Shown: positions 1 to 64,000 of the stretch, in pieces
How the letters are laid out: each line of letters opens with the position of its first letter
Numbering within the stretch: the stretch's first letter is position 1
Origin: an uncultured Bacilli bacterium
Lineage (GTDB): Bacteria; Bacillota_I; Bacilli_A; RF39; UBA660
Length of the DNA stretch: 64,000 bases
Assembly: GCA_947625575.1 (NCBI GenBank)
Contig: CANQOV010000001.1
Location: 1,498 to 65,497 of the forward strand
Reading direction: 5' to 3'
Translations under genes and position numbers: made by a program
The notes under the pieces: model-generated
Database searches by the model: none
The model's input: only the letters and a program-made list of their open reading frames with translations
What the model was told of the DNA's origin: nothing

Positions 1-399
1 ATCCTTTTAGATACCTACAGTATCTTAAATGAAGTAAACATCACTTGCCTTGATAACAGTGATTATATTCTCTATGTTTTTACTAAAGATTTATTTGATT
101 TAAAAAATACCAAATCTTTCTTTTCCATAATTGAAGATGCCAAATTAACTAACATATATACTATCTTAAACGAAGCTATCTATCCAACTAAAACTTATTT
201 TTCTTACTATGATATTCGTAATATCATCAAAAGAAACATTGACTTTACTATCTCTAAATACTCATACATCAAAAATATTGATAAATATCTAATTGACGGT
301 AAAATTTTAATTGAAAATAAATCATGTCAAATCTCTAGAAAAGATGTAAAAGTCTATAACGATATAGCCAAGACTATTTTAAAAGGAGGTAAACAATGA
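1..399 (+). CDS. 3' end of an upstream ORF continuing off-window (frame 1, stop TGA 397-399). By tad-locus position possibly a CpaE/TadZ-like protein.
   Basis: Uninterrupted frame 1 from position 1 to TGA at 397-399. It overlaps the ATG of the next gene as ATGA (translational coupling). The function call rests on synteny only. Confidence 0.3.
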   Translation: MLLDTYSILNEVNITCLDNSDYILYVFTKDLFDLKNTKSFFSIIEDAKLTNIYTILNEAIYPTKTYFSYYDIRNIIKRNIDFTISKYSYIKNIDKYLIDGKILIENKSCQISRKDVKVYNDIAKTILKGGKQ

Positions 400-1733
400 G
401 TAAAAAAAGTTTAAGTGAAATTTTTGAGTTAGAAGAAAAAACTCCCAAAACTACAAACTCTCAAACAGATTACAAAATATTTGAAGATAAAACCCTCCTA
501 GATAACTTAAGAAATAAAATAATTCAAAACATCATTGATAATGAAATACCAAGTAACAAATATCTTACAAGCTACATCAATGATGAAATAGATAAAGCTT
601 TAGTAGGTTATGACCTAACTAATCTAGAAAGAAATCATATCTTTAATTTAATTGAAAATGAAATAAATGGTTATGGTCCTATAACAGAATTACTTGAAGA
701 TAAAAACATCACTGAAATAATGGTTAATGCTCCAGATCAAATTTACATTGAATTAGACGGAAAAGTAATTAAAGATGATACAATATCATTTATCAATAAT
801 GAGCATATCATAAGAACTATTCAAAGGATGATACAGCCACTAGGCCGAACAATAGACTTAGCCAATCCAATGGTCGATTCAAGATTAAAAGATGGCTCTA
901 GAATAAATGCTGTAATTCCACCATTATCACTTAATGGGCCCGTTTTAACAATTCGTAAATTTAAAGAAAATTTAAATACAATTGATGACTTAATAAGAAA
1001 TGGTACCTTAACCCCTTACATGGCCAGATTTCTAGAAGCTGCAGTAATAGGAAAACTAAACATTTTAGTATGTGGAGGAACTGGCTCTGGTAAAACAACT
1101 ATCCTAAATGTCTTATCATCTTTTATTCCTAATGATGAAAGAATAATAACTATTGAAGACGCTGCAGAATTAAGATTAAAACAAGAGCACGTTATAACCT
1201 TAGAAACTAGAAATATGAATTATGAAAAAGAAGGAGAAGTAACTGTTCGCGATTTAGTAAGAAATTCTTTGCGTATGCGTCCAGATAGAATAATCGTGGG
1301 AGAAGTTCGTGGTAAAGAATCCTTTGATATGTTACAAGCTATGAATACAGGTCATGACGGTAGTTTATCAACACTTCATGCTAATGGTCCAATAGATGCT
1401 TTAAATAGATTAGAAACAATGGTTTTAATGGCAGGTATTCAAATCCCTGTCAATGCCTTAAGAGAATATATTGAAAAAGCAATAGATATCGTAGTAAACA
1501 TTGAAAGATTATCCGACGGTAAAAGAAAAATTACCAGCATTTGTGAAGTAATTGGTATGAAAGACGGAGAAATAAAGCTAAAAGAAATCTTTGCTTTTAA
1601 ACAAATTGGTTTAACAAAATCAAAAGAAGTAAATGGCTCATTTATTCTATATAAATATATTCCTAAAGTATACAACAAAATCAAAAGTAAAGGTATTGAT
1701 TCAATAGATGATATATTTAATTTTGAAAAATAA
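396..1733 (+). CDS. cpaF: Tad/Flp pilus assembly ATPase (CpaF/TadA, VirB11-like secretion ATPase)
   Basis: Walker A motif CGGTGSGKTT. N-terminal segment ...GPITELLEDKNITEIMVNAPDQIYIE... is typical of CpaF. RBS GGAGG upstream. 445 aa. Confidence 0.85.
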   Translation: MSKKSLSEIFELEEKTPKTTNSQTDYKIFEDKTLLDNLRNKIIQNIIDNEIPSNKYLTSYINDEIDKALVGYDLTNLERNHIFNLIENEINGYGPITELLEDKNITEIMVNAPDQIYIELDGKVIKDDTISFINNEHIIRTIQRMIQPLGRTIDLANPMVDSRLKDGSRINAVIPPLSLNGPVLTIRKFKENLNTIDDLIRNGTLTPYMARFLEAAVIGKLNILVCGGTGSGKTTILNVLSSFIPNDERIITIEDAAELRLKQEHVITLETRNMNYEKEGEVTVRDLVRNSLRMRPDRIIVGEVRGKESFDMLQAMNTGHDGSLSTLHANGPIDALNRLETMVLMAGIQIPVNALREYIEKAIDIVVNIERLSDGKRKITSICEVIGMKDGEIKLKEIFAFKQIGLTKSKEVNGSFILYKYIPKVYNKIKSKGIDSIDDIFNFEK

Positions 1734-1755
1734 CAAATAGAAAGTAGGTGATAAC

Positions 1756-2766
1756 TTGAAAGATTATTTAAACTTAATAATTCAATCTCTATTAATATTA
1801 ATCTTAATAGTAATAACTTTTCTACTATTAAGATTAAGAAAAAGTTTAATAAAAGAAAAAAGAGTAACAAAATTTGCTATCGATCCACTAAAAAAACGAA
1901 ATCTTTCTTTTTTCGATAAAATAGATATCTTATATAAAAAAGTTATCACCAAATTATCAAAATTCTTATCAAAATTAAAAATATTTGATAAATATAGCCA
2001 AAAATATGAAAAATATGTCGACCAAACCAAGATAGAAAAAACAGTTTTAATGGATTTTATTTCCAATAAAATTATGATAGGTCTATTTGCGGTAACAGTC
2101 ACAATAATTTCTGATGTTTTAAGACTAAGAGAGTTAGACATTTTACAACTTGTCGTAGCGTTTATTATCGGTTTTTTCCTAGAAGACATCTTCCTAGAAA
2201 TAGAATACAAACAAAAAATGCATATAATTGAAGAAGACTTATTTAAATCAATAACAATCATGAGTAATGCTTTCAAGTCTGGAAGAAGTATTATGCAAGC
2301 AGTAGAGCTTGTCTCAAAAGAACTAACTGGTCCAATTGCCGATGAGTTTAAAAAAATGTATATCGACTTAACTTATGGTTTAGATTTAGAAGTAGTATTT
2401 AATCGTTTTTCTAAAAGAATTGATCTTGAAGACGCTAAATACATGACTTCTTCACTAGTCATATTAAATAAAACTGGTGGTAACATCGTAAAAATATTTA
2501 ATTCTATTGAAAAAGGTTTTTATGAAAGAAAAAAATTACATGATGAACTAAAAAGTGCGACTTCACTATCAGAAATAGTCTTTAAAGTTTTAATTGCTAT
2601 ACCAGTTGTAGTATTCTTTATGATTTATCTACTAAATCCAAGTTATTTTTCTCCATTAACAACTACCATTTTAGGAAAAATAATTCTTGTTTTAATACTA
2701 TTAATATACTTATGTTATATTGTTATAGTAAGAAAAATAACCAAAGGTGGTGATAGCAATGAATAG
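1756..2766 (+). CDS. tadB: Tad pilus inner-membrane platform protein, TadB-like (T2SS-F family)
   Basis: Polytopic membrane protein with a central soluble T2SSF-like segment, directly after cpaF. 336 aa. Call by synteny plus architecture. Confidence 0.55.
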   Translation: MKDYLNLIIQSLLILILIVITFLLLRLRKSLIKEKRVTKFAIDPLKKRNLSFFDKIDILYKKVITKLSKFLSKLKIFDKYSQKYEKYVDQTKIEKTVLMDFISNKIMIGLFAVTVTIISDVLRLRELDILQLVVAFIIGFFLEDIFLEIEYKQKMHIIEEDLFKSITIMSNAFKSGRSIMQAVELVSKELTGPIADEFKKMYIDLTYGLDLEVVFNRFSKRIDLEDAKYMTSSLVILNKTGGNIVKIFNSIEKGFYERKKLHDELKSATSLSEIVFKVLIAIPVVVFFMIYLLNPSYFSPLTTTILGKIILVLILLIYLCYIVIVRKITKGGDSNE

Positions 2767-3469
2767 TAAAAAGTTTGATATAAGTACTAAAATTTACAGT
2801 ACCAAAACAATCAAAAAAATCAAAGACAAAGTATCACTTTTAGGAGTCGATAATACACTAGATCCTATAAACTTGTTAAATATCAGGCTATTTTCTTCCT
2901 TTTTTATCTTCTTTGTGTTATTATATTTTTTAGATTTCGGTTATTTAATAGCACCACTTTCAACTTTTATATTTTATAATTTATTCTTCCCTGTAGTAAT
3001 AGATCGAAAAATAGAAAAAAGAAGAAAAATATTAGAAAAAGATTCTTTATACTTCTTTGAAATATTAGCCTTATCACTAGAAGCAGGAAGAAATATAACA
3101 TCTGCTATTGAAGTAACTACTGATAATATTGATTCTTTATTATCAACTGAATTTAAAAAAGTTTTAAAAGACATTAAATATGGTAAAAACCTTGATGAAG
3201 CGTTAAATGATTTAAAATATCGTATTCCCTCTGATACCATAAATAATATTATTTTAAATATAAGAGAATCAAACATTTTTGGTAATAATGTAGTAGATAC
3301 TGTCTATAGTCAAATAGATTACATAAGAGAAAAAAGAGTAAAAGAAAAGAAAGCCGAAATTAATAAAATACCTATTAGAATAAGTGTAGTATCAGTAATA
3401 TTTTTTATACCTTTACTACTATTATTGCTACTAGGACCAATGATTGTTGAATTAATAATAGGGAGATGA
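2747..3469 (+). CDS. tadC: Tad pilus platform protein, TadC-like (T2SS-F family)
   Basis: Second paralogous membrane platform protein overlapping tadB. N- and C-terminal TM segments with a soluble middle. 240 aa. Confidence 0.5.
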   Translation: MVIAMNSKKFDISTKIYSTKTIKKIKDKVSLLGVDNTLDPINLLNIRLFSSFFIFFVLLYFLDFGYLIAPLSTFIFYNLFFPVVIDRKIEKRRKILEKDSLYFFEILALSLEAGRNITSAIEVTTDNIDSLLSTEFKKVLKDIKYGKNLDEALNDLKYRIPSDTINNIILNIRESNIFGNNVVDTVYSQIDYIREKRVKEKKAEINKIPIRISVVSVIFFIPLLLLLLLGPMIVELIIGR

Positions 3470-3473
3470 GATA

Positions 3474-4193
3474 ATGAGTGGACACTCAAAATGGGCAACC
3501 ATTAAAAGAAAAAAAGGTGCAATTGATCAAGAAAGAAGTAAAGTATTTCAAAAATTGAATCGTGAAATATTTGTTGCGGCAAAAAAAGGCGATAAAAACC
3601 CTGAAAACAATCCATCATTAAGGATGGTTGTAGATAAAGCAAAAGCCTTAAATATGCCAAAAGATCGTATTCAAGCAGCAATTGATAAAGCACATAATAG
3701 TAATGAGCAAGAAAACTATGAAAGTGTAAGATATGAAGGTTATGGTCCTTATGGAATTGCTATCATGGTGGATACTTTAACTGATAATAGAAATCGTACC
3801 GCTGGAGATATACGAAGCACATTTACTAAACGTGGTGGTAACTTAGGTACAGATGGCTCTGTAAGTTATTTATTCTCGTATCAAGGAATACTTTCCATAC
3901 CTAAAAACTATGATGAAGAAAAAATAATGGAATTAGCTTTAAATAATGATGCACTAGATTTCGATGTTACCCTTGAATCATTTGATATCATAACATCACA
4001 AGAAAATTTCATAAAGACAAAAGAAGCCTTAGAAAAAGAAGGAATAACAGACTTTCTAATAAGTGAAATAAGATATATTCCTAATAATACTGTTGCACTT
4101 GATAGTGAAAAACAAGAAAAAATATATAACTTAATTGAAGCTTTAGAAGATTTAGATGATGTACTAAACGTATATCACAACATGGAAGAATAA
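3474..4193 (+). CDS. yebC: YebC/PmpR family DNA-binding transcriptional regulator
   Basis: N-terminus MSGHSKWATIKRKKGAIDQERSKVFQKL matches the hallmark of the YebC family. 239 aa, typical size. Confidence 0.9.
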   Translation: MSGHSKWATIKRKKGAIDQERSKVFQKLNREIFVAAKKGDKNPENNPSLRMVVDKAKALNMPKDRIQAAIDKAHNSNEQENYESVRYEGYGPYGIAIMVDTLTDNRNRTAGDIRSTFTKRGGNLGTDGSVSYLFSYQGILSIPKNYDEEKIMELALNNDALDFDVTLESFDIITSQENFIKTKEALEKEGITDFLISEIRYIPNNTVALDSEKQEKIYNLIEALEDLDDVLNVYHNMEE

Positions 4194-4219
4194 AAATATA
4201 AATAAAAAGGGGTATAATT

Positions 4220-4444
4220 ATGTACTTTGAATATACTGATGAATTAGGACAATTAAATAAATACAATGTCTTGAAAATATTTACATACAAAAATGATAAC
4301 TACATTGTTTATACAAGTGATAATAGTGATATTCAAGCATCAAAATATCTTACATCAAATGATAAAATAATCTTACAACCAATACTAGATGATGTTGTTT
4401 GGAATATCGTAAACGAATATATACAAAAAGGTGATCAAATATGA
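4220..4444 (+). CDS. Small acidic protein, DUF1292-like
   Basis: 74 aa, acidic. RBS AAAGGGG 8 nt upstream. Stop overlaps the start of the next gene (ATGA). Confidence 0.4.
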   Translation: MYFEYTDELGQLNKYNVLKIFTYKNDNYIVYTSDNSDIQASKYLTSNDKIILQPILDDVVWNIVNEYIQKGDQI

Positions 4445-5640
4445 GTAAAGTAACTATTATATTTTCCAAAATAACTGGAAGACCTGACAAATGTATTATA
4501 AAAATCAATGATAAAAATTACACATTTAGAAACGAAAGAATAATAAAAGAGCTATATAATGATTTAGTTAGCTACCAAATTCCTTGCAAACGCATAAGAA
4601 AAGAAGAAAAAGTCGTTATTAAATTTTTTGATGTCAATAACTCTCTTGAAGCAATAATAAAAGAAAACAGTGAAAGAAGAAAACTACTAGGCAAGAAAGT
4701 AAATAAAAATCAAATAATAAATGGTGTTTTAGTAGCATCAATGAGTAGTTTACTATTTATTAGTACGTTTATTCATAAAGAAAATAATAAACAAAAGACA
4801 GTATTAGACACCCAAAATAAAGATTTTTCAATCATAACTGAATATGAGGGTGAAGATGATGATTTCGATGTCGTTGAAACAATAGAAACTTATGCTGCTA
4901 CTCCTGTAGTAGCACCAATGAGTACCATGAATATTCCAATAACTAAAGAAGATATTGTAAAAGAAGAGCAAGAAGAAGAAACTCCTACCCAAGTAGTAGA
5001 TGGTACAACTAGTACTTTAGAATTAGAATATGAAGATCGTTCCAACAGCACTACAGCAGCCATAACTAAAGGATTATATGCTGATTTAATAACAAAATAT
5101 GCTAATATGTATGGACTTCCAAGTGATTTAATGATTGCTTTAGCAACTCAAGAAGGACAAGTTCATCAAGAAGAAGTATCACCTGGTGGTGCTATTGGTT
5201 TAATGCAATTGCAAGTTGAAGGATCTTGGAACTGGACAGGTAAAACCATTTCAGTCTTTAACTATGATACAAACCAAACTGAAACTATAACGATTGGTAT
5301 GGATGAAAATGGCGAAATTAATCAAGATTTATTAAAAGACTTAGAGAAAAACATTTGGTATGGCTGTGCCATTGCAGCATACGACCTAGCTTATTGTAAT
5401 GGAGATTTAGCTTTAGCATTACAAACATATAACTCTGGCCCTAGTGCTAAAAATTTAAAAGATACTTATGGTGATGATTGGTTAAATTATCGTTCTAGTT
5501 TACCCGGAGACCCACTATATCTTGAACACGTATTATCTTATGTTTCTAAAGAAAATAGTAATTTATATTATAAAATAGATCAAAAAACTAATTTATTAGA
5601 AGTTAAAAACCTAGAAGAAGAAAAAGTTCAAACAATGTAA
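4441..5640 (+). CDS. Membrane-anchored lytic transglycosylase (C-terminal SLT domain)
   Basis: One TM segment (GVLVASMSSLLFISTFI), an acidic linker, then an SLT-like core ...ALATQEGQ...GGAIGLMQLQ... carrying the catalytic-Glu and GLMQ motifs. Confidence 0.6.
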   Translation: MSKVTIIFSKITGRPDKCIIKINDKNYTFRNERIIKELYNDLVSYQIPCKRIRKEEKVVIKFFDVNNSLEAIIKENSERRKLLGKKVNKNQIINGVLVASMSSLLFISTFIHKENNKQKTVLDTQNKDFSIITEYEGEDDDFDVVETIETYAATPVVAPMSTMNIPITKEDIVKEEQEEETPTQVVDGTTSTLELEYEDRSNSTTAAITKGLYADLITKYANMYGLPSDLMIALATQEGQVHQEEVSPGGAIGLMQLQVEGSWNWTGKTISVFNYDTNQTETITIGMDENGEINQDLLKDLEKNIWYGCAIAAYDLAYCNGDLALALQTYNSGPSAKNLKDTYGDDWLNYRSSLPGDPLYLEHVLSYVSKENSNLYYKIDQKTNLLEVKNLEEEKVQTM

Positions 5641-5658
5641 TAAAAAAGAAGTGATAAA

Positions 5659-6066
5659 ATGTCTATCATCAAAAAATTTATAATAGAAAGAAATAACTTA
5701 GGATACTACTATGTAGAACAAATAAAAAAACGTAAACTAACTTCCTTTACAGTGTACTATAATAAAGAAAAAATATATTATAGTGAAGATAGTTTTTATG
5801 ATACCTTTCATCAAGACAAATTTATAAAATTAACAACATTTACAAAAAACATAAAACGTGATTTAATATCATTATCTAAAACAAATGATGAAGCTTTAGA
5901 ATTATTAAACAAATTAAAGACATTTAATATTAAAACCAAAACAACATTATTAGAAGTTTTAGATAAATATAATGAAATAATATCTATAAATGATGATATA
6001 AATTTTATTAAACAATATGAAACATTAAGAAAAATAAATAAATTTGACAAGGAGAAAAAACAATGA
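5659..6066 (+). CDS. Hypothetical protein
   Basis: 135-aa ORF with an AG-rich RBS. Its stop overlaps the hisS start. No recognisable motif. Confidence 0.4.
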   Translation: MSIIKKFIIERNNLGYYYVEQIKKRKLTSFTVYYNKEKIYYSEDSFYDTFHQDKFIKLTTFTKNIKRDLISLSKTNDEALELLNKLKTFNIKTKTTLLEVLDKYNEIISINDDINFIKQYETLRKINKFDKEKKQ

Positions 6067-7382
6067 TTAATAAACCAAAAGGAACTTATGATTTATATGG
6101 AAAAGATGCAAAAGTCTTTTTATATCTTGAAGATGTTATAAAAACTCTTATGGATAGTTATAACTACGAATATATAAAAACCCCTGTATTTGAGCAATCA
6201 AATCTTTTTCATCGTGGTGTAGGTCCATCAAGTGACATAATAAGAAAAGAAACTTATGATTTTATAGATCGTGGAGATCGTAATATGACTTTAAGACCAG
6301 AAGGAACTGCTAGCATTGTAAGAAGTTATATTGAAAATAAGTTTTATGCTAATAATATTAGTCCTCAAAAATTTTGGTATATTGACAAAATGTATCGTTA
6401 TGAAAGACCACAAAAGGGTAGACTAAGAGAATTCTTTCAATTTGGCTGTGAAGCATTTGATTCAGATAGCCCAATGTTAGATGCTGAAATAATTAGTATC
6501 CCCGTATCATTATTAGAACGATTAGGAATAACTAATATAAAAGTGCGAATAAATTCACTAGGAGATGAACAAACAAGAAAATCATATAAAGAAGCCTTAG
6601 TAAATTATCTAAATGAAAAAATTGATGATTTATGTAGTGATTGCAAAGATCGTTTTACTAAAAACCCATTAAGAATTCTAGATTGTAAAATTGATAAAGA
6701 TAGTCCAATCATCAAAAATGCTCCAAAGATTACTGATTATTTAACAGATTCATCTAAAGAACACTTTGATGAAGTTTTAGAGTATTTAAATGATTTAGAA
6801 ATAAATTATGAAGTTGATCCATATATCATAAGAGGTCTAGATTATTATACTGATACTGTTTTTGAAATCGAAGCAACAATAAATGATGAAAGTATGATTA
6901 TCTGTGGTGGAGGAAGATACGATAAATTAGTAGAAGATTTAGAGGGACCACAAACTAAAGCAATTGGTTTTGCAGTAGGTATAGAAAGAATAATGTCAAT
7001 TATTGACACTTTAAAATTAGATGAAGATATCCCTAAAAATGAACTTGATACTTTTGTAGTACCATTAACCAAACAAGCTAATCATTTTGCACTTTCATTA
7101 AATCAAGCATTAAGATTAGTAGGTTTATCTTCAGAATTAGACTATAAACAAAGAAGTATAAAATCATGCTTTAAACAAGCTGAATTATTAAATGCCAAAT
7201 TTATTATTTTAATTGGCGAAGATGAAATAAAAAATGATTATGTGACTATTAAAAATTTATCAACCAAAGAAGAAAAACAACTAAAAAATCATGAAATACT
7301 AGAATATCTATTTGAACAGTTAGATAGCGATGAAGAGCATTGTTGTTCATGTCATAACAAAGATCATAAACATGAAAACTAA
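6063..7382 (+). CDS. hisS: Histidine--tRNA ligase
   Basis: Class II aaRS / HisRS motifs (…RPEGTASIVR…, …GGGRYD…) and an anticodon-binding C-terminal domain. Extra Cys/His-rich tail EEHCCSCHNKDHKHEN. Confidence 0.9.
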   Translation: MINKPKGTYDLYGKDAKVFLYLEDVIKTLMDSYNYEYIKTPVFEQSNLFHRGVGPSSDIIRKETYDFIDRGDRNMTLRPEGTASIVRSYIENKFYANNISPQKFWYIDKMYRYERPQKGRLREFFQFGCEAFDSDSPMLDAEIISIPVSLLERLGITNIKVRINSLGDEQTRKSYKEALVNYLNEKIDDLCSDCKDRFTKNPLRILDCKIDKDSPIIKNAPKITDYLTDSSKEHFDEVLEYLNDLEINYEVDPYIIRGLDYYTDTVFEIEATINDESMIICGGGRYDKLVEDLEGPQTKAIGFAVGIERIMSIIDTLKLDEDIPKNELDTFVVPLTKQANHFALSLNQALRLVGLSSELDYKQRSIKSCFKQAELLNAKFIILIGEDEIKNDYVTIKNLSTKEEKQLKNHEILEYLFEQLDSDEEHCCSCHNKDHKHEN

Positions 7383-7555
7383 ATGTCAACTTACATAAAA
7401 ATACTAGCTATCTTAATATATTTATGTTACAATTAAATTGCTAGAGAATACAACAGTAAAAACCTTACAAATAACGATAAGGGAATTAGATAAAATATTT
7501 TGTGTTGAATACTTAATTTTTCTTAAGGATCCTAATAAATATTTTGAAAATACCC

Positions 7556-7581
7556 ACCTGTAAATAAACAGGTTTTTCGTT
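7556..7581 (+). terminator. Possible rho-independent terminator
   Basis: Hairpin ACCTGT-aaataa-ACAGGT followed by TTTTCGTT. Confidence 0.3.
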
Positions 7582-7607
7582 ACCGTATTCCTAGTATTTT
7601 TTTATTG

Positions 7608-7916
7608 TTAAATCATAATAACAAATGCTACTGTATAATCTTTTTCATGAGAAATTGAAATTTTTATATTATTCCTACCAACACAATATGGAACACCATT
7701 TATATCATTTAATATTTCAAAATCTAAAAAATTATAACTTTTAGTATTATCTAAGGCTTTCATTATAGCTTCTTTTGCAGCAAATCTTCCACATAAATAA
7801 GAAAGTCCTTTCTCTTTATATAAAACTTGTTCTTTTGGTGTAAGAACTAACTCTATAAATCGTTTATTTCTATTTTTTAATCTTTTACTATAGACTATAT
7901 CGCATCCAATACTCAT
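7608..7916 (-). CDS. acpS: Holo-[acyl-carrier-protein] synthase (4'-phosphopantetheinyl transferase)
   Basis: 102 aa. N-terminus MSIGCDIVYSKRL… and …GRFAAKEAIMKAL… are typical of AcpS. Confidence 0.7.
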   Translation of the reverse strand: MSIGCDIVYSKRLKNRNKRFIELVLTPKEQVLYKEKGLSYLCGRFAAKEAIMKALDNTKSYNFLDFEILNDINGVPYCVGRNNIKISISHEKDYTVAFVIMI

Positions 7917-7981
7917 GATTCCTCCATTTATTTATATAAATATCATAACATAAAAATAACAAATAAAATATTAAAGTTTCC

Positions 7982-8010
7982 TTGAACGAAGCCCTAATAA
8001 ATGCTATAAT
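7982..8010 (+). promoter_or_regulatory. Sigma-A-type promoter for the FkbH/ACP/MBOAT cassette
   Basis: TTGAAC (7982-7987), 17-nt spacer, TATAAT (8005-8010). RBS GGTGA 8 nt before the ATG at 8031. Confidence 0.5.
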
Positions 8011-8030
8011 CTATTTATGGTGATAATATT

Positions 8031-9809
8031 ATGAAAGAACTTGAATATCCATTTGACACAGAATATTTATTAAAAAATAAAAAAAAGATGAAAAGACAAC
8101 TATTAGAAAATCCCAATTTGCTTGAAAAAAACATAGCTATTTTAGGAGGATCAACAACAAGTGAAATTAAAAATATGTTAGAAATATTTTTACTTAATTA
8201 TGGAATAAAACCTAATTTTTATGAATCTGAATACAATAAATATTATGAAGATGCAATATTTGGAAATGAACAATTAGATGAATTTAATCCAGATATTATA
8301 TATATTCATACTACAAATAGAAATATAACTGATTATCCAACTTTATATGATGATGAAAAAACTATAGATGAAATGCTAAATAATGAATACAATAAATATA
8401 AAAAAATATGGGAAGCATTAAAAAATAAATACAAAGCCACAATAATTCAAAATAACTTTGAATATCCTTTTTATAGATTATTAGGTAATAAAGATGCTAG
8501 TGATATTCATGGTAAAATTAATTATATAACCAAACTTAACCAACTTTTTTATGATTATGCTAATAGTACTACTAATTTTTTTATAAATGACATAAATTAT
8601 GTTTCAGCTTGTTATGGATTAGATAAATGGTCTAACCAATTTTATTGGCATATGTATAAATATGCTTTAGAAGTTCCTGCAATACCATACCTTTCATTTA
8701 ACATTGCAGCAATTATTAAATCAATATATGGTAAAAATAAAAAAGCTTTAGTCCTTGATCTTGATAATACACTATGGGGTGGTGTAGTAGGAGATGACGG
8801 TGTTGAAAATTTAGATATTGGTCCAGAAGTGCCACAAGGACAAGTATATTTTGAATTTCAAAAATATTTAAAAGAACAAAAAAGTCTAGGTATTATTTTA
8901 AATATAAATTCTAAAAATGAATATGAAAATGCAATTGCTGGTCTAGAACATCCAGCAGGGCTTTTAAAAAAAGATGATTTTATAATTATCAAAGCTAATT
9001 GGAATCCAAAAAACTTAAATATCAAAGATATTGCAGAAGAATTAAATCTTGGTGCAGATAGTTTTGTCTTTGTAGATGATAATCCTGCTGAAAGAAAAGT
9101 TGTATATGATTATACTCCTGGTATTGCAACTCCAGAAATAGATGTACCTGAAAATTACATAAGAATCATTGATAAAAATAATTATTTTGAAATGACTAAT
9201 TTTTCTAAAGAAGATTTAAAGAAAAGTGAACTATATAAAGATAATGCTAAAAGAAGTCAAATGATGGCTACTTTTGATAATTATGATGATTATCTAAAAT
9301 CTCTTAAAATGAAGGCAGAAATAACATCTTTTAAACCAATATATCTTGAAAGAATATCTCAGCTATCTAATAAGAGTAATCAATTTAACTTAACCACAAA
9401 AAGATATTCTTTAAGTGATATAGAGGAAGTCTATAATAGTGATAACTATATCAAAATTTATGGTAAATTAGAAGATATTTTTGGTGATAATGGCGTAATT
9501 TCAGTTGTTATTGGTAATATTAAAAATAAAGATGAATTACATATTGATTTATGGATAATGAGTTGTAGAGTCTTAAAAAGAAATATGGAATTTGCTATGA
9601 TGGACGAATTAGTTAATCAAACCAAAGAAAGAAATATCAAAACAATATATGGCTATTATTATCCTACATTTAAAAATAAAATGGTCAAAGATTTTTATGA
9701 TTTACAAGGATTTACTTTAGTAAATGAAGATGAAGACGGTAACAAAACATACAAATTAGATGTTTTAAGTTATAAAAATAAAAATAATGTAATTGAGGTG
9801 AGCAAATAA
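8031..9809 (+). CDS. FkbH-like HAD-superfamily protein with extra N-terminal domain (putative carrier-protein loading enzyme)
   Basis: HAD motif I …ALVLDLDNTLWGG… at about residue 240, followed by an FkbH-like (HAD IIIC-type) region. 592 aa. The stop overlaps the start of a carrier-protein gene. Confidence 0.55.
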   Translation: MKELEYPFDTEYLLKNKKKMKRQLLENPNLLEKNIAILGGSTTSEIKNMLEIFLLNYGIKPNFYESEYNKYYEDAIFGNEQLDEFNPDIIYIHTTNRNITDYPTLYDDEKTIDEMLNNEYNKYKKIWEALKNKYKATIIQNNFEYPFYRLLGNKDASDIHGKINYITKLNQLFYDYANSTTNFFINDINYVSACYGLDKWSNQFYWHMYKYALEVPAIPYLSFNIAAIIKSIYGKNKKALVLDLDNTLWGGVVGDDGVENLDIGPEVPQGQVYFEFQKYLKEQKSLGIILNINSKNEYENAIAGLEHPAGLLKKDDFIIIKANWNPKNLNIKDIAEELNLGADSFVFVDDNPAERKVVYDYTPGIATPEIDVPENYIRIIDKNNYFEMTNFSKEDLKKSELYKDNAKRSQMMATFDNYDDYLKSLKMKAEITSFKPIYLERISQLSNKSNQFNLTTKRYSLSDIEEVYNSDNYIKIYGKLEDIFGDNGVISVVIGNIKNKDELHIDLWIMSCRVLKRNMEFAMMDELVNQTKERNIKTIYGYYYPTFKNKMVKDFYDLQGFTLVNEDEDGNKTYKLDVLSYKNKNNVIEVSK

Positions 9810-10048
9810 TGGAAGAAATATACGAAAGATTAAATCATGTTTTTCAAGATGTATTTGATGATGAGAATATCAAAGTAAATGAAAACACAACTGCAGATGA
9901 TATTGAAGACTGGGATAGTCTTGAACATATAAATCTTGTAGTGGCAGTAGAACAAGAATTTGGTATGAAATTCAACATGAGTGAAGTTACAACAATGAAA
10001 AATGTTGGAGACATGGCTAAAATAGTTCAAGAAAGAAAAACAAAATAA
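9809..10048 (+). CDS. Acyl/peptidyl carrier protein (DltC/ACP-like)
   Basis: 79 aa with the phosphopantetheine attachment motif …EDWDSLEHINLVVAVEQEFG… (DSL). Confidence 0.75.
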   Translation: MEEIYERLNHVFQDVFDDENIKVNENTTADDIEDWDSLEHINLVVAVEQEFGMKFNMSEVTTMKNVGDMAKIVQERKTK

Positions 10049-10058
10049 GCTTATAGGA

Positions 10059-10514
10059 GTGATAAAAATGAAATTTCATCATATTGGAATAGCAACAAAT
10101 AACATAGAAAGAACAAAAGAAAAATTACAAAAGTTTTTTAATGTAAAAGAAATATCAAATACCATATATGATAAAAATCAAGATGCGTACTTATGTATGA
10201 TCACTTTAGATGACAATATAAAAATTGAACTTATAAATGGCAAAGTAGTAGAAAATATTTTAAAGAAAAGACAATATCTATATCATACTTGTTATGAGAC
10301 AGATGATTTAGAAAATGAAATGAAAAAGTTAATAGATGATGGTGCTTTTCTTGTAAGTGATGCAAAAGAGGCAATTTTGTTTGATAACCAGAAAGTTGCT
10401 TTTTTGATGTGGGATTTAGGTCTCATAGAATTACTTCAAAAAGATATCCCGGGGGGGGTAATTTATAAAATCTTTTATAAATTATCAACAAATTTAGTAG
10501 GAGTGGTAGCATGA
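10059..10514 (+). CDS. VOC-family (glyoxalase / methylmalonyl-CoA epimerase fold) protein
   Basis: N-terminus MKFHHIGIATNNIER… is typical of VOC / glyoxalase-I-like enzymes. Contains a G8 homopolymer (10451-10458). Confidence 0.5.
   Translation: MIKMKFHHIGIATNNIERTKEKLQKFFNVKEISNTIYDKNQDAYLCMITLDDNIKIELINGKVVENILKKRQYLYHTCYETDDLENEMKKLIDDGAFLVSDAKEAILFDNQKVAFLMWDLGLIELLQKDIPGGVIYKIFYKLSTNLVGVVA
10451..10458 (+). repeat. G8 homopolymeric tract inside a CDS, 53 nt upstream of the overlapping MBOAT start
   Basis: CCCGGGGGGGGTAA, read directly. Gains or losses of one G create near-immediate stops (G7 gives …ccg ggg ggg TAA). Confidence 0.9.
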
Positions 10515-12040
10515 ATTTAACATCATTTAGTTTTATAATATTTTGTATTTTAACATTTACATTATATTTTAGTTTTCCAAAAAAATATAAATGGATAGTT
10601 TTATCTGTATCAAGTTTATTTTTTCTATTCTATAAAAATGTTACATTATCAACTTTGCTACAAGCTTTAATTATTCTTTTTGTATCATATTTTATTGGAT
10701 TAAAACTTGAAAAAAATAAAAATACAAAAACTGGTAAAAAATATTTAACATTTGGAATTTTAATTATTTTAGGTGTACTTATATATCTAAAATATACTAA
10801 TTTATTTTTAACAACTTTTAATCATCTATTTAATTTATTCAATATTAATTTTCAATTTGAATTAGTACATCATAATTCTCTTATAGGTCTTAGTTATTTT
10901 TCCTTAATAATGATTGGATATTTAACTGATATTTATCGTGGTGTTACTAATGCTGAAAAAAATATATTTAAATGTGCTTTATTTATGAGTTATTTTCCAA
11001 TTTTAAATTCTGGTCCTTTCGTAAAATATGATCAAATGAAAGAAAGTTTATATAAAGATCATAAATTTGATTTTGATAGATTAAAAAGAGGAGCAATAAG
11101 AGTTTTATGGGGAATATTTAAAATTCTTGTTATTTCCCAAAGACTTGGTATATTTGTAGATAAAGTATATGGCGATTTAACTAAATTTAAAGGTGTATAT
11201 GTTGTAATAGCGTGTTTGTTCTTTACATTGCAATTATATACTAATTTTTCTGGCTCAATTGATATGATTATGGGTATTTCAGAAATATTTGATATTAAAT
11301 TACCTGAAAACTTTGATGCACCATTTTTCTCAAAGACAATAACTGAATTATGGAGAAGATGGCACATAACTCTTGGTGCTTGGTTAAAAGATTATATATT
11401 TTATCCTTTATTAAAATCTGATTTTATGCAAAAAATAGGAAAATTTTGCAAAGAAAAATTTGGTAAGAAAGCCTATAAAAAAGTTCCACTTTATTTATCT
11501 ATGTTTGTTATGTGGATATTAATTGGAGCTTGGCATGGTGGAGCTTATACATTTATAATTGGATCTGGATTATTACAATTTATTTATATGTTTTTAGAAG
11601 ATAATTTAACTCCAATATCAGATAAAATAAATAACAAACTTGGCATAAACAAAGAAACATTTATTTATAGATTATATCAAAGAATAAGAACTTTTCTATT
11701 ATTTTCTTTTTCAATGATATTCTTTAGAGCAGAAAGCGTTAGTAAAGCAATAAAAATCATAAAAGCAATGTTTGTAAGAAATTATCATGTTTTAATAGGA
11801 AAATCACTATTCAAAGCAGGTCTTAATATAAGTAATTTTGCAGTATTAATAATAGCATTAGTAATTCTATTTATCGTTGAATTATTTAAAAATCGTGGCA
11901 AAGACGTAAGAGATATTTTAGATAAGCAAAATATAGTATTTAGATGGATAATTTATTTTGCCTTAATATTTGGTATAATTATATTTGGTTGTTATGGAGT
12001 AGGATATAATCCAGCTGACTTTATTTATAGAGAATTTTAG
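10511..12040 (+). CDS. MBOAT-family membrane O-acyltransferase (DltB/AlgI-like)
   Basis: 509-aa polytopic membrane protein. MBOAT-like C-terminal core (…WRRWHITLGAWLKDYIFYPL… with the conserved His). Overlaps the upstream stop (ATGA). Confidence 0.8.
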   Translation: MNLTSFSFIIFCILTFTLYFSFPKKYKWIVLSVSSLFFLFYKNVTLSTLLQALIILFVSYFIGLKLEKNKNTKTGKKYLTFGILIILGVLIYLKYTNLFLTTFNHLFNLFNINFQFELVHHNSLIGLSYFSLIMIGYLTDIYRGVTNAEKNIFKCALFMSYFPILNSGPFVKYDQMKESLYKDHKFDFDRLKRGAIRVLWGIFKILVISQRLGIFVDKVYGDLTKFKGVYVVIACLFFTLQLYTNFSGSIDMIMGISEIFDIKLPENFDAPFFSKTITELWRRWHITLGAWLKDYIFYPLLKSDFMQKIGKFCKEKFGKKAYKKVPLYLSMFVMWILIGAWHGGAYTFIIGSGLLQFIYMFLEDNLTPISDKINNKLGINKETFIYRLYQRIRTFLLFSFSMIFFRAESVSKAIKIIKAMFVRNYHVLIGKSLFKAGLNISNFAVLIIALVILFIVELFKNRGKDVRDILDKQNIVFRWIIYFALIFGIIIFGCYGVGYNPADFIYREF

Positions 12041-12048
12041 GTGATAAA

Positions 12049-13101
12049 ATGAAAAATTATAAAAATTTAATAAAAGTTATAATATTTATTTTTATATTTT
12101 GTATATTATGGCATATAACATTTAAAATATTGTGGGGTGAAAATACAGCACTTTCTTATTTTTATGAAGAAAAAGAAAACACAATTGATGTAGCCTATGT
12201 TGGTGCTAGTAATGTTTACGTATACTTTAACACAACACTTGCATACAACGAATATGGTTTTACAACCTATAATATTGCTACCGACTCGCAACCATTTGTC
12301 TATATAAAATACCTCCTTAAAGAAATTCAAAAATACCAAAAACCAAAACTTTACATAATTGATATAACGAGAATTATTTCAAATCCAGATTATTATGATG
12401 AAAATTCAATAAGAAAATTAATTGATAGTATGAAAAAATCATATAATCAATATGAAGCTTTAACTAGTGTTTTGGATTATTTAGAAATGCCAAATGAAGA
12501 AAGAGTAAATTATTATTTTAGTTTTCTTTTATATCACAATAGATGGGAAGACTTTAAAGGGAAAAGTTTGACTGAAAATACAAATTTATATAAAGGTTTT
12601 CAAACAAAAAATTATAATTTCAATATTAAACCTCAAAAGAAAATATTATGGAATAATGATTCATCTATTAAAGTAACTGACAAAAATAAAGAAGTTTTGC
12701 TAGATTTATTAGAATATATAAATGATAATAATTTAAACGTACTTTTTACAATTCCATGTAGAACATTTAATGCTACAGAAATGAGTAAATTAAATGATGC
12801 AACCAAAATTATTAATAAATATGACTACCAAGTAATAAATTTTAATCAAAATGATTCTTACATTGATTACTCAAATGACTTATATAATCCAAATCATTTA
12901 AATATATATGGCTCAACAAAATTTACATTATATTTTGCCAAATATTTAGATAATATTTATAATTTGCCTGATCATAGAAATGATGAAAAATATTCATCTT
13001 GGGTTGAAGAATACAATAGATTTAAAAGCAAATATGAGCAAAAAACAAATAATAATTTTGAAGCTTTAGTCAAAGAATATAAAGAAAAATATAATTTTTA
13101 A
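12049..13101 (+). CDS. DltD/AlgJ-like membrane-anchored SGNH-fold protein (MBOAT partner)
   Basis: N-terminal TM anchor. Putative nucleophile block VAYVGASNVY and His block NPNHLNIYG. Sits immediately after the MBOAT gene. Weak motif-level call. Confidence 0.4.
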   Translation: MKNYKNLIKVIIFIFIFCILWHITFKILWGENTALSYFYEEKENTIDVAYVGASNVYVYFNTTLAYNEYGFTTYNIATDSQPFVYIKYLLKEIQKYQKPKLYIIDITRIISNPDYYDENSIRKLIDSMKKSYNQYEALTSVLDYLEMPNEERVNYYFSFLLYHNRWEDFKGKSLTENTNLYKGFQTKNYNFNIKPQKKILWNNDSSIKVTDKNKEVLLDLLEYINDNNLNVLFTIPCRTFNATEMSKLNDATKIINKYDYQVINFNQNDSYIDYSNDLYNPNHLNIYGSTKFTLYFAKYLDNIYNLPDHRNDEKYSSWVEEYNRFKSKYEQKTNNNFEALVKEYKEKYNF

Positions 13102-13113
13102 AGGAGTAGTAGC

Positions 13114-13521
13114 ATGAATAACAAAAGTTTATTAAGAGAAAATATAGTAAAAATATTATATGAAACATATATCTACGAAAAAAGTAATGTAACGTATTCA
13201 ATAAACGACTTAATAAAAGAACAACAGGAAGTAGATAATAAATTTGTAACTGAAGCTGTTAACTATATTAAGAAAAATCAAACCAATATTAATAATATTG
13301 CTAATAAATATTTAAAGAATTGGGATATAGATAGATTAAGTCCTGTGGATAAAGCAATATTTTCTCTTGCTATATATGAATTAAAATATACAGATACACC
13401 AAAAATTGTAGCTATAAATGAAGCTATCGAACTAGCTAAAAAATATAGTGATGATAAAGTTGTAGCGATGGTAAATGCTTCATTAGATAAACTATATCAT
13501 GATGAGGTCCAAGATGAATAA
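13114..13521 (+). CDS. nusB: Transcription antitermination factor NusB
   Basis: 135 aa. Synteny nusB-xseA-xseB. The C-terminal half resembles NusB. Confidence 0.75.
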   Translation: MNNKSLLRENIVKILYETYIYEKSNVTYSINDLIKEQQEVDNKFVTEAVNYIKKNQTNINNIANKYLKNWDIDRLSPVDKAIFSLAIYELKYTDTPKIVAINEAIELAKKYSDDKVVAMVNASLDKLYHDEVQDE

Positions 13522-14779
13522 TGATAGATATTTAACTATTACTCAAATAAATAAATATTTAAAATATAAATTTGATAATGATGATAATTTATCTATAGTA
13601 TATTTAAAAGGAGAAATATCAAATTTTAAGAATCATACTACAGGACATTTATATTTTACTTTAAAAGATGAAAATTCAAGAATACTAGCAATAATGTTTA
13701 AAAACAATGCCCAAAATTTAAAATTCCAACCAAAAGACGGCTCAAAAGTTTTAGTAACAGGTAAAATAAGTGTTTATGAAGCAACTGGAAATTATCAAAT
13801 ATATGTAACTGATATGCAAGAAGATGGAGTAGGAAACCTCTATTTAGAGTTTGAAAAATTAAAGAAAAAGTTGTCTGAACTTGGCTATTTTAATGAAGAT
13901 CATAAAAAACCAATACCAAAATTTCCAAGAAAAATTGGAGTAATAACTGCTAAAACAGGAGCAGCAATTAAAGATATAATTACTACAATCAATAGAAGAT
14001 ATAGAATATGCGAAATTTATTTATTCCCAGCACTAGTTCAAGGAGAAAATGCCAAAGAAGATATCGTTAGCAAATTAAAAATAGCAGATGAATATAACCT
14101 AGATGTAATAATATTAGGCCGTGGTGGTGGCTCAATTGAAGATTTATGGCCATTTAATGAAGAAATAGTAGCTAAAGCTATCTACGAAGCAAAAACACCA
14201 ATAATAAGTGCAGTAGGTCATGAAATAGATTTTACAATTGCAGATTTTGTTGCTGATTTAAGAGCACCAACACCAACCGCTGGAGCAGAACTTGCCGTAC
14301 CAAATCAACTAGAATTAAAAGAATATATAAAACAATTAGAATTACGACAAATAAAAAATATAAAACATTTAATTGAAACAAAAACAAAACATCTAGATTA
14401 TTTAAAATCAAATCATATCTTAAAAAATCCGATGGATATTTATATTGTAAAGCAACAAAAACTAGATATGTTAATAGAAAAAATGATTTATCTATTTAAA
14501 GAAAAATTAAACATAGCTAGTAATAAAATTACTATAACAAGTAATAACCTAAAAGTAGATATTAAAAATATCTTTGATAAAAAACAGATATATTTTACAA
14601 ATTTATTAAGTAAAATAGAAACACTAAATCCCATAAATACAATTAAAAGAGGTTATAGTATTACAAGATTAGATAATAAAATAGTAGATATTAAAAAAAT
14701 AAAAAAAGATGATTTAATAAAAACAGAATTACAAACTGGCTTTATAACATCTAAAGTAGTAGAAGTGGAGGAAAAATAA
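13499..14779 (+). CDS. xseA: Exodeoxyribonuclease VII large subunit
   Basis: OB-fold N-terminus (…[22 protein letters not shown]…), then the catalytic …[14 protein letters not shown]…[13 protein letters not shown]… core. Confidence 0.85.
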
Positions 14780-15003
14780 TGGAAAAAACCAAAAAAACAT
14801 TTGAAGAGAATTTAGAAGAACTAGAAAAAATAGTTAAAGATTTAGAAAATGGAGATATTCCCCTAGATGATGCAATAGATAAATTTAAAATTGCTATGGA
14901 TTTATCTAAAGAGTGCAATAAAACACTAGATGAAGCAACAAAAGTAGTAAGTAAAGTGCTAAATGAAAATAACGAATTAGAAGATTTCAAAATAGAAGAG
15001 TAA
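14779..15003 (+). CDS. xseB: Exodeoxyribonuclease VII small subunit
   Basis: 74-aa acidic coiled-coil protein (…[29 protein letters not shown]…) overlapping the xseA stop. Confidence 0.8.
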
Positions 15004-15021
15004 AAGATATTCGAGGTAAAA

Positions 15022-16131
15022 ATGGCTTATTTATTAATTATCCCCAAATTGATAATAAAATTTATTTATTTAATTTTTAGAATTTTTCCTATTAACGAAA
15101 AAAAAGTTGTTTTCATAAGTAGGCAATCTAATTCTATAACATTAGATTTTAAATTATTAAAAGAAGAAATAACAAAATTAGATGATAGTTTTAAAATAGT
15201 TGTGTTATGCAATAAATTACAAATGTCTTTTAAAGGAATAATTAGTTATTCTTTTGTAATAATTAAACAATTATATCATTTAGCAACTTCTAAAGTGTGT
15301 GTTGTTGATTCCTATTGCATGGCCTTAAGCAATGTAAAATTAAAAAAAGGAATAACTGTTATACAAATATGGCATGCAATAGCTACAATTAAAAAATTTG
15401 GATATCAAACAATATATAAACAATATGGAAGGCAAAGCAAAGTGGCTAAAATCCTTAATATGCATAAAAATTATGATTATGTAGTATCAGGATCAGAAAC
15501 TATGAAACCAATATTTGCTGAAGCTTTTAATGTGCCAACAAGTAAAGTTATCTGCTGTGGTACACCAAGAATAGATTATTTACTAAGAAATTGTGACAAT
15601 ATTAAAGATGAGATATTGAAACATTATCCTCAATTAACCAAAAAGAAGAATATTTTATATGCTCCAACTTTTAGAAGAGACAAGGATATTGGTATTAATA
15701 AATTAGTAAATATTATTGATTTTAATAAATATAATCTTATAGTTAAAACTCATCCAGTAAAAAATCAGACTTTTAATAATAAATTTATTTTAAATTGTAA
15801 AGAATTTATTACAACAGATTTACTAACTGTTGCTGATTATGTAATAACTGATTATTCTTCTATTTGTATAGAATCAGCTTTATTAAACAAGCCTACTTAT
15901 TTTTATTTATATGATATTGATGATTATAATAAATTTAATGGTTTAAATGTTGATTTAGAAAAAGAAATGAAGCCATATTGTTTTAAGAATTTTAATAAAT
16001 TATACAAATCATTAGAAAAAAATTACCAATACGAAAAATTACATAATCTAAAAAATAAATATGTTACAAATCAAAATGGAAATTCTACAACTACTTTAGC
16101 TGAACTTATTGTCCATAATAGGCAAAATTAA
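15022..16131 (+). CDS. CDP-glycerol glycerophosphotransferase family protein (TagB/TagF-like)
   Basis: TagF-family motif …IQIWHAIATIKKFGYQ… plus a C-terminal …YFYLYDIDDY… region. Confidence 0.65.
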   Translation: MAYLLIIPKLIIKFIYLIFRIFPINEKKVVFISRQSNSITLDFKLLKEEITKLDDSFKIVVLCNKLQMSFKGIISYSFVIIKQLYHLATSKVCVVDSYCMALSNVKLKKGITVIQIWHAIATIKKFGYQTIYKQYGRQSKVAKILNMHKNYDYVVSGSETMKPIFAEAFNVPTSKVICCGTPRIDYLLRNCDNIKDEILKHYPQLTKKKNILYAPTFRRDKDIGINKLVNIIDFNKYNLIVKTHPVKNQTFNNKFILNCKEFITTDLLTVADYVITDYSSICIESALLNKPTYFYLYDIDDYNKFNGLNVDLEKEMKPYCFKNFNKLYKSLEKNYQYEKLHNLKNKYVTNQNGNSTTTLAELIVHNRQN

Positions 16132-16138
16132 AATAATA

Positions 16139-16167
16139 TTGCTTATATCAATAATAAATGATAAAAT
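16139..16167 (+). promoter_or_regulatory. Possible sigma-A promoter ahead of the phosphonate module
   Basis: TTGCTT, 17-nt spacer, TAAAAT. RBS GAAAGGAAG before the ATG at 16196. Confidence 0.3.
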
Positions 16168-16195
16168 GTAATTATAGTGAAAGGAAGTAAACAAA

Positions 16196-17503
16196 ATGAA
16201 AAAAAAGGTTTATATAGCAATGTCTGCTGATGTTATACATCAAGGTCACATCAATATCATCGAAGAAGGTGCAAAATATGGAGATGTAATAATTGGTTTA
16301 CTAACTGATGAAGCTATTGCTAGTTACAAACGCATGCCACTATTAAATTATGAAAATAGAAAAAAAATATTTGAAAATCTTAAAAATGTTACTGAAATAG
16401 TACCACAAAGCACGCTTGACTATACTGAAAATCTAAGAAAAATTAAACCAGATTATGTATTACATGGAGATGATTGGCGTACAGGAATTCAAAGTGTAGT
16501 TAGAGATAATGTAATTAATACCTTAAAAGAATGGAACGGAGAATTAATTGAAATACCTTATACTAAAGATGTAAATTCTACTGATTTAGAACATAAATAT
16601 CGTGAACTTACAAATACACCTGATATAAGAAGAGCAAAACTTCGTCAACTTTTAAAATTTAAACCATATATAAGTGTTATGGAAGCATCAAATGGATTAT
16701 CAGGATTAATTGTTGAAAATGCAACTGCCATTAATCGCGATAGTAAAACGACAAAAGAGTTTGATGCGATGTGGGTTAGTAGTTTATGTGATTCAACATT
16801 TAAAGGAAAACCTGATATTGAATTAGTTGATTTAACTAGTAGAATAAATACAATCAATGAAATATTGGAAGTTACTACTAAACCAATAATATTAGATGGT
16901 GATACTGGTGGTAAAATAGAGCATTTTGTATACAATGTTAAAACCTTAGAAAGACTTGGAGTTTCAGCTATTATTATTGAAGATAAAACAGGTTTAAAGA
17001 AAAATTCATTATTTGGTACAGAAGTTAAACAAACTTTAGATGATCCAGATAGATTTGCAGAAAAAATAAAAGCAGGAAAACAAGCTCTTGCAACAAAGGA
17101 TTTCATGATTTTTGCAAGATTAGAAAGCTTAATTGCTGGTATGGGAATAGATGATGCTTTATCAAGAGCTGATAAATATATCGAAGCAGGAGCAGATGGA
17201 ATAATGATTCACAGCAAAGAAAAAACAGGATTGGATATAAAAGAATTTTTAGAAAGATTTAAGAAAAAATATCATAATGTTCCAACAATAGTAGTACCTA
17301 CTTCATATAATCAATTTACAGAAGAAGAATTACATGAGTGGGGTGCAAATATAATTATTCATGCAAATCATTTATTAAGGAGTGCATATCCAGCAATGAT
17401 GAAAACAGCTAAAACAATACTAGAAAATGGCAGAAGCAAAGAAGCTGATGAGTATTGTATGCCAATAAAAGAAATTATAACATTAATTCCGGGGGGAAAA
17501 TAA
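16196..17503 (+). CDS. pepM: Phosphoenolpyruvate mutase (PepM/AepX) with N-terminal cytidylyltransferase-like (HxGH) domain
   Basis: N-terminus …[16 protein letters not shown]… (HxGH nucleotidyltransferase). C-terminal PEP mutase core …ILDGDTGG…IIIEDK…. Confidence 0.8.
17492..17497 (+). repeat. G6 tract at the pepM stop / ppd start junction
   Basis: …att ccg ggg gga aaa TAA a ATG… Loss of one G puts ppd in frame with pepM. Confidence 0.85.
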
Positions 17504-17504
17504 A

Positions 17505-18614
17505 ATGATAGATACAGAAGAATTTTACAAATATTTAATTAGTAAAAAACTTGATTTTTTTGCTGGTGTTCCTGATTCTTTATTAAAAAACTTATGTGCT
17601 TGCATTAAAGCTAACACTAAAACAGATCACAACATCATTGCTGCCAATGAGGGAAATGCTATTGCAATGGCTGCAGGATATCATATTGCATCAGGCAATT
17701 ATGGTGTCGTATATATGCAAAATTCTGGTATCGGAAATGCAGTTAATCCATTACTTTCTTTAGTAGATGAAGAAGTGTATAGTATTCCAATGCTATTAAT
17801 TGTAGGTTGGAGAGGAGAGCCGGGCACAAAAGATGAGCCACAGCATGTTAAACAAGGAAAAGTAACTATTGAATTATTTAAAACAATGGGAATTGAAACT
17901 ATTATTTTAGATGAAAATTATAAAAGCCAAATAGACTATTGTTATAATTATATGAAAGAAAACAATAAACCAATTGCTGTTATCATAAAAAAAGGTTTAT
18001 TTAGTAATTATAAAATAGATATGCCTGAAAACAATTATCAAATAAAAAGAGAAGAAGCTTTAGAAACAATATTAAAATGTTTAGATAAAGATGATTTTGT
18101 AGTTTCAACTACAGGAAAAACATCAAGAGAAATTTTTGAAATAAGAGAAAGAGATAACGAAGAACACAGTAATGACTTTTTAACAGTTGGATCTATGGGA
18201 CATACTTCATCTATTGCACTTGGTATGAGTATTGGGTGTGACAAAAATATTTATTGTATAGATGGCGACGGATCTTTTATTATGCATATGGGCTCTTTTG
18301 CCATAATTCCATCAGTAGCAAGTAAAAATTTTAAATATATTTTAATAAACAATGGTGCTCATGAATCTGTAGGAGGTCAACCAACTGTAGCATTTAATAT
18401 TAACGTTAAAGATACATTATTATCATTAGGTTTTAAAAATGTTTATACAGCATATACAAAAGAAGATATTGAAAAATATATGAAAAATTTAAAATACGAC
18501 AAATTACAAGCATTAGTAGTTTACACTAAATTAGGATCTAGAGAAGATTTAGGACGTCCTACAATTAGTCCTGTTGATAATAAAAAATCAATGATGAAAA
18601 AATTAAATAAATAA
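17505..18614 (+). CDS. ppd: Phosphonopyruvate decarboxylase (TPP-dependent)
   Basis: TPP-binding motif …CIDGDGSFIMHMGS… Size 369 aa. Immediately downstream of pepM. Confidence 0.75.
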   Translation: MIDTEEFYKYLISKKLDFFAGVPDSLLKNLCACIKANTKTDHNIIAANEGNAIAMAAGYHIASGNYGVVYMQNSGIGNAVNPLLSLVDEEVYSIPMLLIVGWRGEPGTKDEPQHVKQGKVTIELFKTMGIETIILDENYKSQIDYCYNYMKENNKPIAVIIKKGLFSNYKIDMPENNYQIKREEALETILKCLDKDDFVVSTTGKTSREIFEIRERDNEEHSNDFLTVGSMGHTSSIALGMSIGCDKNIYCIDGDGSFIMHMGSFAIIPSVASKNFKYILINNGAHESVGGQPTVAFNINVKDTLLSLGFKNVYTAYTKEDIEKYMKNLKYDKLQALVVYTKLGSREDLGRPTISPVDNKKSMMKKLNK

Positions 18615-18643
18615 CATTAAAATGGAGGAAGTAATAATATTCA

Positions 18644-19387
18644 ATGAAAGCAATAATATTTAATTCAGGAATCGGAAAAAGGATGGGGGATTTCACAAAA
18701 ACACATCATAAGTGCATGGCTGTACTAAATAATGGTGAAACAATATTAGAACGTCAAATAAGAATAATTGGTGAAAATGGAATAAATACATTTATCATCA
18801 CAACCGGTCCATTTAAGCAACAATTATTAGAAGTATGCAAAAAATTCCCTGATTATCAATTTGTTTTTGTTGATAATCCTTTATATCAAAAAACAAATTA
18901 CATATATTCCATGTATTTAGCAAAAGATTATCTTAATGATGATGTTTTATTGCTTCATGGAGATTTAGTATTTAATCAAGAACTAGTAAAAAGTATGCTA
19001 GGTGATAAACGTAGTTCAGTATGTTTAATAAATGAAGACAAACCATTACCTGAAAAAGATTTTAAAGCAAGGGTAGAAAATGGATTATTAAAAGAAGTAT
19101 CAATAAATATCTTTGATAGCAATTGTTATGCTTTTGAGCCATTATACAAGTTAAGTAAATCTGATTTATTAAAATGGCTAGAAAAAGTGAAAGAATTTGT
19201 AAATGAGGGCAATGTAAGCGTTTATGCCGAAAATGCATTGAATACTATATTAGACACATTAAAAATATATACTAAATCATATAAAAATGATTATATTGAT
19301 GAAATAGATAATATTGATGATTATTCAAGAGTTAGAAAAGAAATAGATGAATATGAAAAGAAAAGATTAAGATCTTTGAGAGGATAA
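18644..19387 (+). CDS. LicC/PntC-like cytidylyltransferase (NDP-activation of a phosphonate or phospho-alcohol)
   Basis: N-terminus MKAIIFNSGIGKRMG… gives the nucleotidyltransferase G-x-G-x-R motif. About 240 aa, as for LicC. Confidence 0.6.
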   Translation: MKAIIFNSGIGKRMGDFTKTHHKCMAVLNNGETILERQIRIIGENGINTFIITTGPFKQQLLEVCKKFPDYQFVFVDNPLYQKTNYIYSMYLAKDYLNDDVLLLHGDLVFNQELVKSMLGDKRSSVCLINEDKPLPEKDFKARVENGLLKEVSINIFDSNCYAFEPLYKLSKSDLLKWLEKVKEFVNEGNVSVYAENALNTILDTLKIYTKSYKNDYIDEIDNIDDYSRVRKEIDEYEKKRLRSLRG

Positions 19388-19388
19388 A

Positions 19389-21707
19389 ATGAAACAACAA
19401 ATATATATTGATAATTATAAAAATTTAAATAAAAAAATAGATTTTAAAAAATACAAATCAATTTTATTGATTTGTAGTAATTTTATTTTAGATTCATTTT
19501 TTTATGATTACATAACTAAATTGAATTTACCAATACATATTTTTACAAATTTTAGTCCTAATCCTAAATATGAAGAAGTTCTAGAAGGTATAAAAATTTT
19601 TAAAGAAAATAAATGTGATTTTCTTATAGCAGTGGGTGGAGGAAGTGCCTTAGACGTTGCAAAAGCTATCAAAGCTTTTGTGTTTTTAGATGAAAATAAA
19701 AATTATTTAGAGCAAAAAATAGTGCCAAATAATATACCACTTCTTGCTGTTCCAACCACTGCAGGAACAGGTAGTGAAGCTACAAAATTTGCCGTTATAT
19801 ATTACGCTGGAGCAAAACAGTCATTAGAAGATGAATCATTGCTTCCAGATTATGTAATACTTGAGCCAAAGTTTCTAGAAAGCCTACCAGAATATCAAAA
19901 AAAATCAACTCTTTTAGATGCTTTATGTCATGCAATAGAATCATACTGGTCAATTAATGCTACCAAAGAAAGTAGAAAATATGCCAAACAAAGTTTAGAA
20001 ATAATTCTTAAAAACTATAAAGATTATCTAAATAATCCAACAAAAAAATTAAATAGTGAAATATTAAAAGCAGCTAATTTAAGTGGAAAAGCCATAAATA
20101 TAAGTAAAACGACCGCAGCTCATGCCATGAGTTACAAAATAACATCAATATATGGTTTATCACACGGACACGCTGCTGCAACATGTCTTCCACTTGTATG
20201 GAAATATATGTTAAAATACTCTAACAAAGAATTAGATAAAATATTTAATGATTTAGATAAAATATTTAAGACAACTTCACACCAAGAATCTATTAATAAA
20301 TTGTATTCAATCTATGATGAAATAGGATTAAAATATAAAAACATTGTAAATAAAGAGGATTTAGATAAATTAGTGGAAACAGTTAATATAAATCGTTTAA
20401 AAAATAGTCCAGTACCATTAACACAAAAAGATGTGAAAAAGATATATAGTAAATTAGTTATAAAAGAAAACAAAACATTTAAAAAAAGTATTAAAAACGT
20501 CGTAAATAAAATTCCTTTCATCAAAAAAATATTAAATTATCTTTTATTAATAAAAAGGAAAGTAGTATATAAATTTTATAAAATACGTTACAAAACCAAT
20601 GATAAAATAATCATATTTTCATCTTTTTGGAGTAAAAAATATAATTGTAATCCTAAAGGTATATATGAAGCATTATTAAAGAACAAAAAATATAACGACT
20701 ATAAATTTGTTTGGGTATTTAAAAATCCAAAGCAGTACACTTTTTTAAATGATAACCATAATACCACAACAGTGCGTTTATATTCTAAAAAGTACTATAA
20801 ATATTGTGCACAAGCCAAATATTTTATAACTAATGTTTCATTACCTAGTTGGGTAACACCAAAGAAAGATCAAATATATATAAATACTTGGCATGGTAAA
20901 CCAATGAAAAAAATTGGTTGTAATATAGATCACTCTGCTTTACCACCAAAAAAACTAAAAAAGCAAACAAAAGGATTTAAAAGAAATGGCAAAATATTTA
21001 CCTACTTGTTTTCACCAGCACCATTTTTTACAGCACAAATGGCTACAGCCTATGGTCTTGGAAAAGATAGCAAAAAAGTTATTGAAGTAGGCTATCCAAG
21101 AAATGATTTTTTATTCACATATACAGCCAAAGATGCTAAAGAAATAAAAGATAAATTAAATATTAAAGATAATAAAAAAGTTATATTTTATGCTCCAACT
21201 TGGAGAAATTATGAATATGATACTAAAAAATATAGTTATACTTATCAAAATCATCTAGACTTTGATAAATTAATTAAACAACTAGGAAATGATTATGTAA
21301 TTTTATTTAAAGCCCACAATCAAGAAGAGAACAGTGCTGATATATCAAATTATAAAAATGTTATTGATGTTAGTAGTTTTGACGATATTAACGAATTGTA
21401 TATCATCTCAGATTTAATGATTTCTGATTATTCTGGAGCAATCTTTGACTATGCTAACTTACATCGACCAATGGTTTATTACATGTGGGATAAAGATGAA
21501 TATGTAAATGAAAGTCAAGGCATTGACTTTGATTTTAACGAATTGCCCGGAGAAATTGTTACAAAAGAAGAAAATTTAGCTTCTGCTATAAAAAATGCAT
21601 TAAATAATTTTAAGTATGATGAAAAATATAAAAAATTTAATGAAAGATATAATTGCTTAGATGGAAAAGATTGTGGAAATAAATTCATTGAAAAATATAT
21701 AAAATAG
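19389..21707 (+). CDS. Fusion protein: N-terminal iron-containing alcohol dehydrogenase (putative phosphonoacetaldehyde reductase) and C-terminal TagF-like CDP-alcohol phosphotransferase
   Basis: N-terminal …LIAVGGGSALDVAKAIKAF… is the group-III Fe-ADH signature. C-terminal …YINTWHGKPMKKIG… is the TagF-family motif. 772 aa. Confidence 0.6.
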   Translation: MKQQIYIDNYKNLNKKIDFKKYKSILLICSNFILDSFFYDYITKLNLPIHIFTNFSPNPKYEEVLEGIKIFKENKCDFLIAVGGGSALDVAKAIKAFVFLDENKNYLEQKIVPNNIPLLAVPTTAGTGSEATKFAVIYYAGAKQSLEDESLLPDYVILEPKFLESLPEYQKKSTLLDALCHAIESYWSINATKESRKYAKQSLEIILKNYKDYLNNPTKKLNSEILKAANLSGKAINISKTTAAHAMSYKITSIYGLSHGHAAATCLPLVWKYMLKYSNKELDKIFNDLDKIFKTTSHQESINKLYSIYDEIGLKYKNIVNKEDLDKLVETVNINRLKNSPVPLTQKDVKKIYSKLVIKENKTFKKSIKNVVNKIPFIKKILNYLLLIKRKVVYKFYKIRYKTNDKIIIFSSFWSKKYNCNPKGIYEALLKNKKYNDYKFVWVFKNPKQYTFLNDNHNTTTVRLYSKKYYKYCAQAKYFITNVSLPSWVTPKKDQIYINTWHGKPMKKIGCNIDHSALPPKKLKKQTKGFKRNGKIFTYLFSPAPFFTAQMATAYGLGKDSKKVIEVGYPRNDFLFTYTAKDAKEIKDKLNIKDNKKVIFYAPTWRNYEYDTKKYSYTYQNHLDFDKLIKQLGNDYVILFKAHNQEENSADISNYKNVIDVSSFDDINELYIISDLMISDYSGAIFDYANLHRPMVYYMWDKDEYVNESQGIDFDFNELPGEIVTKEENLASAIKNALNNFKYDEKYKKFNERYNCLDGKDCGNKFIEKYIK

Positions 21708-21719
21708 AAAGGGGTATTT

Positions 21720-24149
21720 ATGAATAAAAACATAAAAGTCTCGGTTATCGTTCCGGTGTATAATGTAGAAAAATATTTAGATAAATGTTTAACATCATTA
21801 GTTAATCAAACACTGAAAGATATTGAAATAATTGTAGTAAATGATGGTACCAAAGACAATTCACAACATATTATTGATAAATATACTAAACAATATCCAA
21901 ATAAGGTTTTTTCCTATATTAAAGAAAATGGTGGATTATCTTCTGCTAGGAACTATGGTGTTTTAAAAGCACACGGGGAATATTTAGGCTTTGTTGATAG
22001 TGATGATTACGTTGATATAAATATGTATGAACTTATGTACAATAAAGCTCATAACACTTCATCTGATATTGTTGTATGTGGACTTACTTCAATATATCAA
22101 AATAAAGATACTCTTAAATTTGTCCCTCAAACTGATATTTTTGGCTATTCACTTACAGAAAGTCCAGACATAATGTTGCAGTGTAATTCATATGCTTGCA
22201 ACAAAATTTATAAAAGAAAAATGTGGATAGATAACAACATTGAATTTCCTAATCAATGGTTTGAAGATAGTGCTTTAATATATAACGCTTTATATTATGC
22301 AAATAAAATTGAGGTGGTAAAAGAGCCACTTTACATGTACTTAAGAACTAATGAAAACTCTATTGTTAATACAATTAATCCCAAGATATTTGATATCTTT
22401 AAATCTTGTGATTCATTATTATCTTTTTATAAAGATAAAGGTAATGACTTATATAGAAATGCTTGCAACTTATGTATTTCCCATGTAACAGCAAGATTTT
22501 TATATTTTAAAAATTCTCACGATAAAAAAATTATCAATGATTTTAAAAATAAAGCCAAAGATTACTTTGATAAGCATATTCCAAATTGGGATAGTAGAAA
22601 ATATCAAAAAGAATTACATTATAGACCAAAATTCATAAAAAATGGTATCACATATATAAACAATAAATTTCTTTACGATTTACTAAAAATAATAGAAAAA
22701 ATAAAAAAAGTATTAATAAAAATTGCAAAGAAAATGTTAAGAATTTTATCAAAAATATTTAATAAAAAAAGAGATGTCGCTCCTCTTAAAGATGTATTTA
22801 AAATATTTAAAAAATTAAATATAACTTACTTTTGTGAATTTAACACTTTAATTGAAGTAACAAACAATAAAATGCCAAACAGTAATTCTTTAAATATTGG
22901 TATTATATTAAATAATGATAAAATTAATATTTTAAAATATAATTTACTACAAAAAAATATAATTTTAAAAAAAGAATATTACTACAATAATAAAGTATAT
23001 GCTCAAGATTATCTATACGAAAAATTAAAAATAAGATTTAATTTTTATGAAATAGAAGATAAAAAACTAATAACTTATGTTTTTAAAAAATTAAAAAATA
23101 TCAAATATAAACCATACAAAATAGATGCTTTAAAAATTAAACAAACAATAATAAAAGATATAGAAACAGTTAATATCAATAATATAGAATTTTCCATACC
23201 AAAAAACTATGATGAAATATTAAAAACAGATTATGGATTAAGCTATATTAAATCAAATAATATAAAAGACATAAAAAACTCTGAAATAATAAAAAACAAT
23301 TCTTATTTTAAAAGAATAATAAGTTATAATAATGATGGCATTGATTATAGAGAAGAAAATTATAAAATGCTACAAGAACTACATAAAATAGAGCTTGAAA
23401 TTCTAAAAGAAATAAATAAAATATGTAAACGCAATAAAATAAATTTCTATTTAGGTGAAGGGACATTACTAGGAGCAGTAAGACATCAAGGATTCATACC
23501 ATGGGATGATGATATTGATTTAATTATGCCAAGAGAAGATTATGAAAAATTCTTAAAAATTGCCCCACAAGAAATATCAAAAGATTTTGAAATTCAGCAT
23601 AGTTCTTTAATTGAAAATTATTGGTCTCCTTTTATTAAAGTAAGATATTTAAAAGAAAACAAATTTAAACAAACGCACATTGCACATTTAACTGATCATA
23701 ATGGTCCATTAATTGATATTTTCCCTTTAGATAATGTTCCAAAAAAAGATAGTTTAGGTCAAATGATACAAGCAATAAGAATCAAATTTAACCGAGGGAT
23801 GTTATCATATAAATTAAAAACAAGATTTCCTAAAAAGTGGAAAGGATATATTGTTAAATGTTGTTCTTACTTTGTAAGTGTAAAACATATTCATAAAGTA
23901 TTAAATAAAACTTTTGTTAAATACAACAATAAAAATAATCCATATATTGTTAATTTAGGAAGTTACTATAGTTATAAAAAACAAACACATCCTAAAAAAT
24001 GGTATGCTAAACCACAAATGGTAAAATTTGAAAATTTGACTATGCCAATACCACATGAGGCCAAAAAAATATTATCAAGTGTATATGGCAAATATATGGA
24101 ACTACCACCTGTTGAAAAAAGAGCTATAAAACATCACTTTGATGAATAA
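21720..24149 (+). CDS. Fusion protein: N-terminal GT2 glycosyltransferase, long K/N/I-rich middle region, C-terminal LicD-family phosphotransferase
   Basis: N-terminal …VSVIVPVYNVEKYLDKCL…VVNDGTKDN…GFVDSDD… is GT-A/GT2. C-terminal …GEGTLLGAVRHQGFIPWDDDIDLIMPRED… is the LicD motif. 809 aa. Confidence 0.65.
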   Translation: MNKNIKVSVIVPVYNVEKYLDKCLTSLVNQTLKDIEIIVVNDGTKDNSQHIIDKYTKQYPNKVFSYIKENGGLSSARNYGVLKAHGEYLGFVDSDDYVDINMYELMYNKAHNTSSDIVVCGLTSIYQNKDTLKFVPQTDIFGYSLTESPDIMLQCNSYACNKIYKRKMWIDNNIEFPNQWFEDSALIYNALYYANKIEVVKEPLYMYLRTNENSIVNTINPKIFDIFKSCDSLLSFYKDKGNDLYRNACNLCISHVTARFLYFKNSHDKKIINDFKNKAKDYFDKHIPNWDSRKYQKELHYRPKFIKNGITYINNKFLYDLLKIIEKIKKVLIKIAKKMLRILSKIFNKKRDVAPLKDVFKIFKKLNITYFCEFNTLIEVTNNKMPNSNSLNIGIILNNDKINILKYNLLQKNIILKKEYYYNNKVYAQDYLYEKLKIRFNFYEIEDKKLITYVFKKLKNIKYKPYKIDALKIKQTIIKDIETVNINNIEFSIPKNYDEILKTDYGLSYIKSNNIKDIKNSEIIKNNSYFKRIISYNNDGIDYREENYKMLQELHKIELEILKEINKICKRNKINFYLGEGTLLGAVRHQGFIPWDDDIDLIMPREDYEKFLKIAPQEISKDFEIQHSSLIENYWSPFIKVRYLKENKFKQTHIAHLTDHNGPLIDIFPLDNVPKKDSLGQMIQAIRIKFNRGMLSYKLKTRFPKKWKGYIVKCCSYFVSVKHIHKVLNKTFVKYNNKNNPYIVNLGSYYSYKKQTHPKKWYAKPQMVKFENLTMPIPHEAKKILSSVYGKYMELPPVEKRAIKHHFDE

Positions 24150-24153
24150 AAAT

Positions 24154-24189
24154 ATATTTAGAATAATAAACTAAATATGTTTTTTTATT
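24154..24189 (+). terminator. Putative rho-independent terminator after the GT2::LicD gene
   Basis: ATATTTAG-aataataaa-CTAAATAT followed by GTTTTTTTATT. The stem is AT-rich, so the hairpin is weak. Confidence 0.35.
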
Positions 24190-24368
24190 AAATTTATTTT
24201 AATTTTCTGATTATTTAGTTTTTATCATGTACATAATAAAAAATAGTAACTTCTTTAGAAATATCATACAATAAATATTCAGTGATATTAATCAATAAGA
24301 ATAATATGAAGTCATCAAAAGAATTTAATTGATTTTCATATATAATATGATTATGCCCTGACATATTG

Positions 24369-24397
24369 TTGACAGAGTCCGGGGGGGGGGTTATAAT
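24369..24397 (+). promoter_or_regulatory. Promoter with a homopolymeric G10 tract forming the -35/-10 spacer (candidate phase-variable promoter)
   Basis: TTGACA (24369-24374), spacer GAGTCC+G10+T = 17 nt, TATAAT (24392-24397). RBS AAGGTGG, then ATG at 24432. Confidence 0.5.
24381..24390 (+). repeat. G10 homopolymer (simple-sequence contingency tract)
   Basis: Ten consecutive G in an AT-rich genome, read directly. Confidence 0.95.
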
Positions 24398-24431
24398 AAA
24401 AATATAAATTAGTATATCAAAGGTGGTTTAA

Positions 24432-25220
24432 ATGAAAGAAAAAATATTGTTATTTATACCAATGTATAACTGTGAAAAACAAGTAATAAGAGTTTTAAAT
24501 CAAATAGATAGCGAAGTAGCAAAATATATAAAAGAAATATTAGTAGTAAATAACCGAAGCACCGATAATGGTGAAAAAGCTGTGCTCGATTTCACCAAAC
24601 AAAGCAAGCTTAAAATTACTATAGTAAGAAATGATGAAAACTATAACCTTGGAGGATCACATAAAGTTGCTTTTCAATATGCAATTGATAATGAATATGA
24701 CTATGTAATTGTATTGCATGGTGATGATCAAGGTAATATTCATGATTTATTACCTTATCTTAAAAATGAAGATTATAAAAAATATGATTGTTTACTTGGA
24801 TCACGATTTATAAAAGGATCAAAATTACAAGGATATTCTAAATTTAGAACATTTGGTAATATAGTATATAACTATTTATTTTCTTTTGTAATTCATAAAA
24901 GAGTATATGATTTAGGATCTGGATTAAATATGTATTCTACTGAAATGTTAAAAAGCAATTACTATTTTAAATTCCCAGATAAATTAACATTTAACTATTT
25001 AATGGTATTAGCAATACATTACTATCATCAAAATGTTAAATTTTTCCCAATTACATGGAGGGAAGATGATCAAGTATCTAATGTTAAAATGGTTAATCAA
25101 GCATTTGAGGTTTTAAAAATGTTATTTAAATACATGTTTAATCATGATTATATAAAAAGTGAATTTAGAGATAAACAAGTACGAAAATATACATATAAGG
25201 AAATAAAAAATGACAAATAA
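24432..25220 (+). CDS. GT2 family glycosyltransferase (GtrB / polyprenyl-phosphate sugar synthase-like, soluble form)
   Basis: …LLFIPMYNCEKQV…VVNNRSTDN…VLHGDDQG… 262 aa. Confidence 0.65.
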   Translation: MKEKILLFIPMYNCEKQVIRVLNQIDSEVAKYIKEILVVNNRSTDNGEKAVLDFTKQSKLKITIVRNDENYNLGGSHKVAFQYAIDNEYDYVIVLHGDDQGNIHDLLPYLKNEDYKKYDCLLGSRFIKGSKLQGYSKFRTFGNIVYNYLFSFVIHKRVYDLGSGLNMYSTEMLKSNYYFKFPDKLTFNYLMVLAIHYYHQNVKFFPITWREDDQVSNVKMVNQAFEVLKMLFKYMFNHDYIKSEFRDKQVRKYTYKEIKNDK

Positions 25221-26088
25221 AAGTAAATGGATATATAATTTTATAAATATTGGATTTTTATTAATTACTTTAATATTCTTTTTTCAAAAACGTTTATATA
25301 TCATAAATCCAAATTTTACTATTTTTCAATTTTTCTTACTTGTTTTACTCATAATTTTTATTCACTCTTTAAAGTTTTTTAAACTTTATTTTATCGTATT
25401 AGAAGAAAAAATTCCTTTTAAAAATATGCTGAAAATATATATAAAATCAACTTTTTCTAGCATAGTATTGCCTTTTAAAATAGGAGAAATATATAAAGCA
25501 TATTTAATAGGTCATGAAATAAAAAATTATAAAAAAGGTATTATAGCAGTTCTTATTGATAAATTTTATGACGCAATAATTCTTTGCATATCCTTTATCT
25601 GTTATAGCATAATTGCAAATGTAACATTAACAATAACAACCTGGATACTTTTAATTATAATTATTATGATAGTAATTGTATATTATTCTTTTCCAGGAAC
25701 ATATCGCTATTTAAATCGTTTCTTTATTCAAGGCAAACACTCTAACAGAAACATATACGTTTTGCGTGTTTTAGAAAGTTTAGAAAGTTGTTATACAACA
25801 GCAAAAGAAATGATTTGTGGAAGAAGCCTTTTATTTGTTTCACTTGGAATATTTTACTGGCTAGGTGAATCTGTATTTATTTATTTTGTAGTACATGCTT
25901 ATGGATTATTAATAAATTTTGGAAACGTTGTTTTATATGTTAACGATGCCTTTTTAGGAATAAATAATCCTATTTTTAACGTTTATGTATCTATGTGTAC
26001 ATTATTATTTATAATTGCTATAGCATTTATATATTTTGAAAAATATTTTTTAGGAGGTAACAATGAAAAAGTTAGCAGTCATTTATGA
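25210..26088 (+). CDS. Polytopic membrane protein, flippase-like domain (LPG-synthase TM region / PF03706-like)
   Basis: About 8 TM segments. A …LPFKIGEIYKAY… motif is reminiscent of the PF03706 flippase-like family that commonly pairs with GT2 enzymes. Overlaps the upstream gene. Confidence 0.4.
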   Translation: MTNKSKWIYNFINIGFLLITLIFFFQKRLYIINPNFTIFQFFLLVLLIIFIHSLKFFKLYFIVLEEKIPFKNMLKIYIKSTFSSIVLPFKIGEIYKAYLIGHEIKNYKKGIIAVLIDKFYDAIILCISFICYSIIANVTLTITTWILLIIIIMIVIVYYSFPGTYRYLNRFFIQGKHSNRNIYVLRVLESLESCYTTAKEMICGRSLLFVSLGIFYWLGESVFIYFVVHAYGLLINFGNVVLYVNDAFLGINNPIFNVYVSMCTLLFIIAIAFIYFEKYFLGGNNEKVSSHL

Positions 26089-27484
26089 TGATAGAATAGA
26101 GTCAAATGATAGGATAAAAACAATTATTGGCAATAATAGTTTTGGTAACGTTGTCATAAAAAGAAAAAAATTATTTCAATACATAGAAGAAATAGTAGGT
26201 GAAACACCTGATATACTTTTTGAAAAAATTACAAAAGATAGCAACATCACTTTTGCAGATACCGATGATTACGTATATTTTTATATCAAATCAACATCAG
26301 CAGTAATAGATGTAAAAGAATTCAAAATTATATTAGAAAAATTAAGATACATCAACGAAACTACTAAAGTTATGACTAATGAAAAGATGTCAGGTATAGC
26401 TTTTTGTAATTTTGAATTGTTAAAAGACTTTTTAAAAAATATGACTGTTTCTTCAAAAACTAATCAAATAAATACTGCCTGCTTCTCTGATATATCTTCG
26501 TATGATAATTTATTAATGTATATTTCTAGTGCTTTTGATTCTAGATATTTTAATAGTATTTCAGGGGATAAATATTATGTAGAAAAAAAGAGCAAAGATA
26601 AAAAGAAAATGAAAATGGAATATAGCTATTACTGGTTAATTCCAGAAGAAATGAAAAGCTTTATGGTTTTACCATACGACTATAAAGAAGAAAAAGACTA
26701 TGCATCATATAAAATGGAAAGGATGCCTATGACAGACATTGCTATTCGTTTTACCCATCATGCCGTTGACCTAGATGAATTTAAAAAAATATTAGATAAA
26801 ACTTTTCACTTCTTCAATAGTAGAACTAAAAAAGAAATAACCAAAGAAAAATATATAGAAATGGCTAAATCATTATATATTACTAAAACAGAAGAACGTT
26901 TAAAAAAATTAAAAAGTACTGAAGAATATGAAACATTAAATTTATATATTAAAAATGGCACAAAATTTAATGATATAGAAGAAATTTACCAAGAATATGA
27001 AACAATTTATGAAAAAATGATGACAAAATATTTGAAAAAAGAAAAGAAATTTTATCAAGTAATTGGCCATGGAGATGTTTTCTTTGCCAATATGTTATAT
27101 AGCAAAGAAATAAATTTATTGAGACTTATTGATCCCAAAGGAGCTTTGACAGAAGAAGATTTATATATGAATCCTTATTATGATATTGCTAAATTATCAC
27201 ACTCAATATGTGGTAGATATGACTTTTTTAACACTGATATGTACGACATTACAATAAATAAAGATATGAAACTTGAATTAAATATTGATTTTGATAATAC
27301 ACCTTATATTATGGTATTCAAACAATATTTAGATGACAATGGTTATAACTATTCGTTAACCAGATTATTTGAAGCGAGTTTATTTTTATCAATGCTACCA
27401 CTTCATATAGATAATCCAAGAAAAGTATTAGGATTTATCTTAAATGCTATTACTATTTTACAGGAGGTAAAAAAATATGTATAA
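26063..27484 (+). CDS. Two-domain protein with C-terminal APH/choline-kinase-like small-molecule kinase domain
   Basis: Brenner-type catalytic motif …VIGHGDVFFANMLY… (HGDxxxxN) and downstream …RLIDPKG… The N-terminal 220 aa has no recognisable motif. Confidence 0.4.
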   Translation: MKKLAVIYDDRIESNDRIKTIIGNNSFGNVVIKRKKLFQYIEEIVGETPDILFEKITKDSNITFADTDDYVYFYIKSTSAVIDVKEFKIILEKLRYINETTKVMTNEKMSGIAFCNFELLKDFLKNMTVSSKTNQINTACFSDISSYDNLLMYISSAFDSRYFNSISGDKYYVEKKSKDKKKMKMEYSYYWLIPEEMKSFMVLPYDYKEEKDYASYKMERMPMTDIAIRFTHHAVDLDEFKKILDKTFHFFNSRTKKEITKEKYIEMAKSLYITKTEERLKKLKSTEEYETLNLYIKNGTKFNDIEEIYQEYETIYEKMMTKYLKKEKKFYQVIGHGDVFFANMLYSKEINLLRLIDPKGALTEEDLYMNPYYDIAKLSHSICGRYDFFNTDMYDITINKDMKLELNIDFDNTPYIMVFKQYLDDNGYNYSLTRLFEASLFLSMLPLHIDNPRKVLGFILNAITILQEVKKYV

Positions 27485-27878
27485 TGACATAACTTTAGTT
27501 TTTGATGTAGATGGCACTCTTTGTCCGATTAAAACTACTGATGAAGAATACAAAGACTTAATACCAGATAAAGAAATGGTTGAGAAATTAAAAATGTACA
27601 AAAAAGAGGGTGCCAAAATTATTATATATTCATCAAGAAACATGAGAACATATCAAGGCAACATAGGTCTTATAAATGCTAATACAGCTGTAATTATGCA
27701 AGATTGGTTAAAAAAATGGGATATTCCTTATGATGAAATATATTTTGGCAAGCCATGGGCAGGTAAAAAAGGAATATACATAGATGATCGTTGTGTAAGA
27801 CCTGATGAATTTCTAAATTATTCTTTTGATGAACTTGAACAAATATGTAAAAAATCTAGTAGAGTAAAAGGAGAATAA
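27477..27878 (+). CDS. Small HAD-superfamily phosphatase
   Basis: HAD motif I …LVFDVDGTLCP… and motif IV …GIYIDDR… 133 aa. Confidence 0.55.
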   Translation: MYNDITLVFDVDGTLCPIKTTDEEYKDLIPDKEMVEKLKMYKKEGAKIIIYSSRNMRTYQGNIGLINANTAVIMQDWLKKWDIPYDEIYFGKPWAGKKGIYIDDRCVRPDEFLNYSFDELEQICKKSSRVKGE

Positions 27879-27882
27879 AATT

Positions 27883-28602
27883 ATGCAAATAATTATAACT
27901 ATGGCAGGGTTAGGCTCTAGATTTCGTAAAGCAGGATATGACATGCCTAAATATATGATTGAAGTAAAAGGTAAAACTTTATTTGAGTGGTCTATGTCAA
28001 GCCTAAAAGATTTTAATTCTTTAGAAAAGTTAAAATACATATTCATTGTACGCAAAGAAGACAACGCTAAAGAATTTATCCTAAATAAAATGAAAAATGA
28101 AAAAGTAGAAAATATAAAAGTAATTGAAATAGATGAATTAACTGATGGTCAAGCTACAACAGCATATTTAGCAAAAGATTATTGGGATTCTGATGATGAA
28201 ATGATTGTTTACAATATTGATACTTATGTAGAAGCATATACTATATGTTATAAAGATATTAAAGGTGATGGCTTTATTCCTTGCTTTAATGCCCCAGGTG
28301 ATCATTGGAGCTTTGTAAAAACAGATAGTAATAACAAAGCCATAGAAATAAGAGAAAAAGTAAAAATATCTGATAATTGTACTATTGGATTATATTATTT
28401 TAAATCTTGTAAATTATATGAAAACTTGTATCAAGAATACTACAGCAACAATGACCACTTAGAAAAAAATGAAAAATATATTGCTCCTTTATATAATCAT
28501 ATGTTAGAAAAAAATATGGACATATATATAAATATCTTACCTAAAGAAAAAGTACATGTATTAGGAACACCAGAAGAAGTGGAAGAGTTCAAAAAATTAT
28601 GA
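27883..28602 (+). CDS. Nucleotidyltransferase (LicC / sugar-1-P or phospho-alcohol NDP-transferase-like)
   Basis: N-terminus MQIIITMAGLGSRF… is a G-x-G-S-R nucleotidyltransferase loop. 239 aa. Confidence 0.55.
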   Translation: MQIIITMAGLGSRFRKAGYDMPKYMIEVKGKTLFEWSMSSLKDFNSLEKLKYIFIVRKEDNAKEFILNKMKNEKVENIKVIEIDELTDGQATTAYLAKDYWDSDDEMIVYNIDTYVEAYTICYKDIKGDGFIPCFNAPGDHWSFVKTDSNNKAIEIREKVKISDNCTIGLYYFKSCKLYENLYQEYYSNNDHLEKNEKYIAPLYNHMLEKNMDIYINILPKEKVHVLGTPEEVEEFKKL

Positions 28603-30662
28603 AAAAATTATTAAATAATATATGGCAAATATATCATAAGTATGAAGAAATACTAAATTACTTAATAGTAGGAGCAATAGGAGTAGTAATTAGTGTTGTA
28701 TCATATGCCTTAAGCAGATGGATTGGTTTTAATATTGTAACAAGTAATATTATTTCATGGATAATTGCAGTTTTATGCATGTATATCATGAATAAACTTT
28801 TTGTATTTAAAACTAAATTAGAGAATAAAAAAGCATTATTTAAAGAATTTATATCATTTATTACAGCCAGAGTATTCACTTTGATTGTAGAAACACTAAT
28901 CCTTTACTTTGGAACAAATTTACTACATATTAATGATTTATTTGTTAAGGTCATAGCACAAATAGTAATAATTATTTTAAACTACATATTAAGTAAATTA
29001 ATTATATTTAATAAAAACAAAAATCCTAATTCTAAAAAAAAAATACTAAATCGCTTTAATTTTTTATTAGACAAAAAAGTGTTTTTAATTTCTTCAATAA
29101 TATGGCTTATTTATTTTATTACAGGAATCCAAGATAGATTTTTCATAAATAATAATCTATCTTTCAAATCAATATTGCCATACAAAATATTACAATTCAT
29201 ATTATTTTATTTTTTTGGTTTAATAGTTAAAAAAATAATTAGTAATAGAAAAGATATAAAATGTAAACATGGCATTATAATTGGTACCGTATTCGCTATA
29301 ATTATGTTTATATTACTACTAACAATGTGGCCTGGTACTTGGTCATGGGATGATGCTATAACATTAAGGCATGCTCAAACTTATACTATATATCCTTGGC
29401 AACATTTTATTTGTTCTTTGTTCTATATTGTTAGTTTAGAAACATTTCCATTTATGAGCGGAGTTATTATAATGCGTATCATAATAATTTCTATCATTAT
29501 GGGCTATAGTATTTCTAATATTGTTGATATATTCAAAAAAACAGAAAAACAGAGAATAACATATGAAATATTTTTATTAATACCAAGTTTATTTCCTCCA
29601 GTAATTATGTATACTTTATCAGGATATCGAATGGGAATATATAGTTTTATTGAACTACTTTTAATTGTACAATTAATAATAATATTTTATAAAAAGAAAA
29701 AATTAACAATAGGAAATTTTATAGGTTTAGCATTTACTATAATTTTAGTTGCTTCATGGAGAACTGAAGGTATTTACTATATTCCTTGTGTAGCACTTAT
29801 TCTTTTATTCCTAAACAAAAAAATTATACCTAGAAAACAAATATTAACTTTATTTATTATTACGTTAAGTTTTACAATGATAATTAATAAAGTCAATACA
29901 TCTTTAATAGCAAATGATAATTACTCTATAACAGCCATTGTAGAGCCTTTACAAGCATTAATCAAAAAAGCAGATCCTAACGAAGATAAAAGCACATTAC
30001 AACAAATAAGTAGGGTGATTGATATAGACTATATTTATAACAACCCAAATTTGCATGGCGAACAACTTTACTGGAGCCATAAATTAGTAAAACCTAATTA
30101 CAGTAAAGATGACTTTAAAGCCTTATTTAAATCTTATATCAAATTAACTTTAAAATATCCATTAACTTCCATAAAAGCAATGACTAAAATGTATTTAAAA
30201 AGCAGTGGAATTATTTTAAAAAAAGATGGTACTGTTTATCAAAAAACTAATATAAGTCAAGCTTTGACATTATATAATGATGATAACACAGCATGGAGTA
30301 GCATTAGAAACATTAAATCTAGTTTTAAAAAAGCCTCTTCTATAAGAAATCAAACTATGCTTTTATTACGAGGATTTAATAATGACAATAAACCCAATAT
30401 TATTCATTATATATTTTGGAACTTAAACATACCAATTTTATTATTATCGCTATGTTTTATATATAAATTATTTAAAAAAGATTGGTTTTTTAGTAGCATA
30501 ATATTTGTAGTTATGTTAAGAATACCTTTGGTATTTATCACATCTCCAGCACCATACTACATGTATTATCACTCAGTATATTTAATAACATATATAATTG
30601 TATTTTTAATTTTAATAGAAGCTATATTTAATAGTAAAAATAAAAAAGATAATTTAAAATAA
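28599..30662 (+). CDS. Large polytopic membrane protein with N-terminal GtrA-like domain fused to a 550-aa multi-TM (GT-C/GtrC-like?) region
   Basis: Residues 1-130 match GtrA-family topology/sequence (…YLIVGAIGVVISVVSYALSRW…MNKLFVFKT…). Then 12 or more TM segments with periplasmic loops. 687 aa. Confidence 0.45.
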   Translation: MKKLLNNIWQIYHKYEEILNYLIVGAIGVVISVVSYALSRWIGFNIVTSNIISWIIAVLCMYIMNKLFVFKTKLENKKALFKEFISFITARVFTLIVETLILYFGTNLLHINDLFVKVIAQIVIIILNYILSKLIIFNKNKNPNSKKKILNRFNFLLDKKVFLISSIIWLIYFITGIQDRFFINNNLSFKSILPYKILQFILFYFFGLIVKKIISNRKDIKCKHGIIIGTVFAIIMFILLLTMWPGTWSWDDAITLRHAQTYTIYPWQHFICSLFYIVSLETFPFMSGVIIMRIIIISIIMGYSISNIVDIFKKTEKQRITYEIFLLIPSLFPPVIMYTLSGYRMGIYSFIELLLIVQLIIIFYKKKKLTIGNFIGLAFTIILVASWRTEGIYYIPCVALILLFLNKKIIPRKQILTLFIITLSFTMIINKVNTSLIANDNYSITAIVEPLQALIKKADPNEDKSTLQQISRVIDIDYIYNNPNLHGEQLYWSHKLVKPNYSKDDFKALFKSYIKLTLKYPLTSIKAMTKMYLKSSGIILKKDGTVYQKTNISQALTLYNDDNTAWSSIRNIKSSFKKASSIRNQTMLLLRGFNNDNKPNIIHYIFWNLNIPILLLSLCFIYKLFKKDWFFSSIIFVVMLRIPLVFITSPAPYYMYYHSVYLITYIIVFLILIEAIFNSKNKKDNLK

Positions 30663-30733
30663 ATATAAACCTTGGTTTCAACTTGCAAATATACTGCTTT
30701 GTGCGATATAATAATACAGTAAATGAAAAACAA

Positions 30734-30762
30734 TTGCTAATCTAAAAATATAATGTTATACT
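30734..30762 (+). promoter_or_regulatory. Possible promoter for tagGH-like exporter genes
   Basis: TTGCTA, 17-nt spacer, TATACT. RBS AAAGAGGTG before the ATG at 30790. Confidence 0.3.
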
Positions 30763-30789
30763 ACAAATACAAACAAAAAGAGGTGTTAC

Positions 30790-31575
30790 ATGAAAAAATT
30801 CTTTAGTGATATAAAAAAATATTTTAAATACATAATTGCTTCTACTAAAGCCGAATTAAATAGTGAAGTAGCAAATTCCTATTTAGGTTGGCTTTGGTGG
30901 TTGCTTAATCCGTTATTTTTTATGCTAATATATTGGTTTATATCAGTAATTGTCTTTAGAACAAAGCAAGATTATTTTGCAGCCTTTGTTTTTATAGGTA
31001 TTTCTATTTGGGATTTCTTTAATCATGTTGTAAATGTAAGTCCAAAACTTATTGCCAATAATAAAGATATAGTAAGTAAAGTATATGTACCAAAATATAT
31101 CTTACTAATTCAAAAAATATGTGTTAATTTCTTTAAAATGTTGATTTCTCTTTTATTAGTAGCAATCATGATGGCTTTATATAACGTTAATATTTCCCTT
31201 AGAATTTTAAACTTTATTCCTATCATTTTCGTATTAGTTATTGTAACATTTGCTGTAGCATCATTATTATTACATTTTGGTGTTTTTGTTGAAGATTTAG
31301 TTAATATAACCAACGTTCTTTTAAGATTAGTATTCTACTTATCAGGAATTTTCTACATGGTATCCACAAGAATACCAGCACCATATAATCGTTACCTACT
31401 ATGGTGTAATCCAATTGCATATTTTATTCAAAGTTCCAGAGATTGTCTTTTATATAACAAAGCTATTGACTATCGAATACTATTTGTCTGGTTAATAATT
31501 GGAACTATTGTGTCAATAATTGGTATAAAAACAATAACAAAATACGAAAACAGTTATGTTAAGGTGATAAAATAA
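30790..31575 (+). CDS. tagG: ABC-2 type polymer export permease (TagG/Wzm-like)
   Basis: 261 aa, 6 TM, ABC-2 family organisation. Followed by an overlapping ATPase gene. Confidence 0.7.
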   Translation: MKKFFSDIKKYFKYIIASTKAELNSEVANSYLGWLWWLLNPLFFMLIYWFISVIVFRTKQDYFAAFVFIGISIWDFFNHVVNVSPKLIANNKDIVSKVYVPKYILLIQKICVNFFKMLISLLLVAIMMALYNVNISLRILNFIPIIFVLVIVTFAVASLLLHFGVFVEDLVNITNVLLRLVFYLSGIFYMVSTRIPAPYNRYLLWCNPIAYFIQSSRDCLLYNKAIDYRILFVWLIIGTIVSIIGIKTITKYENSYVKVIK

Positions 31576-32315
31576 TGAAAAATAATAAGAATATAGCTAT
31601 ATCAGTAAAAAATCTTGGTTTAAGTTATCGTGATATTAAAAAATTCTCAATAAGAAAAACTCTTTTTTCAAGAGAAAAATCAACTCTTTACACAGCTTTA
31701 AAAGATATTTCTTTTGAAATACCAAAAGGTCAAATTGTTGGAATATGTGGTAAAAATGGAAGTGGTAAATCAACTCTTTTAAGAGCACTTGCAGGAATAT
31801 TTTCTGCCGACAAAGGAACTATTGACTTACATAATAATACAATCTCTTTACTATCAATTGGAGTTGGCTTTCAAAAAAAATTAACAGGTCATGATAACAT
31901 CTATTTATCTGGTATGCTTTTAGGTTTTTCTAAAGAACAAATTGATCAAAAATACCAAGAAATCGTAGACTTTTCTGAATTGGGTGATTTCATAAATAAA
32001 CCAGTTGCTTCATATTCATCTGGTATGTATTCAAAACTTGCATTTTCAATAACCGCTATCCTAGAAACCGATATTATTTTAATAGATGAAGTTTTATCAG
32101 TTGGAGATGTTGCCTTTAAAGAAAAAAGCTACAACAAAATGAAAGAATTAATATCTGATGAAAATAGAACAGTCTTAATAGTATCTCACTCATCAAAAAC
32201 TTTAATTGATCTATGTGATCGTGTAATTTGGATTCACGATGGTTTAGTAAAAGAAGATGGCTCTCCAACAGAAGTTGTAGAGCATTATGAAAATTTTATA
32301 AAAAATCAACTATAA
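31575..32315 (+). CDS. tagH: ABC transporter ATP-binding protein (TagH/Wzt-like)
   Basis: Walker A GKNGSGKST, signature YSSGMYSKLAFS, Walker B ILIDEV. Confidence 0.8.
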   Translation: MKNNKNIAISVKNLGLSYRDIKKFSIRKTLFSREKSTLYTALKDISFEIPKGQIVGICGKNGSGKSTLLRALAGIFSADKGTIDLHNNTISLLSIGVGFQKKLTGHDNIYLSGMLLGFSKEQIDQKYQEIVDFSELGDFINKPVASYSSGMYSKLAFSITAILETDIILIDEVLSVGDVAFKEKSYNKMKELISDENRTVLIVSHSSKTLIDLCDRVIWIHDGLVKEDGSPTEVVEHYENFIKNQL

Positions 32316-32345
32316 ATTACCAACTTAAATTGGTAATTTTTTATT
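32316..32345 (+). terminator. Rho-independent terminator
   Basis: ATTACCAA-cttaaa-TTGGTAAT followed by TTTTTTATT, immediately after the tagH stop. Confidence 0.5.
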
Positions 32346-32405
32346 ACTATAATAAAATGTTATTTGCTCATAATAATAATGTAGTTTGTTGAAGGAGTTG
32401 ATTTC

Positions 32406-33398
32406 ATGCCTTTTAAAAATTTTAAAAACAAACTATTAATTTTCATCATATTATTTTCTATTTTTAGTATGCCAATTTCTACCTTTGCTTATTCAAAAAA
32501 AGTAGTTTTAGGAGGAGAAAATATTGGTATAAGTATTAATTCCAAAGGAGTATTAGTAGTAGGTTTCTACAACGTAGGAAAAACATCACCAGGAAAAGAT
32601 GCTAATCTTCAAATCGGAGATATAATAACTAAGATAGATGATACTGATATTAAAAAAATATCTGATCTATCAATTGTTACTATAAACGATCAAGAGGAGT
32701 TACAAATTACTTATTTAAGAAACAACAAGACTAAAAAAACTACTTTAAAATTAACCAAAGATAAAGATAATTCATACAAAACAGGATTATATGTAAAAGA
32801 TAAAATAATTGGAATAGGAACACTTTCTTTTATAGATCCCGAAACAAAAACATTTGCAGGATTAGGCCATGAAATAACAGAAAAAACAACAGGAACAAAA
32901 TTTGAAATAAAAGATGGTACAATATTTAAATCAGATGTAACAAGTATAACAAAATCAACCATTAATAATCCCGGTGAAAAAAATGCAACTTTTAATCAAA
33001 ATGAAATCTATGGCATAATAACAGATAATAAAACAACTGGTATTTATGGTATCTATCAAAGTAAAATAAATACAGATAACTTAATCGAAGTAGCCTCTTT
33101 AAATGAAATAACATTAGGTAAAGCATATATTCACACAGTAATATCCAACAACACCATTGAAAAATTTGAAATCAACATTATTAAAATAAATCATAATGAC
33201 AAAACGAAAAATATCTTATTTGAAATAACAGATAAACGTCTATTATCTAAAACAGGAGGTATAGTCCAAGGGATGAGTGGTTCTCCAATAACTCAAAATA
33301 ACAAGTTAGTAGGAGCCGTAAACTATGTAATTGTAGATTCACCAACAATGGGGTATGGTATTCTAATAGAAAATATGTTAAATGATTTAGAAAATTAA
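32406..33398 (+). CDS. SpoIVB-family (S55) serine peptidase with PDZ domain
   Basis: Signal/TM N-terminus, a PDZ-like segment (…GDIITKIDDTDIKK…), and the catalytic …TGGIVQGMSGSPI… block typical of SpoIVB. Confidence 0.6.
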   Translation: MPFKNFKNKLLIFIILFSIFSMPISTFAYSKKVVLGGENIGISINSKGVLVVGFYNVGKTSPGKDANLQIGDIITKIDDTDIKKISDLSIVTINDQEELQITYLRNNKTKKTTLKLTKDKDNSYKTGLYVKDKIIGIGTLSFIDPETKTFAGLGHEITEKTTGTKFEIKDGTIFKSDVTSITKSTINNPGEKNATFNQNEIYGIITDNKTTGIYGIYQSKINTDNLIEVASLNEITLGKAYIHTVISNNTIEKFEINIIKINHNDKTKNILFEITDKRLLSKTGGIVQGMSGSPITQNNKLVGAVNYVIVDSPTMGYGILIENMLNDLEN

Positions 33399-33400
33399 TG

Positions 33401-33425
33401 AAGCAGGTTATCCTGCTTTTTATTT
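33401..33425 (+). terminator. Rho-independent terminator
   Basis: AAGCAGG-ttat-CCTGCTT followed by TTTATTTC. Confidence 0.55.
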
Positions 33426-33640
33426 CATAAAACTTTCACAATTAAAACATAAAACTAACATAATCTAAATATAAAATAAAACTTAAGAAAGAGGTAATAT
33501 TTTTTAGTTTTATAAATAAATTTTCGCTCCATTATTTAAAAAACTTTCAAATACATACCCAATCCAACAAACCTCTTTCTAATTTTAGAATTATAGTCTT
33601 TTTTTACTAAATGTATTATAATAATTAAAAAGGAGATAAA

Positions 33641-34306
33641 ATGAAAGCATTAATTGTAGATGATGAAAAACTAATACGAAATATTATAAAAGAATACTTA
33701 GTAAAAGAAAACTTTGAAATAATTGAAGCTGAAACTGGTATCGAAGCAATTGAACAAGTAAAAACTAATGATATTGATATAATAATATTAGATATCATGA
33801 TGCCAGAATTAGATGGTTTTAGTGCTTATAAAGAAATTAAAAAGATTAGTAATATTCCTACTATTATTTTATCTGCAAGAACTGAAGAATATGATAAACT
33901 AACTGGTTTTGATTTAGGGATTGATGATTATTTAACAAAACCTTTCTCACCCAAAGAATTAGTAGCAAGAGTAAAAGCCATACTAAATCGTAGCAATAAA
34001 AAAGAAGATATTTTTAAATATAAAACATTAAAATTAGATAAAATTGCTCATGCTTTATATATTGATGATAAAGAAATAGAAATAACACCAAAAGAATTTG
34101 ATTTACTAGTATACCTTATTGAAAATGAAAATGTTGCTTTATCAAGAGGGCAACTACTAAATAAAGTTTGGGGTTATAGTTATTATGGTGATGATAGAAC
34201 TGTTGATACTCATATAAAAATGTTAAGAAACAATTTAAAAGAATATCGTAATTTAATAAAAACTATTCGTGGAGTAGGGTATAAATTTGAAAAAAAACAA
34301 ATTTAG
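33641..34306 (+). CDS. OmpR-family response regulator
   Basis: Receiver domain (…IVDDE…IILDIMMPELDG…) plus winged-helix C-terminus (…RGVGYKF). Confidence 0.85.
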   Translation: MKALIVDDEKLIRNIIKEYLVKENFEIIEAETGIEAIEQVKTNDIDIIILDIMMPELDGFSAYKEIKKISNIPTIILSARTEEYDKLTGFDLGIDDYLTKPFSPKELVARVKAILNRSNKKEDIFKYKTLKLDKIAHALYIDDKEIEITPKEFDLLVYLIENENVALSRGQLLNKVWGYSYYGDDRTVDTHIKMLRNNLKEYRNLIKTIRGVGYKFEKKQI

Positions 34307-35675
34307 TATCAAAACCAATATATTATTATATTTAATAATATATTCTATCATAATTCTATCATTTATCTACATAATTCAAATTGGTTTCTTAAACATATCA
34401 TATAAAATTGAACAATCAAAAATATTAAATAATTCTATAACCGAAATAAAACAGACATATAAAGAAGAAAACTATGAATCACTATTTAATATAATAAGTG
34501 CTAATAATAATATTTGTCTTGAACTAATAAATAATGACGCAACTATTTATACATCATCAACTTATAATAAAAAATGTTTATCTTCTAATAATAAAGCATT
34601 ATTATATTTTGAAAAAGAATTTATATCAAGCAATCAAAATAAAAAACAAATTGAAATAATAAATCCTCTATATAATAACAACACTTTAATAATAGGGGAA
34701 AAATTATCTAATAACTCTTATATCTTTGCTAGCACTTCACTAATCCCTTTAGATAATAGTATCAGTATCTTAAAAAGTCAATTTATTTACATAGCTATAC
34801 TAATTTTCATAATGTCCATAGTATTATCTTATTTTATCTCTAATCATATAGCTAAACCAATAATAAAACTAAATGAAAATGCTAAACAATTAAGAAATAA
34901 ATCTTATATTGATAATGAAATAAACTCATCTTGTTACGAAATTGATCTATTATCTAAAACAATTGAAGAGGCCAAAGAAGAATTAGGAAAAACAGAACAA
35001 TTAAGACAAGATTTAATGGCTAATGTCTCTCATGATCTAAAAACCCCTTTAACAATGATAAAAGCTTATGCTGAAGCAGCTAAAGACTTAAATAAAGAAG
35101 ACGCTAAAAAACAAGAAGAAGATTTAAATATAATAATTGAAGAAACAGATAGATTAACTATCTTAGTAAATGATATCCTAGAATTATCCAAATTAGAAAA
35201 TATAACAATAAAAGAAGAAAAAGAATTAATATCTATCAATGATTTAATAGAAAGTATTTTAAAAAGATATACTATCATCAAAGAACAAGGTTATACTTTT
35301 ATCTTTAACAAAGATGGTAACTATAATGTAAAAGTAAATAAAAAACATCTTGAGCAAGTAATATATAATTTAATAAATAATGCTATTAATTATACTGGAG
35401 AAGATAAAAAAATAATAATAGATTTAACAAAAGAAAAAAAATATCTAAAACTATCTATAACTGACACAGGAAAAGGTATATCTAAAGAAGAAATAAATCT
35501 TATTTGGGATAAATACTATAGAACGAAACGTCAACATCAAAGAAATATAATTGGTACAGGTCTAGGTCTATCAATAGTTAAAAATATTTTTGAGCAATAT
35601 AATATAAAATATGGTGTAACAAGTAAAGAAAAAAAAGGAACTACCTTTTATTTCTATCTAAAAATAGAAGACTAG
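34287..35675 (+). CDS. Sensor histidine kinase
   Basis: Two TM segments flank an extracellular loop. H-box …ANVSHDLKTPLT…, N-box …NLINNAINYT…, G2-box …GTGLGLSIVK… Overlaps the regulator gene. Confidence 0.8.
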   Translation: MKKNKFSIKTNILLYLIIYSIIILSFIYIIQIGFLNISYKIEQSKILNNSITEIKQTYKEENYESLFNIISANNNICLELINNDATIYTSSTYNKKCLSSNNKALLYFEKEFISSNQNKKQIEIINPLYNNNTLIIGEKLSNNSYIFASTSLIPLDNSISILKSQFIYIAILIFIMSIVLSYFISNHIAKPIIKLNENAKQLRNKSYIDNEINSSCYEIDLLSKTIEEAKEELGKTEQLRQDLMANVSHDLKTPLTMIKAYAEAAKDLNKEDAKKQEEDLNIIIEETDRLTILVNDILELSKLENITIKEEKELISINDLIESILKRYTIIKEQGYTFIFNKDGNYNVKVNKKHLEQVIYNLINNAINYTGEDKKIIIDLTKEKKYLKLSITDTGKGISKEEINLIWDKYYRTKRQHQRNIIGTGLGLSIVKNIFEQYNIKYGVTSKEKKGTTFYFYLKIED

Positions 35676-35680
35676 TTCTT

Positions 35681-36211
35681 TTATTTTGCCCCTTGAAAAT
35701 ATCCATTAGCAACATAATGAGATTCACTAGCGACAATAAAAGCTTTCTTATCATGTTTTTTAATCAGATTTTCGACAAATTTTAATTTTCTTTTATCAAT
35801 TTCCATAAAAATCATCCATCTTTTTTCTTTTTTATTCTCATTATTCACATCGAAAATAGATACAGCAAAACCATTTTTTCTAATATTATCAATCATAGGA
35901 TATGGTATAGATGTAATAACAAAACAAGATAAAGTCCCTTTAATAAAAATATTAGAAATATATCCTCCCACAAATGTTCCAGTAGCAAAACCAAGTGCAT
36001 AACTAATCCCAATCCAAATGCTGTTAGAATCTGTATTAAGTGCTTCTTTAACAATTAAAAACCAAACTAAAACCTCCACAAAACCAATACATGCAGCTAC
36101 CATATTTTTACCCTTAACAGTAACTAAAGTCCTAAAAGTACCTAAAGAAACATCAATAATTCTAGCCAAAAATATTTTTATACATAATATAAGTTCCACA
36201 TCTTCCTCCAA
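35681..36211 (-). CDS. UPF0316 / DUF2179-type small membrane protein
   Basis: N-terminal TM helices …LARIIDVSLGTFRTLVTVKGKNMVAA… and C-terminal …DKKAFIVASESHYVANG… resembling DUF2179. Confidence 0.4.
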   Translation of the reverse strand: MEEDVELILCIKIFLARIIDVSLGTFRTLVTVKGKNMVAACIGFVEVLVWFLIVKEALNTDSNSIWIGISYALGFATGTFVGGYISNIFIKGTLSCFVITSIPYPMIDNIRKNGFAVSIFDVNNENKKEKRWMIFMEIDKRKLKFVENLIKKHDKKAFIVASESHYVANGYFQGAK

Positions 36212-36270
36212 ACATTATTATTATGTAAAACAAAAAATAAAAAAATACAAAAAAAATAACCCAAAGGTTA

Positions 36271-36365
36271 CTAATTAAAAAAATAAATTGCTACTGAAAA
36301 AATTAAAGATAAAATCATAACTAAAAACATAATTAAAACAACAGTCTTTTGTACTTTCTTATTCA
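36271..36365 (-). CDS. Possible 31-aa hydrophobic micropeptide (MNKKVQKTVVLIMFLVMILSLIFSVAIYFFN)
   Basis: Not in the ORF track because it is under 60 aa. ATG at 36365 is preceded by GGAGG at optimal spacing (minus-strand ATATGGAGGCCTGATATG). One predicted TM helix. Confidence 0.25.
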
Positions 36366-36485
36366 TATCAGGCCTCCATATAAATTATATCATCTATCTT
36401 AAAATAGTCAAATTAAATAAGAAAATGTAGAATAGTAATCTATAATATTTTAAAACATTCTTCATATTTTTAAATAGGTGACGAT

Positions 36486-37130
36486 ATGAAAATGAAACTA
36501 AAAAATAATGAACATAAAACTACTTTCATTAATAAACTAAAAAAACATCTAACACTTAAAAACTTAATTATTTCTTTTCTAACTTTATTTATAACAGCTT
36601 TCATAATAGGTATTGTCTTTTATTTATATTTAAATAACAAAGATAAAGAAATGATAAAATCTAATCTTTATAGTTATTTTACTATAAGTGATAACTATAA
36701 CTATTTAAAAATCTTAAAAAAAGAACTTTTTACTAACTTAACAAATACATTTTTTATCTGGTTACTAGGTATAAGTGTTATTGGCATTATCGTAATAGTA
36801 TTACTTTATTTTATCGAATCATTTAGTCTAGGTTTTACTATCACAAGTATAATAGATAACTATAAACTAAAAGGTATAATAGGTATGTTTTCTTATCTTT
36901 TTCCAAGTAAAATAATTTATATTCTAAACTTTATACTTATTTGTTTAGCTTCATTTAGATTTAGTCTGCAACTAATAAAATATTTATTTTTAAAACAGGA
37001 CATAGATTTAAAAAAACAATTAAAAAAATATCTAAAAGTTCTTCTAATGGCTATTTTAATAACAATAATATATACCCTTTTAGATGTCTTCATTACCCCT
37101 TTAATGATAAAAATTTTTACAAAAATTTAA
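36486..37130 (+). CDS. Polytopic membrane protein (possibly SpoIIM/DUF95-like)
   Basis: 214 aa with 5-6 TM segments. Size and topology resemble SpoIIM. No diagnostic motif was found. Confidence 0.3.
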   Translation: MKMKLKNNEHKTTFINKLKKHLTLKNLIISFLTLFITAFIIGIVFYLYLNNKDKEMIKSNLYSYFTISDNYNYLKILKKELFTNLTNTFFIWLLGISVIGIIVIVLLYFIESFSLGFTITSIIDNYKLKGIIGMFSYLFPSKIIYILNFILICLASFRFSLQLIKYLFLKQDIDLKKQLKKYLKVLLMAILITIIYTLLDVFITPLMIKIFTKI

Positions 37131-37152
37131 ATATAGTATATAATGATATTCG

Positions 37153-38271
37153 GTGATATATATGAAAAAAGTTGTTATTGGGATGAGTGGGGGAGTAGAT
37201 TCTTCTGTAGCGGCTATTTTATTAAAAAATCAAGGTTATGATGTTATTGCCCTTTTTATGAGAAATTGGGATAGCCTTTTAAATAATGATATAAATGGTA
37301 ATCCAACTTTAAATGAAGAAATATGTACTCAAGAACAAGATTATAACGATGCTAAAAAAGTTTGTGAGAAATTAAATATCCCTTTATATAGAGTAGATTT
37401 TACTAAAGAATATTGGGATAATGTCTTTACTTATTTTTTAGATGAATTAAAAAAAGGTCGTACTCCTAATCCTGATGTTATGTGTAATAAATATATAAAA
37501 TTTGATTATTTCATCCGTGAAGCTAAAAAATTAAATGCTGACTATGTAGCAACAGGTCACTATGCCATACTTAAAAATGGATTATTATATAAAGCAGTCG
37601 ATAGCAATAAAGATCAAACATACTTTTTAGCTCAACTAACTTCCAAACAATTAGAAAACGTCTTATTTCCAATTGGAGAATTAAATAAAGAACAAGTAAG
37701 AAAAATAGCTTTAGAATATGATTTAATAACTGCTAAGAAAAAAGACTCTACAGGAATATGTTTTATTGGTGAAAGAAACTTTAAACAATTTTTAACTAAC
37801 TACTTACCTAATATGAAAGGTGACATAATCGATATAGAAACCAACGAAAAAGTAGGGGAGCATATAGGACTTATGTACTACACAATAGGGCAAAGAAGAG
37901 GACTAAATATTGGTGGTATGGAAAATAGAACTTTTGTCGTAGGCAAAGATTTAAAAAATAATATATTATATGTAGCTAGTAAAAATGCTAACGAATACTT
38001 AACTTCCAACAGTTGTCTTATTGATAATATTGTTTTAAATACCAACGAAAAAATAACATCTTGCTATGCTAAATTTAGATATAGAAGCAAAGATGTTAAA
38101 GTATCACTAGAATATTTAGATAACAATGAAATATTAGTAAGATATAATGGTGTAAAAAGTGTAACACCAGGACAGCTTTGTGTTTTCTATAAAGAAGATG
38201 GACAATGTTTTGGAAGTGGAATAATAAAAGAAGTAAGAAAAGATGATAAAAAACTTTGGTACTTATTATAA
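37153..38271 (+). CDS. mnmA: tRNA-specific 2-thiouridylase
   Basis: PP-loop …VVIGMSGGVDSSVAA… plus the conserved …DQTYFL… and …KDSTGICF… blocks. Confidence 0.9.
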   Translation: MIYMKKVVIGMSGGVDSSVAAILLKNQGYDVIALFMRNWDSLLNNDINGNPTLNEEICTQEQDYNDAKKVCEKLNIPLYRVDFTKEYWDNVFTYFLDELKKGRTPNPDVMCNKYIKFDYFIREAKKLNADYVATGHYAILKNGLLYKAVDSNKDQTYFLAQLTSKQLENVLFPIGELNKEQVRKIALEYDLITAKKKDSTGICFIGERNFKQFLTNYLPNMKGDIIDIETNEKVGEHIGLMYYTIGQRRGLNIGGMENRTFVVGKDLKNNILYVASKNANEYLTSNSCLIDNIVLNTNEKITSCYAKFRYRSKDVKVSLEYLDNNEILVRYNGVKSVTPGQLCVFYKEDGQCFGSGIIKEVRKDDKKLWYLL

Positions 38272-38342
38272 TGCCAAAGTTTTTATTTTCACTAGACAAT
38301 AACCCCTAGAAATGCTAAAATTAAATCATAGGAGATGAAACA

Positions 38343-39116
38343 ATGGAATATATAAACAGAATTATTGATGAGTGTAGCATTTCAAAAGTAAAAATAGCTA
38401 AATATTTAGGTGTATCAAGACAAATGCTATATAATTATCTAATGTTAGATAAACTAAGTAAATTACCAAAAGATAAACAAAATAAACTATTGTTTTTATT
38501 TGGCGTAGAAAACGAAGATGAATTAAAAAATATCAAAGTTGATGAACAATATACGAAAGAAATAGAAAGCAAAGTAAATGAGGGAATAAACGAAACCTTA
38601 AATAAAGAAAGTATTACTGATCTAAGAGGACTAAGTAAAAAAGAACAAGAACTCTTAACAGAAATATTTACCAATATCAAAAATATGGTAATCGAAGATA
38701 ACGAAAAAGATTCAACTGGATACATAACTTTAAATTATCTTCATCACTATATTCAAATGATGGCTAGAATTCCTGAATTAAAATATATTTTAGCTTATAT
38801 GTCTAAAAACAATTGTTTAGCACCAGCTTTAGAATTTGCTTATGATGAAGATAAACAATATACATTTGAAGGAATATTATATTCCGCAATGGTTTTATAC
38901 ACCAGTGGCAGTGCTTCTAAAAATAAAGTGTCTGAACAACATCGTAAATTTGAAGCTGATATTGAACAAAAAAAAGAAGATAAATTAAGTAGAACTGAAG
39001 AATTAACTTCATTAAGAAAAATTGCTTTAAACGAATTAGGATACACGACAATTAATGATTCTAACGCTAAAGAAGTATTCGAAAAAATAGCAGAAATAAT
39101 GGCTACTAAATTTTAA
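38343..39116 (+). CDS. Hypothetical HTH-domain protein
   Basis: N-terminal …ISKVKIAKYLGVSRQMLYNYL… looks like a helix-turn-helix. The stop lies 3 nt before the murT start. Confidence 0.4.
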   Translation: MEYINRIIDECSISKVKIAKYLGVSRQMLYNYLMLDKLSKLPKDKQNKLLFLFGVENEDELKNIKVDEQYTKEIESKVNEGINETLNKESITDLRGLSKKEQELLTEIFTNIKNMVIEDNEKDSTGYITLNYLHHYIQMMARIPELKYILAYMSKNNCLAPALEFAYDEDKQYTFEGILYSAMVLYTSGSASKNKVSEQHRKFEADIEQKKEDKLSRTEELTSLRKIALNELGYTTINDSNAKEVFEKIAEIMATKF

Positions 39117-39118
39117 CT

Positions 39119-40501
39119 ATGGAAAATATTAAATTTTATTTTGCTCTTTTATCTTCTAAAATTTGTTTAAGTTTATTTAAAATAACTGGTAATAGACAAG
39201 ATGATCGTCCGGGCTCTCTTGCCTTAAGATTATATCCTAATTTTCTTGAAAGAGTAACAAAACCAAAAACAGTAATATGTGTAACAGGTACTAATGGCAA
39301 AACTACTGTATCTAATCTAATAAGTACTTCACTAATAAAATTAGGTAATAAAGTTGCTTATAATGACTGGGGAGCAAACACCAAAATTGGTGTAGCAAGA
39401 TGTCTTTTAGATTCAGTTTCTATCTTTAATCGCCCCAAAAAAGATATATGTATTCTAGAAACAGATGAATTAACTTCTAAAGATATTTGGCCATATATAA
39501 AACCTAATTATATAATCGTTACTAATTTATCAAGAGATTCAATGCATAGAAATGCTCACCCTCAATATATCTTTAATGAAATGAATAAAGGCATTATTCC
39601 CTCATCAGCTCTAATACTAAATGCTGATGATCCAATAAGTAGTTTTTTAGGAACAAACCAAAATAAAAAAGTATATTTTGGTATTGATAAACTATCAACA
39701 GACCATAAAAAACCATATAACAGCATAAATGATATGGCAATCTGTCCAAAGTGTTATACTAAACTAAACTATGAATTTGTAAGATATAACAACATCAGTA
39801 GAGTAAAATGTCCAAATTGTGACTTTGAAAGTCTAAAACCAGATTATCTAATAACTAAAATAGATAATGAAGCTAAAAAAATATATCTTAATCATGATAA
39901 AAAAGAAATAGCAATGCCACTTATAAATGATAGTATCTTTAATATATATAACATACTATCTGTAATTACTTGTTTATCTACAATGGGTTATACTGACGAA
40001 AATATAATATATGCTCTTAAAAACACAGAAATAGTAAAATCAAGATATAGTAGCACAACTGTTAATAATATTACTGTAAGTACTATTGCGACAAAAGGAT
40101 TAAATGCTGTAGCAACATCAACTGTCTGTGATTATATTGCTAACGAAAAGGGTAATATTGAATTAATCATGGTTTTAGATGATACTTTTGATAACATCGA
40201 CGGTAGTGAAGCAATTGCTTGGATCTATGATAGTGATTTTGAATTTATTAATAAAGATAACATCAAAAAAATAATAATTGGTGGAGTTCGTAATAGAGAT
40301 TATCGTCTTCGTCTTTTATTAGCGGGTATCGATGATAAAAAAATAGTTTGTACTCAAAATGAAATGGATACTTATAAATATATAGATACTAAAAATATAG
40401 ATGCAATTTATATCATGCATGAAGTATACTTTATTAAAAAATCACAACAATTAAAAGATTTGGTAATAAATAAAATTCTAAAAGAGGGAAATGATAAATA
40501 A
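39119..40501 (+). CDS. murT: Lipid II isoglutaminyl synthase, Mur-ligase-like subunit MurT
   Basis: Mur ligase P-loop …ICVTGTNGKTT… A Cys4 ribbon CPKC…CPNC, as known for MurT. 460 aa. Followed by an overlapping GatD-like gene. Confidence 0.7.
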   Translation: MENIKFYFALLSSKICLSLFKITGNRQDDRPGSLALRLYPNFLERVTKPKTVICVTGTNGKTTVSNLISTSLIKLGNKVAYNDWGANTKIGVARCLLDSVSIFNRPKKDICILETDELTSKDIWPYIKPNYIIVTNLSRDSMHRNAHPQYIFNEMNKGIIPSSALILNADDPISSFLGTNQNKKVYFGIDKLSTDHKKPYNSINDMAICPKCYTKLNYEFVRYNNISRVKCPNCDFESLKPDYLITKIDNEAKKIYLNHDKKEIAMPLINDSIFNIYNILSVITCLSTMGYTDENIIYALKNTEIVKSRYSSTTVNNITVSTIATKGLNAVATSTVCDYIANEKGNIELIMVLDDTFDNIDGSEAIAWIYDSDFEFINKDNIKKIIIGGVRNRDYRLRLLLAGIDDKKIVCTQNEMDTYKYIDTKNIDAIYIMHEVYFIKKSQQLKDLVINKILKEGNDK

Positions 40502-41238
40502 TGAAAATTGAAATATTATACAAAGAAGTATGCAATCTATATGGTGATTTATTTCATGCTAACTATCTAAAACAACAATTAAAAAACTTTGAAGTTATCG
40601 AAACATCTCTATTAGATAAACCAGCTTTTATAAACCCAGAAAATAACGTAAAATTAGTGTATTTAGGCTCTAGTAGTGAAGAACATCAAGAACTAATAAT
40701 TAACGCTCTAATGCCTTATAAAACCGAAATAAAAGACTATATAAATAATGGTAACATCTTAATAGCAACTGGTAATGCCCTAGAAATATTTGGAAAACAA
40801 ATATCTTGTAATGAAGAAGAAGAAAGTAGGGTAATACCTTGTTTAAATATCCTATCATATGAAACAACAAGAAATCTAAGTCATCGTCATAATTCCCTAT
40901 TTTTAGGCAAATTTAATGATATGGAAATATTAGGATATAAAAGTCAATTTACTTATACTGAAATAACTAATAATAAAGACTACTCTTTTATTGAAGTAGA
41001 AAAAGGAGTAGGGTTATCACCTACTTCAAAAAATGAAGGAATCAAATACAAAAACTTCTATGGAACGTATCTATTAGGACCATTTCTCGTCTTAAATCCA
41101 TACTTCATGAAATATCTATTAAAACTATTAAATGAAAAAGATGAACTAATATATGAAGAAGCTTCACTAGATGCCTATAATTATCGTTTAAAAGAATTAC
41201 ATGATCCAAAGACAGTATTTGGCTCAAAACATGAATAA
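40501..41238 (+). CDS. gatD: Lipid II isoglutaminyl synthase glutaminase subunit GatD (CobQ-type GATase)
   Basis: 245 aa, immediately coupled to murT. Type-1 GATase-like size and position. No catalytic motif was verified. Confidence 0.6.
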   Translation: MKIEILYKEVCNLYGDLFHANYLKQQLKNFEVIETSLLDKPAFINPENNVKLVYLGSSSEEHQELIINALMPYKTEIKDYINNGNILIATGNALEIFGKQISCNEEEESRVIPCLNILSYETTRNLSHRHNSLFLGKFNDMEILGYKSQFTYTEITNNKDYSFIEVEKGVGLSPTSKNEGIKYKNFYGTYLLGPFLVLNPYFMKYLLKLLNEKDELIYEEASLDAYNYRLKELHDPKTVFGSKHE

Positions 41239-41252
41239 TAAATAAATTGTAA

Positions 41253-41300
41253 TTTAAATCGAGATTAAATAAGATGGATAATTGATAATCTCGATTTAAA
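41253..41300. repeat. Perfect 15-bp inverted repeat with 18-nt loop
   Basis: TTTAAATCGAGATTA (41253-41267), then aataagatggataattga, then TAATCTCGATTTAAA (41286-41300). Confidence 0.8.
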
Positions 41301-41483
41301 ATAGAATAAAATAAATTAATGTAATATTACTAATAATTAATGATTAATAGACTAATATTAATAAAAAACTATCACAAAAAAGAAATATCCACAACTTCCT
41401 ATAATTGATATTATGTTAACTTCTTAATAGACAATAAATCATATTTAATAAACCATTACTACTCTATTATATAAAACTATAAA

Positions 41484-41511
41484 AAATACAAGTATCTATT
41501 TACTTGTATTT
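41484..41511 (-). terminator. Rho-independent terminator of the minus-strand lipoprotein gene
   Basis: AAATACAAGTA-tctatt-TACTTGTATTT. On the minus strand it is followed by TTTTTATAG. It abuts the stop at 41515. Confidence 0.5.
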
Positions 41512-41514
41512 TTA

Positions 41515-41946
41515 TTATTGAAAATTAATAATATCTTTACTTGTAATATTAAACTTAATATTATTTTCAACTATACCTGAATAAAACAATATATCATAAG
41601 TTTGTTTCTTATCTACTATATATCTAAGTGTATAATTAATTGTATCCCCTTTTTTAATAATACTATTATTATTGACATACTGATTTACTAACTCTATTTC
41701 ATTAATATCATAAAATTTAAAATTATTATCTGCTGAAATAGTAACTGTATTATTTCGATAATTAGTTAACCTAAAGGTAAATTCTAATTCTTGATTTTCT
41801 CTTAATCTTACATCAACTAACTTAATTTTAATATCATCAATATAAGCTTCTTCATTAAATCCATAAACTGTCTTAAATGCTTTAGAACAACCTCCAAAAA
41901 GTAATAATAAACTAAATAAAACTAACAAATAACATATTTTTTTCAT
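41515..41946 (-). CDS. Putative lipoprotein (unknown function)
   Basis: Signal peptide with lipobox …LLLFGGCSKA… 143 aa. Confidence 0.4.
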   Translation of the reverse strand: MKKICYLLVLFSLLLLFGGCSKAFKTVYGFNEEAYIDDIKIKLVDVRLRENQELEFTFRLTNYRNNTVTISADNNFKFYDINEIELVNQYVNNNSIIKKGDTINYTLRYIVDKKQTYDILFYSGIVENNIKFNITSKDIINFQ

Positions 41947-41953
41947 ATCTACC

Positions 41954-43129
41954 CTACTTTAATTTACTTAAAACTGATGTACCAATACTAGGCGCCTCTA
42001 TATTAAAATTATCTGCGATAGTAGCACCAATATCAGCAAAAGTCTCCATTATAGGTAACATCTTTGGCTCTGAGAAAACTCTACTATACATTATAACAGG
42101 TACATTTTCTCTTGTATGGTCAGTTCCTTTAAAAGTTGGATCATTACCATGATCTGCAGTAATAATTAATAAATCATCATTATTAAGTTTATTTAAAATA
42201 ATTGGAATATCTACATCCAATGCTTCAATTGCATTAGCATAGCCATTAACATCTCTTCTATGACCATATAAAGTATCAAAATCATTTAAATTTGCAAAAC
42301 AAAGTCCTGTAAACTTTTTATCCATTATATCCAATATTTTATTAACAGCTTCTCTATTACTAGTAGCAACAACTTTCTTTGTAATACCTGAGCCATTAAA
42401 TATATCAAAAATCTTTCCAACAGAGATAACACTTAATCCATTTATTGATAAATTATCTAAAACAGTATATGACTGTGGTGATAGAGCAAAATCTTTTCTA
42501 TTTTCAGTTCTTTTAAATTCGCCCTTTTTCTTACCCACAAAAGGTCTTGCAATAACCCTACCAACTTTCCACTCATCTTTAGTAGTAATCTTTCTTATTT
42601 GTTCACAGTATTTATATAACACATCAACTGGTATTATTGCCTCATGAGCCGCAACTTGTAAAACAGAATCACTAGAAGTATAAATAATAAGGGCACCCGT
42701 CTTTAAATGTTCCTCCCCTAACTGTTGAATTATTTCAGTGCCACTTGCTGCAACATTACCAATAACTTTTCTTCCAATTGTTTTTTCTATTTCTTCAATA
42801 AGTTCTTTAGGAAAACCATTTTCTGTAAAAGTAAGATATGGTTTTTCTAACTTTAATCCCATCATTTCATAATGACCATTTAAAGTATCTTTTCCTTTAT
42901 TTGTAGGTCTTGCAATTGTATAATAAGCATCTGTTGTAGTATCCGTTAAACTAATAGTATCTAAAAAACCTAATCTTTTTAAATTGGGAACAAACAAATC
43001 ATAATTATCCATAATATGCTTTAATGTATTTGATCCTGTATCACCAAACATATTAGCATCTATTGCTTCCCCCACTCCCAAAGAATCACAGACAATTAAA
43101 AAAATACGATTAAATTTCATTATTCTCAC
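41954..43129 (-). CDS. deoB: Phosphopentomutase
   Basis: N-terminus …RIFLIVCDSLGVGEA… is a metal-binding alkaline-phosphatase-like core. 391 aa. Confidence 0.85.
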   Translation of the reverse strand: MRIMKFNRIFLIVCDSLGVGEAIDANMFGDTGSNTLKHIMDNYDLFVPNLKRLGFLDTISLTDTTTDAYYTIARPTNKGKDTLNGHYEMMGLKLEKPYLTFTENGFPKELIEEIEKTIGRKVIGNVAASGTEIIQQLGEEHLKTGALIIYTSSDSVLQVAAHEAIIPVDVLYKYCEQIRKITTKDEWKVGRVIARPFVGKKKGEFKRTENRKDFALSPQSYTVLDNLSINGLSVISVGKIFDIFNGSGITKKVVATSNREAVNKILDIMDKKFTGLCFANLNDFDTLYGHRRDVNGYANAIEALDVDIPIILNKLNNDDLLIITADHGNDPTFKGTDHTRENVPVIMYSRVFSEPKMLPIMETFADIGATIADNFNIEAPSIGTSVLSKLK

Positions 43130-44067
43130 TCCTCATTTCTTGGATGATATTTATTATAATCATCCCTAATTTTTTCTTTACTAACGTGTGTATATATTTT
43201 AGTAGTAGTAATATCACTATGACCAAGTAACTGCTGTATACTTCTTAAATCAGCTCCATAATTAAGCATATGTGTAGCAAACGAATGTCTTAACATATGT
43301 GGTGTAATCTTAAACTTAAAACCTTTATCTTTAGCAATAATATTTAAGCTTTTTTCAAAACCCTGCCTAGTTAACTCTTTTCCATGATTATTTAAAAACA
43401 AAACATCAGTTGTATTTCTCTTAATAAGTTTTTCTCTTTTCTCTAAATAAAGTTTTAAATAATACAAAGCATAATCATTAATAGGTACAATTCTTTCTTT
43501 ACTACCCTTTCCAAAACATCTAACAACATTATTATAAAAATCAACATCTCTAGTAGTAAGATTAATAACTTCACTAACCCTTAATCCTGTACTATACATT
43601 AATTCTAACATAGCTTTATTCCTATAGTCAAATACTGTCTTAAGATTTATATCTAATAATTTTTCAACATCCGAAACACTTAAAACATTAGGTAACTTCT
43701 TTCTTAACTTTGGTCTATCTAAAGCTTCACAAGGATTATCTTTAATAATTTTATTAATAACTAAATATTTATAAAACATCTTAATAGAAGTATTCTTTCT
43801 AGCAAGTGATGAAGTAACAACTTTATCATATTCTTCTTTTAAATAATTTGAAATATCATTAAAATCACAATTAATAAAACTTCTATTTCTTTTATGTAAA
43901 AAATCTCTAAATTGTAATAAATCATATTGATATCCTTCAATAGTTCTTTTACTTAACTTCTTTTCATACTTTAAATAAACAATATAATCATCTAATATTA
44001 ATTGATCTTCATCTTTATTACTTTCCATAATATCCTCTATAAATATTATAAACTTATTTTCAACCAA
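43126..44067 (-). CDS. xerD: Site-specific tyrosine recombinase XerD/XerC
   Basis: C-terminal catalytic box …HMLRHSFATHMLNYGADLRSIQQLLGHSDITTTKIYTHV… Adjacent to deoB, as in Bacillus. Confidence 0.8.
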   Translation of the reverse strand: MVENKFIIFIEDIMESNKDEDQLILDDYIVYLKYEKKLSKRTIEGYQYDLLQFRDFLHKRNRSFINCDFNDISNYLKEEYDKVVTSSLARKNTSIKMFYKYLVINKIIKDNPCEALDRPKLRKKLPNVLSVSDVEKLLDINLKTVFDYRNKAMLELMYSTGLRVSEVINLTTRDVDFYNNVVRCFGKGSKERIVPINDYALYYLKLYLEKREKLIKRNTTDVLFLNNHGKELTRQGFEKSLNIIAKDKGFKFKITPHMLRHSFATHMLNYGADLRSIQQLLGHSDITTTKIYTHVSKEKIRDDYNKYHPRNEE

Positions 44068-44131
44068 ATTGCAAATATTTAACTTAACAACAAACTATTA
44101 CCATGTTAAAATATTAATAAAGGTGATTGTA

Positions 44132-45349
44132 ATGGAAGAGCCACTAGCAAAACGTTTAATACCTAAATGTCTAAATGACGTAATTGGTCAAAAACATTTA
44201 ATTGGTAAAGATAAAATTCTAACTAATTTAGTTAAAAATAAAAAAATATTTTCAATGATTTTATATGGTCCTCCGGGAATTGGTAAGACATCTATAGCCA
44301 ATGCTATTGCTAATGAATTAAATATGAACTGTCGTTTTCTAAATGCTACTATCCATAACAAAAAAGATTTAGATGTTGTAGTAGAAGAAGCTAAATTATA
44401 TGGTGGTATGATATTAGTAATGGACGAAATTCATCGTTTAAATAAAGATAAACAAGATTTATTATTACCTAATTTAGAAAGTGGACTAATAACTTTAATT
44501 GGTATGACTACTTCTAACCCTTATCACTCAATAAATCCTGCAATTAGAAGTAGATGTCACATCTTTGAACTAAAACCTTTAAAAGAAGATGAAATTATTG
44601 AGGGTTTAAATAAAGCAATCAAAACCCCTTATTTAAAAAATATAAAAATTAACAAAGAAACCATAAAATATATTGCTCAAAAATCAAAATTTGATTTAAG
44701 ATATGCCTATAATATATTAGAATTAGCTTATTATTTTAAAGAAAACCATGAAGTAACCAAAAAAACAATAGATGAAATAAATCAAAATCCTATTTCTATC
44801 CATGATAAAAACGAAGATGGCTACTATGACGTTTTATCAGGATTACAAAAATCAATAAGAGGTAGTGATGTTGATGCCTCCCTTTATTATTTAGGTCGTC
44901 TTTTATTAGCAGGAGATCTAGATAGCATAAATAGAAGATTAACTGTTATCTGTTATGAAGATATCGGTTTAGCTAATCCCAACATTGGTCCCAAACTTAA
45001 AGCTGTAATAGATGGAGCCCAACTAGTAGGATTACCAGAAGCTAGAATACTTTACTCAGAAATTGTAATAGAAATGGCTTTATCTCCTAAGTCCAACAGT
45101 GCTGTATTAGCTATTGATAAAGCACTAGAAGAAATAGAAACTAAAGATGAAGGGACTATCCCTCCTTATTTAAAAAGTCCCTATAATGATTATCAATACC
45201 CTCATAATTATCCATATAATCTTACTAAACAGCCCTATCTTCCTACTAACTTTCAAAATTCTAAATATTATTTACCCAAAGAATCTTCAACCTATGAAAA
45301 ATCTTTAAAAGAAAGAAAAGAAAAAATAGATAAGTATAGACAAAACTAA
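44132..45349 (+). CDS. rarA: Replication-associated recombination protein A (MgsA/RarA AAA+ ATPase)
   Basis: Walker A …LYGPPGIGKTS…, Walker B …ILVMDEIHRL…, and the MgsA C-terminal helical domain. Start chosen at ATG 44132 (MEEPLAKRL…) with RBS AGGTGA. The ORF track extends to 44069. Confidence 0.8.
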   Translation: MEEPLAKRLIPKCLNDVIGQKHLIGKDKILTNLVKNKKIFSMILYGPPGIGKTSIANAIANELNMNCRFLNATIHNKKDLDVVVEEAKLYGGMILVMDEIHRLNKDKQDLLLPNLESGLITLIGMTTSNPYHSINPAIRSRCHIFELKPLKEDEIIEGLNKAIKTPYLKNIKINKETIKYIAQKSKFDLRYAYNILELAYYFKENHEVTKKTIDEINQNPISIHDKNEDGYYDVLSGLQKSIRGSDVDASLYYLGRLLLAGDLDSINRRLTVICYEDIGLANPNIGPKLKAVIDGAQLVGLPEARILYSEIVIEMALSPKSNSAVLAIDKALEEIETKDEGTIPPYLKSPYNDYQYPHNYPYNLTKQPYLPTNFQNSKYYLPKESSTYEKSLKERKEKIDKYRQN

Positions 45350-45353
45350 CTAT

Positions 45354-46088
45354 CTATTTTTTTTCATTTATTACATCATTTATAACTTTACTAGCTAATA
45401 ATATTCCCGCACTTGCAGGAACAAAAACAGCTGAGCCAATAACTTTTTTAGAAGTCTTAATTGGTTTTTCTTTAGAATAACAACATAATATTTTTCCTTT
45501 AATATGATTATCACTTACCCATTTTCTAATCTTTTTAGCAAGTGGATCATAACTAGTTTTTCTAATATCACATATCTCTAACATACTAGGATCTAACCTA
45601 TTACCCATACCCATACAAGTATAAAATTTAATCTTTTTCTCTAAACACTTTAAAATAACTTCTTCTTTACAAGAAACATCATCACAACAATCAATTACAT
45701 AACTAACATCATCAAATAACATATAAACATTAGAACTATCTATTTTTAAATTAATAACTTCTACCTTACAATCTTTATTAATCTTTTTAATACGTTCTAA
45801 AAATAAATCAGTTTTATATTTTCCAATATTATCTAAATTACTAATAATTTGTCTATTTAAATTAGTAATATCAACTTTATCATAATCTACAATAACAATA
45901 CTTCCAACACCACTTCTAACTAAAGATTCAACAACATATCCTCCAACACCACCAAGACCTAAAACTACAACTTTAATCTTCTTTAGCTTTAAAATATTTT
46001 TATCTCCAATAAGTATTCTTAATCTTTCAAACTGTTCCATAATGCCTCCAAATAAGTCGAATATAACAAAAATACCACCATTTGTCAA
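45354..46088 (-). CDS. tcdA: ThiF/MoeB-family E1-like enzyme, probably tRNA threonylcarbamoyladenosine dehydratase (TcdA/CsdL)
   Basis: Rossmann motif …VVVLGLGGVGGYVVESL…VDYDKVDITNLNRQ… The true start is probably the internal MEQFERL…. Confidence 0.6.
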   Translation of the reverse strand: MTNGGIFVIFDLFGGIMEQFERLRILIGDKNILKLKKIKVVVLGLGGVGGYVVESLVRSGVGSIVIVDYDKVDITNLNRQIISNLDNIGKYKTDLFLERIKKINKDCKVEVINLKIDSSNVYMLFDDVSYVIDCCDDVSCKEEVILKCLEKKIKFYTCMGMGNRLDPSMLEICDIRKTSYDPLAKKIRKWVSDNHIKGKILCCYSKEKPIKTSKKVIGSAVFVPASAGILLASKVINDVINEKK

Positions 46089-46142
46089 ATAATTATAATT
46101 CTAGCTTAAAGAAAAAAAACATAATATTATCTAGGTGGCTTT

Positions 46143-47432
46143 ATGAAAGAAAAATTCATCAAATCAACAATAATACTAATAATTGGTGGTTTAATAACTA
46201 AAATCTTAAGTATGATTATTAGAATAACTATGACAAGAATTGTAGGAACTGAAGGAATTGGTTTATATATGTTAGTAATGCCAACTTTTTCTTTAGCAAT
46301 GACCATAGCAACTCTATCGCTTCCAGTAGCAATATCCAAAATTGTTGCAGAAAACACTAAAAATAATAAAAATGTTATTTTTTCTACCACCATAATAGCC
46401 TTAATCTTTAATATTATAATTATCTTAATAATGGTTTTATCATCTAAATTAATAGCTACAACTTTTTTAAAAAATGATAATCTATACTTTCCTATAATAG
46501 CTTGTGCCCTAACCCTACCCTTTATAACTATCTCCAGTATCATAAGAGGTTATTTTTATGGTAAACAAAAAATGTTACCCCATGTAATATCAAATATATT
46601 TGAACAGATAATAAGAATACTTTGTATCTATCTAATAATACCTCCACTTCTAAAAAATGGGATAATATATGCTGTTACAGGATTAATTTTAATAAATATC
46701 ATCAGTGAAGTATCATCAATTTTAATATTAATATTTTATCTTCCTAAAAACTTTAAAATTGTAAAAAATGATTTTAAAATAGAACAAAATACCCTAAAAG
46801 AAATAAAAGATATTTCCCTACCCACTACAACAGGTCGTATCATATCTTCACTAGGCTCTTTTCTAGAGCCAATAATCTTAACTTTTGTCTTATTTAAAAT
46901 TGGTTATAACAATGCTTACATAACTAATGAATATGGTATTATAACTGGTTATGTCCTACCTATGGTAACCATGCCCTCATTTTTAACTGGAGCAATATCA
47001 AGTGCTTTATTACCTGTAATATCTAATTTTTATGCCAAAGGTAAACTAAACTACGTCAAAAACAAAATAAAGCAAGCGACTTTACTATCACTTGCTATTG
47101 GTTTTCCCATAACTATTATCATGTTTTTATTCCCCGATGTTTGTCTTACCATTATCTTTGGAGCAAACGTAGGATCAAATTACTTAAAAGTTGCTTCCTT
47201 AATTTATTTTATCTCCTACATAAATAATCCGTTAACTAGTGCTTTACAAGCTATGAATAAATCTAAAATAGTCATGTTAACTAACTTTATAGCAATCATT
47301 ATAAAAACAGTACTATTATATTTTCTAACTTACTTAGATATTGGTATGTATAGTTTTTTAATAGCTTCATTTATCTCTATTAGTTATCTTACAATTCATC
47401 AATTAATTGCCGTTAAAAAAATCAAAAACTAA
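46143..47432 (+). CDS. MOP-superfamily polysaccharide/lipid-II flippase-like protein (Wzx/SpoVB/MurJ-like)
   Basis: 429 aa with about 12 TM segments, matching the polysaccharide-biosynthesis-protein family architecture. Confidence 0.55.
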   Translation: MKEKFIKSTIILIIGGLITKILSMIIRITMTRIVGTEGIGLYMLVMPTFSLAMTIATLSLPVAISKIVAENTKNNKNVIFSTTIIALIFNIIIILIMVLSSKLIATTFLKNDNLYFPIIACALTLPFITISSIIRGYFYGKQKMLPHVISNIFEQIIRILCIYLIIPPLLKNGIIYAVTGLILINIISEVSSILILIFYLPKNFKIVKNDFKIEQNTLKEIKDISLPTTTGRIISSLGSFLEPIILTFVLFKIGYNNAYITNEYGIITGYVLPMVTMPSFLTGAISSALLPVISNFYAKGKLNYVKNKIKQATLLSLAIGFPITIIMFLFPDVCLTIIFGANVGSNYLKVASLIYFISYINNPLTSALQAMNKSKIVMLTNFIAIIIKTVLLYFLTYLDIGMYSFLIASFISISYLTIHQLIAVKKIKN

Positions 47433-48089
47433 CTATAAATTATCAATAACTTCTTTTACAATCAAACTAGATAAATCACTAGCTTCCTTTTCAAAATCAT
47501 CTATGCCATCACAGTTATCCGAAACTACTCTTATAATTAAGAAAGGAATATTAGATACTTTACAAACTTGAGCAATACTAGCACTTTCCATATCAACCGC
47601 TAAAGCATGTGTTCTTTTGTAAATATCTTCTTTTGTTTTTATATCTGTAACAAAATTATCACCACTGGCAATCTTTCCTATATGAAGATTAACATTTTTA
47701 TTTTCAACAACTTTTCTAGCAATATTTAAAAGATCTTTATTTACCATAATTAAATTATTGCCAAAAGTCGCAACATCACATATTCTTTGAGGATAAAAAT
47801 CATGATAACACAAACTATCTGCCAAGACAAAATCTAATAAATTAATTTCACCTTTTAAAGCTCCACAACACCCACTATTGATAATCAAATCTGGTTTAAA
47901 ATTATCAATAATATACTGTGTCATATAACTAGAATTAACTTTGCCAATCCCACACTTTACAACATAAATAATATGTTCTAAATAATTAGCAGTATAAATA
48001 TCTACTAAAGAAGATACCTTATTCATTGAAAAAATATTAAGATAATTATCCAGCTCTTTATCCATAGCTCCCACTATAACAATTTTCAT
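47433..48089 (-). CDS. mtnN: 5'-methylthioadenosine/S-adenosylhomocysteine nucleosidase
   Basis: N-terminus MKIVIVGAMDKEL… and the PNP/MTAN fold motif …LIINSGCCGAL… 218 aa. Confidence 0.75.
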   Translation of the reverse strand: MKIVIVGAMDKELDNYLNIFSMNKVSSLVDIYTANYLEHIIYVVKCGIGKVNSSYMTQYIIDNFKPDLIINSGCCGALKGEINLLDFVLADSLCYHDFYPQRICDVATFGNNLIMVNKDLLNIARKVVENKNVNLHIGKIASGDNFVTDIKTKEDIYKRTHALAVDMESASIAQVCKVSNIPFLIIRVVSDNCDGIDDFEKEASDLSSLIVKEVIDNL

Positions 48090-48091
48090 AC

Positions 48092-49837
48092 TTAATCCTT
48101 TTTAATAGCTATTCCCAACTCATCAAGTTGTCTATTAGAAACAACGTTTGGAGCATCACTCATCAAATCACTTGCAGATAATGTCTTAGGAAAAGCTACC
48201 ACATCACGAATATTATCTGTACCTAATAAAAGCATAACTAATCTTTCAAGACCAATACCTACCCCACAGTGATTAGGAGCACCATACTTAAATGCTTCCA
48301 AAAAGAATCCAAACTTTTCTTTAGCTTCTTCCAAAGATAGTCCAATTGCTTCAAATACTTTACTTTGTAACTCTTCATTATGAATTCTAACTGAGCCACT
48401 AAGAAGTTCATATCCATTTAAAACTAAATCATATGCTCTTGAATAACAATTAGCCTTATCATTAATTAATTTATCGATATCATCTTCATTTGGAGCAGTA
48501 AAAGGATGATGTGCAGCCACATATCTATTTTCAGCTTCACTAAATTCAAACATTGGAAAATCAGTAACCCATAAAAAATTAAACTTGTTCTTATCGATAA
48601 GTCCTAACTCATGACCTAACTTAACTCTTAATGCTCCAAGTGAAGTCTTAACAATATCTTTTTTATCGGCAATCATTAAAACTAAATCTCCATTATTAAG
48701 ATTTAACTTCTTAATTAACAAAGCACTTTCACTATCAGTAATACTTTTAGCTAATGAGCCACTAAAACTATTATTTTCATATTTTAAATAAGCTAGTCCT
48801 TTAGCATTAAATACCTTTACATAATTAGTTAACTTATCAATATCCTTTCTTGATAAAGAAGCATTTTCCACAACAAGAGCATTAACTATTCCCTTATTAT
48901 CTAAAACACTTTTAAACATACTAATTTCTGTATCTTTAAAGACATCACTAATATCTTTAAGTTCCATATCAAAACGTGTATCAGGTTTATCAGATCCATA
49001 TCTATCCATGCACTCTTTATAACAAATACGTTCAAAACTAGATAAATCAATACCTCTAATATCTTTAAATACTTCTCTCATCAAACCTTCAACAACACTA
49101 AATATATCTTCTTCATTAGCAAAACTCATCTCAATATCAATCTGTGTAAATTCAGGTTGTCTATCAGCACGCAAATCCTCATCTCTAAAACAACGAGCTA
49201 TTTGAAAATATCTTTCAATACCTCCAATCATTAAAAGTTGCTTATATATCTGAGGTGATTGAGGTAAAGCATAAAACTTACCATTAAAAACACGAGATGG
49301 CACTAAATAATCACGAGCACCCTCTGGTGTACTCTTACATAAAATAGGTGTTTCAACTTCTATAAAACCTAACTTAGATAAATAATTTCTAGCAAGTAAA
49401 CAAACTTTATGTCTTACCAATAAATTATTTTGTAAAGTACTTCTTCTTAAATCTAAATAACGATACTTTAATCTAGTATCCTCTCCTGCAGTAGTATCTC
49501 CAAAAATATTAAAAGGTAATTCTTCACTCTTATTAATAACTTCTAAATCTAAAACTAATACTTCTATTTCTCCTGTAGGAATATTTAAATTCTTACTTTC
49601 TCTTATAGAAATCTTACCCTTAATGCGTATAACATACTCATTTTTTAAAGAATTAGCTAAATCATAGAACTTATCTTCTGGTCTAATAACTAACTGTATT
49701 ATGCCACTTCTATCTCTTAAATCAATAAAAATAAGTCCCCCTAAATCACGTTTTTTATTAACCCAACCATATAATTCTACAACTTCACCAACATTTTTTA
49801 AACTTAAATCAGTATTAAAATATTTTTTCATAAACAC
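48092..49837 (-). CDS. aspS: Aspartate--tRNA ligase
   Basis: OB-fold N-terminus, class II motifs (…FRDEDLRADRQPEFTQID…, …GGIERL…) and the bacterial-type insertion domain. 581 aa. Confidence 0.9.
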   Translation of the reverse strand: MFMKKYFNTDLSLKNVGEVVELYGWVNKKRDLGGLIFIDLRDRSGIIQLVIRPEDKFYDLANSLKNEYVIRIKGKISIRESKNLNIPTGEIEVLVLDLEVINKSEELPFNIFGDTTAGEDTRLKYRYLDLRRSTLQNNLLVRHKVCLLARNYLSKLGFIEVETPILCKSTPEGARDYLVPSRVFNGKFYALPQSPQIYKQLLMIGGIERYFQIARCFRDEDLRADRQPEFTQIDIEMSFANEEDIFSVVEGLMREVFKDIRGIDLSSFERICYKECMDRYGSDKPDTRFDMELKDISDVFKDTEISMFKSVLDNKGIVNALVVENASLSRKDIDKLTNYVKVFNAKGLAYLKYENNSFSGSLAKSITDSESALLIKKLNLNNGDLVLMIADKKDIVKTSLGALRVKLGHELGLIDKNKFNFLWVTDFPMFEFSEAENRYVAAHHPFTAPNEDDIDKLINDKANCYSRAYDLVLNGYELLSGSVRIHNEELQSKVFEAIGLSLEEAKEKFGFFLEAFKYGAPNHCGVGIGLERLVMLLLGTDNIRDVVAFPKTLSASDLMSDAPNVVSNRQLDELGIAIKKD

Positions 49838-50048
49838 TCCTTTAAATAAAAAAATTCCATGTATAAGGACGAATTACTTCGTGGTACCACCTTATTTCAT
49901 AGAATTACTATCTCTTTCTTTTAACGCAAGAAAACGGTTTAATTTATAGTTTGTTGTCTATTTCAATCTTCATATTTAAGGCTCTCAGCAACTACCTATT
50001 CTCTTTAAAATAATCCCATCTACTTCTTCAAACAATTAAACAATTTAT
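49838..50048 (-). promoter_or_regulatory. Putative T-box riboswitch leader of aspS
   Basis: Minus strand carries AATAAGGTGGTACCACG, matching the T-box consensus AAUUAGGGUGGUACCGCG at about 14 of 17 positions, 40 nt before the aspS RBS. An upstream AGAGA element and a GAC-A (Asp) candidate specifier are present. Leader length about 210 nt. Confidence 0.5.
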
Positions 50049-50054
50049 AAATAT

Positions 50055-50083
50055 ATCATACTTTAAATATTACCATTTGTCAA
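50055..50083 (-). promoter_or_regulatory. Putative sigma-A promoter of the T-box-aspS unit
   Basis: Minus strand TTGACA (50083-50078), 17-nt spacer, TATGAT (50060-50055). Confidence 0.4.
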
Positions 50084-50090
50084 ATAAGTA

Positions 50091-50972
50091 CTATCTTTTT
50101 CTAACAAAACTTTTCTTTTCCATATCACAAGATACATAACTAGGAATAATATCCTTAGAAAAATATGAATTTAAATACATAGCAACATTATTTTTATTAA
50201 AATCATCATCACATATACCATTATTATATTGAATACCTGCAAGCAAAACATCTTTACAAACTGCCCAGTCAGTATCAATATCCACTAACCAAAGAATATC
50301 ACTAACACTAAATAAATAATCTTTATCTTTAAAGATAACTAATCCACTAGGAAGTCTATAATATGTATTTTTATCTGTATTAAAAACAATATATTTCTTT
50401 CCATTAAATAAATATTCATCAAATTCTTTAGGTTGAAATGAAGTATTCTCTTTCCAATAAGGAACACTATCAACTGTATAAGTTTTATCTGTCTTTAATA
50501 AATTATTAACATAATACTCTTTCATAAAACTATTATATGTTTCTAAATCACTTACAAGCTTATCAACAAATTGTCCGTAAACTGTTTCTAAAACCCCATT
50601 TTCATTAAGATAAGGCTCTTTACAAGCATCTTTAATCATTGAATATCTAACAACTGGTCTAATACCATATCTTCTATAAGTCGCATCTTTTAAACTAAGT
50701 GCTAAATCAGCTCCATTACAATAAACATAATCTTTTAGATTAGCCCCTAACCAATAAGAAGCTGATACCATATCTAATTTTTGATTATAAAGAGTAAATG
50801 CTCCAGTTGCACAAGCAAAATCACTAGGTTTTGCTGCATAAGATATCTTATTAAAAAAACTTAATTTTTCATCGCCACGAACTTGTTCTGGCTTTAATAA
50901 TGTAAAATTTTCCACGTATTTCTCCTTTAAAACTGCACTACCCATTTTACCAAACTTTTCTCTAATAATCAA
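50091..50972 (-). CDS. Hypothetical protein (unknown function), translationally coupled to murI
   Basis: 293-aa ORF overlapping the murI stop by 4 nt. No recognisable motif. Confidence 0.4.
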   Translation of the reverse strand: MIIREKFGKMGSAVLKEKYVENFTLLKPEQVRGDEKLSFFNKISYAAKPSDFACATGAFTLYNQKLDMVSASYWLGANLKDYVYCNGADLALSLKDATYRRYGIRPVVRYSMIKDACKEPYLNENGVLETVYGQFVDKLVSDLETYNSFMKEYYVNNLLKTDKTYTVDSVPYWKENTSFQPKEFDEYLFNGKKYIVFNTDKNTYYRLPSGLVIFKDKDYLFSVSDILWLVDIDTDWAVCKDVLLAGIQYNNGICDDDFNKNNVAMYLNSYFSKDIIPSYVSCDMEKKSFVRKR

Positions 50973-51706
50973 GAAATATTTAAAATTTTATAAAATCTTT
51001 CTTCTTTTTCTTTAGAACAAGCAGAATCAATAAAAGTAATTTCAAGATTTCCTTTCATCTTTTTAGTTACTTTTCTTTCTAATTGTTTAGCCACTCCATA
51101 TCCACTATCAAAAAAGTTAACATCACCAAAAATCTCTTTTAAAATATCTTTAATAAGTGGATAATGTGTACAACCCAAAACAATATTATCAATCTTATCA
51201 TAATCTTTAAACATAAGAGATAAATATTGTTTAATTTTCACTTTATTACCCTCTTCAATCAACTCGGCAAGACCAACACAAGGACAAATTATAGTCTTAC
51301 CATTATTATACTTATCGTATAATAGATGAAACTTTTCACTTTCAATAGTCCCTTTTGTAGCCATAACTAATGTCTTTCCATTAAAATTATGATCATAGAC
51401 CATTTTATATGCTGGAACTGTTGCAATAAAAGTAATATCTTTAAAATCTTTTCTTAATCTATCAACACATAATACACTTGCTGTATTACAAGCAATAACA
51501 ATAGTCTTACAACCATTATTAATAAGAAAATTAACTATCCTAGATACAATTTGATATAAAGAAACAACATCTTTATCGCCATAAGGATTATTAAAAGAAT
51601 CACTGTAATATAGAAATTTCTCATGAGGTAACAACTTAATAATTTCCTTTAAAATTGTTACTCCACCAATACCAGAATCAAAAACACCTATCATAAAATA
51701 CTCCAA
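50969..51706 (-). CDS. murI: Glutamate racemase
   Basis: …IGVFDSGIGGVT… and …IVIACNTAS…GCTHYP… catalytic Cys blocks. Confidence 0.85.
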   Translation of the reverse strand: MEYFMIGVFDSGIGGVTILKEIIKLLPHEKFLYYSDSFNNPYGDKDVVSLYQIVSRIVNFLINNGCKTIVIACNTASVLCVDRLRKDFKDITFIATVPAYKMVYDHNFNGKTLVMATKGTIESEKFHLLYDKYNNGKTIICPCVGLAELIEEGNKVKIKQYLSLMFKDYDKIDNIVLGCTHYPLIKDILKEIFGDVNFFDSGYGVAKQLERKVTKKMKGNLEITFIDSACSKEKEERFYKILNIS

Positions 51707-51732
51707 TAAAATAAATTAAAAAAAAGAAGAAA

Positions 51733-53487
51733 TTATTCCAAAATTGCTTTTATTCTTCTTACGCCACTAGAACAAGCTTCTTCTTTTATTATTTTAAAGT
51801 GTCCAAGACAACTAGTATTTTGAACGTGTGGGCCACCACATAATTCTTTGGAAACATCTCCAATAAAATAAACCGTAACAACATCGCCATACTTATCTAA
51901 AAACATTGCTTCTGCTCCAATATTAAGTGCTTCTTCTTTTTTCATCGTCTTAACTACAACTGGTAAAGCCTCTTTAATATATTGGTTTACTAGCTCTTCA
52001 GTCTTTTTAATTTCTAAATCAGTCATCTTTCTATCCCAAGAAAAATCAAATCTCATCCTCTCAGTAGTAATATTACTACCTTTTTGATGAACACTATCTC
52101 CTAATACTTTCTTTAAAGCTGCATTAAGTAAATGTGTTGCTGTATGATATTTAATACTAATTTCACTGTGATCTCCAAGACCTCCAGCAAACTTCTTAGA
52201 TGATCCAACTCTAGATTTTTCTTGATGTTCACGAAACTTTTCATGGAATCCTTCTACATCAACATCTAAAGATCTTTCACTAGCCATTTCACAAGTAAGT
52301 TCAATTGGAAAACCAAAAGTATCATATAAATGAAAAGCTAAATCTTTAGGAATTACTTTAATAGAACTAGAAACTGCTTTTTCAAACTCTTTTATACCTT
52401 TTTCTAAAGTACGAGCAAACTTAATCTTCTCTTGTCTTAAAACCTCTTTAATTACTTCTTTATTTCTAGCTAACTCTTCATAATAATCTTTATAATTATC
52501 TATTACAATCTGTGCAATATCTTCTAAAAAATCACTATTTAAATCAATATTTAAATTCTTAGCATGACGTATTGCTCTTCTAATTAATCTTCTTAAAATA
52601 TAACCTTGATCAGTATTAGATGGTTTAATTCCAACATCATCACCTGCAATAAAAACAGCACTTCTAACATGATCTGCAATTATACGCATACTTCTTTCAT
52701 TACCCTCATAACTAAGATGAGAAATCTCTTCTATCTTTTTAATAATGTCTATCCAAACAGAAGACTTATAACTATCATAACAACCCTCTAAAACTGCTAC
52801 TACTCTTTCATAGCCCATACCAGTATCAACATTTTTTTGTTTTAAAGGAACAAAACTGCCATTAGACGTCTTCTCATACTGCATAAAAACATTATTCCAA
52901 ATCTCAACCCAATTCTTATCATTAACATCAAAACTACTAGGAACATCCTCACCCCGATAATAAAATATCTCCGTATCAGGTCCACAAGGTCCCACCACAT
53001 TAGCAGGTCCCCACCAATTATCATCTTCTCCTAAAGCAACAATTTTTTTACTATCTATTCCAAGATTTAACCAACATTCTTTCGTTTCATCATCGAAAGG
53101 AACAAACTCATTTCCGCGAAAGACACTTACCCCCAATCTTTCAACAGGAATATTCAAAACTTTAGTTAAAAATTCGAACGAATAACTAACAGCTTCCTTT
53201 TTAAAATAATCTCCTAAGCTCCAATTACCAAGCATTTCAAAAAAAGTATGATGAGTTGTATCGCCAACAGAATCCAAATCTGTCAATCTAATACATTTCT
53301 GATAATCAGTTAATCTTTTTCCTAAAGGGTGTTCTTTTCCCATTAAATAAGGCACCAAAGGTTGCATACCAGCAGTATTAAATAAAACACTAGGATCATT
53401 TTCCGGTATTAATGAAGCACTAGGTATAAACGCATGACCTTTACTAACAAAAAAATCAATATATAATTTTTTTAAATTTTCTTTCAC
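51733..53487 (-). CDS. alaS: Compact alanine--tRNA ligase (catalytic plus editing domains; lacks beta-barrel linker and C-Ala domain)
   Basis: N-terminus …FFVSKGHAFIPSASLIPENDPSVLFNTAGMQ…HHTFFEMLGNWSLGDYFK… is the AlaRS class II core. Editing motifs HTATHLLNAAL and CGGPHV. Only 584 aa against about 870 for canonical AlaRS. Confidence 0.65.
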   Translation of the reverse strand: MKENLKKLYIDFFVSKGHAFIPSASLIPENDPSVLFNTAGMQPLVPYLMGKEHPLGKRLTDYQKCIRLTDLDSVGDTTHHTFFEMLGNWSLGDYFKKEAVSYSFEFLTKVLNIPVERLGVSVFRGNEFVPFDDETKECWLNLGIDSKKIVALGEDDNWWGPANVVGPCGPDTEIFYYRGEDVPSSFDVNDKNWVEIWNNVFMQYEKTSNGSFVPLKQKNVDTGMGYERVVAVLEGCYDSYKSSVWIDIIKKIEEISHLSYEGNERSMRIIADHVRSAVFIAGDDVGIKPSNTDQGYILRRLIRRAIRHAKNLNIDLNSDFLEDIAQIVIDNYKDYYEELARNKEVIKEVLRQEKIKFARTLEKGIKEFEKAVSSSIKVIPKDLAFHLYDTFGFPIELTCEMASERSLDVDVEGFHEKFREHQEKSRVGSSKKFAGGLGDHSEISIKYHTATHLLNAALKKVLGDSVHQKGSNITTERMRFDFSWDRKMTDLEIKKTEELVNQYIKEALPVVVKTMKKEEALNIGAEAMFLDKYGDVVTVYFIGDVSKELCGGPHVQNTSCLGHFKIIKEEACSSGVRRIKAILE

Positions 53488-54017
53488 TTTATCACCTCGC
53501 TAGCAAACTCTGTTGCTTTAGTTTTTAGATTATCTAAATCTTTATCATTATGAATAACATAATCAAAATCAGTATAATTATCTAAAGCCACCTCAGTATA
53601 AGCTTTTTGTTGTTCTAAACTAAGTGAAGTAACAAAATTATCTCTAACAATCTTAATAGTAAGAGCCTCATAGTTTTTCTTAATTTCTTCAATTTCAATT
53701 TCTTCTCTTACATCACTTATAATAGCAACATCAAAAAAATAACTTAAAACCTTTATATCATCAACTATTCTTTTGACATTAAAATATTTATCAACCTTAC
53801 CTCTTATAATATCAGTACCTAAATAATTTAAAAAATCTCTTGGTTTATCTTCATCATTTCCACTCCAACCAAAATACTTTTTAGTATAGTACTTAATATA
53901 ATCTCCAAAACCTAATCTACAAACACGAATATTTTTATTTTTTAATTCTTCTTCTAAAAATGTAGCAAAACTATCTTTGCCACTTCTTGCTTTACCTGCA
54001 ATTAAAACTACTTTCAT
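53484..54017 (-). CDS. P-loop kinase resembling phage T4-type deoxynucleoside-monophosphate kinase
   Basis: N-terminus MKVVLIAGKARSGKDSFATF… resembles the T4 gp1 MKLIFLSGVKRSGKDTTADF. 177 aa. Confidence 0.4.
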   Translation of the reverse strand: MKVVLIAGKARSGKDSFATFLEEELKNKNIRVCRLGFGDYIKYYTKKYFGWSGNDEDKPRDFLNYLGTDIIRGKVDKYFNVKRIVDDIKVLSYFFDVAIISDVREEIEIEEIKKNYEALTIKIVRDNFVTSLSLEQQKAYTEVALDNYTDFDYVIHNDKDLDNLKTKATEFASEVIK

Positions 54018-54018
54018 C

Positions 54019-55200
54019 TTAACTTCTACTCTCTATCTTCTTTTTACTATTTTTTCTTACTTCCCCTTGTTTTATCTTAGCAATAAATTCATATTTCTCA
54101 TCAAAATAATAAATAACCATCTTTAAAAATGCTAAAACTGGTGTTGCAATAACCATACCTAAAATTCCAAAGAAATAACCAAAAATTAATAATCCAACCA
54201 TAATAGTAACAGGATGTAACTTCATTGTTTTTCCATATATTAAAGGCTCAAGAACAATATTATCAATCTGTTGAACTACTAAAGCAACAACTGCTGCTAA
54301 AATACCAGTAAGAGGACTTATTGTAAATCCCACCATTACACAAATTGCTCCACCAATCCATGGTCCAATATAAGGAATTACATTAGTAATACCACAGATA
54401 ATACCAAATAGTAATGGTGAAGGTAAACTAATCAAAGAATATCCAATAGATGAAATAATTGAAACTGCAAACGCTATCAATAACATACCTTGAATAAAGT
54501 TTCTAAATGCTCCACTAAAACGCGAAACCATTGCCCTAATACTTTCATGAAATTTTTTAGGAATAAATTCCATAATTCCATCAATATTATCAAAATCTAA
54601 TAATAAGTAGAAACCAACAACTAATCCCAATAAAAATGTGCCAACACTAGAAATAGTTGAACTTAAAAAGTTAACAATTGCTGTAGGTAATGAATTAGTA
54701 AGACTAATACCTATATTCTCGATAGTATCGTATATTCCACTTTCAACCCCACTCATATCAAGACCTAAAGAACTAAATTTACTAAACATATTATGAATAA
54801 AGTCAGAAACCTCTAAAAATAATGACGGAATCATCTTTGCAAATTCATTAATTTGGTTGATCAACATTGGTCCAATTAAAGAACATATCAATATTAAAAA
54901 TACTAAAAATGCAAAAAAGACAAACACTGTAGCTAAAGTTCTTTTAATCTTATGTTTTTCCATCCATGATACTATAGGATCTAAAAGCCAAGCAAATATT
55001 AATCCTATAAAAAATGGTGCACAGACAGCTAAAACATTACCAATCATTTTAAATATACCAGATACTTTACCTAAAACAAAGGCAATTAAAATAACTCCAA
55101 TAATTACAATAACATAAAATATTTTTAAAATCTTATTTGATAATGTAATAGTCTCATTAAGTTTTTCATAATCAATTTTCTTTTTATCCATTATAGCCAC
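54019..55200 (-). CDS. AI-2E family transporter (PerM/YhhT-like)
   Basis: 393-aa polytopic membrane protein with the AI-2E-like TM arrangement and a conserved central region. Confidence 0.6.
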   Translation of the reverse strand: MAIMDKKKIDYEKLNETITLSNKILKIFYVIVIIGVILIAFVLGKVSGIFKMIGNVLAVCAPFFIGLIFAWLLDPIVSWMEKHKIKRTLATVFVFFAFLVFLILICSLIGPMLINQINEFAKMIPSLFLEVSDFIHNMFSKFSSLGLDMSGVESGIYDTIENIGISLTNSLPTAIVNFLSSTISSVGTFLLGLVVGFYLLLDFDNIDGIMEFIPKKFHESIRAMVSRFSGAFRNFIQGMLLIAFAVSIISSIGYSLISLPSPLLFGIICGITNVIPYIGPWIGGAICVMVGFTISPLTGILAAVVALVVQQIDNIVLEPLIYGKTMKLHPVTIMVGLLIFGYFFGILGMVIATPVLAFLKMVIYYFDEKYEFIAKIKQGEVRKNSKKKIESRS

Positions 55201-55277
55201 CAGTAGAAACTCTACTTTTCCTCTCTTTAATTAGTATAACATTTTTTATATCCACTAACAATAATTTTTTATTATAA

Positions 55278-55307
55278 AACCCTCAATTCTCCAAAGAATT
55301 AAGGGTT
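55278..55307 (-). terminator. Rho-independent terminator of the small minus-strand ORF
   Basis: AACCCTCAATTC-tccaaa-GAATTAAGGGTT (one mismatch). The minus strand is followed by TTTTATAATAAAAAA. Confidence 0.45.
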
Positions 55308-55311
55308 AAAA

Positions 55312-55476
55312 CTACTTACTATCTTTACTGTCCATACTACTTGTTCTTCCAAGTTTACTTCCAATCATACTTTTAATACTTTCTTTTGCTTGTTTTGGCA
55401 TAGCCATATATGCTCCAACACCTGCCATAACAGTTGCACCAACAACATAAGTAAGTGCTTTTTTCATTTTATTCAT
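55312..55476 (-). CDS. Possible 54-aa small protein (MNKMKKALTYVVGATVMAGVGAYMAMPKQAKESIKSMIGSKLGRTSSMDSKDSK)
   Basis: Below the ORF-track size cutoff. RBS GAGGTGA 5 nt before the ATG. An amphipathic/TM segment. A terminator follows immediately. Confidence 0.3.
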   Translation of the reverse strand: MNKMKKALTYVVGATVMAGVGAYMAMPKQAKESIKSMIGSKLGRTSSMDSKDSK

Positions 55477-55509
55477 CTGTTCACCTCAATAAATATTATG
55501 AATCGCTAA

Positions 55510-57687
55510 CTACGAATTAATACATGAATTAAGTAATTTCTTTAAATTAGTCTTTCTTTCATCTTCACGATGATTATTAATTCCTTTAGCAAAACTATAA
55601 ATATCGCCAATTAAAATTAATTTCTTTTTCGCTCTTGTAATTGCAGTATATAAAAGTTTTCGATACAACATTATTCCATATTGAGGTAAAATTGGTAAAA
55701 TAACCACATCAAACTCACTGCCTTGAGATTTATGAACACTTATAACATAACCTAATTTCAAATTAGAAAAATTACTTAAAGTAAGTCTAACTATATTACC
55801 GTCAAAATCCACCAACATATACTTTTCTTTAGAATTACCAATTTCTAAAATCGTTCCCACATCGCCATTATAAACATTTTCATCAGGCATATTAACTACA
55901 TTTAAAACTCTATCATTTTCTCTATATGTAACTGCATTATGAATTATTTCTTTTTTATTTCTTGCTTTAGGATTAACAATCGATTGAACAAAATAATTAA
56001 GTTCATCAATTCCATTATCTCCTCGATAAATTGGAGCCATAATTTGTAAACTATCATAATTTAAATTATAATCATCTAAAACTTCTTTTAATTTATCTTT
56101 TAAATTATCAAAATTTGCCGGAATAAATAACAAATCATCTTTTTCATTAAATATATTGCTATCATACAAATCATGATTAATCTGATATGCTAACATATTA
56201 ATATTAGATTCTTCTTTTTGTCGATATAACTTTTCTAATTTAATAGTTAAAACAAGATCACTATCAATTAAATCTTTTAATATTTGACCACACCCTACAC
56301 TAGGTAATTGATTATAATCTCCAATCAAAATAATCTTTGTCATAGGCCTAAGACCTAAAAGTAAATTATGAAATAAATATATATCTAACATACTAACTTC
56401 ATCGATAATAACTAACTTAACATCACTTTTATTACTTTCATTGACTAAAAAAGTATCTTCATCTTTATTCCATTTTAAAAATCTATGGATTGTACTAGCA
56501 GGAAAATTAGTTTGTTCCTGTATTCTTTTACAAGCTCTTCCCGTTGGTGCAAGAAGAGCAACTTCGTTAACAAAAGTCCTAAAATCAATTTTATAAATAT
56601 TTTGATACAAAGAACAAATTCCCTTAATAACAGTAGTCTTACCAACACCCGGTCCTCCAGTAATAATCATAATATTATTTTCAATTGCTCCACATATAGC
56701 ATTAAATTGTTCTTTATTATAATTAATATTATATAATCTTTCCAAATCTTTAATATCACTAGAAGAAACCTTTACATTACTCTTACTCTTTGTTAAATCT
56801 ACAACTCTTTTAGCAATATTTTCTAAAGCCACATACATCTCTTTTAATAAAATATTATTATCATCTAAAACAAGTATATCAAGATCTAACAACCTATTAA
56901 TACCTTCCATAATTAAATCACTATTATTAATATTTAAAGCTCTATTAGTATAATAAATAACCTCATCATACGATAAATAACTATTACCAATATTTTGATT
57001 AACTTCATTAATAGCATAAACTATTCCTGCGTCAATTCTTCTACTATCATCATCTTTAATATCAAATTTACTACGTAATTTATCAACTCTTGTAAAAGTA
57101 ATCTCCTTTATATCTCTAACTAAAGTATAAGGATCAGTATTAATAATATCCATAGTGTTAGCTTTATACTCTTTATAAACTCTTAAAGCCTCTTTCATAC
57201 TAAAACCAATCTTTGTTAAATTTACAATAACTTCATAACTATTTCGATATTTAGATAATGCTTCATAGATAGTATCAATATTTTCTTTTGTAAGAGTAGG
57301 CACTAACCAAAGACTATCTTTATTTTCTAATATTACTTTTAAAGCATCTTCTCCTAAAACTTCCACTATCTTAGAAGCTTTTCTCTTACCAATCTTATGA
57401 AATAAATTACTAGATAAAAAATCAATTATCTTATCTTTTTCTTTAGGTAAAACTATTTCATAAGAGTCTACTTGAAACTGTTCGCCATACCTATCGTGTA
57501 TAACAATATTACCATAGAAAGTATACAAATCATGCTCGTTTAAAGAATCAAAATAACCCGTAAAAGTAATTGTTTTATTCTTTAATCTTACAATATCACT
57601 ACTTGTATCTTTAACTTTAAATAGCCCTACTACATAAGAAGAAGACTTAAAAATACATTGTTTAAAATTTCCCGTAATTTGTTGCAT
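55510..57687 (-). CDS. recD2: ATP-dependent RecD-like DNA helicase (RecD2)
   Basis: SF1B helicase motifs …ITGGPGVGKTT…, …LVIIDEVSMLD…, the SH3-like C-terminal …VSVHKSQGSEF… and an N-terminal HhH region. 725 aa. Confidence 0.85.
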   Translation of the reverse strand: MQQITGNFKQCIFKSSSYVVGLFKVKDTSSDIVRLKNKTITFTGYFDSLNEHDLYTFYGNIVIHDRYGEQFQVDSYEIVLPKEKDKIIDFLSSNLFHKIGKRKASKIVEVLGEDALKVILENKDSLWLVPTLTKENIDTIYEALSKYRNSYEVIVNLTKIGFSMKEALRVYKEYKANTMDIINTDPYTLVRDIKEITFTRVDKLRSKFDIKDDDSRRIDAGIVYAINEVNQNIGNSYLSYDEVIYYTNRALNINNSDLIMEGINRLLDLDILVLDDNNILLKEMYVALENIAKRVVDLTKSKSNVKVSSSDIKDLERLYNINYNKEQFNAICGAIENNIMIITGGPGVGKTTVIKGICSLYQNIYKIDFRTFVNEVALLAPTGRACKRIQEQTNFPASTIHRFLKWNKDEDTFLVNESNKSDVKLVIIDEVSMLDIYLFHNLLLGLRPMTKIILIGDYNQLPSVGCGQILKDLIDSDLVLTIKLEKLYRQKEESNINMLAYQINHDLYDSNIFNEKDDLLFIPANFDNLKDKLKEVLDDYNLNYDSLQIMAPIYRGDNGIDELNYFVQSIVNPKARNKKEIIHNAVTYRENDRVLNVVNMPDENVYNGDVGTILEIGNSKEKYMLVDFDGNIVRLTLSNFSNLKLGYVISVHKSQGSEFDVVILPILPQYGIMLYRKLLYTAITRAKKKLILIGDIYSFAKGINNHREDERKTNLKKLLNSCINS

Positions 57688-57698
57688 ATAAACCCTTT

Positions 57699-58244
57699 TT
57701 AATGCTTGCTATTAATAAAAGCTTCTGCTCCTACAATATTATCTTTAATAAAATCAAATTCACTATATGTATTTTTACTACCAACTTTATTAATAACAAA
57801 ACAGCCATCAAAATTACAATTATCTAAAATGCTACCCTCTTTTAATTTAGTAACATCTACTACTACCCCACAATCATTAAAATTAGTCTTATTTAAACAA
57901 AGTCCCTCAGTACTTTGTCCATATAAATCTATAAAAGACAAATTAGCATTTTCTAAATTTGGATTAATAGTTTTTAAATCTATCTTAAAATTAGTTCTAG
58001 AAATATCTCTATTAGCAAAACAAATATTAGTTGTATCAACCATACTTAAATCTATTTTTCTAAGTTCAGCAATAGAAAAATAATCTGTCAAACTATCTTC
58101 ATCAAATAATAAAGTTTCCAAAATCTTTTTATCAAGATATAACTTATATCTATCTTTAACTAAAGAAAGTCTTTTTCTTAAAACTTGTTTAAGTTCTGTT
58201 CTTTTTTCTTCACTAATACTATATCTATCATTATTTTTTTCCAT
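57699..58244 (-). CDS. Hypothetical protein (weak pentapeptide-repeat-like segments)
   Basis: 181 aa. Repeats of the type ANLSFIDLYG / TNFNDCGVVV / CNFDGCFVIN. Low-confidence family call. Confidence 0.3.
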   Translation of the reverse strand: MEKNNDRYSISEEKRTELKQVLRKRLSLVKDRYKLYLDKKILETLLFDEDSLTDYFSIAELRKIDLSMVDTTNICFANRDISRTNFKIDLKTINPNLENANLSFIDLYGQSTEGLCLNKTNFNDCGVVVDVTKLKEGSILDNCNFDGCFVINKVGSKNTYSEFDFIKDNIVGAEAFINSKH

Positions 58245-58245
58245 A

Positions 58246-60405
58246 CTATACTCCTACTAAATTATTTTTCTTTAAAGTTAAACTAACTCTATTTTTATCT
58301 TTATCTATATCTAAAATATAAAAATCAAGAACATCTCCAACTTTTAAAACATCACTAGGATGTTTAATAAAATCATCACTAATTTGCGATATATGTATAA
58401 GTCCATCATTTTTAAGTCCAATATCCACAAATGCACCAAAATCCACTACATTTCTAACAATGCCATTAACTACCATACCAATAGCTAAATCATCAATAGA
58501 TAAAACATCACTTCTTAATATTGGAGCATTTAAACTATCTCTTGGATCCACTATAGGCTTTTTTAAACTTTCTAAAATATCTAACAAAGTATATTTATCA
58601 ATATCAATTTTTTCAAGAAAATAAGAGCTATCTACCTCTAAAATCTTCTTAATTATTTTATCAGTACCAATATCATTTAAACTACAACCTAAAATATCTA
58701 ATATTGAATAGACATACTTATAACTTTCTGGGTGAATATTAGTTTTATCTAGAATATTATCTCCTTCTAAAATCCTCATAAATCCTATTGCTTGTTCATA
58801 CGTTTTTGAAGAAATACCCTTAATATTTTTAATTTCACTTCTATTTTTAAATCCTTTTCTTTTACTTCTTTCATTAAGAATCAAATCAATACTTTTTTTA
58901 GTAAGACCAGAAATATATTTTAAAATTGAAAAAGACGCTGTGTTAATATTTACACCTACTAAATTAACTATCTTTTCTACAGTAAATTTTAAAGAATTAT
59001 CTAAATCTTTAGAATTAACATCATATTGATATAACCCTACTCCAATACCTTTAGGATCAATTTTAACTAATTCTGATAAAGCATCTTGTATTCTTCTTCC
59101 AATAGATATTGCAGACCTTTGTGACACATCTAGATTAGGAAACTCACTAATAGCTAAACTAGAAGCAGAATAAATTGAAGCCCCAGCTTCATTTACAATT
59201 GTATATTTACAAGCTAAATTATATTTTTTTATCGTCTGGCTGACAAATTTTTCACTTTCTCTAGAAGCAGTACCATTTCCAATAGCAATTATATCAATAT
59301 TATATTTCAAAACTAAATCTTTAAGAGTAACCTCGGATTTTAAAACTTCATTTTTAGGCTCATGAGGATAAATTACCCCAATATCTAAAACATCTCCATT
59401 GCAAGATAACACTGCTAACTTACAACCTGTTCTAAAAGCAGGATCAAATCCTAAAACCCTAACCCCTTTTAATGGAGGAGTTAAAAGTAATTGTTCAACA
59501 TTACTACTAAAGTTACTAATTGCAGCTTCTTCCCCAATTTTTGTTAAATCACTTCTAAGTTCTCTTTCAATACTAGGAAAAATATTTTTCTTATACGCTT
59601 CTGTTATGGCATCATTTACAAAATCACTAACTAAAGAATTTTCATTTTTTATAACTTTTTTTCTTAAATAATCTAAAATATAACTATCATTACAAACTAT
59701 TCCAACAGCTAAAACCTTTACATTTTCTCCCCGATTTATAGCCAAAATTCTATGTGGTTTAATACTACTAATCTTTTCACTATAATCATAATAATTAGAA
59801 TAAACCAACTCTTTATCCAAAGCATCTTTTTTCTTCTTAGAACAAATACTTCCTGTTTTATAAATATAATCTCTTATCCATTTTCGATAAAAAGCATTAC
59901 TAGCAATAAAATCTTTAATAATGTAGTAAGCACCCTCAACCTTTAAATTGACATCACTTACCTTTTCACAATTAAAATTACTTGCAAGTTCCATAACTGT
60001 CTTATTAGGAAAAGACATAATAATTTTTGCTAAAGGAAGTAATCCGTCATCTAAAGCTTTCTTTAACTTTGTTTCTCTCTTATCTTTAAATGGTCTATAA
60101 ATATCTTCTAATTCAACAAGTTTAGTAGCTTTAATAATACTATCACGGATACTAGAAGTAAGTAATCCTTTCTCATCTATTAATCTAATAATATCTTCTT
60201 TTCTTTTTAATAAATTTTTTTGATATTCATAAGTTAATGAAATATCCCTTATTTGTACTTCATCTAAATTACCAGTTTGTTCTTTTCTATATCTTGCAAT
60301 AAAGGGAATAGTATTATCATCTTCTAATAACTTTAAAGTATTGACAACTTGCCATTTTTTAACATTTAATTTATCAACAATCCCCAAAATAATCTCATTA
60401 TTCAT
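58246..60405 (-). CDS. tex: Transcription accessory protein Tex
   Basis: 719 aa. YqgF/RNase-H-like and HhH regions. C-terminal S1 domain …GMVVNGIVRNVVDFGAFVDIG…. Confidence 0.85.
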   Translation of the reverse strand: MNNEIILGIVDKLNVKKWQVVNTLKLLEDDNTIPFIARYRKEQTGNLDEVQIRDISLTYEYQKNLLKRKEDIIRLIDEKGLLTSSIRDSIIKATKLVELEDIYRPFKDKRETKLKKALDDGLLPLAKIIMSFPNKTVMELASNFNCEKVSDVNLKVEGAYYIIKDFIASNAFYRKWIRDYIYKTGSICSKKKKDALDKELVYSNYYDYSEKISSIKPHRILAINRGENVKVLAVGIVCNDSYILDYLRKKVIKNENSLVSDFVNDAITEAYKKNIFPSIERELRSDLTKIGEEAAISNFSSNVEQLLLTPPLKGVRVLGFDPAFRTGCKLAVLSCNGDVLDIGVIYPHEPKNEVLKSEVTLKDLVLKYNIDIIAIGNGTASRESEKFVSQTIKKYNLACKYTIVNEAGASIYSASSLAISEFPNLDVSQRSAISIGRRIQDALSELVKIDPKGIGVGLYQYDVNSKDLDNSLKFTVEKIVNLVGVNINTASFSILKYISGLTKKSIDLILNERSKRKGFKNRSEIKNIKGISSKTYEQAIGFMRILEGDNILDKTNIHPESYKYVYSILDILGCSLNDIGTDKIIKKILEVDSSYFLEKIDIDKYTLLDILESLKKPIVDPRDSLNAPILRSDVLSIDDLAIGMVVNGIVRNVVDFGAFVDIGLKNDGLIHISQISDDFIKHPSDVLKVGDVLDFYILDIDKDKNRVSLTLKKNNLVGV

Positions 60406-60445
60406 AAAATCCTCGAAAAGAAAAATGTATCATAATTGATGCATT

Positions 60446-61708
60446 TTACTTATTTACACTCATAACTGCTTTTTTAATTATTTCTAATCCTTGTTTTAAT
60501 TCCTCTTCACTAATAACTAATGACGGCATTATTTTTAAAACGCTATCACCTCGTCCTGCAAGTTCAATAATTAAATTATTAGCAAAACAATAATCTAAAG
60601 CCTTTCTAGCTAATTTTCCATCTTTAAAATCAATTCCCCAGATAAGACCAATACCACGATACTCTTGATTATTTTTAAGAAGTGGTTTAATTTCTTTTTT
60701 AAGAAAACTTTCTACAATTTTCTCTTTTTTCTTAACTTGTGAAGCAACATCCTCATTTATAAACATTTCAATTCCTGCTTTACCAGATACCATTGAAAGT
60801 TGAAAACCTCTAAATGTTCCATTATGTTCTCCGGGATTAAATACATCTAATCTATCTTTTAGTAAAACAACAGATAAAGGCATACCACATCCTCCAATTG
60901 ATTTAGATAAAACTACTATATCAGGAACAATACCTGCTCTTTCAAATGAGAAGAAATAACCAGTTCTACCACAACCAACTTGAATATCATCAACAATTAA
61001 TAAAATATCATGTTTAGTACAAAATTCTCTTAAATCACGCAAGAACTTATCATCTAAAACATATACTCCACCTTCAGCTTGAACAGTTTCAATAATAATT
61101 GCTGCTGGTGTATCAATACCACTGTGATCATCAGTTAAAATCTCTTCTAAATAACCAATAGTATCAAAGGTATTATTTAAATAATATGGTGCAGGAATAT
61201 GTTCAACATTAGATAAATTAACACCTGATCCTTTTCTTGAAGCTTTATCAGTAGTTAAAGCTAAAGCTCCTAAAGTCATACCATGGAAAGCTCCCATAAG
61301 AGAGAAAACTGAACTTCTACCAGTAACTTTTCTTGCTAATTTAATAGCAGCTTCAACAGCATTAGTTCCAGTAGGACCAGGAAACATTACTTTATATTTT
61401 AATCCACGTGGTTTTAAAATTTTCTCTTGTAAAGTAGTAATAAACTCACTTTTTGCCCCAGCATACATATCCAAAGAGTGGATAATTCCGTCAGAAGCAA
61501 TATATTCAATAACTTTCTCAGTTATATAACTAGGATTATGTCCATAATTAAGTGCACCAGCACCATTAAAGAAATCCAAATACTCTTTATTATTACTATC
61601 CCATATTTTTGAGCCTTTTGCTTTTGTAAATACAACAGGCCATTTTCTGCAATAACTTCTTACATTAGATTCATACTTTAAAAATACTTCATCACTCATA
61701 CTATTCAC
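60446..61708 (-). CDS. Class III PLP aminotransferase, diaminobutyrate--2-oxoglutarate transaminase (EctB/Dat)-like
   Basis: N-terminal hallmark …[48 protein letters not shown]… and the PLP-Lys region …VLSKSIGG…. Confidence 0.6.
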
Positions 61709-62702
61709 CTCTACTGCTATAATGTTCTATAACTTTTTTTCTTATCTCATCTGCCAAAGCTGTATTTTCTTTAAATAAAGCTTTAACGTTTTCTCTACCT
61801 TGACCAATTTTTTCTCCATTATAAGAATACCAAGCTCCACTTTTTTCTAAAATATTAGCTTCTGCTGCTAAATCAACTAATTCTCCTTCTTTAGAAATAC
61901 CCTCTCCATACATTATTTCGACAGTAGCAGTCTTAAATGGAGGAGCAATTTTATTTTTAACAACCTTAATATTAGTTTTACTACCAATATATTTTTCTCC
62001 AACTTTAATTGATTCGCCTTTTCTTACATCCAAACGTATTGAAGCATAAAACTTCAAAGCTCTACCACCCGGTGTTGTTTCAGGATTACCAAACATAACC
62101 CCAACTTTCTCACGCAACTGATTAATAAATATTGCTGTAGTTTTAGTTTTGCTAATAGTACCAGATAACTTTCTTAAAGCCTGTGACATCAAACGTGCTT
62201 GAAGTCCTACATGAGCTTCTCCCATATCGCCATCAATTTCAGCTTGAGGAACTAAAGCTGCAACAGAATCAACTACAATAATACTGATAGCTTCACTTCT
62301 TACTAAAGCATCAACAATTTCTAATGCTTGTTCTCCCGTATCAGGTTGTGATAACAACAACTCATTAACATCAACTCCAAGCTTTTTAGCATAAACAGGA
62401 TCAAGTGCATGCTCTGCATCAATAAATGCTGCTCTTCCTCCTTGTTTTTGTACTTCTGCAATTGCATGTAACGCTACCGTAGTTTTACCACTTGACTCAG
62501 GTCCAAATATTTCAATAATTCTTCCCTTTGGATAACCTCCACCCAAAGCCAAATCAAGAGCAACTGAGCCACTTGAAGTAGTTTCAACTTCCATATGTGC
62601 ACTATCACCAAGTTTCATAATTGCACCTTTTCCAAATTGTTTTTCAATATCTTGTAATACTTGTTCTAACGTTTTATCATTAGATTTTGTCATTTTTTGC
62701 AT
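61701..62702 (-). CDS. recA: Recombinase A
   Basis: …[15 protein letters not shown]…, Walker A …GPESSGKTT…, L2 loop …[17 protein letters not shown]…. Confidence 0.95.
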
Positions 62703-62797
62703 AAGCCCTCCACATAATTTATATATAATAATATATCATAAAAACATCTATTTATCAATTTTAGTTGACACTATTTTACACAAACAAAAAACCCTCT

Positions 62798-63415
62798 TTA
62801 TTGGGGTTTTTCAGTAAATAAAATTTTCCTATTGCTAATCCAATAATCAGCTAAAGAAACAATTGCCATTATAACACCAAAATAAATTGCAGCATCTGCA
62901 ACATCAAAACCCCAAATTTCAAATGGCAAATTGTAAAAGAACATAAGTGTAATTCCCACCATTAACATCGCTGTCTTTATCTTACCGGGCATCTTCGCTG
63001 CCTGAACAACACCTTTATCTGCTAAATTCTGTCTTATTCCGTCAACAATTATATCCCTTACAATAATAACAACAGGAACAATCGCAGAAATAAAACCATA
63101 AGAAGCAAATATAATCAAAACAGAATCAACTAAAACTTTATCAGCAATCGCATCTAAAAACTTTCCTAAATCTGTAACTTGATTACGTTTCCTAGCCAGC
63201 ATCCCATCTAAATAATCTGTAAAACTAGCAAAAACAAAAATAACTCCCGCTAACAAATATCTTAAATCAAGTAAAATATTCTTAAAAAGAAAAGTTGGAA
63301 TATTTATACCCAATCTATAAAATGGAAAAGTAAGTATAAATATTAAAACAAAAGCTAAAACTATCCTTAAAATAGTAAGTTTAGTTGGTAAATTTAATTT
63401 TTTCATATCTAACAC
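62798..63415 (-). CDS. pgsA: CDP-diacylglycerol--glycerol-3-phosphate 3-phosphatidyltransferase
   Basis: CDP-alcohol phosphotransferase motif …DYLDGMLARKRNQVTDLGKFLDAIADK… rodZ-pgsA-recA synteny. Confidence 0.85.
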   Translation of the reverse strand: MLDMKKLNLPTKLTILRIVLAFVLIFILTFPFYRLGINIPTFLFKNILLDLRYLLAGVIFVFASFTDYLDGMLARKRNQVTDLGKFLDAIADKVLVDSVLIIFASYGFISAIVPVVIIVRDIIVDGIRQNLADKGVVQAAKMPGKIKTAMLMVGITLMFFYNLPFEIWGFDVADAAIYFGVIMAIVSLADYWISNRKILFTEKPQ

Positions 63416-63844
63416 CTATAAATATATTTTCTTTAATACAAAATAAAATAAGAACATAACCAATAATACAAACAAAACTATCATAAAAACAACAACTTTT
63501 TTATTTTTATTTTTAATTTCTAATGTATATGGTGACTTTATTTTCTTTTCTTCTATTTTTGTATTTTTTTCTCCTTCTTTAATATCTTCAACTGAAATTT
63601 TAGATGTTTTAGAAAACAAATAATCATTTACTTCATCTAAAACTTCATCACTATCAAAACCTAAATATTTAGCATAAACGCTAACAATTTCTTTAAGTTC
63701 TAACACATCTTTAAAAACCTTTTCATTACCCTCTTCTAAATTTTCAATAATCACTTTATCTATCTTAAGATCAAGTGATACCTCATCAATTGTAATGCCT
63801 ATTTCTTCCCTTTTATTTTTAAACATTTCACCTAAAAATTTCAA
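63416..63844 (-). CDS. rodZ: RodZ-like HTH membrane protein
   Basis: HTH …IGITIDEVSLDLKIDKVIIENLEEGN… plus …VYAKYLGFD… and a C-terminal TM segment. Start set at TTG 63844, preceded by GGAGGTG with a 7-nt spacer. The ORF track uses a GTG at 63874 that has no RBS. Confidence 0.5.
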   Translation of the reverse strand: MKFLGEMFKNKREEIGITIDEVSLDLKIDKVIIENLEEGNEKVFKDVLELKEIVSVYAKYLGFDSDEVLDEVNDYLFSKTSKISVEDIKEGEKNTKIEEKKIKSPYTLEIKNKNKKVVVFMIVLFVLLVMFLFYFVLKKIYL

Positions 63845-64000
63845 GAAAAAACACCTCCAAAAAATAAATAACACTTAATAAGCCATGTTCTGTACCTAAA
63901 AAGGTGGCAAACATTTATCTATCAACTTGATTTTTAAAAAAATTCATTTCTTTTTTTAAAACTCCCCTACCAAATTTGGGTTTCTTGCTTGTGGGGTTTA

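Follow-up and report, generated by a model that had tools for sequence, protein, structure and literature searches.

A widespread FkbH-ACP-MBOAT-SGNH gene cassette as a proposed variant of Dlt-like trans-membrane O-acylation

The stretch of DNA analysed here covers 64 kb and is referred to as the window. Within it, five open reading frames on the + strand were confirmed at positions 8031-13101. They encode an FkbH-type loader (8031-9809, 592 aa), an acyl carrier protein (ACP; 9809-10048, 79 aa), a VOC-fold enzyme (10059-10514, 151 aa), a DltB-like MBOAT (10511-12040, 509 aa) and an anchored SGNH protein termed P5 (12049-13101, 350 aa). Along this five-gene cassette, the first and the third junction are overlaps of 1 nt and 4 nt, and the second and the fourth are gaps of 10 nt and 8 nt. 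Upstream of the cassette and in divergent orientation lies acpS (7608-7916, - strand), which codes for holo-ACP synthase, a phosphopantetheinyl transferase (PF01648, 4.9e-14; TIGR00516, 63 bits versus a cut-off of 59.8). This divergent acpS-FkbH arrangement is also present in the related loci L001, L013, L015 and L097. A first-pass annotation of this DNA had described five tightly coupled genes of these families next to a divergent acpS, and the coordinates and family assignments agree with this description, the fifth protein being DltD-like in fold only. A consensus scan additionally revealed a promoter-like site at 7982-8010 on the + strand (TTGAAC, 17 nt, TG-n-TATAAT), located 21 nt upstream of the FkbH start codon, with 10 of 12 consensus matches and an extended -10 element; sites of this kind were no more numerous than in shuffled sequence, and it is a consensus match only.

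The 592-aa loader matches the FkbH domain TIGR01686 with 258.6 bits (cut-off 146.65), whereby residues 237-562 span model positions 3-320 of 323, and FkbH_N PF21211 was matched as well. It displays a long-form architecture consisting of an N-terminal SGNH-like domain, a HAD phosphatase domain and a C-terminal GNAT-fold transferase domain. The HAD residues are D243/D245/T247, S294-K295-N296, K327 and D349-D350; among these, D243, D245, T247, S294, K327, D349 and D350 are invariant in five distant homologues, including an FkbH from an NRPS/PKS cluster. The initial assignment as an FkbH-type protein with a DxDxT motif is thus borne out by a full-length match above the cut-off, and the S-K-N, K and DD motifs are kept as well. 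Within the C-terminal transferase domain, C512 is part of an S-C-R-V motif, which is common to the loader, an NRPS/PKS-cluster FkbH and an FkbH-PCP-TE fusion. Since this FkbH-PCP-thioesterase fusion is found in the same FkbH clade, the clade feeds carrier proteins. Judged from its sequence and fold, the 592-aa protein is not a bare phosphatase, since the HAD motifs and the cysteine motif are kept and the C-terminus has a GNAT fold. The established mechanism of the family is described in PMC9057759, in which 1,3-bisphosphoglycerate (1,3-bPG) gives rise to a glyceryl-S-enzyme and subsequently to glyceryl-ACP. The lack of a DltA-type adenylating enzyme noted at first was confirmed, as no AMP-binding or DltA-like gene was detected by tblastn anywhere in the 64-kb window, nor by profile searches in the cassette.

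The carrier protein matches PP-binding PF00550 with 23.8 bits (cut-off 20.8) and has its DSL at residues 36-38, which places the phosphopantetheine site at S37 in DWDSLEH, in line with the DSL site noticed before. Its best PDB match is the putative ACP 2lml (1.4e-17) and the remaining PDB matches are ACPs as well, not DltC. Likewise, in NCBIfam it matched ACP models only and not the DltC model.

The VOC enzyme belongs to Glyoxalase_4 (PF13669, 59.2 bits versus a cut-off of 27; E 5.7e-16). Its predicted metal site is intact, with the ligands H8, E57, H76 and E124, all four of which align with those of glyoxalase I from Clostridium acetobutylicum (3hdp/2qh0, ~1e-16), so that the VOC/glyoxalase-fold call was right. 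The same four residues are kept in 15 of 15 cassette VOCs. Against the methylmalonyl-CoA epimerase equivalog TIGR03081, only 31.5 bits were obtained, below the cut-off of 114.95. The true start of the gene is likely the ATG at 10068, and the last ~24 aa form a non-conserved tail. Two VOC subfamilies with a mutual identity of only 23-29% both occupy the slot between ACP and MBOAT. A stray housekeeping glyoxalase was considered and rejected, because the two subfamilies keep this same slot and the close homologues that were checked (P0486, P0496) also reside in a cassette.

The MBOAT matches PF03062 (37.5 bits, cut-off 27), and its best NCBIfam match is DltB TIGR04091 (2.8e-33); its 115.7 bits lie below the cut-off of 375, and it is not a DltB equivalog. 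The DltB structures 6bug and 8jem are its sole PDB relatives, and H285 (RWH) and H342 (AWHG) align with the DltB histidines. The DltB/AlgI-like designation given to it at first was appropriate. DltX is a small protein with a C-terminal tyrosine motif. A separate small DltX-like open reading frame is not present in the cassette, as the intergenic gaps are too short; the MBOAT itself ends in DFIYREF, and a C-terminal F-[ILV]-Y-x-x-F was found in 70 of the 73 MBOATs of the related loci. The idea that MBOAT similarity tracks the tailoring type, and with it acyl specificity, was rejected: identity is 62-65% to the MBOATs of MaoC/SDR-type cassettes versus 59% to those of VOC-type relatives.

P5 possesses an N-terminal membrane anchor followed by an extracytoplasmic SGNH domain. 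Searches against Pfam, NCBIfam and the PDB sequences yielded nothing meaningful, the best PDB hit being an adenine phosphoribosyltransferase with E 0.15. The AF2 model (pLDDT 93.4) displays an SGNH fold, and in the fold comparison DltD was the longest or best match. The family of P5 was thus recognised by structure prediction alone, where sequence searches had remained without result. The description as a DltD/AlgJ-like SGNH protein holds at the level of the fold, DltD being closest; it does not hold for the sequence family, as P5 matches none of PF04914 (DltD), PF16822 and PF14286 and falls outside the DltD and AlgJ sequence families. Catalytic candidates are S54 in VGAS and H283 in NHLN, and D47, G52, S54, G70, H283, N285 and G288 are invariant. 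Relatives harbor 1-5 P5 paralogues each. P5 is proposed to be the final O-acyltransferase.

For a comparison across genomes, the best 80 of at least 587 FkbH matches (48-83% identity) were surveyed as species-representative loci, which is not a random sample. In this set, a carrier protein adjoins FkbH in 73/80 loci, an MBOAT is present in 58/80 and a P5 or DHHW partner in 44/80; among the 46 loci that extend 5 kb or more to either side, the numbers are 43/46 for ACP and 36/46 for MBOAT. The cassette gene order is not due to chance, because the same order recurs in many independent genomes. An MBOAT within 9 kb is missing in 22 of the 80 loci, some of them on incomplete contigs, and in 10 of those 46, which indicates that the loader also serves other acceptor enzymes. 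The MBOAT mostly comes together with an SGNH partner from the P5 or the DHHW/AlgJ-like family; sister cassettes with DHHW (PF14286, AlgX-like) account for 25/80 loci, with one match at 3.3e-50.

The MBOAT-P5 module lies beside FkbH and ACP in dozens of species and beside a DltA-like AMP-binding loader and a carrier protein in loci L007 and L009. Since the module occurs with DltA-like loaders too, the loader has been swapped, and the proposal that a Dlt logic is kept while an FkbH-type loader stands in for the adenylating enzyme gains support from this. The tailoring genes also differ between close relatives, which have either none, a VOC, or a MaoC dehydratase together with an SDR, and FkbH proteins that are ~80% identical partner either tailoring set. 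VOC and MaoC occur together in none of the 80 loci, and an SDR accompanies MaoC in 13/18 loci and VOC in 0/12. This mutual exclusion and the fixed ACP-MBOAT slot of two subfamilies fit the earlier proposal of an acyl-remodelling VOC enzyme. Some cassettes carry additional split transketolase genes. Identity falls from 77-83% for FkbH and 72-78% for ACP to 59-65% for MBOAT and 43-49% for P5; by sequence identity, conservation thus declines from the inside to the outside of the cell.

At E <= 1e-30, the FkbH type defining the cassette comprises 5,046 clusters (50% identity). Gut Lachnospiraceae, Oscillospiraceae, Ruminococcus and Erysipelotrichales-like bacteria often have it, and it is also encoded on pSymB of the model organism Sinorhizobium meliloti. 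Relatives were seen in rabbit-gut 'Bacilli' MAGs and in one Erysipelotrichales MAG. The first-pass annotation was not aware of a comparable characterised system. The cassette is no rarity; it is one member of a very large and variable family. In the literature searched, no description of an FkbH/ACP/MBOAT/SGNH surface-acylation system was found, and the family is large and apparently unstudied, both in gut bacteria and in S. meliloti.

Downstream of the cassette, after 2 kb with nusB, xseA and xseB, a teichoic-acid-type locus (15022-32315, + strand) begins, a candidate pathway for the acceptor polymer that is linked to the cassette by proximity only. Its genes code for TagB/TagF-like glycerophosphotransferases, a PEP mutase and a decarboxylase (phosphonate), a GT2-LicD fusion, a GtrA-domain protein and an ABC-2 exporter. 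Envelope genes are also neighbours elsewhere, namely GT/Wzy/LytR genes in L005, the dcw cluster in L094, and GT2 and capsule genes in S. meliloti, as examined in strain RCAM1750.

The observed families, folds, conserved motifs and gene linkage suggest, with somewhat more confidence than doubt on our side, an ACP-dependent, Dlt-like trans-membrane O-acylation, in which glycolysis, and not an adenylated amino acid, supplies the acyl group. Since the loader is of the FkbH-type HAD/GNAT kind and DltA is missing, a C3 hydroxy acid is expected as the acyl group in place of D-alanine. Here, AcpS would convert the 79-aa carrier protein into its holo form at S37. The FkbH-type enzyme would use 1,3-bisphosphoglycerate to form a phosphoglyceryl and then, after dephosphorylation at the D243/D245 HAD site, a glyceryl thioester on C512, and the D-glyceryl unit would be handed to the ACP via the GNAT-fold domain. 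The VOC enzyme may then act on glyceryl-S-ACP via a metal-bound enediolate, for which C2 epimerisation to L-glyceryl-ACP is favoured. The acyl-ACP would dock on the MBOAT at the cytoplasmic face and the acyl group would cross the membrane, probably relayed through the tyrosine of the MBOAT's own C-terminal F-I-Y-R-E-F. Finally, P5 would receive the acyl group at S54/H283 and esterify a hydroxyl of an envelope glycopolymer. The downstream teichoic-type polymer is, by its proximity, the likely acceptor.

The epimerase reading is favoured from chemistry and from context statistics that ignore phylogenetic relatedness; against it counts that the closest solved relative of the VOC enzyme is glyoxalase I and not an epimerase. 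Within the same machinery, the VOC enzyme might instead be a dehydratase/isomerase that removes the 3-OH and turns glyceryl-ACP into pyruvoyl-ACP, so that a 2-oxoacyl ester, or a product formed from it, would sit on the polymer. The H-E-H-E ligands and the glyoxalase-I match would suit enediolate chemistry beside a thioester, and the VOC excludes the MaoC dehydratase, which would perform the same dehydration. However, the SDR that follows MaoC never occurs alongside VOC; the VOC enzyme is therefore no simple stand-in for the dehydratase in a lactyl route. Furthermore, as a finished surface decoration an alpha-keto ester would, from general chemistry, be labile, and we regard a pyruvoyl product as rather unlikely. 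A less remote departure from the favoured route concerns the acceptor; peptidoglycan, lipoteichoic acid, a glycolipid, a glycoprotein or a capsule from a pathway elsewhere might take the place of the teichoic-type polymer. This is a minority view for us, as the teichoic-type locus is the nearest envelope pathway in the window and polysaccharide genes adjoin the cassette in L005 and S. meliloti.

It is improbable that the FkbH-like enzyme loads a non-glyceryl unit or is a phosphatase only, with the ACP charged by an enzyme encoded elsewhere. The N-terminal SGNH-like domain leaves room for this reading, and the split transketolase genes of some cassettes hint at another acyl chemistry, but the loader and the NRPS/PKS-cluster FkbH have all HAD motifs and the S-C-R-V cysteine in common, the curated cut-off is exceeded over the full domain, no other loader is present in the 64-kb window and the FkbH and ACP genes lie directly side by side at almost all loci. 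In addition, the conversion of a 2,3-dihydroxyacyl thioester to lactyl would call for just the MaoC and SDR of the sister variant. That the cassette makes a diffusible small molecule, either tetronate-like or an acylated metabolite, and no envelope decoration would match the characterised FkbH enzymes, which all belong to polyketide or non-ribosomal peptide pathways. Yet ketosynthase, FabH-like, condensation or thioesterase genes are missing in and near the cassette, the partners that stay constant are an MBOAT with F-x-Y-x-x-F at its end and an extracytoplasmic SGNH protein, and the neighbouring genes are envelope genes, which renders a diffusible product very improbable.

Surface charge, recognition by phages and antibodies and resistance to host peptides are determined by the ester decorations that teichoic acids, capsules and exopolysaccharides carry. 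To our knowledge, the biosynthesis of these decorations is poorly mapped beyond D-alanine, acetate and a few others. The proposed trans-membrane O-acylation would add a predicted new surface decoration drawn directly from glycolysis. There is about an even chance, in our estimation, that FkbH-ACP-MBOAT-SGNH cassettes represent a large unrecognised class of envelope modification with ester-linked C3 hydroxyacyl groups (D-/L-glyceryl, lactyl), whose tailoring is swapped as surface variation. The swaps between close relatives suggest a serotype-like diversification of the surfaces of gut commensals. In alginate and cellulose acetylation, the donor for the MBOAT-SGNH relay has been described as unknown (PMC8892547). 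The cassette would represent a defined, proposed donor for such a relay, and since the operon itself encodes the donor pathway, it would, if true, give the first natural access to how AlgI/PatA-type MBOATs obtain their acyl group and to whether this group is relayed through a C-terminal tyrosine.

The cassette can be regarded as a widespread variant of trans-membrane O-acylation of the Dlt/AlgIJ kind, with a predicted acyl group, VOC role and acceptor. Native gellan carries an L-glycerate ester; glycerate esters thus occur on bacterial polysaccharides. Its L configuration would require an inversion of the FkbH-derived D-glyceryl unit. We know of no genetic link between this ester and the cassette, and a literature search for gellan, glycerate and acyltransferase together returned nothing relevant. 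An FkbH-domain gene within a glycan-modification locus, and not within a PKS cluster, has a precedent in cj1302 from the flagellar glycosylation locus of Campylobacter jejuni (PMC7099621). In contrast to the cassette, the substrate acylated there would be a cytoplasmic nucleotide sugar, and there is no MBOAT/SGNH relay.

With FkbH, OzmB and ZmaN, which supply methoxymalonyl- and hydroxymalonyl-ACP extender units, the loader shares the FkbH domain, the HAD and cysteine motifs and a dedicated ACP. With ~360 aa (OzmB 366 aa, BafAIV 367 aa), these enzymes do not have the N-terminal domain, and their product passes on to dehydrogenases, a methyltransferase and a PKS, whereas the cassette product is proposed to reach an MBOAT. 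FkbH-DH-KR loading modules, e.g. of bryostatin BryA, make a lactyl starter unit. The sister cassettes with FkbH, ACP, MaoC dehydratase, SDR and MBOAT mirror this route from glyceryl via dehydration and reduction to lactyl. Unlike in these modules, each enzyme is a separate protein and a surface polymer is the proposed recipient of the acyl group; the window itself holds the VOC variant and not MaoC/SDR.

AlgI-AlgJ/AlgF/AlgX, WssH-WssI and PatA-PatB likewise combine an MBOAT with periplasmic or extracytoplasmic SGNH transferases that act on the polymer after export. In contrast to these systems, the donor pathway, i.e. loader and ACP, is part of the cassette operon and the predicted acyl group is not acetate. 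The Dlt-type scheme is a relay from carrier to MBOAT to SGNH protein (PMC8892547). As in DltABCD(X), a phosphopantetheinylated carrier is predicted to hand an acyl group to a DltB-type MBOAT, and an anchored SGNH protein to complete the transfer outside the cell. Unlike Dlt, the cassette has no DltA, an FkbH-type loader, a VOC tailoring enzyme and an ACP-like rather than DltC-like carrier, its MBOAT and SGNH protein fail the DltB and DltD models, and in place of an open reading frame of DltX size, F-I-Y-R-E-F stands at the end of the MBOAT itself.

The five-gene cassette proposed in the first-pass annotation was confirmed as five open reading frames on the + strand at 8031-13101, encoding an FkbH-type loader, a carrier protein (ACP), a VOC enzyme, an MBOAT protein and a fifth, SGNH-type protein (P5; 12049-13101, 350 aa). 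The successive junctions are a 1-nt overlap, a 10-nt gap, a 4-nt overlap and an 8-nt gap. The gene acpS is indeed located divergently beside the cassette at 7608-7916, scoring above the cut-off of TIGR00516. A promoter-like sequence, TTGAAC-17-TGnTATAAT, is present 21 nt before the first start codon; this is a consensus match only, and such sites are no more frequent in the window (G+C content ~25%) than in shuffled sequence. Downstream, nusB (13114) directly abuts the cassette, and a scan revealed no terminator-like site between the last cassette gene and nusB.

The FkbH, PP-binding, VOC and MBOAT assignments made previously hold on curated models. The loader reaches 258.6 bits on the FkbH domain model TIGR01686 (cut-off 146.65), covering nearly the entire 323-position model, and also matches FkbH_N. 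The values for the carrier protein (PP-binding, 23.8 vs. 20.8 bits), the VOC protein (Glyoxalase_4, 59.2 vs. 27) and the MBOAT (MBOAT model, 37.5 vs. 27) likewise exceed the cut-offs.

The FkbH family is large: 13,808 representatives of 50%-identity clusters are related to the window protein at E <= 0.001, and 5,046 pass the stricter limit of E <= 1e-30. Throughout 35 relatives with 31-75% identity the residues D243, K295, N296, K327 and D349 are invariant, and D245, T247, S294, D350 and M510-S511-C512-R513 nearly so. A five-way alignment likewise shows these residues to be invariant; it includes a Sinorhizobium meliloti homologue, an FkbH-PCP-thioesterase fusion and a 359-aa FkbH protein from a B. 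thuringiensis plasmid NRPS/PKS cluster. The genes surrounding the B. thuringiensis protein are arranged as around zmaN in the zwittermicin cluster. Since the HAD and M-S-C-R residues are kept in these alignments, the window protein is predicted to have a transferase half beside its phosphatase half. The loader is a bona fide member of the FkbH family. For this family, a pathway from 1,3-bisphosphoglycerate via phosphoglyceryl-S-enzyme and glyceryl-S-enzyme to glyceryl-ACP has been described (PMC9057759). Canonical FkbH proteins of polyketide synthases differ in that they comprise ~366 aa and lack the N-terminal domain of the window protein.

The carrier protein, with its serine S37 in DWDSLEH, is closer to ACPs than to DltC. 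For the VOC protein, the nearest solved relative is glyoxalase I of Clostridium acetobutylicum (3hdp/2qh0, ~1e-16). Here, H8, E57, H76 and E124 align with their glyoxalase I counterparts and all four are kept in 15/15 cassette VOCs, while the methylmalonyl-CoA epimerase model yields 31.5 bits against a cut-off of 114.95. The VOC reading frame probably starts at the ATG at 10068 rather than at the annotated GTG at 10059. Furthermore, it carries at 10440-10514 a non-conserved tail of ~24 aa (KDIPGGVIYKIFYKLSTNLVGVVA); its homologues comprise 125-130 aa.

The only solved relative of the MBOAT is DltB (6bug, 8jem), with which the RWH and WHG histidines align. DltB is also its sole NCBIfam match, at 115.7 bits far under the cut-off of 375. 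The C-terminus reads exactly F-[ILV]-Y-x-x-F in 70 of the 73 MBOATs of the loci described below; the window protein ends with DFIYREF and that of S. meliloti with FLYQGF. Of the three exceptions, two have clearly incomplete frames, and the third (L053) is full length and ends with FIYASI. For P5, the earlier description as a DltD/AlgJ-like SGNH protein stands on the level of the predicted fold, for which DltD is the best match, and fails on the level of sequence, as no match was obtained in Pfam, NCBIfam or PDB sequences.

The linkage of these genes across genomes was analyzed by a scan of one genome per species, in which the best 80 of at least 587 FkbH matches (48-83% identity) were scored with HMMs built from clustered neighbours. 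These loci stem from rabbit-gut 'Bacilli' MAGs, which are the closest, Lachnospiraceae, Oscillospiraceae, Ruminococcus including R. flavefaciens 007c, Eisenbergiella tayi DSM 26961, Pseudobutyrivibrio, Odoribacter, Synergistales and Endomicrobiellum. An ACP is adjacent to FkbH in 73/80 and an MBOAT lies within 9 kb in 58/80; restricted to the 46 loci flanked on either side by 5 kb or more, the numbers are 43 and 36, respectively. P5 was found near FkbH in 20 of the 80 loci and a DHHW protein (PF14286, 3.3e-50, weakly AlgX-like) in 25.

Tailoring genes are variably present, with VOC near FkbH in 12, MaoC in 18 and SDR in 13 of the 80 loci. In counts that ignore phylogenetic relatedness, VOC never occurs together with MaoC or with SDR in these best 80 loci, and 13 of the 18 MaoC loci also contain SDR. 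A split transketolase (PF00456; PF02779 with PF02780) is present in 8/80 loci, often with MaoC (L018, L021, L033, L040, L044, L049, L050), which points to a further type of acyl chemistry that would supply this MBOAT relay. In a neighbour-joining tree of FkbH without bootstrap support, the DHHW-type cassettes form a large clade with almost no tailoring genes, and VOC-type cassettes are scattered over five or more separate positions. In the clade closest to the window (77-83% FkbH identity), VOC-type cassettes (the window, L013, L014 and L015) are interleaved with the MaoC-SDR type (L010-L012). The identity to the window declines from FkbH (77-83%) over ACP (72-78%) and MBOAT (59-65%) to P5 (43-49%). 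Clostridia-type cassette VOCs share just 23-29% identity with the window VOC, yet occupy the same slot. In close relatives with 75% FkbH identity, acpS and the whole five-gene set are retained, and P5 is present as three paralogues.

More distant P5 relatives (25-35% identity) reveal a modular logic. In the Dlt-like cassette of locus L007 (5498-10948), MBOAT-P5 comes after the genes for an adenylation enzyme similar to DltA (300 bits with the DltA subfamily model), a protein resembling PLP-dependent decarboxylases and a carrier protein of 76 aa; this cassette of another Firmicute lies a few genes upstream of nusB with a SpoIVB gene alongside. In L009, MBOAT-P5 is accompanied by an acyl-CoA-ligase-like enzyme, a carrier protein and a divergent 2-hydroxyacid dehydrogenase. 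Two further loci (L005, L006) harbor FkbH-ACP-MaoC dehydratase-SDR-MBOAT and P5 paralogues inside a polysaccharide locus (glycosyltransferases, Wzy, LytR).

Both close VOC homologues with examined surroundings, P0486 and P0496, belong to such cassettes. With entries in 143 blocks of the collection, P0486 is very common, and in L094-L096 its cassette (5952-11346, with a P5 relative of 475 aa) is inserted in the dcw cluster between mraZ-rsmH-ftsL and PBP, murE and mraY. The P0496 cassette of an Erysipelotrichales MAG (L097) adjoins acpS. Its P5 relative (9840-10832) carries a cysteine in place of the predicted nucleophilic serine (ILGDCEVY) and the precomputed Pfam label PF27429 LB_356; DUF1574 and GDSL models match weakly.

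A comparison with plasmid records gave matches to the FkbH protein on 40 S. meliloti replicons (pSymB and equivalents). On RCAM1750 p_2 (L091, 815-5849), the replicon examined, the genes for an MBOAT, a 409-aa protein, an ACP and a long FkbH of 628 aa, annotated as 'HAD-IIIC family phosphatase', follow each other in this order and adjoin GT2 and capsule genes; in strain 1021 the cassette is located at ~631-633 kb of pSymB. The SGNH-like 409-aa protein is annotated as TonB-dependent receptor, which looks like a misannotation due to its N-terminal anchor and its GGST and DPGH motifs.

Based on family membership and linkage statistics, a mechanism appears probable in which AcpS would prime the ACP, FkbH would load D-glyceryl from 1,3-bisphosphoglycerate, the MBOAT would pass the acyl group across the membrane and P5 would esterify a polymer, with the VOC enzyme editing the thioester after loading. 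The VOC step and the acceptor are far less certain. Sister cassettes without tailoring genes would deliver glyceryl, those with MaoC and SDR lactyl, and those with VOC a third product, which forms a coherent picture. Schultz, Snow and Walker reportedly described in 2023 a C-terminal tyrosine motif in DltX and AlgI-type proteins, similar to the MBOAT motif seen here. If this is right, the relay would run from the ACP thioester via an MBOAT tyrosine ester and a P5 serine ester to the polymer.

Two reactions of the VOC enzyme come into question, both of which would begin with the conversion of the alpha-hydroxy thioester to an enediolate stabilised by the metal. An epimerase would reprotonate it on the opposite face to L-glyceryl; a dehydratase would expel the 3-OH to give pyruvoyl. 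Epimerisation is tentatively favoured for three reasons: in the 80 loci VOC is never accompanied by the reductase (SDR) found with the MaoC dehydratase; as a final product, an alpha-keto ester would be fragile; and the only VOC enzymes known to us that act on acyl thioesters at their alpha-carbon are epimerases. The preference is weak, however, as both the metal ligands and the nearest solved structure resemble glyoxalase I, and a considerable part of the probability is assigned to neither reaction.

The acceptor is likely the product of a teichoic-acid-type locus at 15022-32315, linked to the cassette by proximity only. Its products include a TagB-like primase and a TagF-like polymerase that is fused to an Fe-alcohol dehydrogenase, along with a GT2-LicD fusion, a GtrA-domain protein of 687 aa and an ABC-2 exporter. 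Phosphonate chemistry is represented by a fusion of cytidylyltransferase and PEP mutase (TIGR02320, 6.9e-117) and by a TPP enzyme resembling phosphonopyruvate decarboxylase. This gene set suggests a wall polymer with a hydroxyethyl- or aminoethyl-phosphonate head group. Since a relative cassette is embedded in the dcw cluster, other acceptors are possible.

A SpoIVB peptidase gene (32406-33398) follows the polymer locus, and a T2SS/type IV pilus-like ATPase gene and two platform (T2SSF) genes are present at the left end (396-3469). Due to the SpoIVB gene, the host is probably a spore-forming Firmicute. The GC skew of the + strand turns from positive to strongly negative at ~33000-42000 and gene orientation changes from + to - at ~41.3-41.5 kb, the pattern expected at a replication terminus.

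Cassettes of this type are widespread and present in cultivable, genetically tractable organisms, so that the donor and the relay of the MBOAT can be put to a direct test. A literature search that had most subscription-journal papers outside its reach yielded no description of a system composed of FkbH, ACP and MBOAT. The publications since 2015 that it covered and that name FkbH deal with natural products or topics other than surface polymers, save for cj1302, an FkbH-domain gene merely mentioned in the flagellar glycosylation locus of C. jejuni (PMC7099621).

As far as computation reaches, the Dlt-like interpretation with an FkbH loader is supported. The cassette is predicted to operate like Dlt, yet it does not qualify as a Dlt system: the 64-kb window contains no DltA, in line with the earlier claim, the cassette proteins fall outside the DltC, DltB and DltD models, and what both have in common is limited to the fold and the catalytic histidines. 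With AlgI/AlgJ and PatA/PatB the cassette shares the pairing of an MBOAT with an SGNH protein, a role taken in sister cassettes by the DHHW partner.

Follow-up and report, generated by a model that had tools for sequence, protein, structure and literature searches.

Phase variation by changes in homopolymer length is textbook knowledge in a few pathogens (Campylobacter, Neisseria and Helicobacter), and to our knowledge it has hardly been documented in commensal, uncultured gut Bacillota. We also know of no phase variation of dlt. In Neisseria meningitidis the poly-C phase variation of siaD ends translation prematurely within the gene and affects downstream expression through Rho-dependent polarity; SiaD itself is inactivated. 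Homopolymers are also found within promoter spacers, as in opc and porA of Neisseria and in vlp of Mycoplasma hyorhinis. A different way of linking gene outputs, translational coupling by overlapping stop and start codons (ATGA, TAATG), is known from the trp and gal operons of Escherichia coli. Campylobacter jejuni has poly-G contingency loci in Cj1295 and in other capsule, LOS and flagellin-glycan genes (PMC3068675), and the general properties and constraints of SSRs have been described (PMC3315296). In Mycobacterium tuberculosis a homopolymer indel in the 5'UTR of espR changes the translation efficiency and not the protein sequence (PMC11898584). A literature search returned no paper in which SSR phase variation and translational coupling come together.

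We have analyzed a stretch of 64,000 nucleotides of an uncultured Bacilli bacterium (the whole stretch is called the window from here on), in which a G8 tract is located where a VOC gene meets the gene of an MBOAT membrane acyltransferase. As in the C. jejuni loci, this tract and those of related genomes are G8–G11, belong to AT-rich genomes, and are found in genes for surface-glycan modification; those of sister species are also polymorphic in length among close relatives. However, the C. jejuni tracts lie in coding regions and their frameshifts switch the enzyme, whereas here the enzyme core stays intact and the point of termination moves. What differs from the known poly-G loci is the position at a junction, where both enzymes are spared. 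The locus resembles espR in having, upstream of a start codon, a poly-G whose length would affect translation, but the espR effect involves 5'UTR folding in a monocistronic leader, while the tract of the window is intercistronic and involves the termination of the upstream ORF. The similarity with trp and gal lies in the ATGA of the G8 phase and in a stop within ~10 nt of the next start as the norm of the family; their coupling is hard-wired, whereas in the window it would depend on a repeat that can mutate, and the MBOAT gene keeps a strong Shine-Dalgarno sequence (SD) of its own. Like in siaD, slippage in the upstream cistron is proposed here to move the ribosome stop and thereby the downstream output, but VOC is not inactivated and the siaD effect takes the route of in-gene termination and polarity. 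Finally, a spacer of the opc, porA or vlp type is present in the window at another tract (G10, 24381-24390), unlike the G8, which has no flanking -35 and -10 hexamers. If the tract works as proposed, the repeat acts by conditional translational coupling and not by gene breakage, and it would generate stochastic diversity in the acylation of teichoic acids or other glycans, relevant to the pressure of phages, antibodies and antimicrobial peptides.

The acylation module

The genes around the tract follow the order acpS (on the minus strand), FkbH-like, ACP, VOC, MBOAT and the protein encoded at 12049-13101. Those flanking the VOC gene on the plus strand are:

8031..9809, + strand, FkbH-like loading enzyme (profile search), upstream half of the module
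9809..10048, + strand, acyl carrier protein (profile search), upstream half of the module
10511..12040, + strand, MBOAT (DltB-like) membrane acyltransferase (PF03062, 37.5 bits, cutoff 27), proposed target of the switch
12049..13101, + strand, SGNH/GDSL-like, membrane-anchored protein of 350 residues, in the position of DltD in dlt operons, starting 8 nt after the MBOAT stop

The set resembles Dlt (DltA-D) in having a carrier protein, an MBOAT and an extracytoplasmic SGNH-type partner. It differs in the FkbH-type loader that replaces DltA, in the extra VOC enzyme and in the MBOAT itself, a general member of this superfamily that falls far below the cutoff of the DltB equivalog (TIGR04091, 115.7 bits, cutoff 375). 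Exact look-up of the MBOAT protein returned no record. The protein at 12049-13101 and its profile had no match in Pfam, NCBIfam or PDB, so that its earlier designation as DltD-like has no direct domain match behind it; within its family, 5/22 aligned members matched Lipase_GDSL_2 (GDSL/SGNH) and 4/22 matched DUF1574. FkbH-ACP-VOC-MBOAT-SGNH is apparently an uncharacterised Dlt-like acylation module, and a literature search for FkbH, MBOAT and ACP together retrieved only an unrelated review. The window is a surface-polymer region, with two TagF-type glycerophosphotransferases, a PEP-mutase/phosphonopyruvate-decarboxylase pair, LicD and a GT2 operon.

The module is widespread in rabbit-gut Bacillota MAGs (window 8031-13101; L013 219-6566; L027, where there are three SGNH paralogues). 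In some versions VOC is separated from MBOAT by a 244-aa gene and a MaoC dehydratase.

The G8 tract and the end of the VOC gene

The relevant features of the VOC gene and its frames are:

10068..10457, + strand, conserved part of VOC (Glyoxalase_4), opening at ATG with MKFHHIGIAT... and extending to the C-terminus typical of the family (homologues of 125-131 aa)
10451..10458, + strand, G8 homopolymer, codons 128-131 (P-G-G-V) of the VOC ORF, slippage-prone element
10458..10514, + strand, unconserved tail of 18 codons (VIYKIFYKLSTNLVGVVA) plus TGA stop, in frame with VOC only when the tract is G8 (mod 3), translated intergenic spacer
10459..10461, + strand, VOC stop TAA of the G7/G10 phase (in-silico length change), 49 nt before the MBOAT start
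10466..10468, + strand, VOC stop TAA of the G6/G9 phase (in-silico length change)
10511..10514, + strand, ATGA overlap of the VOC stop (G8 phase) and the MBOAT start (direct reading and in-silico frames)

Direct reading confirmed the tract reported in the preliminary description, inside the VOC gene and encoding P-G-G-V. The letters at 10440-10470 are aaagatatcc cggggggggt aatttataaa, with a c at 10450 and a t at 10459 as flanks, and the ORF 10068..10514 crosses the tract as ATC CCG GGG GGG GTA ATT (I-P-G-G-V-I). That such a run is highly unusual in AT-rich DNA was equally borne out: the GC content of the 64-kb window is 25.7%, its only G/C runs of at least 6 are this G8, a G6 at 17491 and a G10 at 24381, and between 0.002 (iid) and 0.01 (first-order Markov) G runs of at least 8 are expected per 64 kb. 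The G8 is therefore real and ~100-fold above chance at this GC content, and it has the length characteristic of contingency loci (7-8 nt or more, far above compositional expectation).

When the length of the tract was changed in silico, the termination of VOC with respect to the MBOAT start fell at +4, -42 or -49 depending on the phase, i.e., the reading frame changes with tract length. In the G8 phase the stop TGA (10512-10514) overlaps the ATG at 10511 as ATGA, the kind of overlap found in translationally coupled genes. The recomputed frames agree with the earlier reading that G7 gives an immediate TAA, that G9 gives a stop three codons on and that the overlap of the VOC stop with the MBOAT start depends on tract length, the stop being otherwise a TAA located 42-49 nt upstream. 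The start is indeed nearby, at 52 nt from the tract and not at the 53 nt given before.

The VOC ORF (10059/10068..10514) matched PF13669 Glyoxalase_4 over residues 7-115 (E = 5.7e-16, 59.2 bits, cutoff 27). Methylmalonyl-CoA epimerase was considered as its identity and rejected, the equivalog score being 31.6 versus a cutoff of 115. We placed the start at the ATG 10068 because the homologues begin at MKFHHIGIAT. A search of 5.8 billion proteins provided 266 relatives, the best of which (the identical protein aside) had identities of 60-74% and 125-131 residues, covering 84-85% of the query. The conserved columns of the family alignment all end at ...WDLGLIEL, and 101/120 representatives of homologue clusters have 10 residues or fewer beyond the GLIEL motif. 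Since the homologues end at the tract, the products of G7 (130 aa) and G9 (133 aa) are family-normal, and it is the G8 product (148 aa) that is extended. This reverses the earlier view that both slippage products are truncated forms lacking the last 21 residues; besides, G7 removes 18 residues and G9 replaces 18 with G-N-L. The tail of 18 residues (VIYKIFYKLSTNLVGVVA) had no match in any VOC homologue and reads as translated spacer that is not conserved. At the same point of the protein, 11/120 representatives have GG or GGG followed by unrelated, mostly hydrophobic tails. The "long" VOC proteins of the databases (148-164 residues) are, on this reading, phase artefacts of junction tracts and no real isoform families, which calls for caution by annotators.

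The spacer before the MBOAT gene

Two elements are found between the tract and the MBOAT start:

10459..10484, + strand, perfect 12+12 palindrome TAATTTATAAAA-TC-TTTTATAAATTA, directly 3' of the tract, single copy in the window
10499..10503, + strand, AGGAG Shine-Dalgarno of MBOAT (direct reading), 7 nt before the ATG

The RNA of the palindrome is predicted to form a 13-bp AU hairpin (10457-10486) that uses the last two G's of the tract, with a dG of -9.8 kcal/mol and a z of -6.8 in the folding of the window hairpin. We rejected a repeated element, as no further copies were found in the window or in 75 other loci. When the genes are uncoupled, the hairpin might prevent ribosomes that have terminated on VOC from scanning on to the MBOAT ATG; it could also be an element of mRNA processing or stability, or a promoter of slippage.

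Hairpins of unrelated sequence adjoin the 3' end of the tract in five lineages (window 10457-10486, L013, L018, L068 and L070). In the comparison of these five, the last G's of the tract are in the stem and z ranges from -2 to -4.3.

Coupling is typical of downstream genes without an accessible ribosome-binding site of their own, and here the AGGAG is present. In partition-function folding its pairing was diffuse, with an unpaired probability of 0.2-0.5 and no dominant partner, and the length of the tract had no effect. Sequestration of the SD by a long-range helix (AUUACUUC at 10430-37 with GGAGUGGU at 10500-07) was judged to be unsupported, the pair probability being ~0.27 with competing partners. 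A -1 programmed frameshift cassette was discarded: the candidate slippery heptamers C CCG GGG and G GGG GGG are present at the tract, but the hairpin begins 0-2 nt after them (5-9 nt are needed) and the shifted frames end immediately in TAA. No Rfam family reached its gathering score in the window, and around the tract nothing but noise was obtained.

G tracts in related loci

We compared 65 loci from species-representative genomes together with contigs encoding tailed VOC proteins. Nearly all come from rabbit-gut MAGs of 22-31% GC, labelled as uncultured Clostridia, Bacilli or Erysipelotrichales. G8–G11 tracts at the 3' end of the VOC gene were found in about ten lineages. The tract lengths, with shorter runs on the last line, were:

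Window and L001, G8
L013 and L067, G9 and G8
L018, G10
L068, L077 and L078, G11, G8 and G9
L073, G9
L074 and L075, G9
L069, G8
L070, G8
L029, L071 and L072, G9, G8 and G8
L076, G11
L022 and L032, G5

A neighbour-joining tree built from the VOC core (a short protein, without bootstrap) spreads the tract-bearing loci over at least five separated clades that have tract-less sisters, which implies that the tract was gained or lost repeatedly.

Where relatives have no tract, the VOC gene closes with purine-rich codons (GAGGAG, GGAGG) that constitute the SD of MBOAT. In these the VOC stop almost always overlaps the MBOAT ATG or is at most ~10 nt away, the overlap occurring as ATGA in L009, L017, L027, L028, L031, L040 and L054 and as TAATG in L026, so coupling is a plausible default in the family. 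The tract-less L007 and L021 have long untranslated spacers before MBOAT, and coupling is therefore dispensable in the family. Among the tract-bearing loci, the compact ones have 8-9 nt between the G run and the start codon of MBOAT, with G9-TTCTAAACT-ATG in L029, G11-TATAAATC-ATG in L076 and G8-TAGCAACTC-GTG in L069, which makes the tract the SD in these loci. L025 has a purely intergenic G8 (5918-5925), which lies beyond the MBOAT stop and serves as SD 7 nt before the start of the SGNH gene. The spacing in the compact loci, the G8 of L025 and a G6 SD elsewhere in the window are the reasons why, on sequence grounds, the tracts are best seen as expanded SD sequences.

All the runs of at least 7 found in 335 kb of related loci (18/18) are G on the coding strand of the operon. 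Clustered in surface-modification genes, the G tracts look like the pattern of contingency loci. A metagenome scan with flanks specific to the window gave 0 matches, and a generic pattern (VOC flank plus G7) gave 3, all of them in irrelevant high-GC contigs of JGI metagenomes.

An in-frame G8 was also seen inside the SGNH gene of L006 (4414-4421, ..PDNRGGYYYSSW..).

Polymorphism of tract length

Contigs of the same species were found to differ in tract length. L013 (G9) and L067 (G8) show no mismatch over 2414 nt and one gap, the tract. Again, L029 (G9) is 99.6-99.8% identical to L071 and L072 (both G8), which differ from each other and are therefore independent. L077 (G8) and L078 (G9) have a common downstream sequence, and L068 carries G11. 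At the protein level, G8, G9 and G10 tails of one species fall within a single cluster of 90% identity (P0012, P0125, P0126), and in a second species the G8 (P0088/P0130) and G9 (P0129) tails also share a 90% cluster. The contigs showing these differences were assembled from short reads at low coverage (2-4x where stated), so that single miscalls are possible, and some pairs of the same species could be two assemblies of one sample. Several tract alleles were found on 2-5 contigs each, and the alleles replicated across samples are not attributable to miscalls. The three phases are all present as consensus alleles, without bias. The tract is a genuine repeat of the hypermutable type at a translational junction, and orthologous tracts of sister species vary in length. 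For the species of the window there are two assemblies on record (the second, independent one is L001, ENA ERZ27249684), and both have G8, which counts against a switch.

Compared with the window, L001 has a deletion of ~60 nt at the FkbH/ACP junction (9802-9863) and an in-frame deletion of 9 nt in MBOAT (11729-11737), which are either strain variants or defects of a low-coverage (2.2x) assembly. L068 and L078 (at ~3383 in both) are ~98% identical through the tract plus TACC and unalignable afterwards, and in the cluster of L076 (P0131) one member at 90% has no tract and ends in the tail ELLEEEN. The tract may mark either a homology break or recombination boundary, or a break of the assembly.

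Frames open to the next start

We have examined what each phase does in the other lineages. One phase gives a +4 overlap with the next start in the window (G8), L029 (G9), L076 (G11), L069 (G9) and L075 (G7/G10, across a spacer of 157 nt), in all of them as an exact ATGA or GTGA; near-overlaps were found in L013 (+8) and L073 (+14). The second phase stops just past the tract. The third, in the compact loci, continues out of frame for 18-42 codons and passes over the start of MBOAT, and L071 and L072 were observed in this state. Among six independent lineages with spacers of 52-191 nt, a frame stays open up to the next start, over 52-157 nt, in 4/6. The probability of this excess was 1.6e-4 with composition-preserving shuffles and 0.007 against the empirical rate of ordinary co-directional gaps (5 open in 30), and Fisher tests gave P = 0.02 against the same 5/30 gaps and 0.09 against tract-less relatives with long spacers (1/7). 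With these small matched controls the signal is weaker, and the excess is suggestive, short of decisive.

A proposed switch of translational coupling and its alternatives

The reading that we prefer, at a little under an even chance, is that an SD-derived hypermutable tract toggles the translational coupling of the MBOAT/SGNH half of the Dlt-like module. Slipped-strand mispairing during replication would alter the length of the G8 in the species of the window. The VOC enzyme core would be unharmed, because it ends at the tract, and what would shift is the point where ribosomes terminate. With G8 (or G8 +/- 3), the ribosomes translating VOC would continue across the spacer of 52 nt, open the AU hairpin and terminate at the ATGA, so that the translation of MBOAT and of the following SGNH gene would be coupled to that of VOC. 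With any other length they would stop at a TAA at the hairpin or just inside it, 42-49 nt upstream, and MBOAT would depend on its own AGGAG. The tract lies between the half of the module that makes the substrate (FkbH, ACP, VOC) and the half that transfers it at the membrane (MBOAT and the SGNH protein). Given that the SD of MBOAT is strong, the expected outcome is a heritable, reversible and graded change in surface acylation instead of a strict on/off. Of the earlier claim that slippage would displace the stop, abolish the coupling and reduce MBOAT expression, the displacement of the stop holds; "abolish" is too strong for a gene with its own AGGAG and no robust masking structure, and in a family where MBOAT also lies behind long untranslated spacers in tract-less relatives. 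On this reading, tract length would tune MBOAT expression. A broader proposal, which we consider doubtful, is that uncultured gut Bacillota of low GC possess in these loci a class of contingency locus not described so far, made of an SD-derived poly-G at a gene junction with three states (coupled, uncoupled and out-of-frame occluding), often accompanied by a hairpin "insulator". If the three-state reading were true, it would provide heritable and reversible control of an acylation module without inactivating any enzyme.

The main rival of a coupling switch, and a strong one with a sizeable minority chance of being right, takes the tract for a neutral slippery relic, an SD in the last VOC codons that expanded, so that only dispensable VOC tails are swapped with no meaningful effect on MBOAT. 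The tracts of the compact loci at SD distance, the G8 of L025 that acts as SD without any consequence for a frame and the G6 at 17491, likewise a junction SD, are all as this explanation would have them. So are the completion of the VOC core before the tract, the AGGAG of MBOAT itself and the finding of the three phases as consensus alleles. It fits less well with the tracts found 52-191 nt from any start and yet kept at G8–G11 (window, L013, L018, L068, L073 and L074), with the excess of frames open to the next start and with the presence of tracts at several different sites of the module. Alternatively, the switch might act on VOC, if the hydrophobic tail of 18 residues in the G8 phase altered the activity, stability or membrane association of the enzyme and hence the acyl group available for MBOAT. 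The length of the tract does change the VOC C-terminus, and the tails of the long phase are hydrophobic in several lineages; yet these tails are unrelated between lineages, resemble translated AT-rich spacer and come after the end of the conserved domain, which makes this explanation improbable.

The two remaining explanations are less probable still. A homopolymer miscall, with a true allele of G7 or G9 and a VOC of normal length, would account for the atypically long G8 product, and the related contigs are short-read assemblies of low coverage (2-4x). Against it, the G8 is found in two different assemblies, no other phase ends in the ATGA overlap typical of the family, and long tracts recur in many independent assemblies, so we regard a miscall as very improbable. 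To the location of the tract in the spacer of an internal promoter that tunes the transcription of MBOAT-SGNH we assign the lowest probability of all, despite the textbook G10 case 14 kb away and another one in L024. No sigma-70-like promoter pair spanning 10451-10458 was found on the + strand: the best -10-like hexamer near the tract is TAAAAT (10466-71), and the sequence at the corresponding -35 position, GATATC, matches 1/6. The tract as a promoter-spacer element was accordingly rejected, unlike the G10 at 24381.

Other G tracts and a rearranged locus

The G10 tract had been compared with the G8 in the preliminary description as a promoter tract, and it does fill a perfect promoter spacer. 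Its position at 24381-24390 exactly completes the 17 nt between TTGACA (24369-74) and TATAAT (24392-97), and this promoter precedes an operon, starting at 24432, with a GT2, an LPG_synthase_TM-like and a 473-aa gene. This is the textbook layout of promoter-spacer phase variation. A comparable arrangement, TTGAC-G10-...-TATTAT, was found in L024 (5254-5263).

The third run of the window, the G6 at 17491-17496, supplies the final codons of a gene (16196-17503) in which a cytidylyltransferase is fused to a PEP mutase, and doubles as the SD of a TPP enzyme (phosphonopyruvate-decarboxylase-like) that starts at 17505. The pair of enzymes suggests a phosphonate decoration pathway.

In L070 (461-2713) no more than a 5' remnant of MBOAT follows the G8 tract, and further on come an SGNH gene and two ORFs for tyrosine recombinases (phage integrases), a context that may be rearranged or mobile.

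Follow-up and report, generated by a model that had tools for sequence, protein, structure and literature searches.

A run of phosphonate genes beside putative wall-polymer transferases, found in a 64 kb stretch of DNA (the window) from an uncultured low-GC spore-forming bacterium, raises the question of which phosphonate is made and where it ends up. We read positions 15022-24149 as the 2-hydroxyethylphosphonate (HEP) version of the phosphonyl-tailoring (Pnt) pathway, heading a wall-teichoic-acid-type locus, and give this reading a probability of roughly 0.6.

The phosphonate cassette and its locus

The interval 16196-24149 contains five closely packed plus-strand genes, spaced by 1-29 bp, that encode in order a Fom1-type cytidylyltransferase (CT)::PEP mutase (PepM), phosphonopyruvate decarboxylase (Ppd), a PntC/LicC-like nucleotidyltransferase (NT), an iron-dependent alcohol dehydrogenase (Fe-ADH)::TagF fusion and a GT2::LicD fusion (Table 1). 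A sequence-only reading had proposed this five-gene module, and its open reading frames, domains and motifs were recovered exactly where claimed. Its content stood and its start did not: a TagF-like gene just upstream is part of the same unit. This first gene begins 18 bp past xseB; its product has a hydrophobic helix at the N-terminus (residues 1-24) and TarB as its best NCBIfam model (149 bits, far under the cut-off of 500).

The phosphonate cassette opens a locus (15022-32315) that otherwise holds the TarB-like primase, a second glycosylation cassette and a TagGH-like exporter. The sole large gap in the locus, a 282-bp stretch directly following position 24149, divides the two cassettes and carries a promoter match that is at most suggestive, because this AT-rich DNA shows no general excess of promoter-like sites. 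The second cassette encodes a GT2 resembling polyprenyl-phosphate-sugar synthases, an LPG_synthase_TM protein, a 473-aa kinase-like protein of unplaced family, an EcbF/BcbF-like HAD phosphatase, a sugar-1-P nucleotidyltransferase-like protein and a GtrA::multi-TM protein; another locus (L090) has these genes in the same order but no PepM. The ABC pair is predicted to export a lipid-linked polymer, its ATPase scoring 216 and 194 bits on TagH models, under the cut-offs of 538 and 320. No tagD, tagO or tagA was found within the 64 kb window.

Table 1. Features of the phosphonate cassette and adjoining wall-polymer genes (window positions).
Feature	Position	Strand	Evidence
TagF-family glycerophosphotransferase, TarB (primase)-like	15022-16131	+	PF04464 201 bits
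CT::PepM gene	16196-17503	+	PF01467 fused to PEP mutase
Fom1-type cytidylyltransferase domain, PepM N-terminus	16205-16606	+	PF01467 50 bits
PEP mutase domain	16631-17494	+	TIGR02320 389.5 bits (cut-off 319.55)
Phosphonopyruvate decarboxylase (Ppd)	17505-18614	+	TIGR03297 435.5 bits (cut-off 312.5)
PntC/LicC-like nucleotidyltransferase (NT)	18644-19387	+	PF12804 34.5 bits (cut-off 27)
ADH::TagF gene	19389-21707	+	
Fe-dependent alcohol dehydrogenase domain	19389-20468	+	PF00465, PF25137
TagF-type phosphotransferase/polymerase domain, fused to ADH	20577-21665	+	PF04464 308.7 bits
GT2::LicD gene	21720-24149	+	
GT2 glycosyltransferase domain	21720-22364	+	PF00535 123 bits
LicD-type phosphotransferase domain, fused to GT2	23424-24089	+	PF04991 155 bits
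Sigma-70-like promoter	24369-24397	+	TTGACA-17-TATAAT, 12/12 match, within 282-bp gap
Second cassette	24432-30662	+	six products; same order, no PepM, in L090
ABC-2 permease and TagH-like ATPase	30790-32315	+	PF01061, PF00005

PepM, Ppd and two candidate cytidylyltransferases

PepM and Ppd, proposed earlier as the phosphonate pathway genes of the module, both exceed their curated equivalog cut-offs, and their identity is plain from sequence. The PepM domain carries the phosphonate motif EDKxxxxxNS (residues 262-271, 16979-17008). A methylisocitrate-lyase paralogue was considered and rejected: those models score far under their cut-offs, and the motif together with the NCBIfam equivalog score shows that PepM is not one.

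Both nucleotidyltransferases expected from the sequence-only reading are present. The CT domain has HQGH as its HxGH motif (residues 15-18, 16238-16249) and gives a gap-free alignment of 134 aa with PDB entry 5x3d (E=5.9e-51), against just 3e-9 for TagD (1coz). Entry 5x3d, a chain of 160 aa that bears the deposited name 'phosphoenolpyruvate phosphomutase', is taken here to be the Fom1 CyTase domain. The separate NT, with the motif LHGDLVF (18953-18973), has Tde1415 PntC-AEPT (6pd1, 2.4e-11) and LicC (1jyk, 3.8e-10) as its best solved relatives. It is the orthologue of the NT domain in NT::ADH fusions, and its His105, invariant in all 76 such fusions, occupies the position where Tde-PntC has Glu104, the ligand of the 2-aminoethylphosphonate (AEP) amine. 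We infer a CMP-HEP intermediate, formed by the NT, the CT domain or both. The roles of the two are inseparable here; PF01467::PepM fusions are known from AEP clusters too (PMC6697681).

A predicted phosphonoacetaldehyde reductase

The ADH domain, a classical group-III aldehyde reductase with the motif GGGSALDVAKAI (residues 83-94), an NAD motif and the metal ligands D177, H181, H245 and H259, is predicted to reduce phosphonoacetaldehyde to HEP. Its best family is the phosphonate-associated Fe-ADH model TIGR03405 (159 bits, 1.3e-46); with the cut-off at 423.7 bits, it is therefore no orthologue of the characterised PhpC/PsrA enzymes. The models for glycerol-1-phosphate dehydrogenase (3.4e-4) and glycerol dehydrogenase (2.6e-9) match far less well, and among solved relatives Thermotoga TM0920 (1o2d) ranks first, sulfoacetaldehyde reductase (6jko) second and glycerol dehydrogenase weakest. 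This family assignment and ranking argue against a glycerol-phosphate dehydrogenase, an identity that had been named in advance as one that would overturn the HEP proposal.

The signature residues of the domain are T241, H245, Y249 and R336, the first three invariant in its family. T241 and Y249 have the spacing of Thr256 and Tyr264 of PhpC, strictly conserved residues reported to be HEP ligands (PMC13576164), and so reproduce the Thr/Tyr signature described for phosphonoacetaldehyde reductases. At the equivalent sites Phe occurs in 6jko, and Val and His in most generic Fe-ADHs; the Tyr is not phosphonate-specific, being shared by TM0920. R336 does not vary either, and a basic residue (Arg, Lys or His) fills position 133 in 112 of 120 sequences, as expected for an anionic substrate.

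Gene linkage was scored by searching the loci with the proteins of the window (tblastn). PepM or Ppd adjoins the ADH in 13 of 15 independent informative loci, defined by at least 37% ADH identity (L002, L004, L006, L008, L010, L011 and L013-L019), and the ADH lies between the two in five of them (L010, L013, L015, L017 and L019). The exceptions, L003 and L012, have no PepM within 10 kb. Three extra contigs with the same proteins (L005, L007 and L009) agree with the linkage; in L001 the contig edge falls directly upstream of its NT. Among the other 70 loci (ADH identity at most 38%), PepM-Ppd was found in just two, from Streptomyces (L023 and L037), presumably natural-product clusters, whose ADHs are about 30% identical to that of the window. 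Among the best 120 ADH homologues, 76 are fused to a PntC-like NT, over 30 to LicD and four to TagF. One locus (L002) is a compact cassette of PepM, Ppd, NT and ADH::TagF::LicD, and the CT::PepM-Ppd-NT-ADH-LicD core was present in every uncultured gut or rumen Bacillota locus retrieved. The conserved linkage and the fusion patterns are direct observations on these loci.

The Fe-ADH stands in place of the Pnt transaminase, and the predicted product is therefore HEP rather than AEP, as proposed earlier; the PepM/Ppd synteny, the Thr/Tyr signature and the His in place of Glu104 all point the same way. The accompanying claim that no AEP transaminase is encoded holds for the whole 64 kb window, which lacks any class-V aminotransferase of the AEPT type and has a class III enzyme beside recA (60446-61708) as its sole aminotransferase. 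At the sequence level, the HEP reading is well supported.

Fate of the phosphonate

PepM would convert PEP to phosphonopyruvate, Ppd would decarboxylate this irreversibly to phosphonoacetaldehyde, and the Fe-ADH domain would reduce the aldehyde to HEP. HEP and CTP would then give CMP-HEP through the PntC-like NT, the Fom1-type CT domain or both. From CMP-HEP the LicD domain, and probably also the ADH-fused TagF, would transfer hydroxyethylphosphonyl to a hydroxyl of a lipid-linked glycopolymer, one sugar of which the GT2 of GT2::LicD would supply. The TagGH-like transporter would export the polymer, and the second cassette would glycosylate it further outside the membrane. The domain families and catalytic motifs behind this scheme are plainly recognisable; the acceptor and the final polymer structure are our proposals.

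The LicD and TagF-like domains of the earlier reading are both present, LicD with the motif WDDDIDL (residues 595-601, 23502-23522). The TagF domain is 35% identical to Staphylococcus epidermidis TagF (3l7i, E=9e-67) and retains the His that entry 3l7j mutates to Asn (NTWHGKP, 20883-20903) as well as a second conserved His (LFKAHNQ, 21303-21323), presumably His584 of TagF. ADH::TagF fusions are rare (about 12 representatives among 1.84 billion) but recur as a small family, in which some members additionally carry LicD or an MptE-like domain. Of the fused architectures called unusual before, only this one deserves the word: 23.6% of all Ppm enzymes are CT::PepM fusions (PMC6697681), and GT2::LicD recurs in L006/L007.

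HEP and a wall-polymer locus are supported, and 'decoration', the remaining part of the earlier claim, is one possible reading; HEP may just as well sit within the chain. Tentatively, the TagF-type enzymes may build a poly(glycerol-phosphate) or sugar-phosphate chain to which LicD adds HEP as a side group, much as pneumococcal LicD1/2 add phosphocholine. Being closely related to a true CDP-glycerol polymerase, with both His kept, the TagF domain may leave the phosphonate untouched. No transferase, moreover, is linked to this ADH more often than LicD, which recurs as ADH::LicD, as GT2::LicD and as a stand-alone protein beside PepM-Ppd-NT::ADH in L004, L006/7 and L008, with stand-alone LicD in L004, L006 and L008. 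CDP-glycerol would have to come from a tagD elsewhere in the genome, as the 64 kb window has no glycerol-3-phosphate cytidylyltransferase, and ADH::TagF would reflect co-localisation rather than a common substrate; yet the listed genes of L002 include no other activated-donor pathway, and the ADH's other fusion partners, NT and LicD, are all predicted to act on HEP or CMP-HEP.

The gene content of L002 lends some weight to a more doubtful scheme, in which the TagF domain takes CMP-HEP as donor and HEP is a backbone unit of a phosphono-teichoic acid. This could consist of sugar-O-P(O)(O-)-CH2CH2-O-sugar repeats, with GT2 glycosylating the HEP hydroxyl and TagF/LicD re-attaching HEP, or of a poly(HEP) stretch. 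CMP-HEP chemically resembles CDP-glycerol, the primary hydroxyl of HEP being like that of glycerol, and the ADH::TagF family resembles in its build the solved multi-domain, TagF-like capsule polymerase Cps3D (8qoy). The scheme is nonetheless purely inferential: we know of no such in-chain polymer, the donor specificity of TagF is unreadable from sequence, and so rare a fusion may have arisen neutrally.

Other possible products of the cassette

That AEP is made after all, by a transaminase encoded elsewhere and with an unrelated role for the ADH, is improbable. AEP predominates among surface phosphonates (56% of ppm neighbourhoods; PMC8942020), AEP clusters also combine PF01467::PepM with PntC (PMC6697681), and, because just 64 kb of the genome is visible, an AEP transaminase, like tagD, could sit elsewhere. 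However, characterised AEP clusters house their transaminase, Tde1415 even fusing AEPT to PntC (PMC6697681), many lineages show the ADH clade in tight synteny with the phosphonate genes and fused to them, and the NT lacks the amine-binding Glu. It is more improbable still that the ADH supplies glycerol, glycerol phosphate or another polyol to TagF, in the manner of Gtp1/G1P dehydrogenase, with the phosphonate genes separate: the glycerophosphotransferase domain fused directly to the ADH, a weak match to PF13685 (Fe-ADH_2) and a locus with ADH::LicD, TagF, LicD and TagGH and no PepM nearby (L003) could suggest it, but the model scores and structural ranking above and the synteny with PepM/Ppd oppose it, and no enzyme would be left to consume phosphonoacetaldehyde. 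A soluble fosfomycin-like product is scarcely credible, for although its CyTase domain and opening three steps correspond to Fom1, Fom2 and FomC, the cassette is without a Fom3-type radical-SAM methyltransferase, Fom4 epoxidase, FomD hydrolase or resistance genes, and all neighbours are wall-polymer transferases and an exporter.

Relation to known phosphonate and teichoic acid systems

The Pnt pathway places AEP on cell-surface glycans in Atopobium rimae, Olsenella uli and Treponema denticola (Rice et al. 2019, PMC6697681) and shares with the cassette an NT-fused PepM, Ppd, a separate LicC-like cytidylyltransferase (PntC), two nucleotidyltransferases per cluster, and LicD-type transferases and glycosyltransferases in one cluster. 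In both, the NT is joined to the enzyme consuming phosphonoacetaldehyde, as PntC::AEPT in Tde1415 and NT::ADH in the present relatives. The cassette differs in its Fe-ADH and invariant NT His, and in its TagF-type transferases and TagGH-type exporter. In the pneumococcal Lic pathway (LicA/LicC/LicD), cytidylyl activation of phosphocholine likewise precedes LicD transfer onto teichoic-acid sugars; here the head group would be made de novo from PEP with a C-P bond, and the phosphonate cassette has no choline kinase or transporter. With TagB/TagF/TagGH the locus shares TarB-like and TagF-like domains with the conserved His pair and a TagH-like ABC exporter, and with Cps3D the fusion of TagF domains to further transferase domains; unlike in TagF, the N-terminal domain is swapped for an alcohol dehydrogenase and the donor may be a CMP-phosphonate.

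The early steps (PEP, phosphonopyruvate, phosphonoacetaldehyde, HEP, CMP-HEP) parallel those of Streptomyces wedmorensis, where Fom1 (CyTase::PepM, its CyTase domain forming CMP-HEP), Fom2 (Ppd) and FomC (Fe-ADH) act, as Cho et al. 2017 is cited in PMC6697681; the window's CT domain is 58% identical to 5x3d. Unlike that pathway as cited there, the cassette lacks Fom3, Fom4 and FomD, and CMP-HEP would be the donor for glycopolymer transfer rather than a transient intermediate. HEP-containing phosphonoglycans are described from Glycomyces and Stackebrandtia nassauensis (Yu et al. 2014, as cited in PMC8942020 and PMC13576164), and these, like the PhpC-encoding gene-cluster families of Li & Horsman 2022, appear from the cited accounts to follow the same PepM-Ppd-PhpC-type logic towards a polysaccharide. 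Theirs are actinobacterial exopolysaccharides, in contrast to the teichoic-acid-type locus of a Bacillota bacterium here, and those accounts do not describe ADH::TagF.

The literature already anticipates a HEP branch that combines nucleotidyl activation with LicD, and this pathway type has already been predicted for gut and rumen bacteria; the fusion of its reductase to a teichoic-acid polymerase is rare. Most likely, the cassette makes HEP, which is then coupled to CMP and incorporated into a wall polymer of the teichoic-acid type.

Organization of the locus

The window, with a G+C content of about 25%, contains an uninterrupted run of plus-strand genes (15022-32315) flanked by nusB, xseA and xseB on one side and by spoIVB on the other. 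Its closest RecA match is 87% identical and further relatives, at about 81%, are MAGs labelled 'Bacilli bacterium'; we place the source among uncultured, spore-forming Bacillota of low G+C. The five genes that the sequence-only reading had placed at 16196-24149 were all found with the domains and motifs it described. They lie 1-29 bp apart, and the 282-bp gap behind them contains a perfect TTGACA-17-TATAAT site. Given the tight spacing, the TarB-like gene upstream and the promoter-like site in the downstream gap, the transcription unit most likely spans 15022-24149. The wall-polymer locus begins 18 bp past a 74-aa ORF (14779-15003), which we take, with no family search behind the name, to be the exonuclease VII small subunit XseB, and stops before spoIVB; lying between conserved housekeeping genes, it may be a variable island.

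Genes of the phosphonate cassette and of the second cassette (CT, PF01467 cytidylyltransferase domain; PepM, PEP mutase; Ppd, phosphonopyruvate decarboxylase; NT, PntC/LicC-like nucleotidyltransferase; double colons mark fusions)
Feature	Position	Strand	Domains or remarks
TagF-family, TarB-like gene	15022-16131	+	64 bp ahead of PepM gene
CT (HQGH)::PEP mutase	16196-17503	+	PF01467 + PEP mutase
Ppd	17505-18614	+	
NT	18644-19387	+	PF12804
Fe-ADH (GGGSALDVAKAI)::TagF domain	19389-21707	+	PF04464
GT2::LicD (WDDDIDL)	21720-24149	+	
Second cassette	24432-30662	+	polyprenyl-phosphate-sugar-synthase-like GT2; LPG_synthase_TM protein; 473-aa kinase-like protein; EcbF/BcbF-like HAD phosphatase; sugar-1-P nucleotidyltransferase-like protein; GtrA::large multi-TM protein

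The gene order of the second cassette is kept, without any phosphonate genes, in a retrieved locus (L090, 6313-12785). Its soluble 473-aa protein (26063-27484) matched nothing in Pfam or NCBIfam; its family numbers at least 1,887 proteins, about 475-480 aa long and mostly unannotated or 'hypothetical'. The protein contains GHGDVFFANM (27065-27094), and its HGDxxxxN...IDP motif recalls those of choline or aminoglycoside kinases. Weak matches to EcKinase (PF02958) were seen for a few homologues.

Two further gene sets lie upstream. At its start (396-3469) the window encodes a type II/IV secretion-like ATPase (T2SSE) together with two proteins that have T2SSF domains, probably a pilus or competence system with no bearing on the phosphonate finding. 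A Dlt-like set at 7608-13101 comprises an AcpS-like phosphopantetheinyl transferase (minus strand), a 592-aa FkbH-domain protein, a 79-aa carrier protein, a glyoxalase/VOC protein, a DltB-like MBOAT and a protein of 350 aa that has a single TM helix at its N-terminus; the set, with its unusual loader, suggests a wall polymer esterified with a glycolysis-derived acyl group, not D-alanine.

Committed steps of phosphonate synthesis

PepM scored 389.5 bits on TIGR02320 (equivalog cut-off 319.55) and carries the active-site motif EDKxxxxxNS at aa 262-271 (nt 16979-17008), the phosphonate-specific feature by which the sequence-only reading had proposed to judge it. The competing models for methylisocitrate lyase, phosphonopyruvate hydrolase and CPEP mutase gave at most 133.9 bits, each under its own cut-off, and these scores rule out a methylisocitrate-lyase paralogue. 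Ppd reached 435.5 bits on TIGR03297 (cut-off 312.5) and has both the N-terminal and the C-terminal TPP domain (PF02776, PF02775). With both proteins above their equivalog cut-offs, the two committed steps of phosphonate synthesis are firmly identified at the level of family models. The product could in principle be 2-aminoethylphosphonate (AEP) made through a distant transaminase. This is unlikely. A Pfam scan of all ORFs of at least 100 aa in the window, save short ones antisense within annotated genes, found no class-V AEP transaminase (AEPT, PF00266), bearing out its earlier reported absence, and the sole aminotransferase in the window is of class III and 36 kb away.

The ADH domain as a candidate phosphonoacetaldehyde reductase

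The ADH domain has the group-III Fe-ADH fold (PF00465, PF25137) with a GGGS NAD motif and the metal ligands D177, H181, H245 and H259 in place. Its top model was the phosphonate-associated TIGR03405 (1.3e-46), but the score of 159 bits did not pass the cut-off of 423.7; judged by sequence, the domain is a distinct clade of the superfamily that includes the PhpC/FomC-type reductases. Among solved structures, Thermotoga TM0920 (1o2d) ranked first, sulfoacetaldehyde reductase 6jko second and glycerol dehydrogenase last, and the models for glycerol dehydrogenase and glycerol-1-phosphate dehydrogenase gave 2.6e-9 and 3.4e-4, respectively. On family scores and ranking we reject a glycerol-phosphate or glycerol dehydrogenase, the former being the identity that the sequence-only reading had named as fatal to its proposal; an ADH that supplies a polyol is unlikely.

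Fusion partners were surveyed by searching 5.8 billion proteins with the ADH domain and examining the best 120 relatives. In 76 of these 120 the ADH is fused to a PntC-like NT (about 600 aa), in more than 30 to LicD (about 655 aa) and in four to TagF; fusions to CT plus NT (about 747 aa) also occur among them. Synteny was surveyed in 89 loci scored with the window's own proteins. PepM or Ppd adjoins the ADH (identity at least 37%) in 13 of 15 independent informative loci (L002, L004, L006, L008, L010, L011 and L013-L019), with the ADH gene between PepM and Ppd in five loci; further contigs with the same proteins (L005, L007, L009) concur, and the L001 contig ends immediately upstream of its NT. 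At ADH identities of 38% or less, PepM-Ppd was present in 2 of 70 loci, both from Streptomyces (L023, L037) and presumably natural-product clusters. No PepM or Ppd was found within 10 kb of the ADH in L003 or L012. Their ADHs (L003, 10001-13986), 49% and 43% identical to that of the window, sit among TagGH, TagF and LicD genes; either the phosphonate genes lie elsewhere in these genomes or the clade has a second substrate.

PhpC contacts 2-hydroxyethylphosphonate (HEP) through Lys157, Thr256, Tyr264 and Arg349, and Tyr264, strictly conserved, is replaced by Phe in sulfoacetaldehyde reductases (PMC13576164). T241 and Y249 of the window show the same 8-residue spacing as Thr256/Tyr264, a match made by this spacing and the 6jko alignment and not by the PhpC sequence. 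Together with K143 and R336 they are invariant across 120 ADH family members. At the Y249 position 6jko has Phe and Thermotoga TM0920 shares the Tyr; in generic Fe-ADHs the residues are mostly Val and His. Family, fusion partners, synteny and residues thus make it likely, with good confidence, that the ADH reduces phosphonoacetaldehyde to HEP, and they support the earlier claim that an Fe-ADH here points to HEP, not AEP.

The second metal-ligand position (His181, 19929-19931) is Gln in 106 of the 120 family members and in 6jko, and His in the window and 13 others, a pattern that points to two metal-site variants inside one clade.

Predicted nucleotidyl activation

The CT, with its HQGH (HxGH) motif at aa 15-18, N-terminal to PepM, is 58% identical over 134 ungapped residues (E=5.9e-51) to PDB 5x3d, a 160-aa chain deposited as phosphoenolpyruvate phosphomutase, which we regard as the cytidylyltransferase domain of Fom1; TagD is far more distant (E=3e-9). 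Fom1 CyTase turns HEP into CMP-HEP, according to Cho 2017 as cited in PMC6697681, and the PF01467::PepM fusion is found in AEP clusters too (PMC6697681).

The separate NT, one gene away from PepM, scored 34.5 bits on PF12804 (cut-off 27), and its closest solved relatives are Tde1415 (PntC::AEPT, 6pd1) and LicC (1jyk). It is orthologous to the NT portion of NT::ADH fusions and has the invariant motif LHGDLVF in common with them. Where Tde-PntC contacts the AEP amine through Glu104, the NT has His105, invariant in all 76 ADH-fused NT domains; the second amine ligand, Glu196, is kept, so that the acidic pair of AEP-specific PntC is incomplete. The NT thus probably acts like PntC with another head-group preference. 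Whereas Tde1415 joins its NT to AEPT, relatives of the window join theirs to ADH, and the orthology and His105 suggest that NT::ADH mirrors the known NT::AEPT fusion with an altered head-group pocket. Clusters with both a PepM-fused and a separate NT were noted earlier without explanation (Rice et al., PMC6697681).

Proposed transfer, export and placement of the phosphonate

The TagF domain scored 308.7 bits on PF04464 and shares 35% identity with TagF of S. epidermidis (E=9e-67); on the NCBIfam TarF model it gave 252 bits against a cut-off of 550. The alignment to 3l7i shows conservation of both WHG and KAH; their two His presumably correspond to TagF His444 and His584, and in PDB entry 3l7j the WHG His has been replaced by Asn. 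LicD (PF04991, 155 bits; acidic DxD-type motif at aa 595-601) is the most regular transferase companion of the HEP module, and a GT2::LicD fusion 54-55% identical to that of the window occurs in L006. The second cassette is followed by an ABC exporter with an ABC-2 permease (PF01061) and an ATPase (PF00005), for which the best models are TagH, under cut-offs (216 against 538 and 194 against 320 bits). No tagD, tagO, tagA or LCP gene was found within the 64-kb window.

The proposed route would run from PEP through phosphonopyruvate, phosphonoacetaldehyde and HEP to CMP-HEP, from which the phosphonate would be transferred onto a lipid-linked teichoic-acid-type glycopolymer that is then exported. 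We assign this whole chain a probability of about 0.6. The committed steps, the ADH tests and the wall-polymer setting of the locus support the original proposal of HEP on a wall glycopolymer.

Two placements of HEP on the polymer may be considered. LicD might add HEP as a side group to a chain built by TagF, with CDP-glycerol coming from elsewhere, a possibility we hold tentatively. It is more doubtful that CMP-HEP is the donor of the TagF domain and HEP a repeating backbone unit, as sugar-HEP repeats or poly(HEP) (a 'phosphono-teichoic acid'). In the compact L002 cassette, which contains ADH::TagF::LicD, the listed genes include no other donor pathway, and all other fusion partners of this ADH are predicted to act on HEP or CMP-HEP. 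Both observations speak for TagF using CMP-HEP directly in some way, although donor specificity of TagF cannot be read from sequence. A soluble antibiotic as the end product is unlikely in a locus where LicD, TagF and a TagH-like exporter accompany the phosphonate genes.

Distribution and rarity

The CT::PepM fusion accounts for 23.6% of Ppm enzymes (PMC6697681), and 8.5% of the ppm neighbourhoods of complete genomes belong to the HEP branch (PMC8942020). We found the core CT::PepM-Ppd-NT(::)ADH-LicD, with NT and ADH separate or fused, in MAGs of Lachnospiraceae, Oscillospiraceae, other Clostridia, Defluviitaleaceae and Lentisphaeria, mainly from rumen or gut. A HMMER search, run without an index against 1.84 billion representatives, yielded 3,319 matches at 1e-30; among the best 150, which were inspected, only about 12 combine Fe-ADH and TagF domains, five of them with an ADH of the window's clade and most with an extra MptE-like or LicD domain. 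The all-fused architecture, earlier called unusual, is therefore so only in part: ADH::TagF is rare, but CT::PepM is common and GT2::LicD recurs. A literature search, thin on subscription journals, gave no account of a phosphonate-bearing teichoic acid or an ADH::TagF fusion. The pathway type is already anticipated and its gene core is recurrent in many uncultured Bacillota; the specific wiring, in which a TagGH-type locus encodes an ADH joined to a TagF polymerase fold, is a rare variant.

Proteins combining Fe-ADH, TagF and MptE-like (PF01973) domains include P0001 (L001, 713-3961), P0395 and P0397-P0406, and some have about 220 additional N-terminal residues and a degenerate ADH. Downstream of the gene in L001 come genes for CMP-Kdo synthesis, LicD and an ABC-2 permease, a hint that some Gram-positive MAGs may specify teichoic-like polymers containing Kdo.

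Discussion

Bacterial C-P biosynthesis is believed to serve mainly for the production of surface phosphonates. To our knowledge, almost no surface-phosphonate products outside AEP are chemically defined, and we know of no characterized transferase acting after CMP activation. The locus and its relatives offer a clear testable set: NT, ADH, LicD and TagF. Recurrence of the HEP-type module in the retrieved loci of uncultured gut and rumen Bacillota also bears on the unexplained environmental abundance of HEP and HEP-degrading genes (PMC13576164).

The ADH::TagF fusion, which physically ties phosphonate synthesis to the fold of a teichoic-acid polymerase, offers the strongest available lead on whether TagF enzymes accept a CMP-phosphonate and whether there are wall polymers with C-P bonds, and its wiring merits a biochemical test. 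Were HEP placed within the chain, the product would be an anionic wall polymer with C-P bonds in its backbone linkages; such bonds would be expected to withstand phosphatases and phosphodiesterases and to make the phosphorus harder to scavenge. Wall polymers of this kind, if real, would alter phosphate economy, susceptibility to phosphate-ester hydrolases, and phage and immune recognition.

Follow-up and report, generated by a model that had tools for sequence, protein, structure and literature searches.

A predicted phosphonoacetaldehyde reductase fused to a TagF-type transferase: a candidate bifunctional enzyme of a 2-hydroxyethylphosphonate wall-polymer pathway

In a low-GC Firmicute of the gut type, we identified a single ATG-to-stop open reading frame (ORF) (19389..21707, + strand; 772 amino acids, uninterrupted; ORF listing) in which a group III Fe-alcohol dehydrogenase (ADH) is joined to a TagF-type phosphotransferase. 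The gene is placed in a wall-polymer operon, directly 3' of genes for a PEP mutase, a decarboxylase, and a nucleotidyltransferase, and its product on balance probably has two functions in a wall-glycopolymer pathway based on 2-hydroxyethylphosphonate (HEP). The ADH::TagF fusion is rare, the pathway type is already known, and the fusion alone is a minor evolutionary event. Genomes indicate that phosphonate-decorated surfaces are common among bacteria, but the step from activated phosphonate to glycan lacks a biochemical assignment; the steps after PEP mutase (Ppm) have been called enigmatic, with LicD-like enzymes suggested as the transferases of CMP-phosphonates (Rice et al. 2019; PMC6697681). 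Taken together, the fusion, a recurrent ADH-TagF adjacency, and a phosphonate-restricted TagF clade with two altered CDP-glycerol-site residues make TagF-type enzymes a second family of candidates for phosphonyl transfer. Below, "the window" means the whole 64-kb stretch of DNA that was analysed.

Three Pfam matches, all far over their gathering scores, define the architecture of the protein: Fe-ADH (residues 11 to 160; E = 8e-37; 126.8 bits; gathering cutoff, 31.3), ADH_Fe_C (residues 173 to 356; E = 8e-28; 98 bits; gathering cutoff, 27), and Glyphos_transf (TagF family, PF04464; residues 397 to 759; E = 7e-92; 308.7 bits). The group III Fe-ADH domain (residues 11 to 356; 19419..20456, + strand) was assigned from Pfam, NCBIfam, residue, and Foldseek evidence (PMC13576164), and the TagF-type GT-B domain (20577..21704, + strand) reaches the C terminus at residue 772. 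The junction (residues 357 to 400; 20457..20588, + strand) consists of a hinge (residues 361 to 370) and then two basic helices (363 to 374 and 376 to 400), which together are the counterpart of the native N terminus of the stand-alone TagF homologue. An AlphaFold2 model showed two well-folded halves (mean pLDDT, 94.1) with a sole pLDDT dip (approximately 65) at the hinge, and its pTM of 0.60 leaves the domain packing without confidence. In Foldseek searches, the top match of the N-terminal half was sulfoacetaldehyde reductase (6JKO; TMt, 0.86) and that of the C-terminal half was Staphylococcus epidermidis TagF (3L7x; TMt, 0.80); no solved chain spans both halves. The original prediction of an Fe-ADH and a TagF-like domain in one protein, made from the sequence alone, was thus borne out by the ORF, Pfam, and AlphaFold2/Foldseek; the "TWHG" motif that it cited lies at residues 500 to 503, and the domain-boundary and structure modelling that it proposed as a check separated the two domains at the low-confidence hinge.

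The same prediction recognized that the junction might be a sequencing or assembly frameshift artefact joining two truly separate genes. The closest relative (78% identity) indeed has two genes with a TAATG overlap, the ADH and TagF are likewise separate genes for the six closest TagF homologues (59 to 78% identity), and the junction is A-rich, with runs of A5 to A7. Nevertheless, the homologies of the ADH C terminus (KKIYSKLV versus ENIYKKLI and a stop) and the TagF N terminus (KTFKK..NKIP versus KKFKK..NKIP) share one frame, and the junction (20457..20588) has no stop codon, no in-frame ATG, GTG, or TTG, and no Shine-Dalgarno-like sequence. Any 1-base deletion or duplication in 20434-20591 would leave the TagF part without an ATG, GTG, or TTG until approximately residue 461, a start that would cost at least 65 conserved residues; no single-base indel in this interval restores two workable genes. 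Given also that the other window genes scanned gave no sign of a frameshift and that independent in-frame ADH::TagF fusions exist elsewhere, we regard an artefact as extremely improbable. From the sequence comparison, the fusion is of recent origin: two translationally coupled genes, for ADH and TagF, lost the TAATG in which the stop codon of one overlapped the start codon of the other. The best genome locus match is a 78%-identical rabbit-gut metagenome-assembled genome (MAG) labelled "uncultured Bacilli bacterium."

The genes ahead of the fusion encode a phosphonate pathway. The first is a Fom1-type cytidylyltransferase (CyTase)::PEP mutase (16196..17503, + strand), of which the mutase part scores 389.5 bits against TIGR02320 (PEP_mutase; cutoff, 319.55) and the translation contains a 10-residue motif of the Ppm form EDKxxxxxNS. 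Its CyTase domain (16196-16630) scores 180 bits (E = 2e-52) against the structure of the Fom1 HEP-cytidylyltransferase (PDB 5X3D) but only 42 bits (E = 5e-10) against TagD; on this comparison, a role of the PF01467 domain as a TagD supplying CDP-glycerol was ruled out. Next come a phosphonopyruvate decarboxylase (Ppd) (17505..18614, + strand; TIGR03297, 435.5 bits; cutoff, 312.5) and, by Pfam and sequence comparison, a PntC/LicC-like NTP_transf_3 nucleotidyltransferase (18644..19387, + strand; PF12804), whose stop codon lies 1 nucleotide ahead of the fusion's ATG. Downstream are a GT2::LicD fusion (21720..24149, + strand), an alternative candidate HEP transferase, and a TagG/TagH-like ABC-2 exporter pair (30790..32315, + strand), which closes the wall-polymer cluster ahead of spoIVB. 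The window carries the genomic hallmarks of a Pnt-type pathway (Ppm motif, fused PF01467, adjacent PF12804, and GT2, LicD, TagF, and TagGH genes). No aminotransferase was found among the large ORFs scanned at 15 to 32 kb, so that no route for phosphonoacetaldehyde other than its reduction is encoded.

Given the phosphonate operon context and the lack of an aminotransferase among these ORFs, the ADH domain is very probably a phosphonoacetaldehyde reductase making HEP, in line with the earlier guess of a reduced phosphonate, which gains support from the position of the gene after those for the CyTase::PEP mutase, the decarboxylase, and the PntC-like enzyme. The domain has GGGS at residues 83 to 86 and the metal ligands D177, H181, H245, and H259; across 202 relatives, the GGGS and metal-site residues are each kept in no fewer than 200, with either H or Q at position 181. 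The phosphonate-binding residues of PhpC comprise a Lys/Arg clamp (K157 and R349), T256, and a strictly conserved Tyr, Y264 (PMC13576164). In the fusion, K143, R336, T241, and Y249 lie at the same distances along the sequence from the metal ligands as these HEP-binding residues (mapped by spacing only), and each of the four is kept by no fewer than 198 of 202 ADH family members. With its cofactor, metal, and putative anion-clamp residues intact, the domain does not look catalytically dead, which had been the second outcome feared for the fusion.

Activity on another substrate (e.g., sulfoacetaldehyde, a polyol phosphate as in glycerol-1-phosphate [G1P] dehydrogenase, or a polymer sugar aldehyde) appears very unlikely. 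The top NCBIfam model for an ADH, the phosphonate-associated TIGR03405, reached 159 bits, well under its equivalog cutoff of 423.7, with the ErcA, AdhE, and lactaldehyde reductase models scoring nearly as high, and whereas Ppm/Ppd genes lie within 8 kb of the ADH at 57 of 80 species-level loci, the other 23 have none within the sequence covered. Against these points, the placement of the ADH directly after Ppm-Ppd-NTP is kept across many lineages, the cluster encodes no other phosphonoacetaldehyde-consuming enzyme, the putative PhpC-type clamp residues are conserved, and the G1P dehydrogenase model matched at only E = 3e-4. As a predicted phosphonoacetaldehyde reductase, the domain resembles the PhpC/FomC/DhpG-type enzymes (PF00465, TIGR03405) in fold, in cofactor and metal motifs, and in gene position after Ppm and Ppd, and its putative anion-binding residues are spaced as in the PhpC model. 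It differs in its low TIGR03405 score and in setting: those enzymes stand alone in antibiotic or catabolic pathways, whereas the present domain forms the N-terminal part of a transferase encoded in a wall-polymer operon.

The C-terminal domain resembles TagF/TarF (PF04464) in its GT-B fold, in its PTWR, DYS, and FD motifs, and in its N-terminal basic helices, and it matches TarF-type single-addition enzymes in size. Aligned with S. epidermidis TagF (PDB 3L7I; E = 1e-66), H502 of W501-H502-G503-K504-P505 (20889..20903, + strand) corresponds to the catalytic base H444 (PMC10901376, PMC11666461) and H643 (21315..21317, + strand) to the second catalytic His, H584. The top NCBIfam match was TarF (NF041712; 252.1 bits), which missed the cutoff of 550. 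Two positions of the CDP-glycerol site are altered: K504 takes the place of the Thr in the donor polyol-binding loop of CDP-glycerol enzymes (PMC10901376), and G683 of S679-D680-Y681-S682-G683 (21423..21437, + strand) that of the second Ser of DYSS (TagF S625, CgoT S648). Both altered positions (T481 and S648) are among the key CDP-glycerol-site residues common to TagF and CgoT (PMC11666461). The H, G, P, first Ser, and Asp of the site are kept, as is a compact, Pro-containing "glycerol-type" loop (P505-M506). The domain also departs from TagF/TarF in lacking a nearby TagD and in being fused to an oxidoreductase.

In a neighbor-joining tree of 164 TagF domains, the domain fell within a 17-leaf clade drawn from phosphonate loci only (bootstrap, 60/60), the clade sampling being mostly ADH anchored, with only L084 and L086 coming from TagF-anchored sampling. 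The combination HG-K-P plus S-DYS-G (K/SG) was present in 17/17 clade members and 0/147 other TagF domains, and HG-T-P plus T-DYS-S (T/TS) in 63 of 78 TagD-context sequences; the T/TS-type relatives adjoin stand-alone TagD without phosphonate genes. As an internal control, the window's second TagF-family gene, TarB-like (15022..16131, + strand; WHA.. and TDYSS), mixed with the TagD-context enzymes.

From these features, we lean toward a TagF domain that transfers the HEP-phosphonyl group from CMP-HEP, the donor being inferred from sequence. The alternative is a conventional TarF-like CDP-glycerol glycerophosphotransferase making a glycerol-phosphate linker or chain, with the LicD of the next gene and the PntC-like enzyme adding HEP and the ADH-TagF fusion merely linking two branches that converge on a single polymer. 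To this conventional role, which we consider possible but doubtful, point the TarF and S. epidermidis TagF matches with both His residues kept, the retained loop Pro, and the relatives at 43 to 47% identity, which are ordinary TagD-linked enzymes; one cluster without phosphonate genes (L085; TagF, TagF, GT2, GT2::LicD, TagD, and TagGH) approximates the layout of the window. LicD is moreover the dominant ADH fusion partner of the two (30 versus 7 for TagF), NTP3::ADH::LicD chains exist, and a LicD domain is encoded in the window itself (21720-24149). The TarB-like gene, too, implies a supply of CDP-glycerol from elsewhere in the genome. Nor do the K/SG signature and the ADH always go together: two ADH::TagF::LicD fusions (P0003 and P0004) bear the canonical T/TS signature, and one K/SG TagF (P0134, locus L166) lies on a 14-kb contig with orthologous NTP_transf_3, MFS transporter, and LicD genes and no Ppm, Ppd, or ADH. 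The missed TIGR03405 and TarF cutoffs likewise count against the HEP-pathway reading as a whole, and the K/SG signature could reflect the choice of acceptor and not of donor.

What speaks against CDP-glycerol as the donor is the supply, the clade, and the company of the gene. In the 64-kb window, tblastn with two TagD sequences found only the Fom1-type domain, which is the sole PF01467 domain there. The phosphonate-only clade has both CDP-glycerol-site residues replaced in every member. Finally, NTP3::ADH::TagF chains without LicD exist, and at 3 of the 57 Ppm/Ppd loci the 8-kb neighbourhood includes a TagF without a LicD.

With CMP-HEP as the donor, the pathway would run as follows. The PEP-mutase domain (16196-17503) would convert PEP to phosphonopyruvate, the decarboxylase (17505-18614) would yield phosphonoacetaldehyde, and the Fe-ADH half of the fusion would reduce this to HEP with NAD(P)H. 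The Fom1-type CyTase domain, the PntC-like enzyme, or both, each on a protein separate from the fusion, would then activate HEP to CMP-HEP. The TagF domain, held at the inner membrane face by its basic N-terminal helices, would then use H502 as base, so that an acceptor hydroxyl of the lipid-linked wall polymer would attack the phosphonate phosphorus of CMP-HEP; CMP would leave, an HEP phosphonate ester would stay on the polymer, and the TagGH-like ABC transporter would export the product.

This order bears on the original suggestion that the fusion channels its product directly into polymer synthesis. HEP becomes a substrate for a TagF- or LicD-type transferase only after cytidylylation, and each candidate cytidylyltransferase in the window is on a polypeptide other than the fusion. 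The fusion therefore joins nonconsecutive steps, and direct channelling is unsupported; the flexible hinge and the low-confidence domain interface of the model give it no help either. The most plausible use of the fusion is to have the two domains made together and kept in the same place, rather than to tunnel a substrate. We also considered that the K/SG-type clade might consist of phosphonyl transferases that put HEP into a teichoic-acid-like backbone and not on as a terminal decoration. The free 2-hydroxyl of the transferred HEP would then be the next acceptor, for another HEP (giving a poly-hydroxyethylphosphonate stretch) or for GT2::LicD. This extension is unlikely; if true, it would mean a wall polymer with in-chain C-P bonds, not fully degradable by ordinary phosphodiesterases.

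A search for the same fusion in other genomes, as had been proposed, was successful: in a set of 1.84 billion representatives, ADH+TagF chains fell into approximately 14 clusters (50% identity). NTP3::ADH::TagF chains occurred in five 50%-identity clusters, and the two-domain, 772-aa chain had no full-length match above 51% identity in protein collections. ADH and TagF are adjacent but separate at eight loci (L004, L005, L006, L014, L038, L084, L167, and L168) and fused in a further set (L001, L007, L009, L033, L050, L086, and P0001 to P0004). The term "unusual" in the original prediction therefore holds for the exact architecture but not for the ADH family, whose members are regularly joined to other enzymes of the pathway: a widespread set of fusions brings in nucleotidyltransferase, LicD, GT2, or TagF domains, and the typed proteins included 80 with NTP_transf_3, 30 with LicD, and 7 with TagF. 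The NTP_transf_3::ADH and ADH::LicD fusions of gut Firmicutes share the ADH subfamily (42 to 59% identity) and the Ppm-Ppd context; they differ in that their partner is the nucleotidyltransferase of the next pathway step or a LicD transferase.

Among known systems, the Fom1 and Pnt phosphonyl-tailoring pathways (PMC6697681) are alike in the order of Ppm, Ppd, nucleotidyl activation, and transfer to a surface glycan, in the close Fom1-CyTase homologue (180 bits) next to our gene, and in the habit of fusing pathway enzymes. In those pathways, by contrast, it is Ppm that takes part in the fusions on record, and a LicD-like enzyme has been proposed as the transferase. The multidomain TagF-like capsule polymerases Cps3D and Bcs3 (PMC11666461, PMC5974469) also fuse a TagF-type domain (Cps3D 8QOY versus ours, E = 2e-43) to biosynthetic domains for the same polymer, but there the partners are glycosyltransferases alternating on the growing chain, whereas the partner here would make a soluble precursor two steps upstream. 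In the literature searched, no ADH fused to a TagF-type transferase and no TagF-type phosphonyl transferase was described. Most of the relatives found carried labels of Firmicute MAGs from gut or rumen, and HEP-bearing wall polymers could for that reason be a widespread surface feature of gut and rumen communities and a source of environmental HEP.

Several minor observations concern the surroundings of the gene. An Rfam scan of the whole window detected no RNA family, and a promoter/terminator scan of 14.5 to 33 kb found no enrichment over shuffled sequences; it returned only one perfect sigma-70 consensus (24369-24397), a hint that GT2::LicD is the last gene of the operon. A short AlaRS, considered as a mark of a frameshift-prone assembly, was dismissed because the next gene is a racemase. 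Nearly every cluster of this kind has two different nucleotidyltransferases (PF01467 and PF12804). A loose lead is the type A flagellin locus of Clostridioides difficile, which has a TagF-like gene (CD630_02440, which we take to be cd0244) and whose glycan can carry 2-AEP.

As originally predicted, the open reading frame at 19389..21707 (+) starts with ATG and runs uninterrupted for 772 aa, and Pfam matched both an iron-dependent alcohol dehydrogenase (Fe-ADH, residues 11-160; ADH_Fe_C, residues 173-356) and a TagF-type domain (Glyphos_transf, residues 397-759; E = 7e-92) in this one chain. An AlphaFold2 model (alignment of 92 sequences) had a mean pLDDT of 94.1 with only one weak stretch (residues 361-370), and helices 363-374 and 376-400 ran into the GT-B fold of the TagF half. 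The pTM was just 0.60; thus, the ADH and TagF halves were each folded with confidence, and their mutual packing was not. Regarding Foldseek matches in the PDB, the best were sulfoacetaldehyde reductase for the N-terminal half (6JKO; TMt, 0.86; rmsd, 2.6 A) and TagF for the C-terminal half (3L7x; TMt, 0.80), while no PDB chain spanned both.

The predicted fusion would fail if a frameshift artefact had joined two genes, and its closest relative, a rabbit-gut MAG locus (L004; 78% identity, identical gene order), does carry two separate genes. There, the ADH ends in ...NIYKKLI-TAA, and the ATG of TagF overlaps that stop (TAATG). The ADH C-terminus (KKIYSKLV) and TagF N-terminus (KTFKKSIKNVVNKIP) of the window are homologous to the L004 counterparts in a single frame, with no stop codon or ATG/GTG/TTG between them. 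When all single-base deletions and duplications in 20430-20599 were simulated, the first start codon available to the TagF part lay at approximately residue 461 for every indel in 20434-20591, and the four positions yielding two open reading frames truncated the conserved ADH tail. Given this one-frame homology, the indel simulation, and the absence of frameshift signs from the remaining scanned genes of the window, a single-indel artefact is very unlikely. The six closest TagF homologues (59 to 78% identity; 346 to 413 aa) all stand alone, which, together with the two-gene arrangement of L004, indicates that the fusion is young in this lineage.

The gene lies in a plus-strand block between nusB-xseA (13114-14779) and spoIVB (32406), in a window with a G+C content of ~25%. 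The block comprises a TarB-like TagF gene (15022-16131), a cytidylyltransferase::PEP mutase (Ppm) fusion (16196-17503; TIGR02320, 389.5 bits, exceeding the cutoff) with an EDKxxxxxNS-type 10-residue motif, a phosphonopyruvate decarboxylase (Ppd; 17505-18614; TIGR03297, 435.5 bits, exceeding the cutoff), an NTP_transf_3 (NTP3) nucleotidyltransferase (18644-19387), the ADH::TagF gene, and a GT2::LicD fusion (21720-24149); genes for more glycosyltransferases and membrane proteins follow, up to a TagG/TagH-like ABC exporter (30790-32315). Intergenic gaps are 1 to 29 nt across the genes from 16196 to 24149. The cytidylyltransferase domain of the 16196-17503 protein matched that of Fom1 (PDB 5X3D; E = 2e-52, 180 bits) far better than Bacillus subtilis TagD (5e-10), and the Fom1 domain produces CMP-2-hydroxyethylphosphonate (CMP-HEP) from HEP and CTP, according to the account of Cho et al. 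(2017) in PMC6697681. The NTP_transf_3 protein was closest to the 2-aminoethylphosphonate (AEP) cytidylyltransferase PntC (6PD1, 2e-11) and to LicC. No aminotransferase was present among the large open reading frames scanned in the cluster, leaving reduction as the sole encoded fate of phosphonoacetaldehyde. A perfect TTGACA-17-TATAAT promoter consensus (24369-24397, +) occupies the 282-nt gap 3' of GT2::LicD, suggesting 24149 as the end of the phosphonate/TagF operon and this promoter as the start of a second transcription unit.

The top NCBIfam ADH model for the fusion was the phosphonate-associated TIGR03405; we did not assign the ADH half to this equivalog because its score (159 bits) is far below the cutoff (423.7). 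The domain is unlikely to be catalytically dead, the other failing foreseen, as GGGS (residues 83-86), D177, H181, H245, and H259 are intact and kept in at least 200 of 202 family members. At the H181 position, most relatives of the ADH have Gln, as does sulfoacetaldehyde reductase. In PhpC, K157 and R349 form a salt-bridge clamp for HEP, accompanied by T256 and the strictly conserved Y264 (PMC13576164, a 2026 study). Mapped by spacing from the metal ligands rather than by direct alignment, K143, R336, T241, and Y249 of the ADH half would correspond to these residues and are kept in at least 198 of 202 members. Of 80 species-level genome loci encoding this ADH subfamily, 57 had Ppm and/or Ppd within 8 kb. 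The ADH half is very probably a phosphonoacetaldehyde reductase. Close homologues at 43 to 46% identity were also seen in Saccharibacteria (L028, L032, L040, L047, L052, and L058) and Megasphaera (L017 and L079); around these, most with full 8-kb flanks, no Ppm, Ppd, LicD, or TagF was detected.

The TagF half matched Staphylococcus epidermidis TagF (E = 1e-66) and retained both catalytic histidines (H502 = H444; H643 = H584). Relatives at 43 to 47% identity (P0228, P0168, and most of 80 metagenome loci) adjoin a stand-alone TagD at loci with no phosphonate genes, and they count against a special role for this half. The main rival explanation has TagF drawing on CDP-glycerol supplied by a TagD encoded elsewhere in the genome, with HEP installed by the LicD domain; we regard this as rather unlikely. 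In favour of a special role, no TagD was found in the window. Neighbour-joining analysis of 164 TagF domains placed that of the fusion in a 17-leaf clade (bootstrap, 60/60), drawn largely from ADH-anchored sampling, whose leaves all came from phosphonate loci (6 fused to ADH, 6 directly downstream of ADH, and 5 at other positions in these loci). The motifs W-H-G-K-P and S-D-Y-S-G were present in all 17 members and in none of the 147 others, while W-H-G-T-P and T-D-Y-S-S characterized 63 of 78 TagD-context domains. As an internal control, the other TagF gene of the window (TarB-like, TDYSS) grouped with the TagD-context enzymes. The clade signature also occurred in NTP3::ADH::TagF chains and in the stand-alone P0140, P0148, and P0163 (locus order LicD, Ppd, NTP3, MptE-like, ADH, TagF).

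In TarL/TagF, the donor polyol binds at the loop following the catalytic His (PMC10901376), and H479-G480-T481-P482 and S647-S648 are key residues that CgoT and TagF have in common in their CDP-glycerol sites (PMC11666461). The clade has therefore apparently swapped two site residues (Thr to K504 and the second Ser to G683), their structural role being taken from these accounts of homologues rather than from a ligand-bound model of the fusion, and its sequences keep the catalytic machinery despite both replacements. We lean toward CMP-HEP as the donor of the TagF domain. An exception is P0134, a TagF with the clade signature on a 14-kb contig (L166) that carries a 54%-identical NTP_transf_3, two MFS transporters, LicD, TagGH, and an LCP ligase and on which no Ppm/Ppd/ADH or TagD was found. 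This fits a nonglycerol donor from the NTP_transf_3 enzyme, possibly via an imported precursor; the locus may represent a salvage form of the pathway or use a different small head-group donor, and the clade may not be strictly HEP specific. The stand-alone relatives match TarF in size and do not have the additional N-terminal domain usual in TagF-type polymerases, which makes the addition of one or a few units likelier than long polymerization. Phosphonate/TagF loci of the same clade (L001, 3958-7921; L084, 18851-21033; L167; L168) carry MptE-like (PF01973) domains, Kdo-type (KdsA/KdsB/KpsF/KdsC-like) or NeuB/CMP-sugar synthetase genes, and choline-binding-repeat proteins, hinting at polymers combining HEP and ulosonic acids.

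The Pnt/Fom1 pathway logic, PhpC-type reductases, and the fusion tendency of phosphonate enzymes are already known. In the pathway proposed here, PEP would be converted to phosphonopyruvate and then to phosphonoacetaldehyde, which the ADH domain would reduce to HEP; a Fom1-type and/or PntC-like cytidylyltransferase would form CMP-HEP (steps assigned by family matches exceeding curated cutoffs or by strong homology and context). The TagF domain would then move the HEP-phosphonyl group to a hydroxyl of a lipid-linked polymer, releasing CMP, and TagGH would export the polymer. Since cytidylylation by separate proteins intervenes, the fusion could not pass the ADH product straight into the transferase, contrary to the channelling originally envisaged; coexpression and membrane colocalization are the likelier benefit. 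The exopolysaccharide of Stackebrandtia nassauensis, an actinomycete, is already known to carry HEP, which has been reported in polysaccharides of two actinomycetes (PMC13576164). In the literature searched, ADH::TagF fusions were not described, and no TagF-type enzyme had been suggested to act as a phosphonyl transferase. As an event, the fusion is minor; of greater use is the phosphonate-restricted TagF clade with its altered donor site, which opens the so far unassigned transfer step of phosphonate tailoring to testing.

Searches with the fusion protein matched 27,748 of 1.84 billion representatives (E ≤ 1e-3), and neither of two protein collections held a full-length match of >51% identity. 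The same fusion does occur elsewhere: among 260 typed proteins (the best 120 from one search and the new ones among the best 150 from another), 14 combined ADH and TagF in one chain (ADH::TagF, 7; NTP3::ADH::TagF, 5; ADH::TagF::LicD, 2), and other types included NTP3::ADH (80), ADH alone (68), and ADH::LicD (30). The TagF of the ADH::TagF::LicD proteins (P0003/P0004) belongs to a different lineage; thus, ADH-TagF fusion occurred more than once. The module CyT::Ppm (CyT, PF01467 cytidylyltransferase), Ppd, NTP3, ADH::TagF::LicD recurs in locus L002. Domains of this pathway are also assembled into giant single ORFs at four loci (L050, 3252-8795; L046, 2790-6521; L007, 5562-10133; L009, 7977-12326): NTP3::ADH::LicD::GT2::TagF (1,848 aa), NTP3::ADH::LicD::GT2 (1,244 aa), and two of 1,450 to 1,524 aa with ADH, ~400 unassigned residues, TagF, and an MptE-like domain. 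Most related HEP-type clusters (e.g., L016, L019, and L022) have two unrelated nucleotidyltransferase domains (PF01467, Fom1 type; PF12804, PntC/LicC type), as does the window (16196-19387), and these are often fused elsewhere as NTP3::CyT::Ppm; the simple pathway does not account for both.

A second activation set of the cluster (26063-30662, +) encodes a 473-aa protein without a family match, a small HAD-like phosphatase (27477-27878), a third, weakly IspD-like nucleotidyltransferase (27883-28602), and a 687-aa protein whose sole recognized domain is an N-terminal GtrA. Directly upstream of nusB, a four-gene run (8031-13101, +) encodes a 592-aa FkbH-like protein with a HAD domain, a glyoxalase-family protein, a 509-aa MBOAT membrane O-acyltransferase, and a 350-aa protein without a Pfam or NCBIfam match, and it may be a separate surface-polymer acylation module. 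The alanyl-tRNA synthetase (51733-53487, -) has only 584 aa, with the catalytic core and SAD and without the C-terminal domain; a frameshift split was ruled out, the next gene being an Asp/Glu racemase. At ~41-42 kb, GC skew turns from positive to strongly negative and gene orientation changes from plus to minus; with a XerC/XerD-type tyrosine recombinase at 43126-44067 (-), the region at ~41000-44100 looks like a replication terminus.
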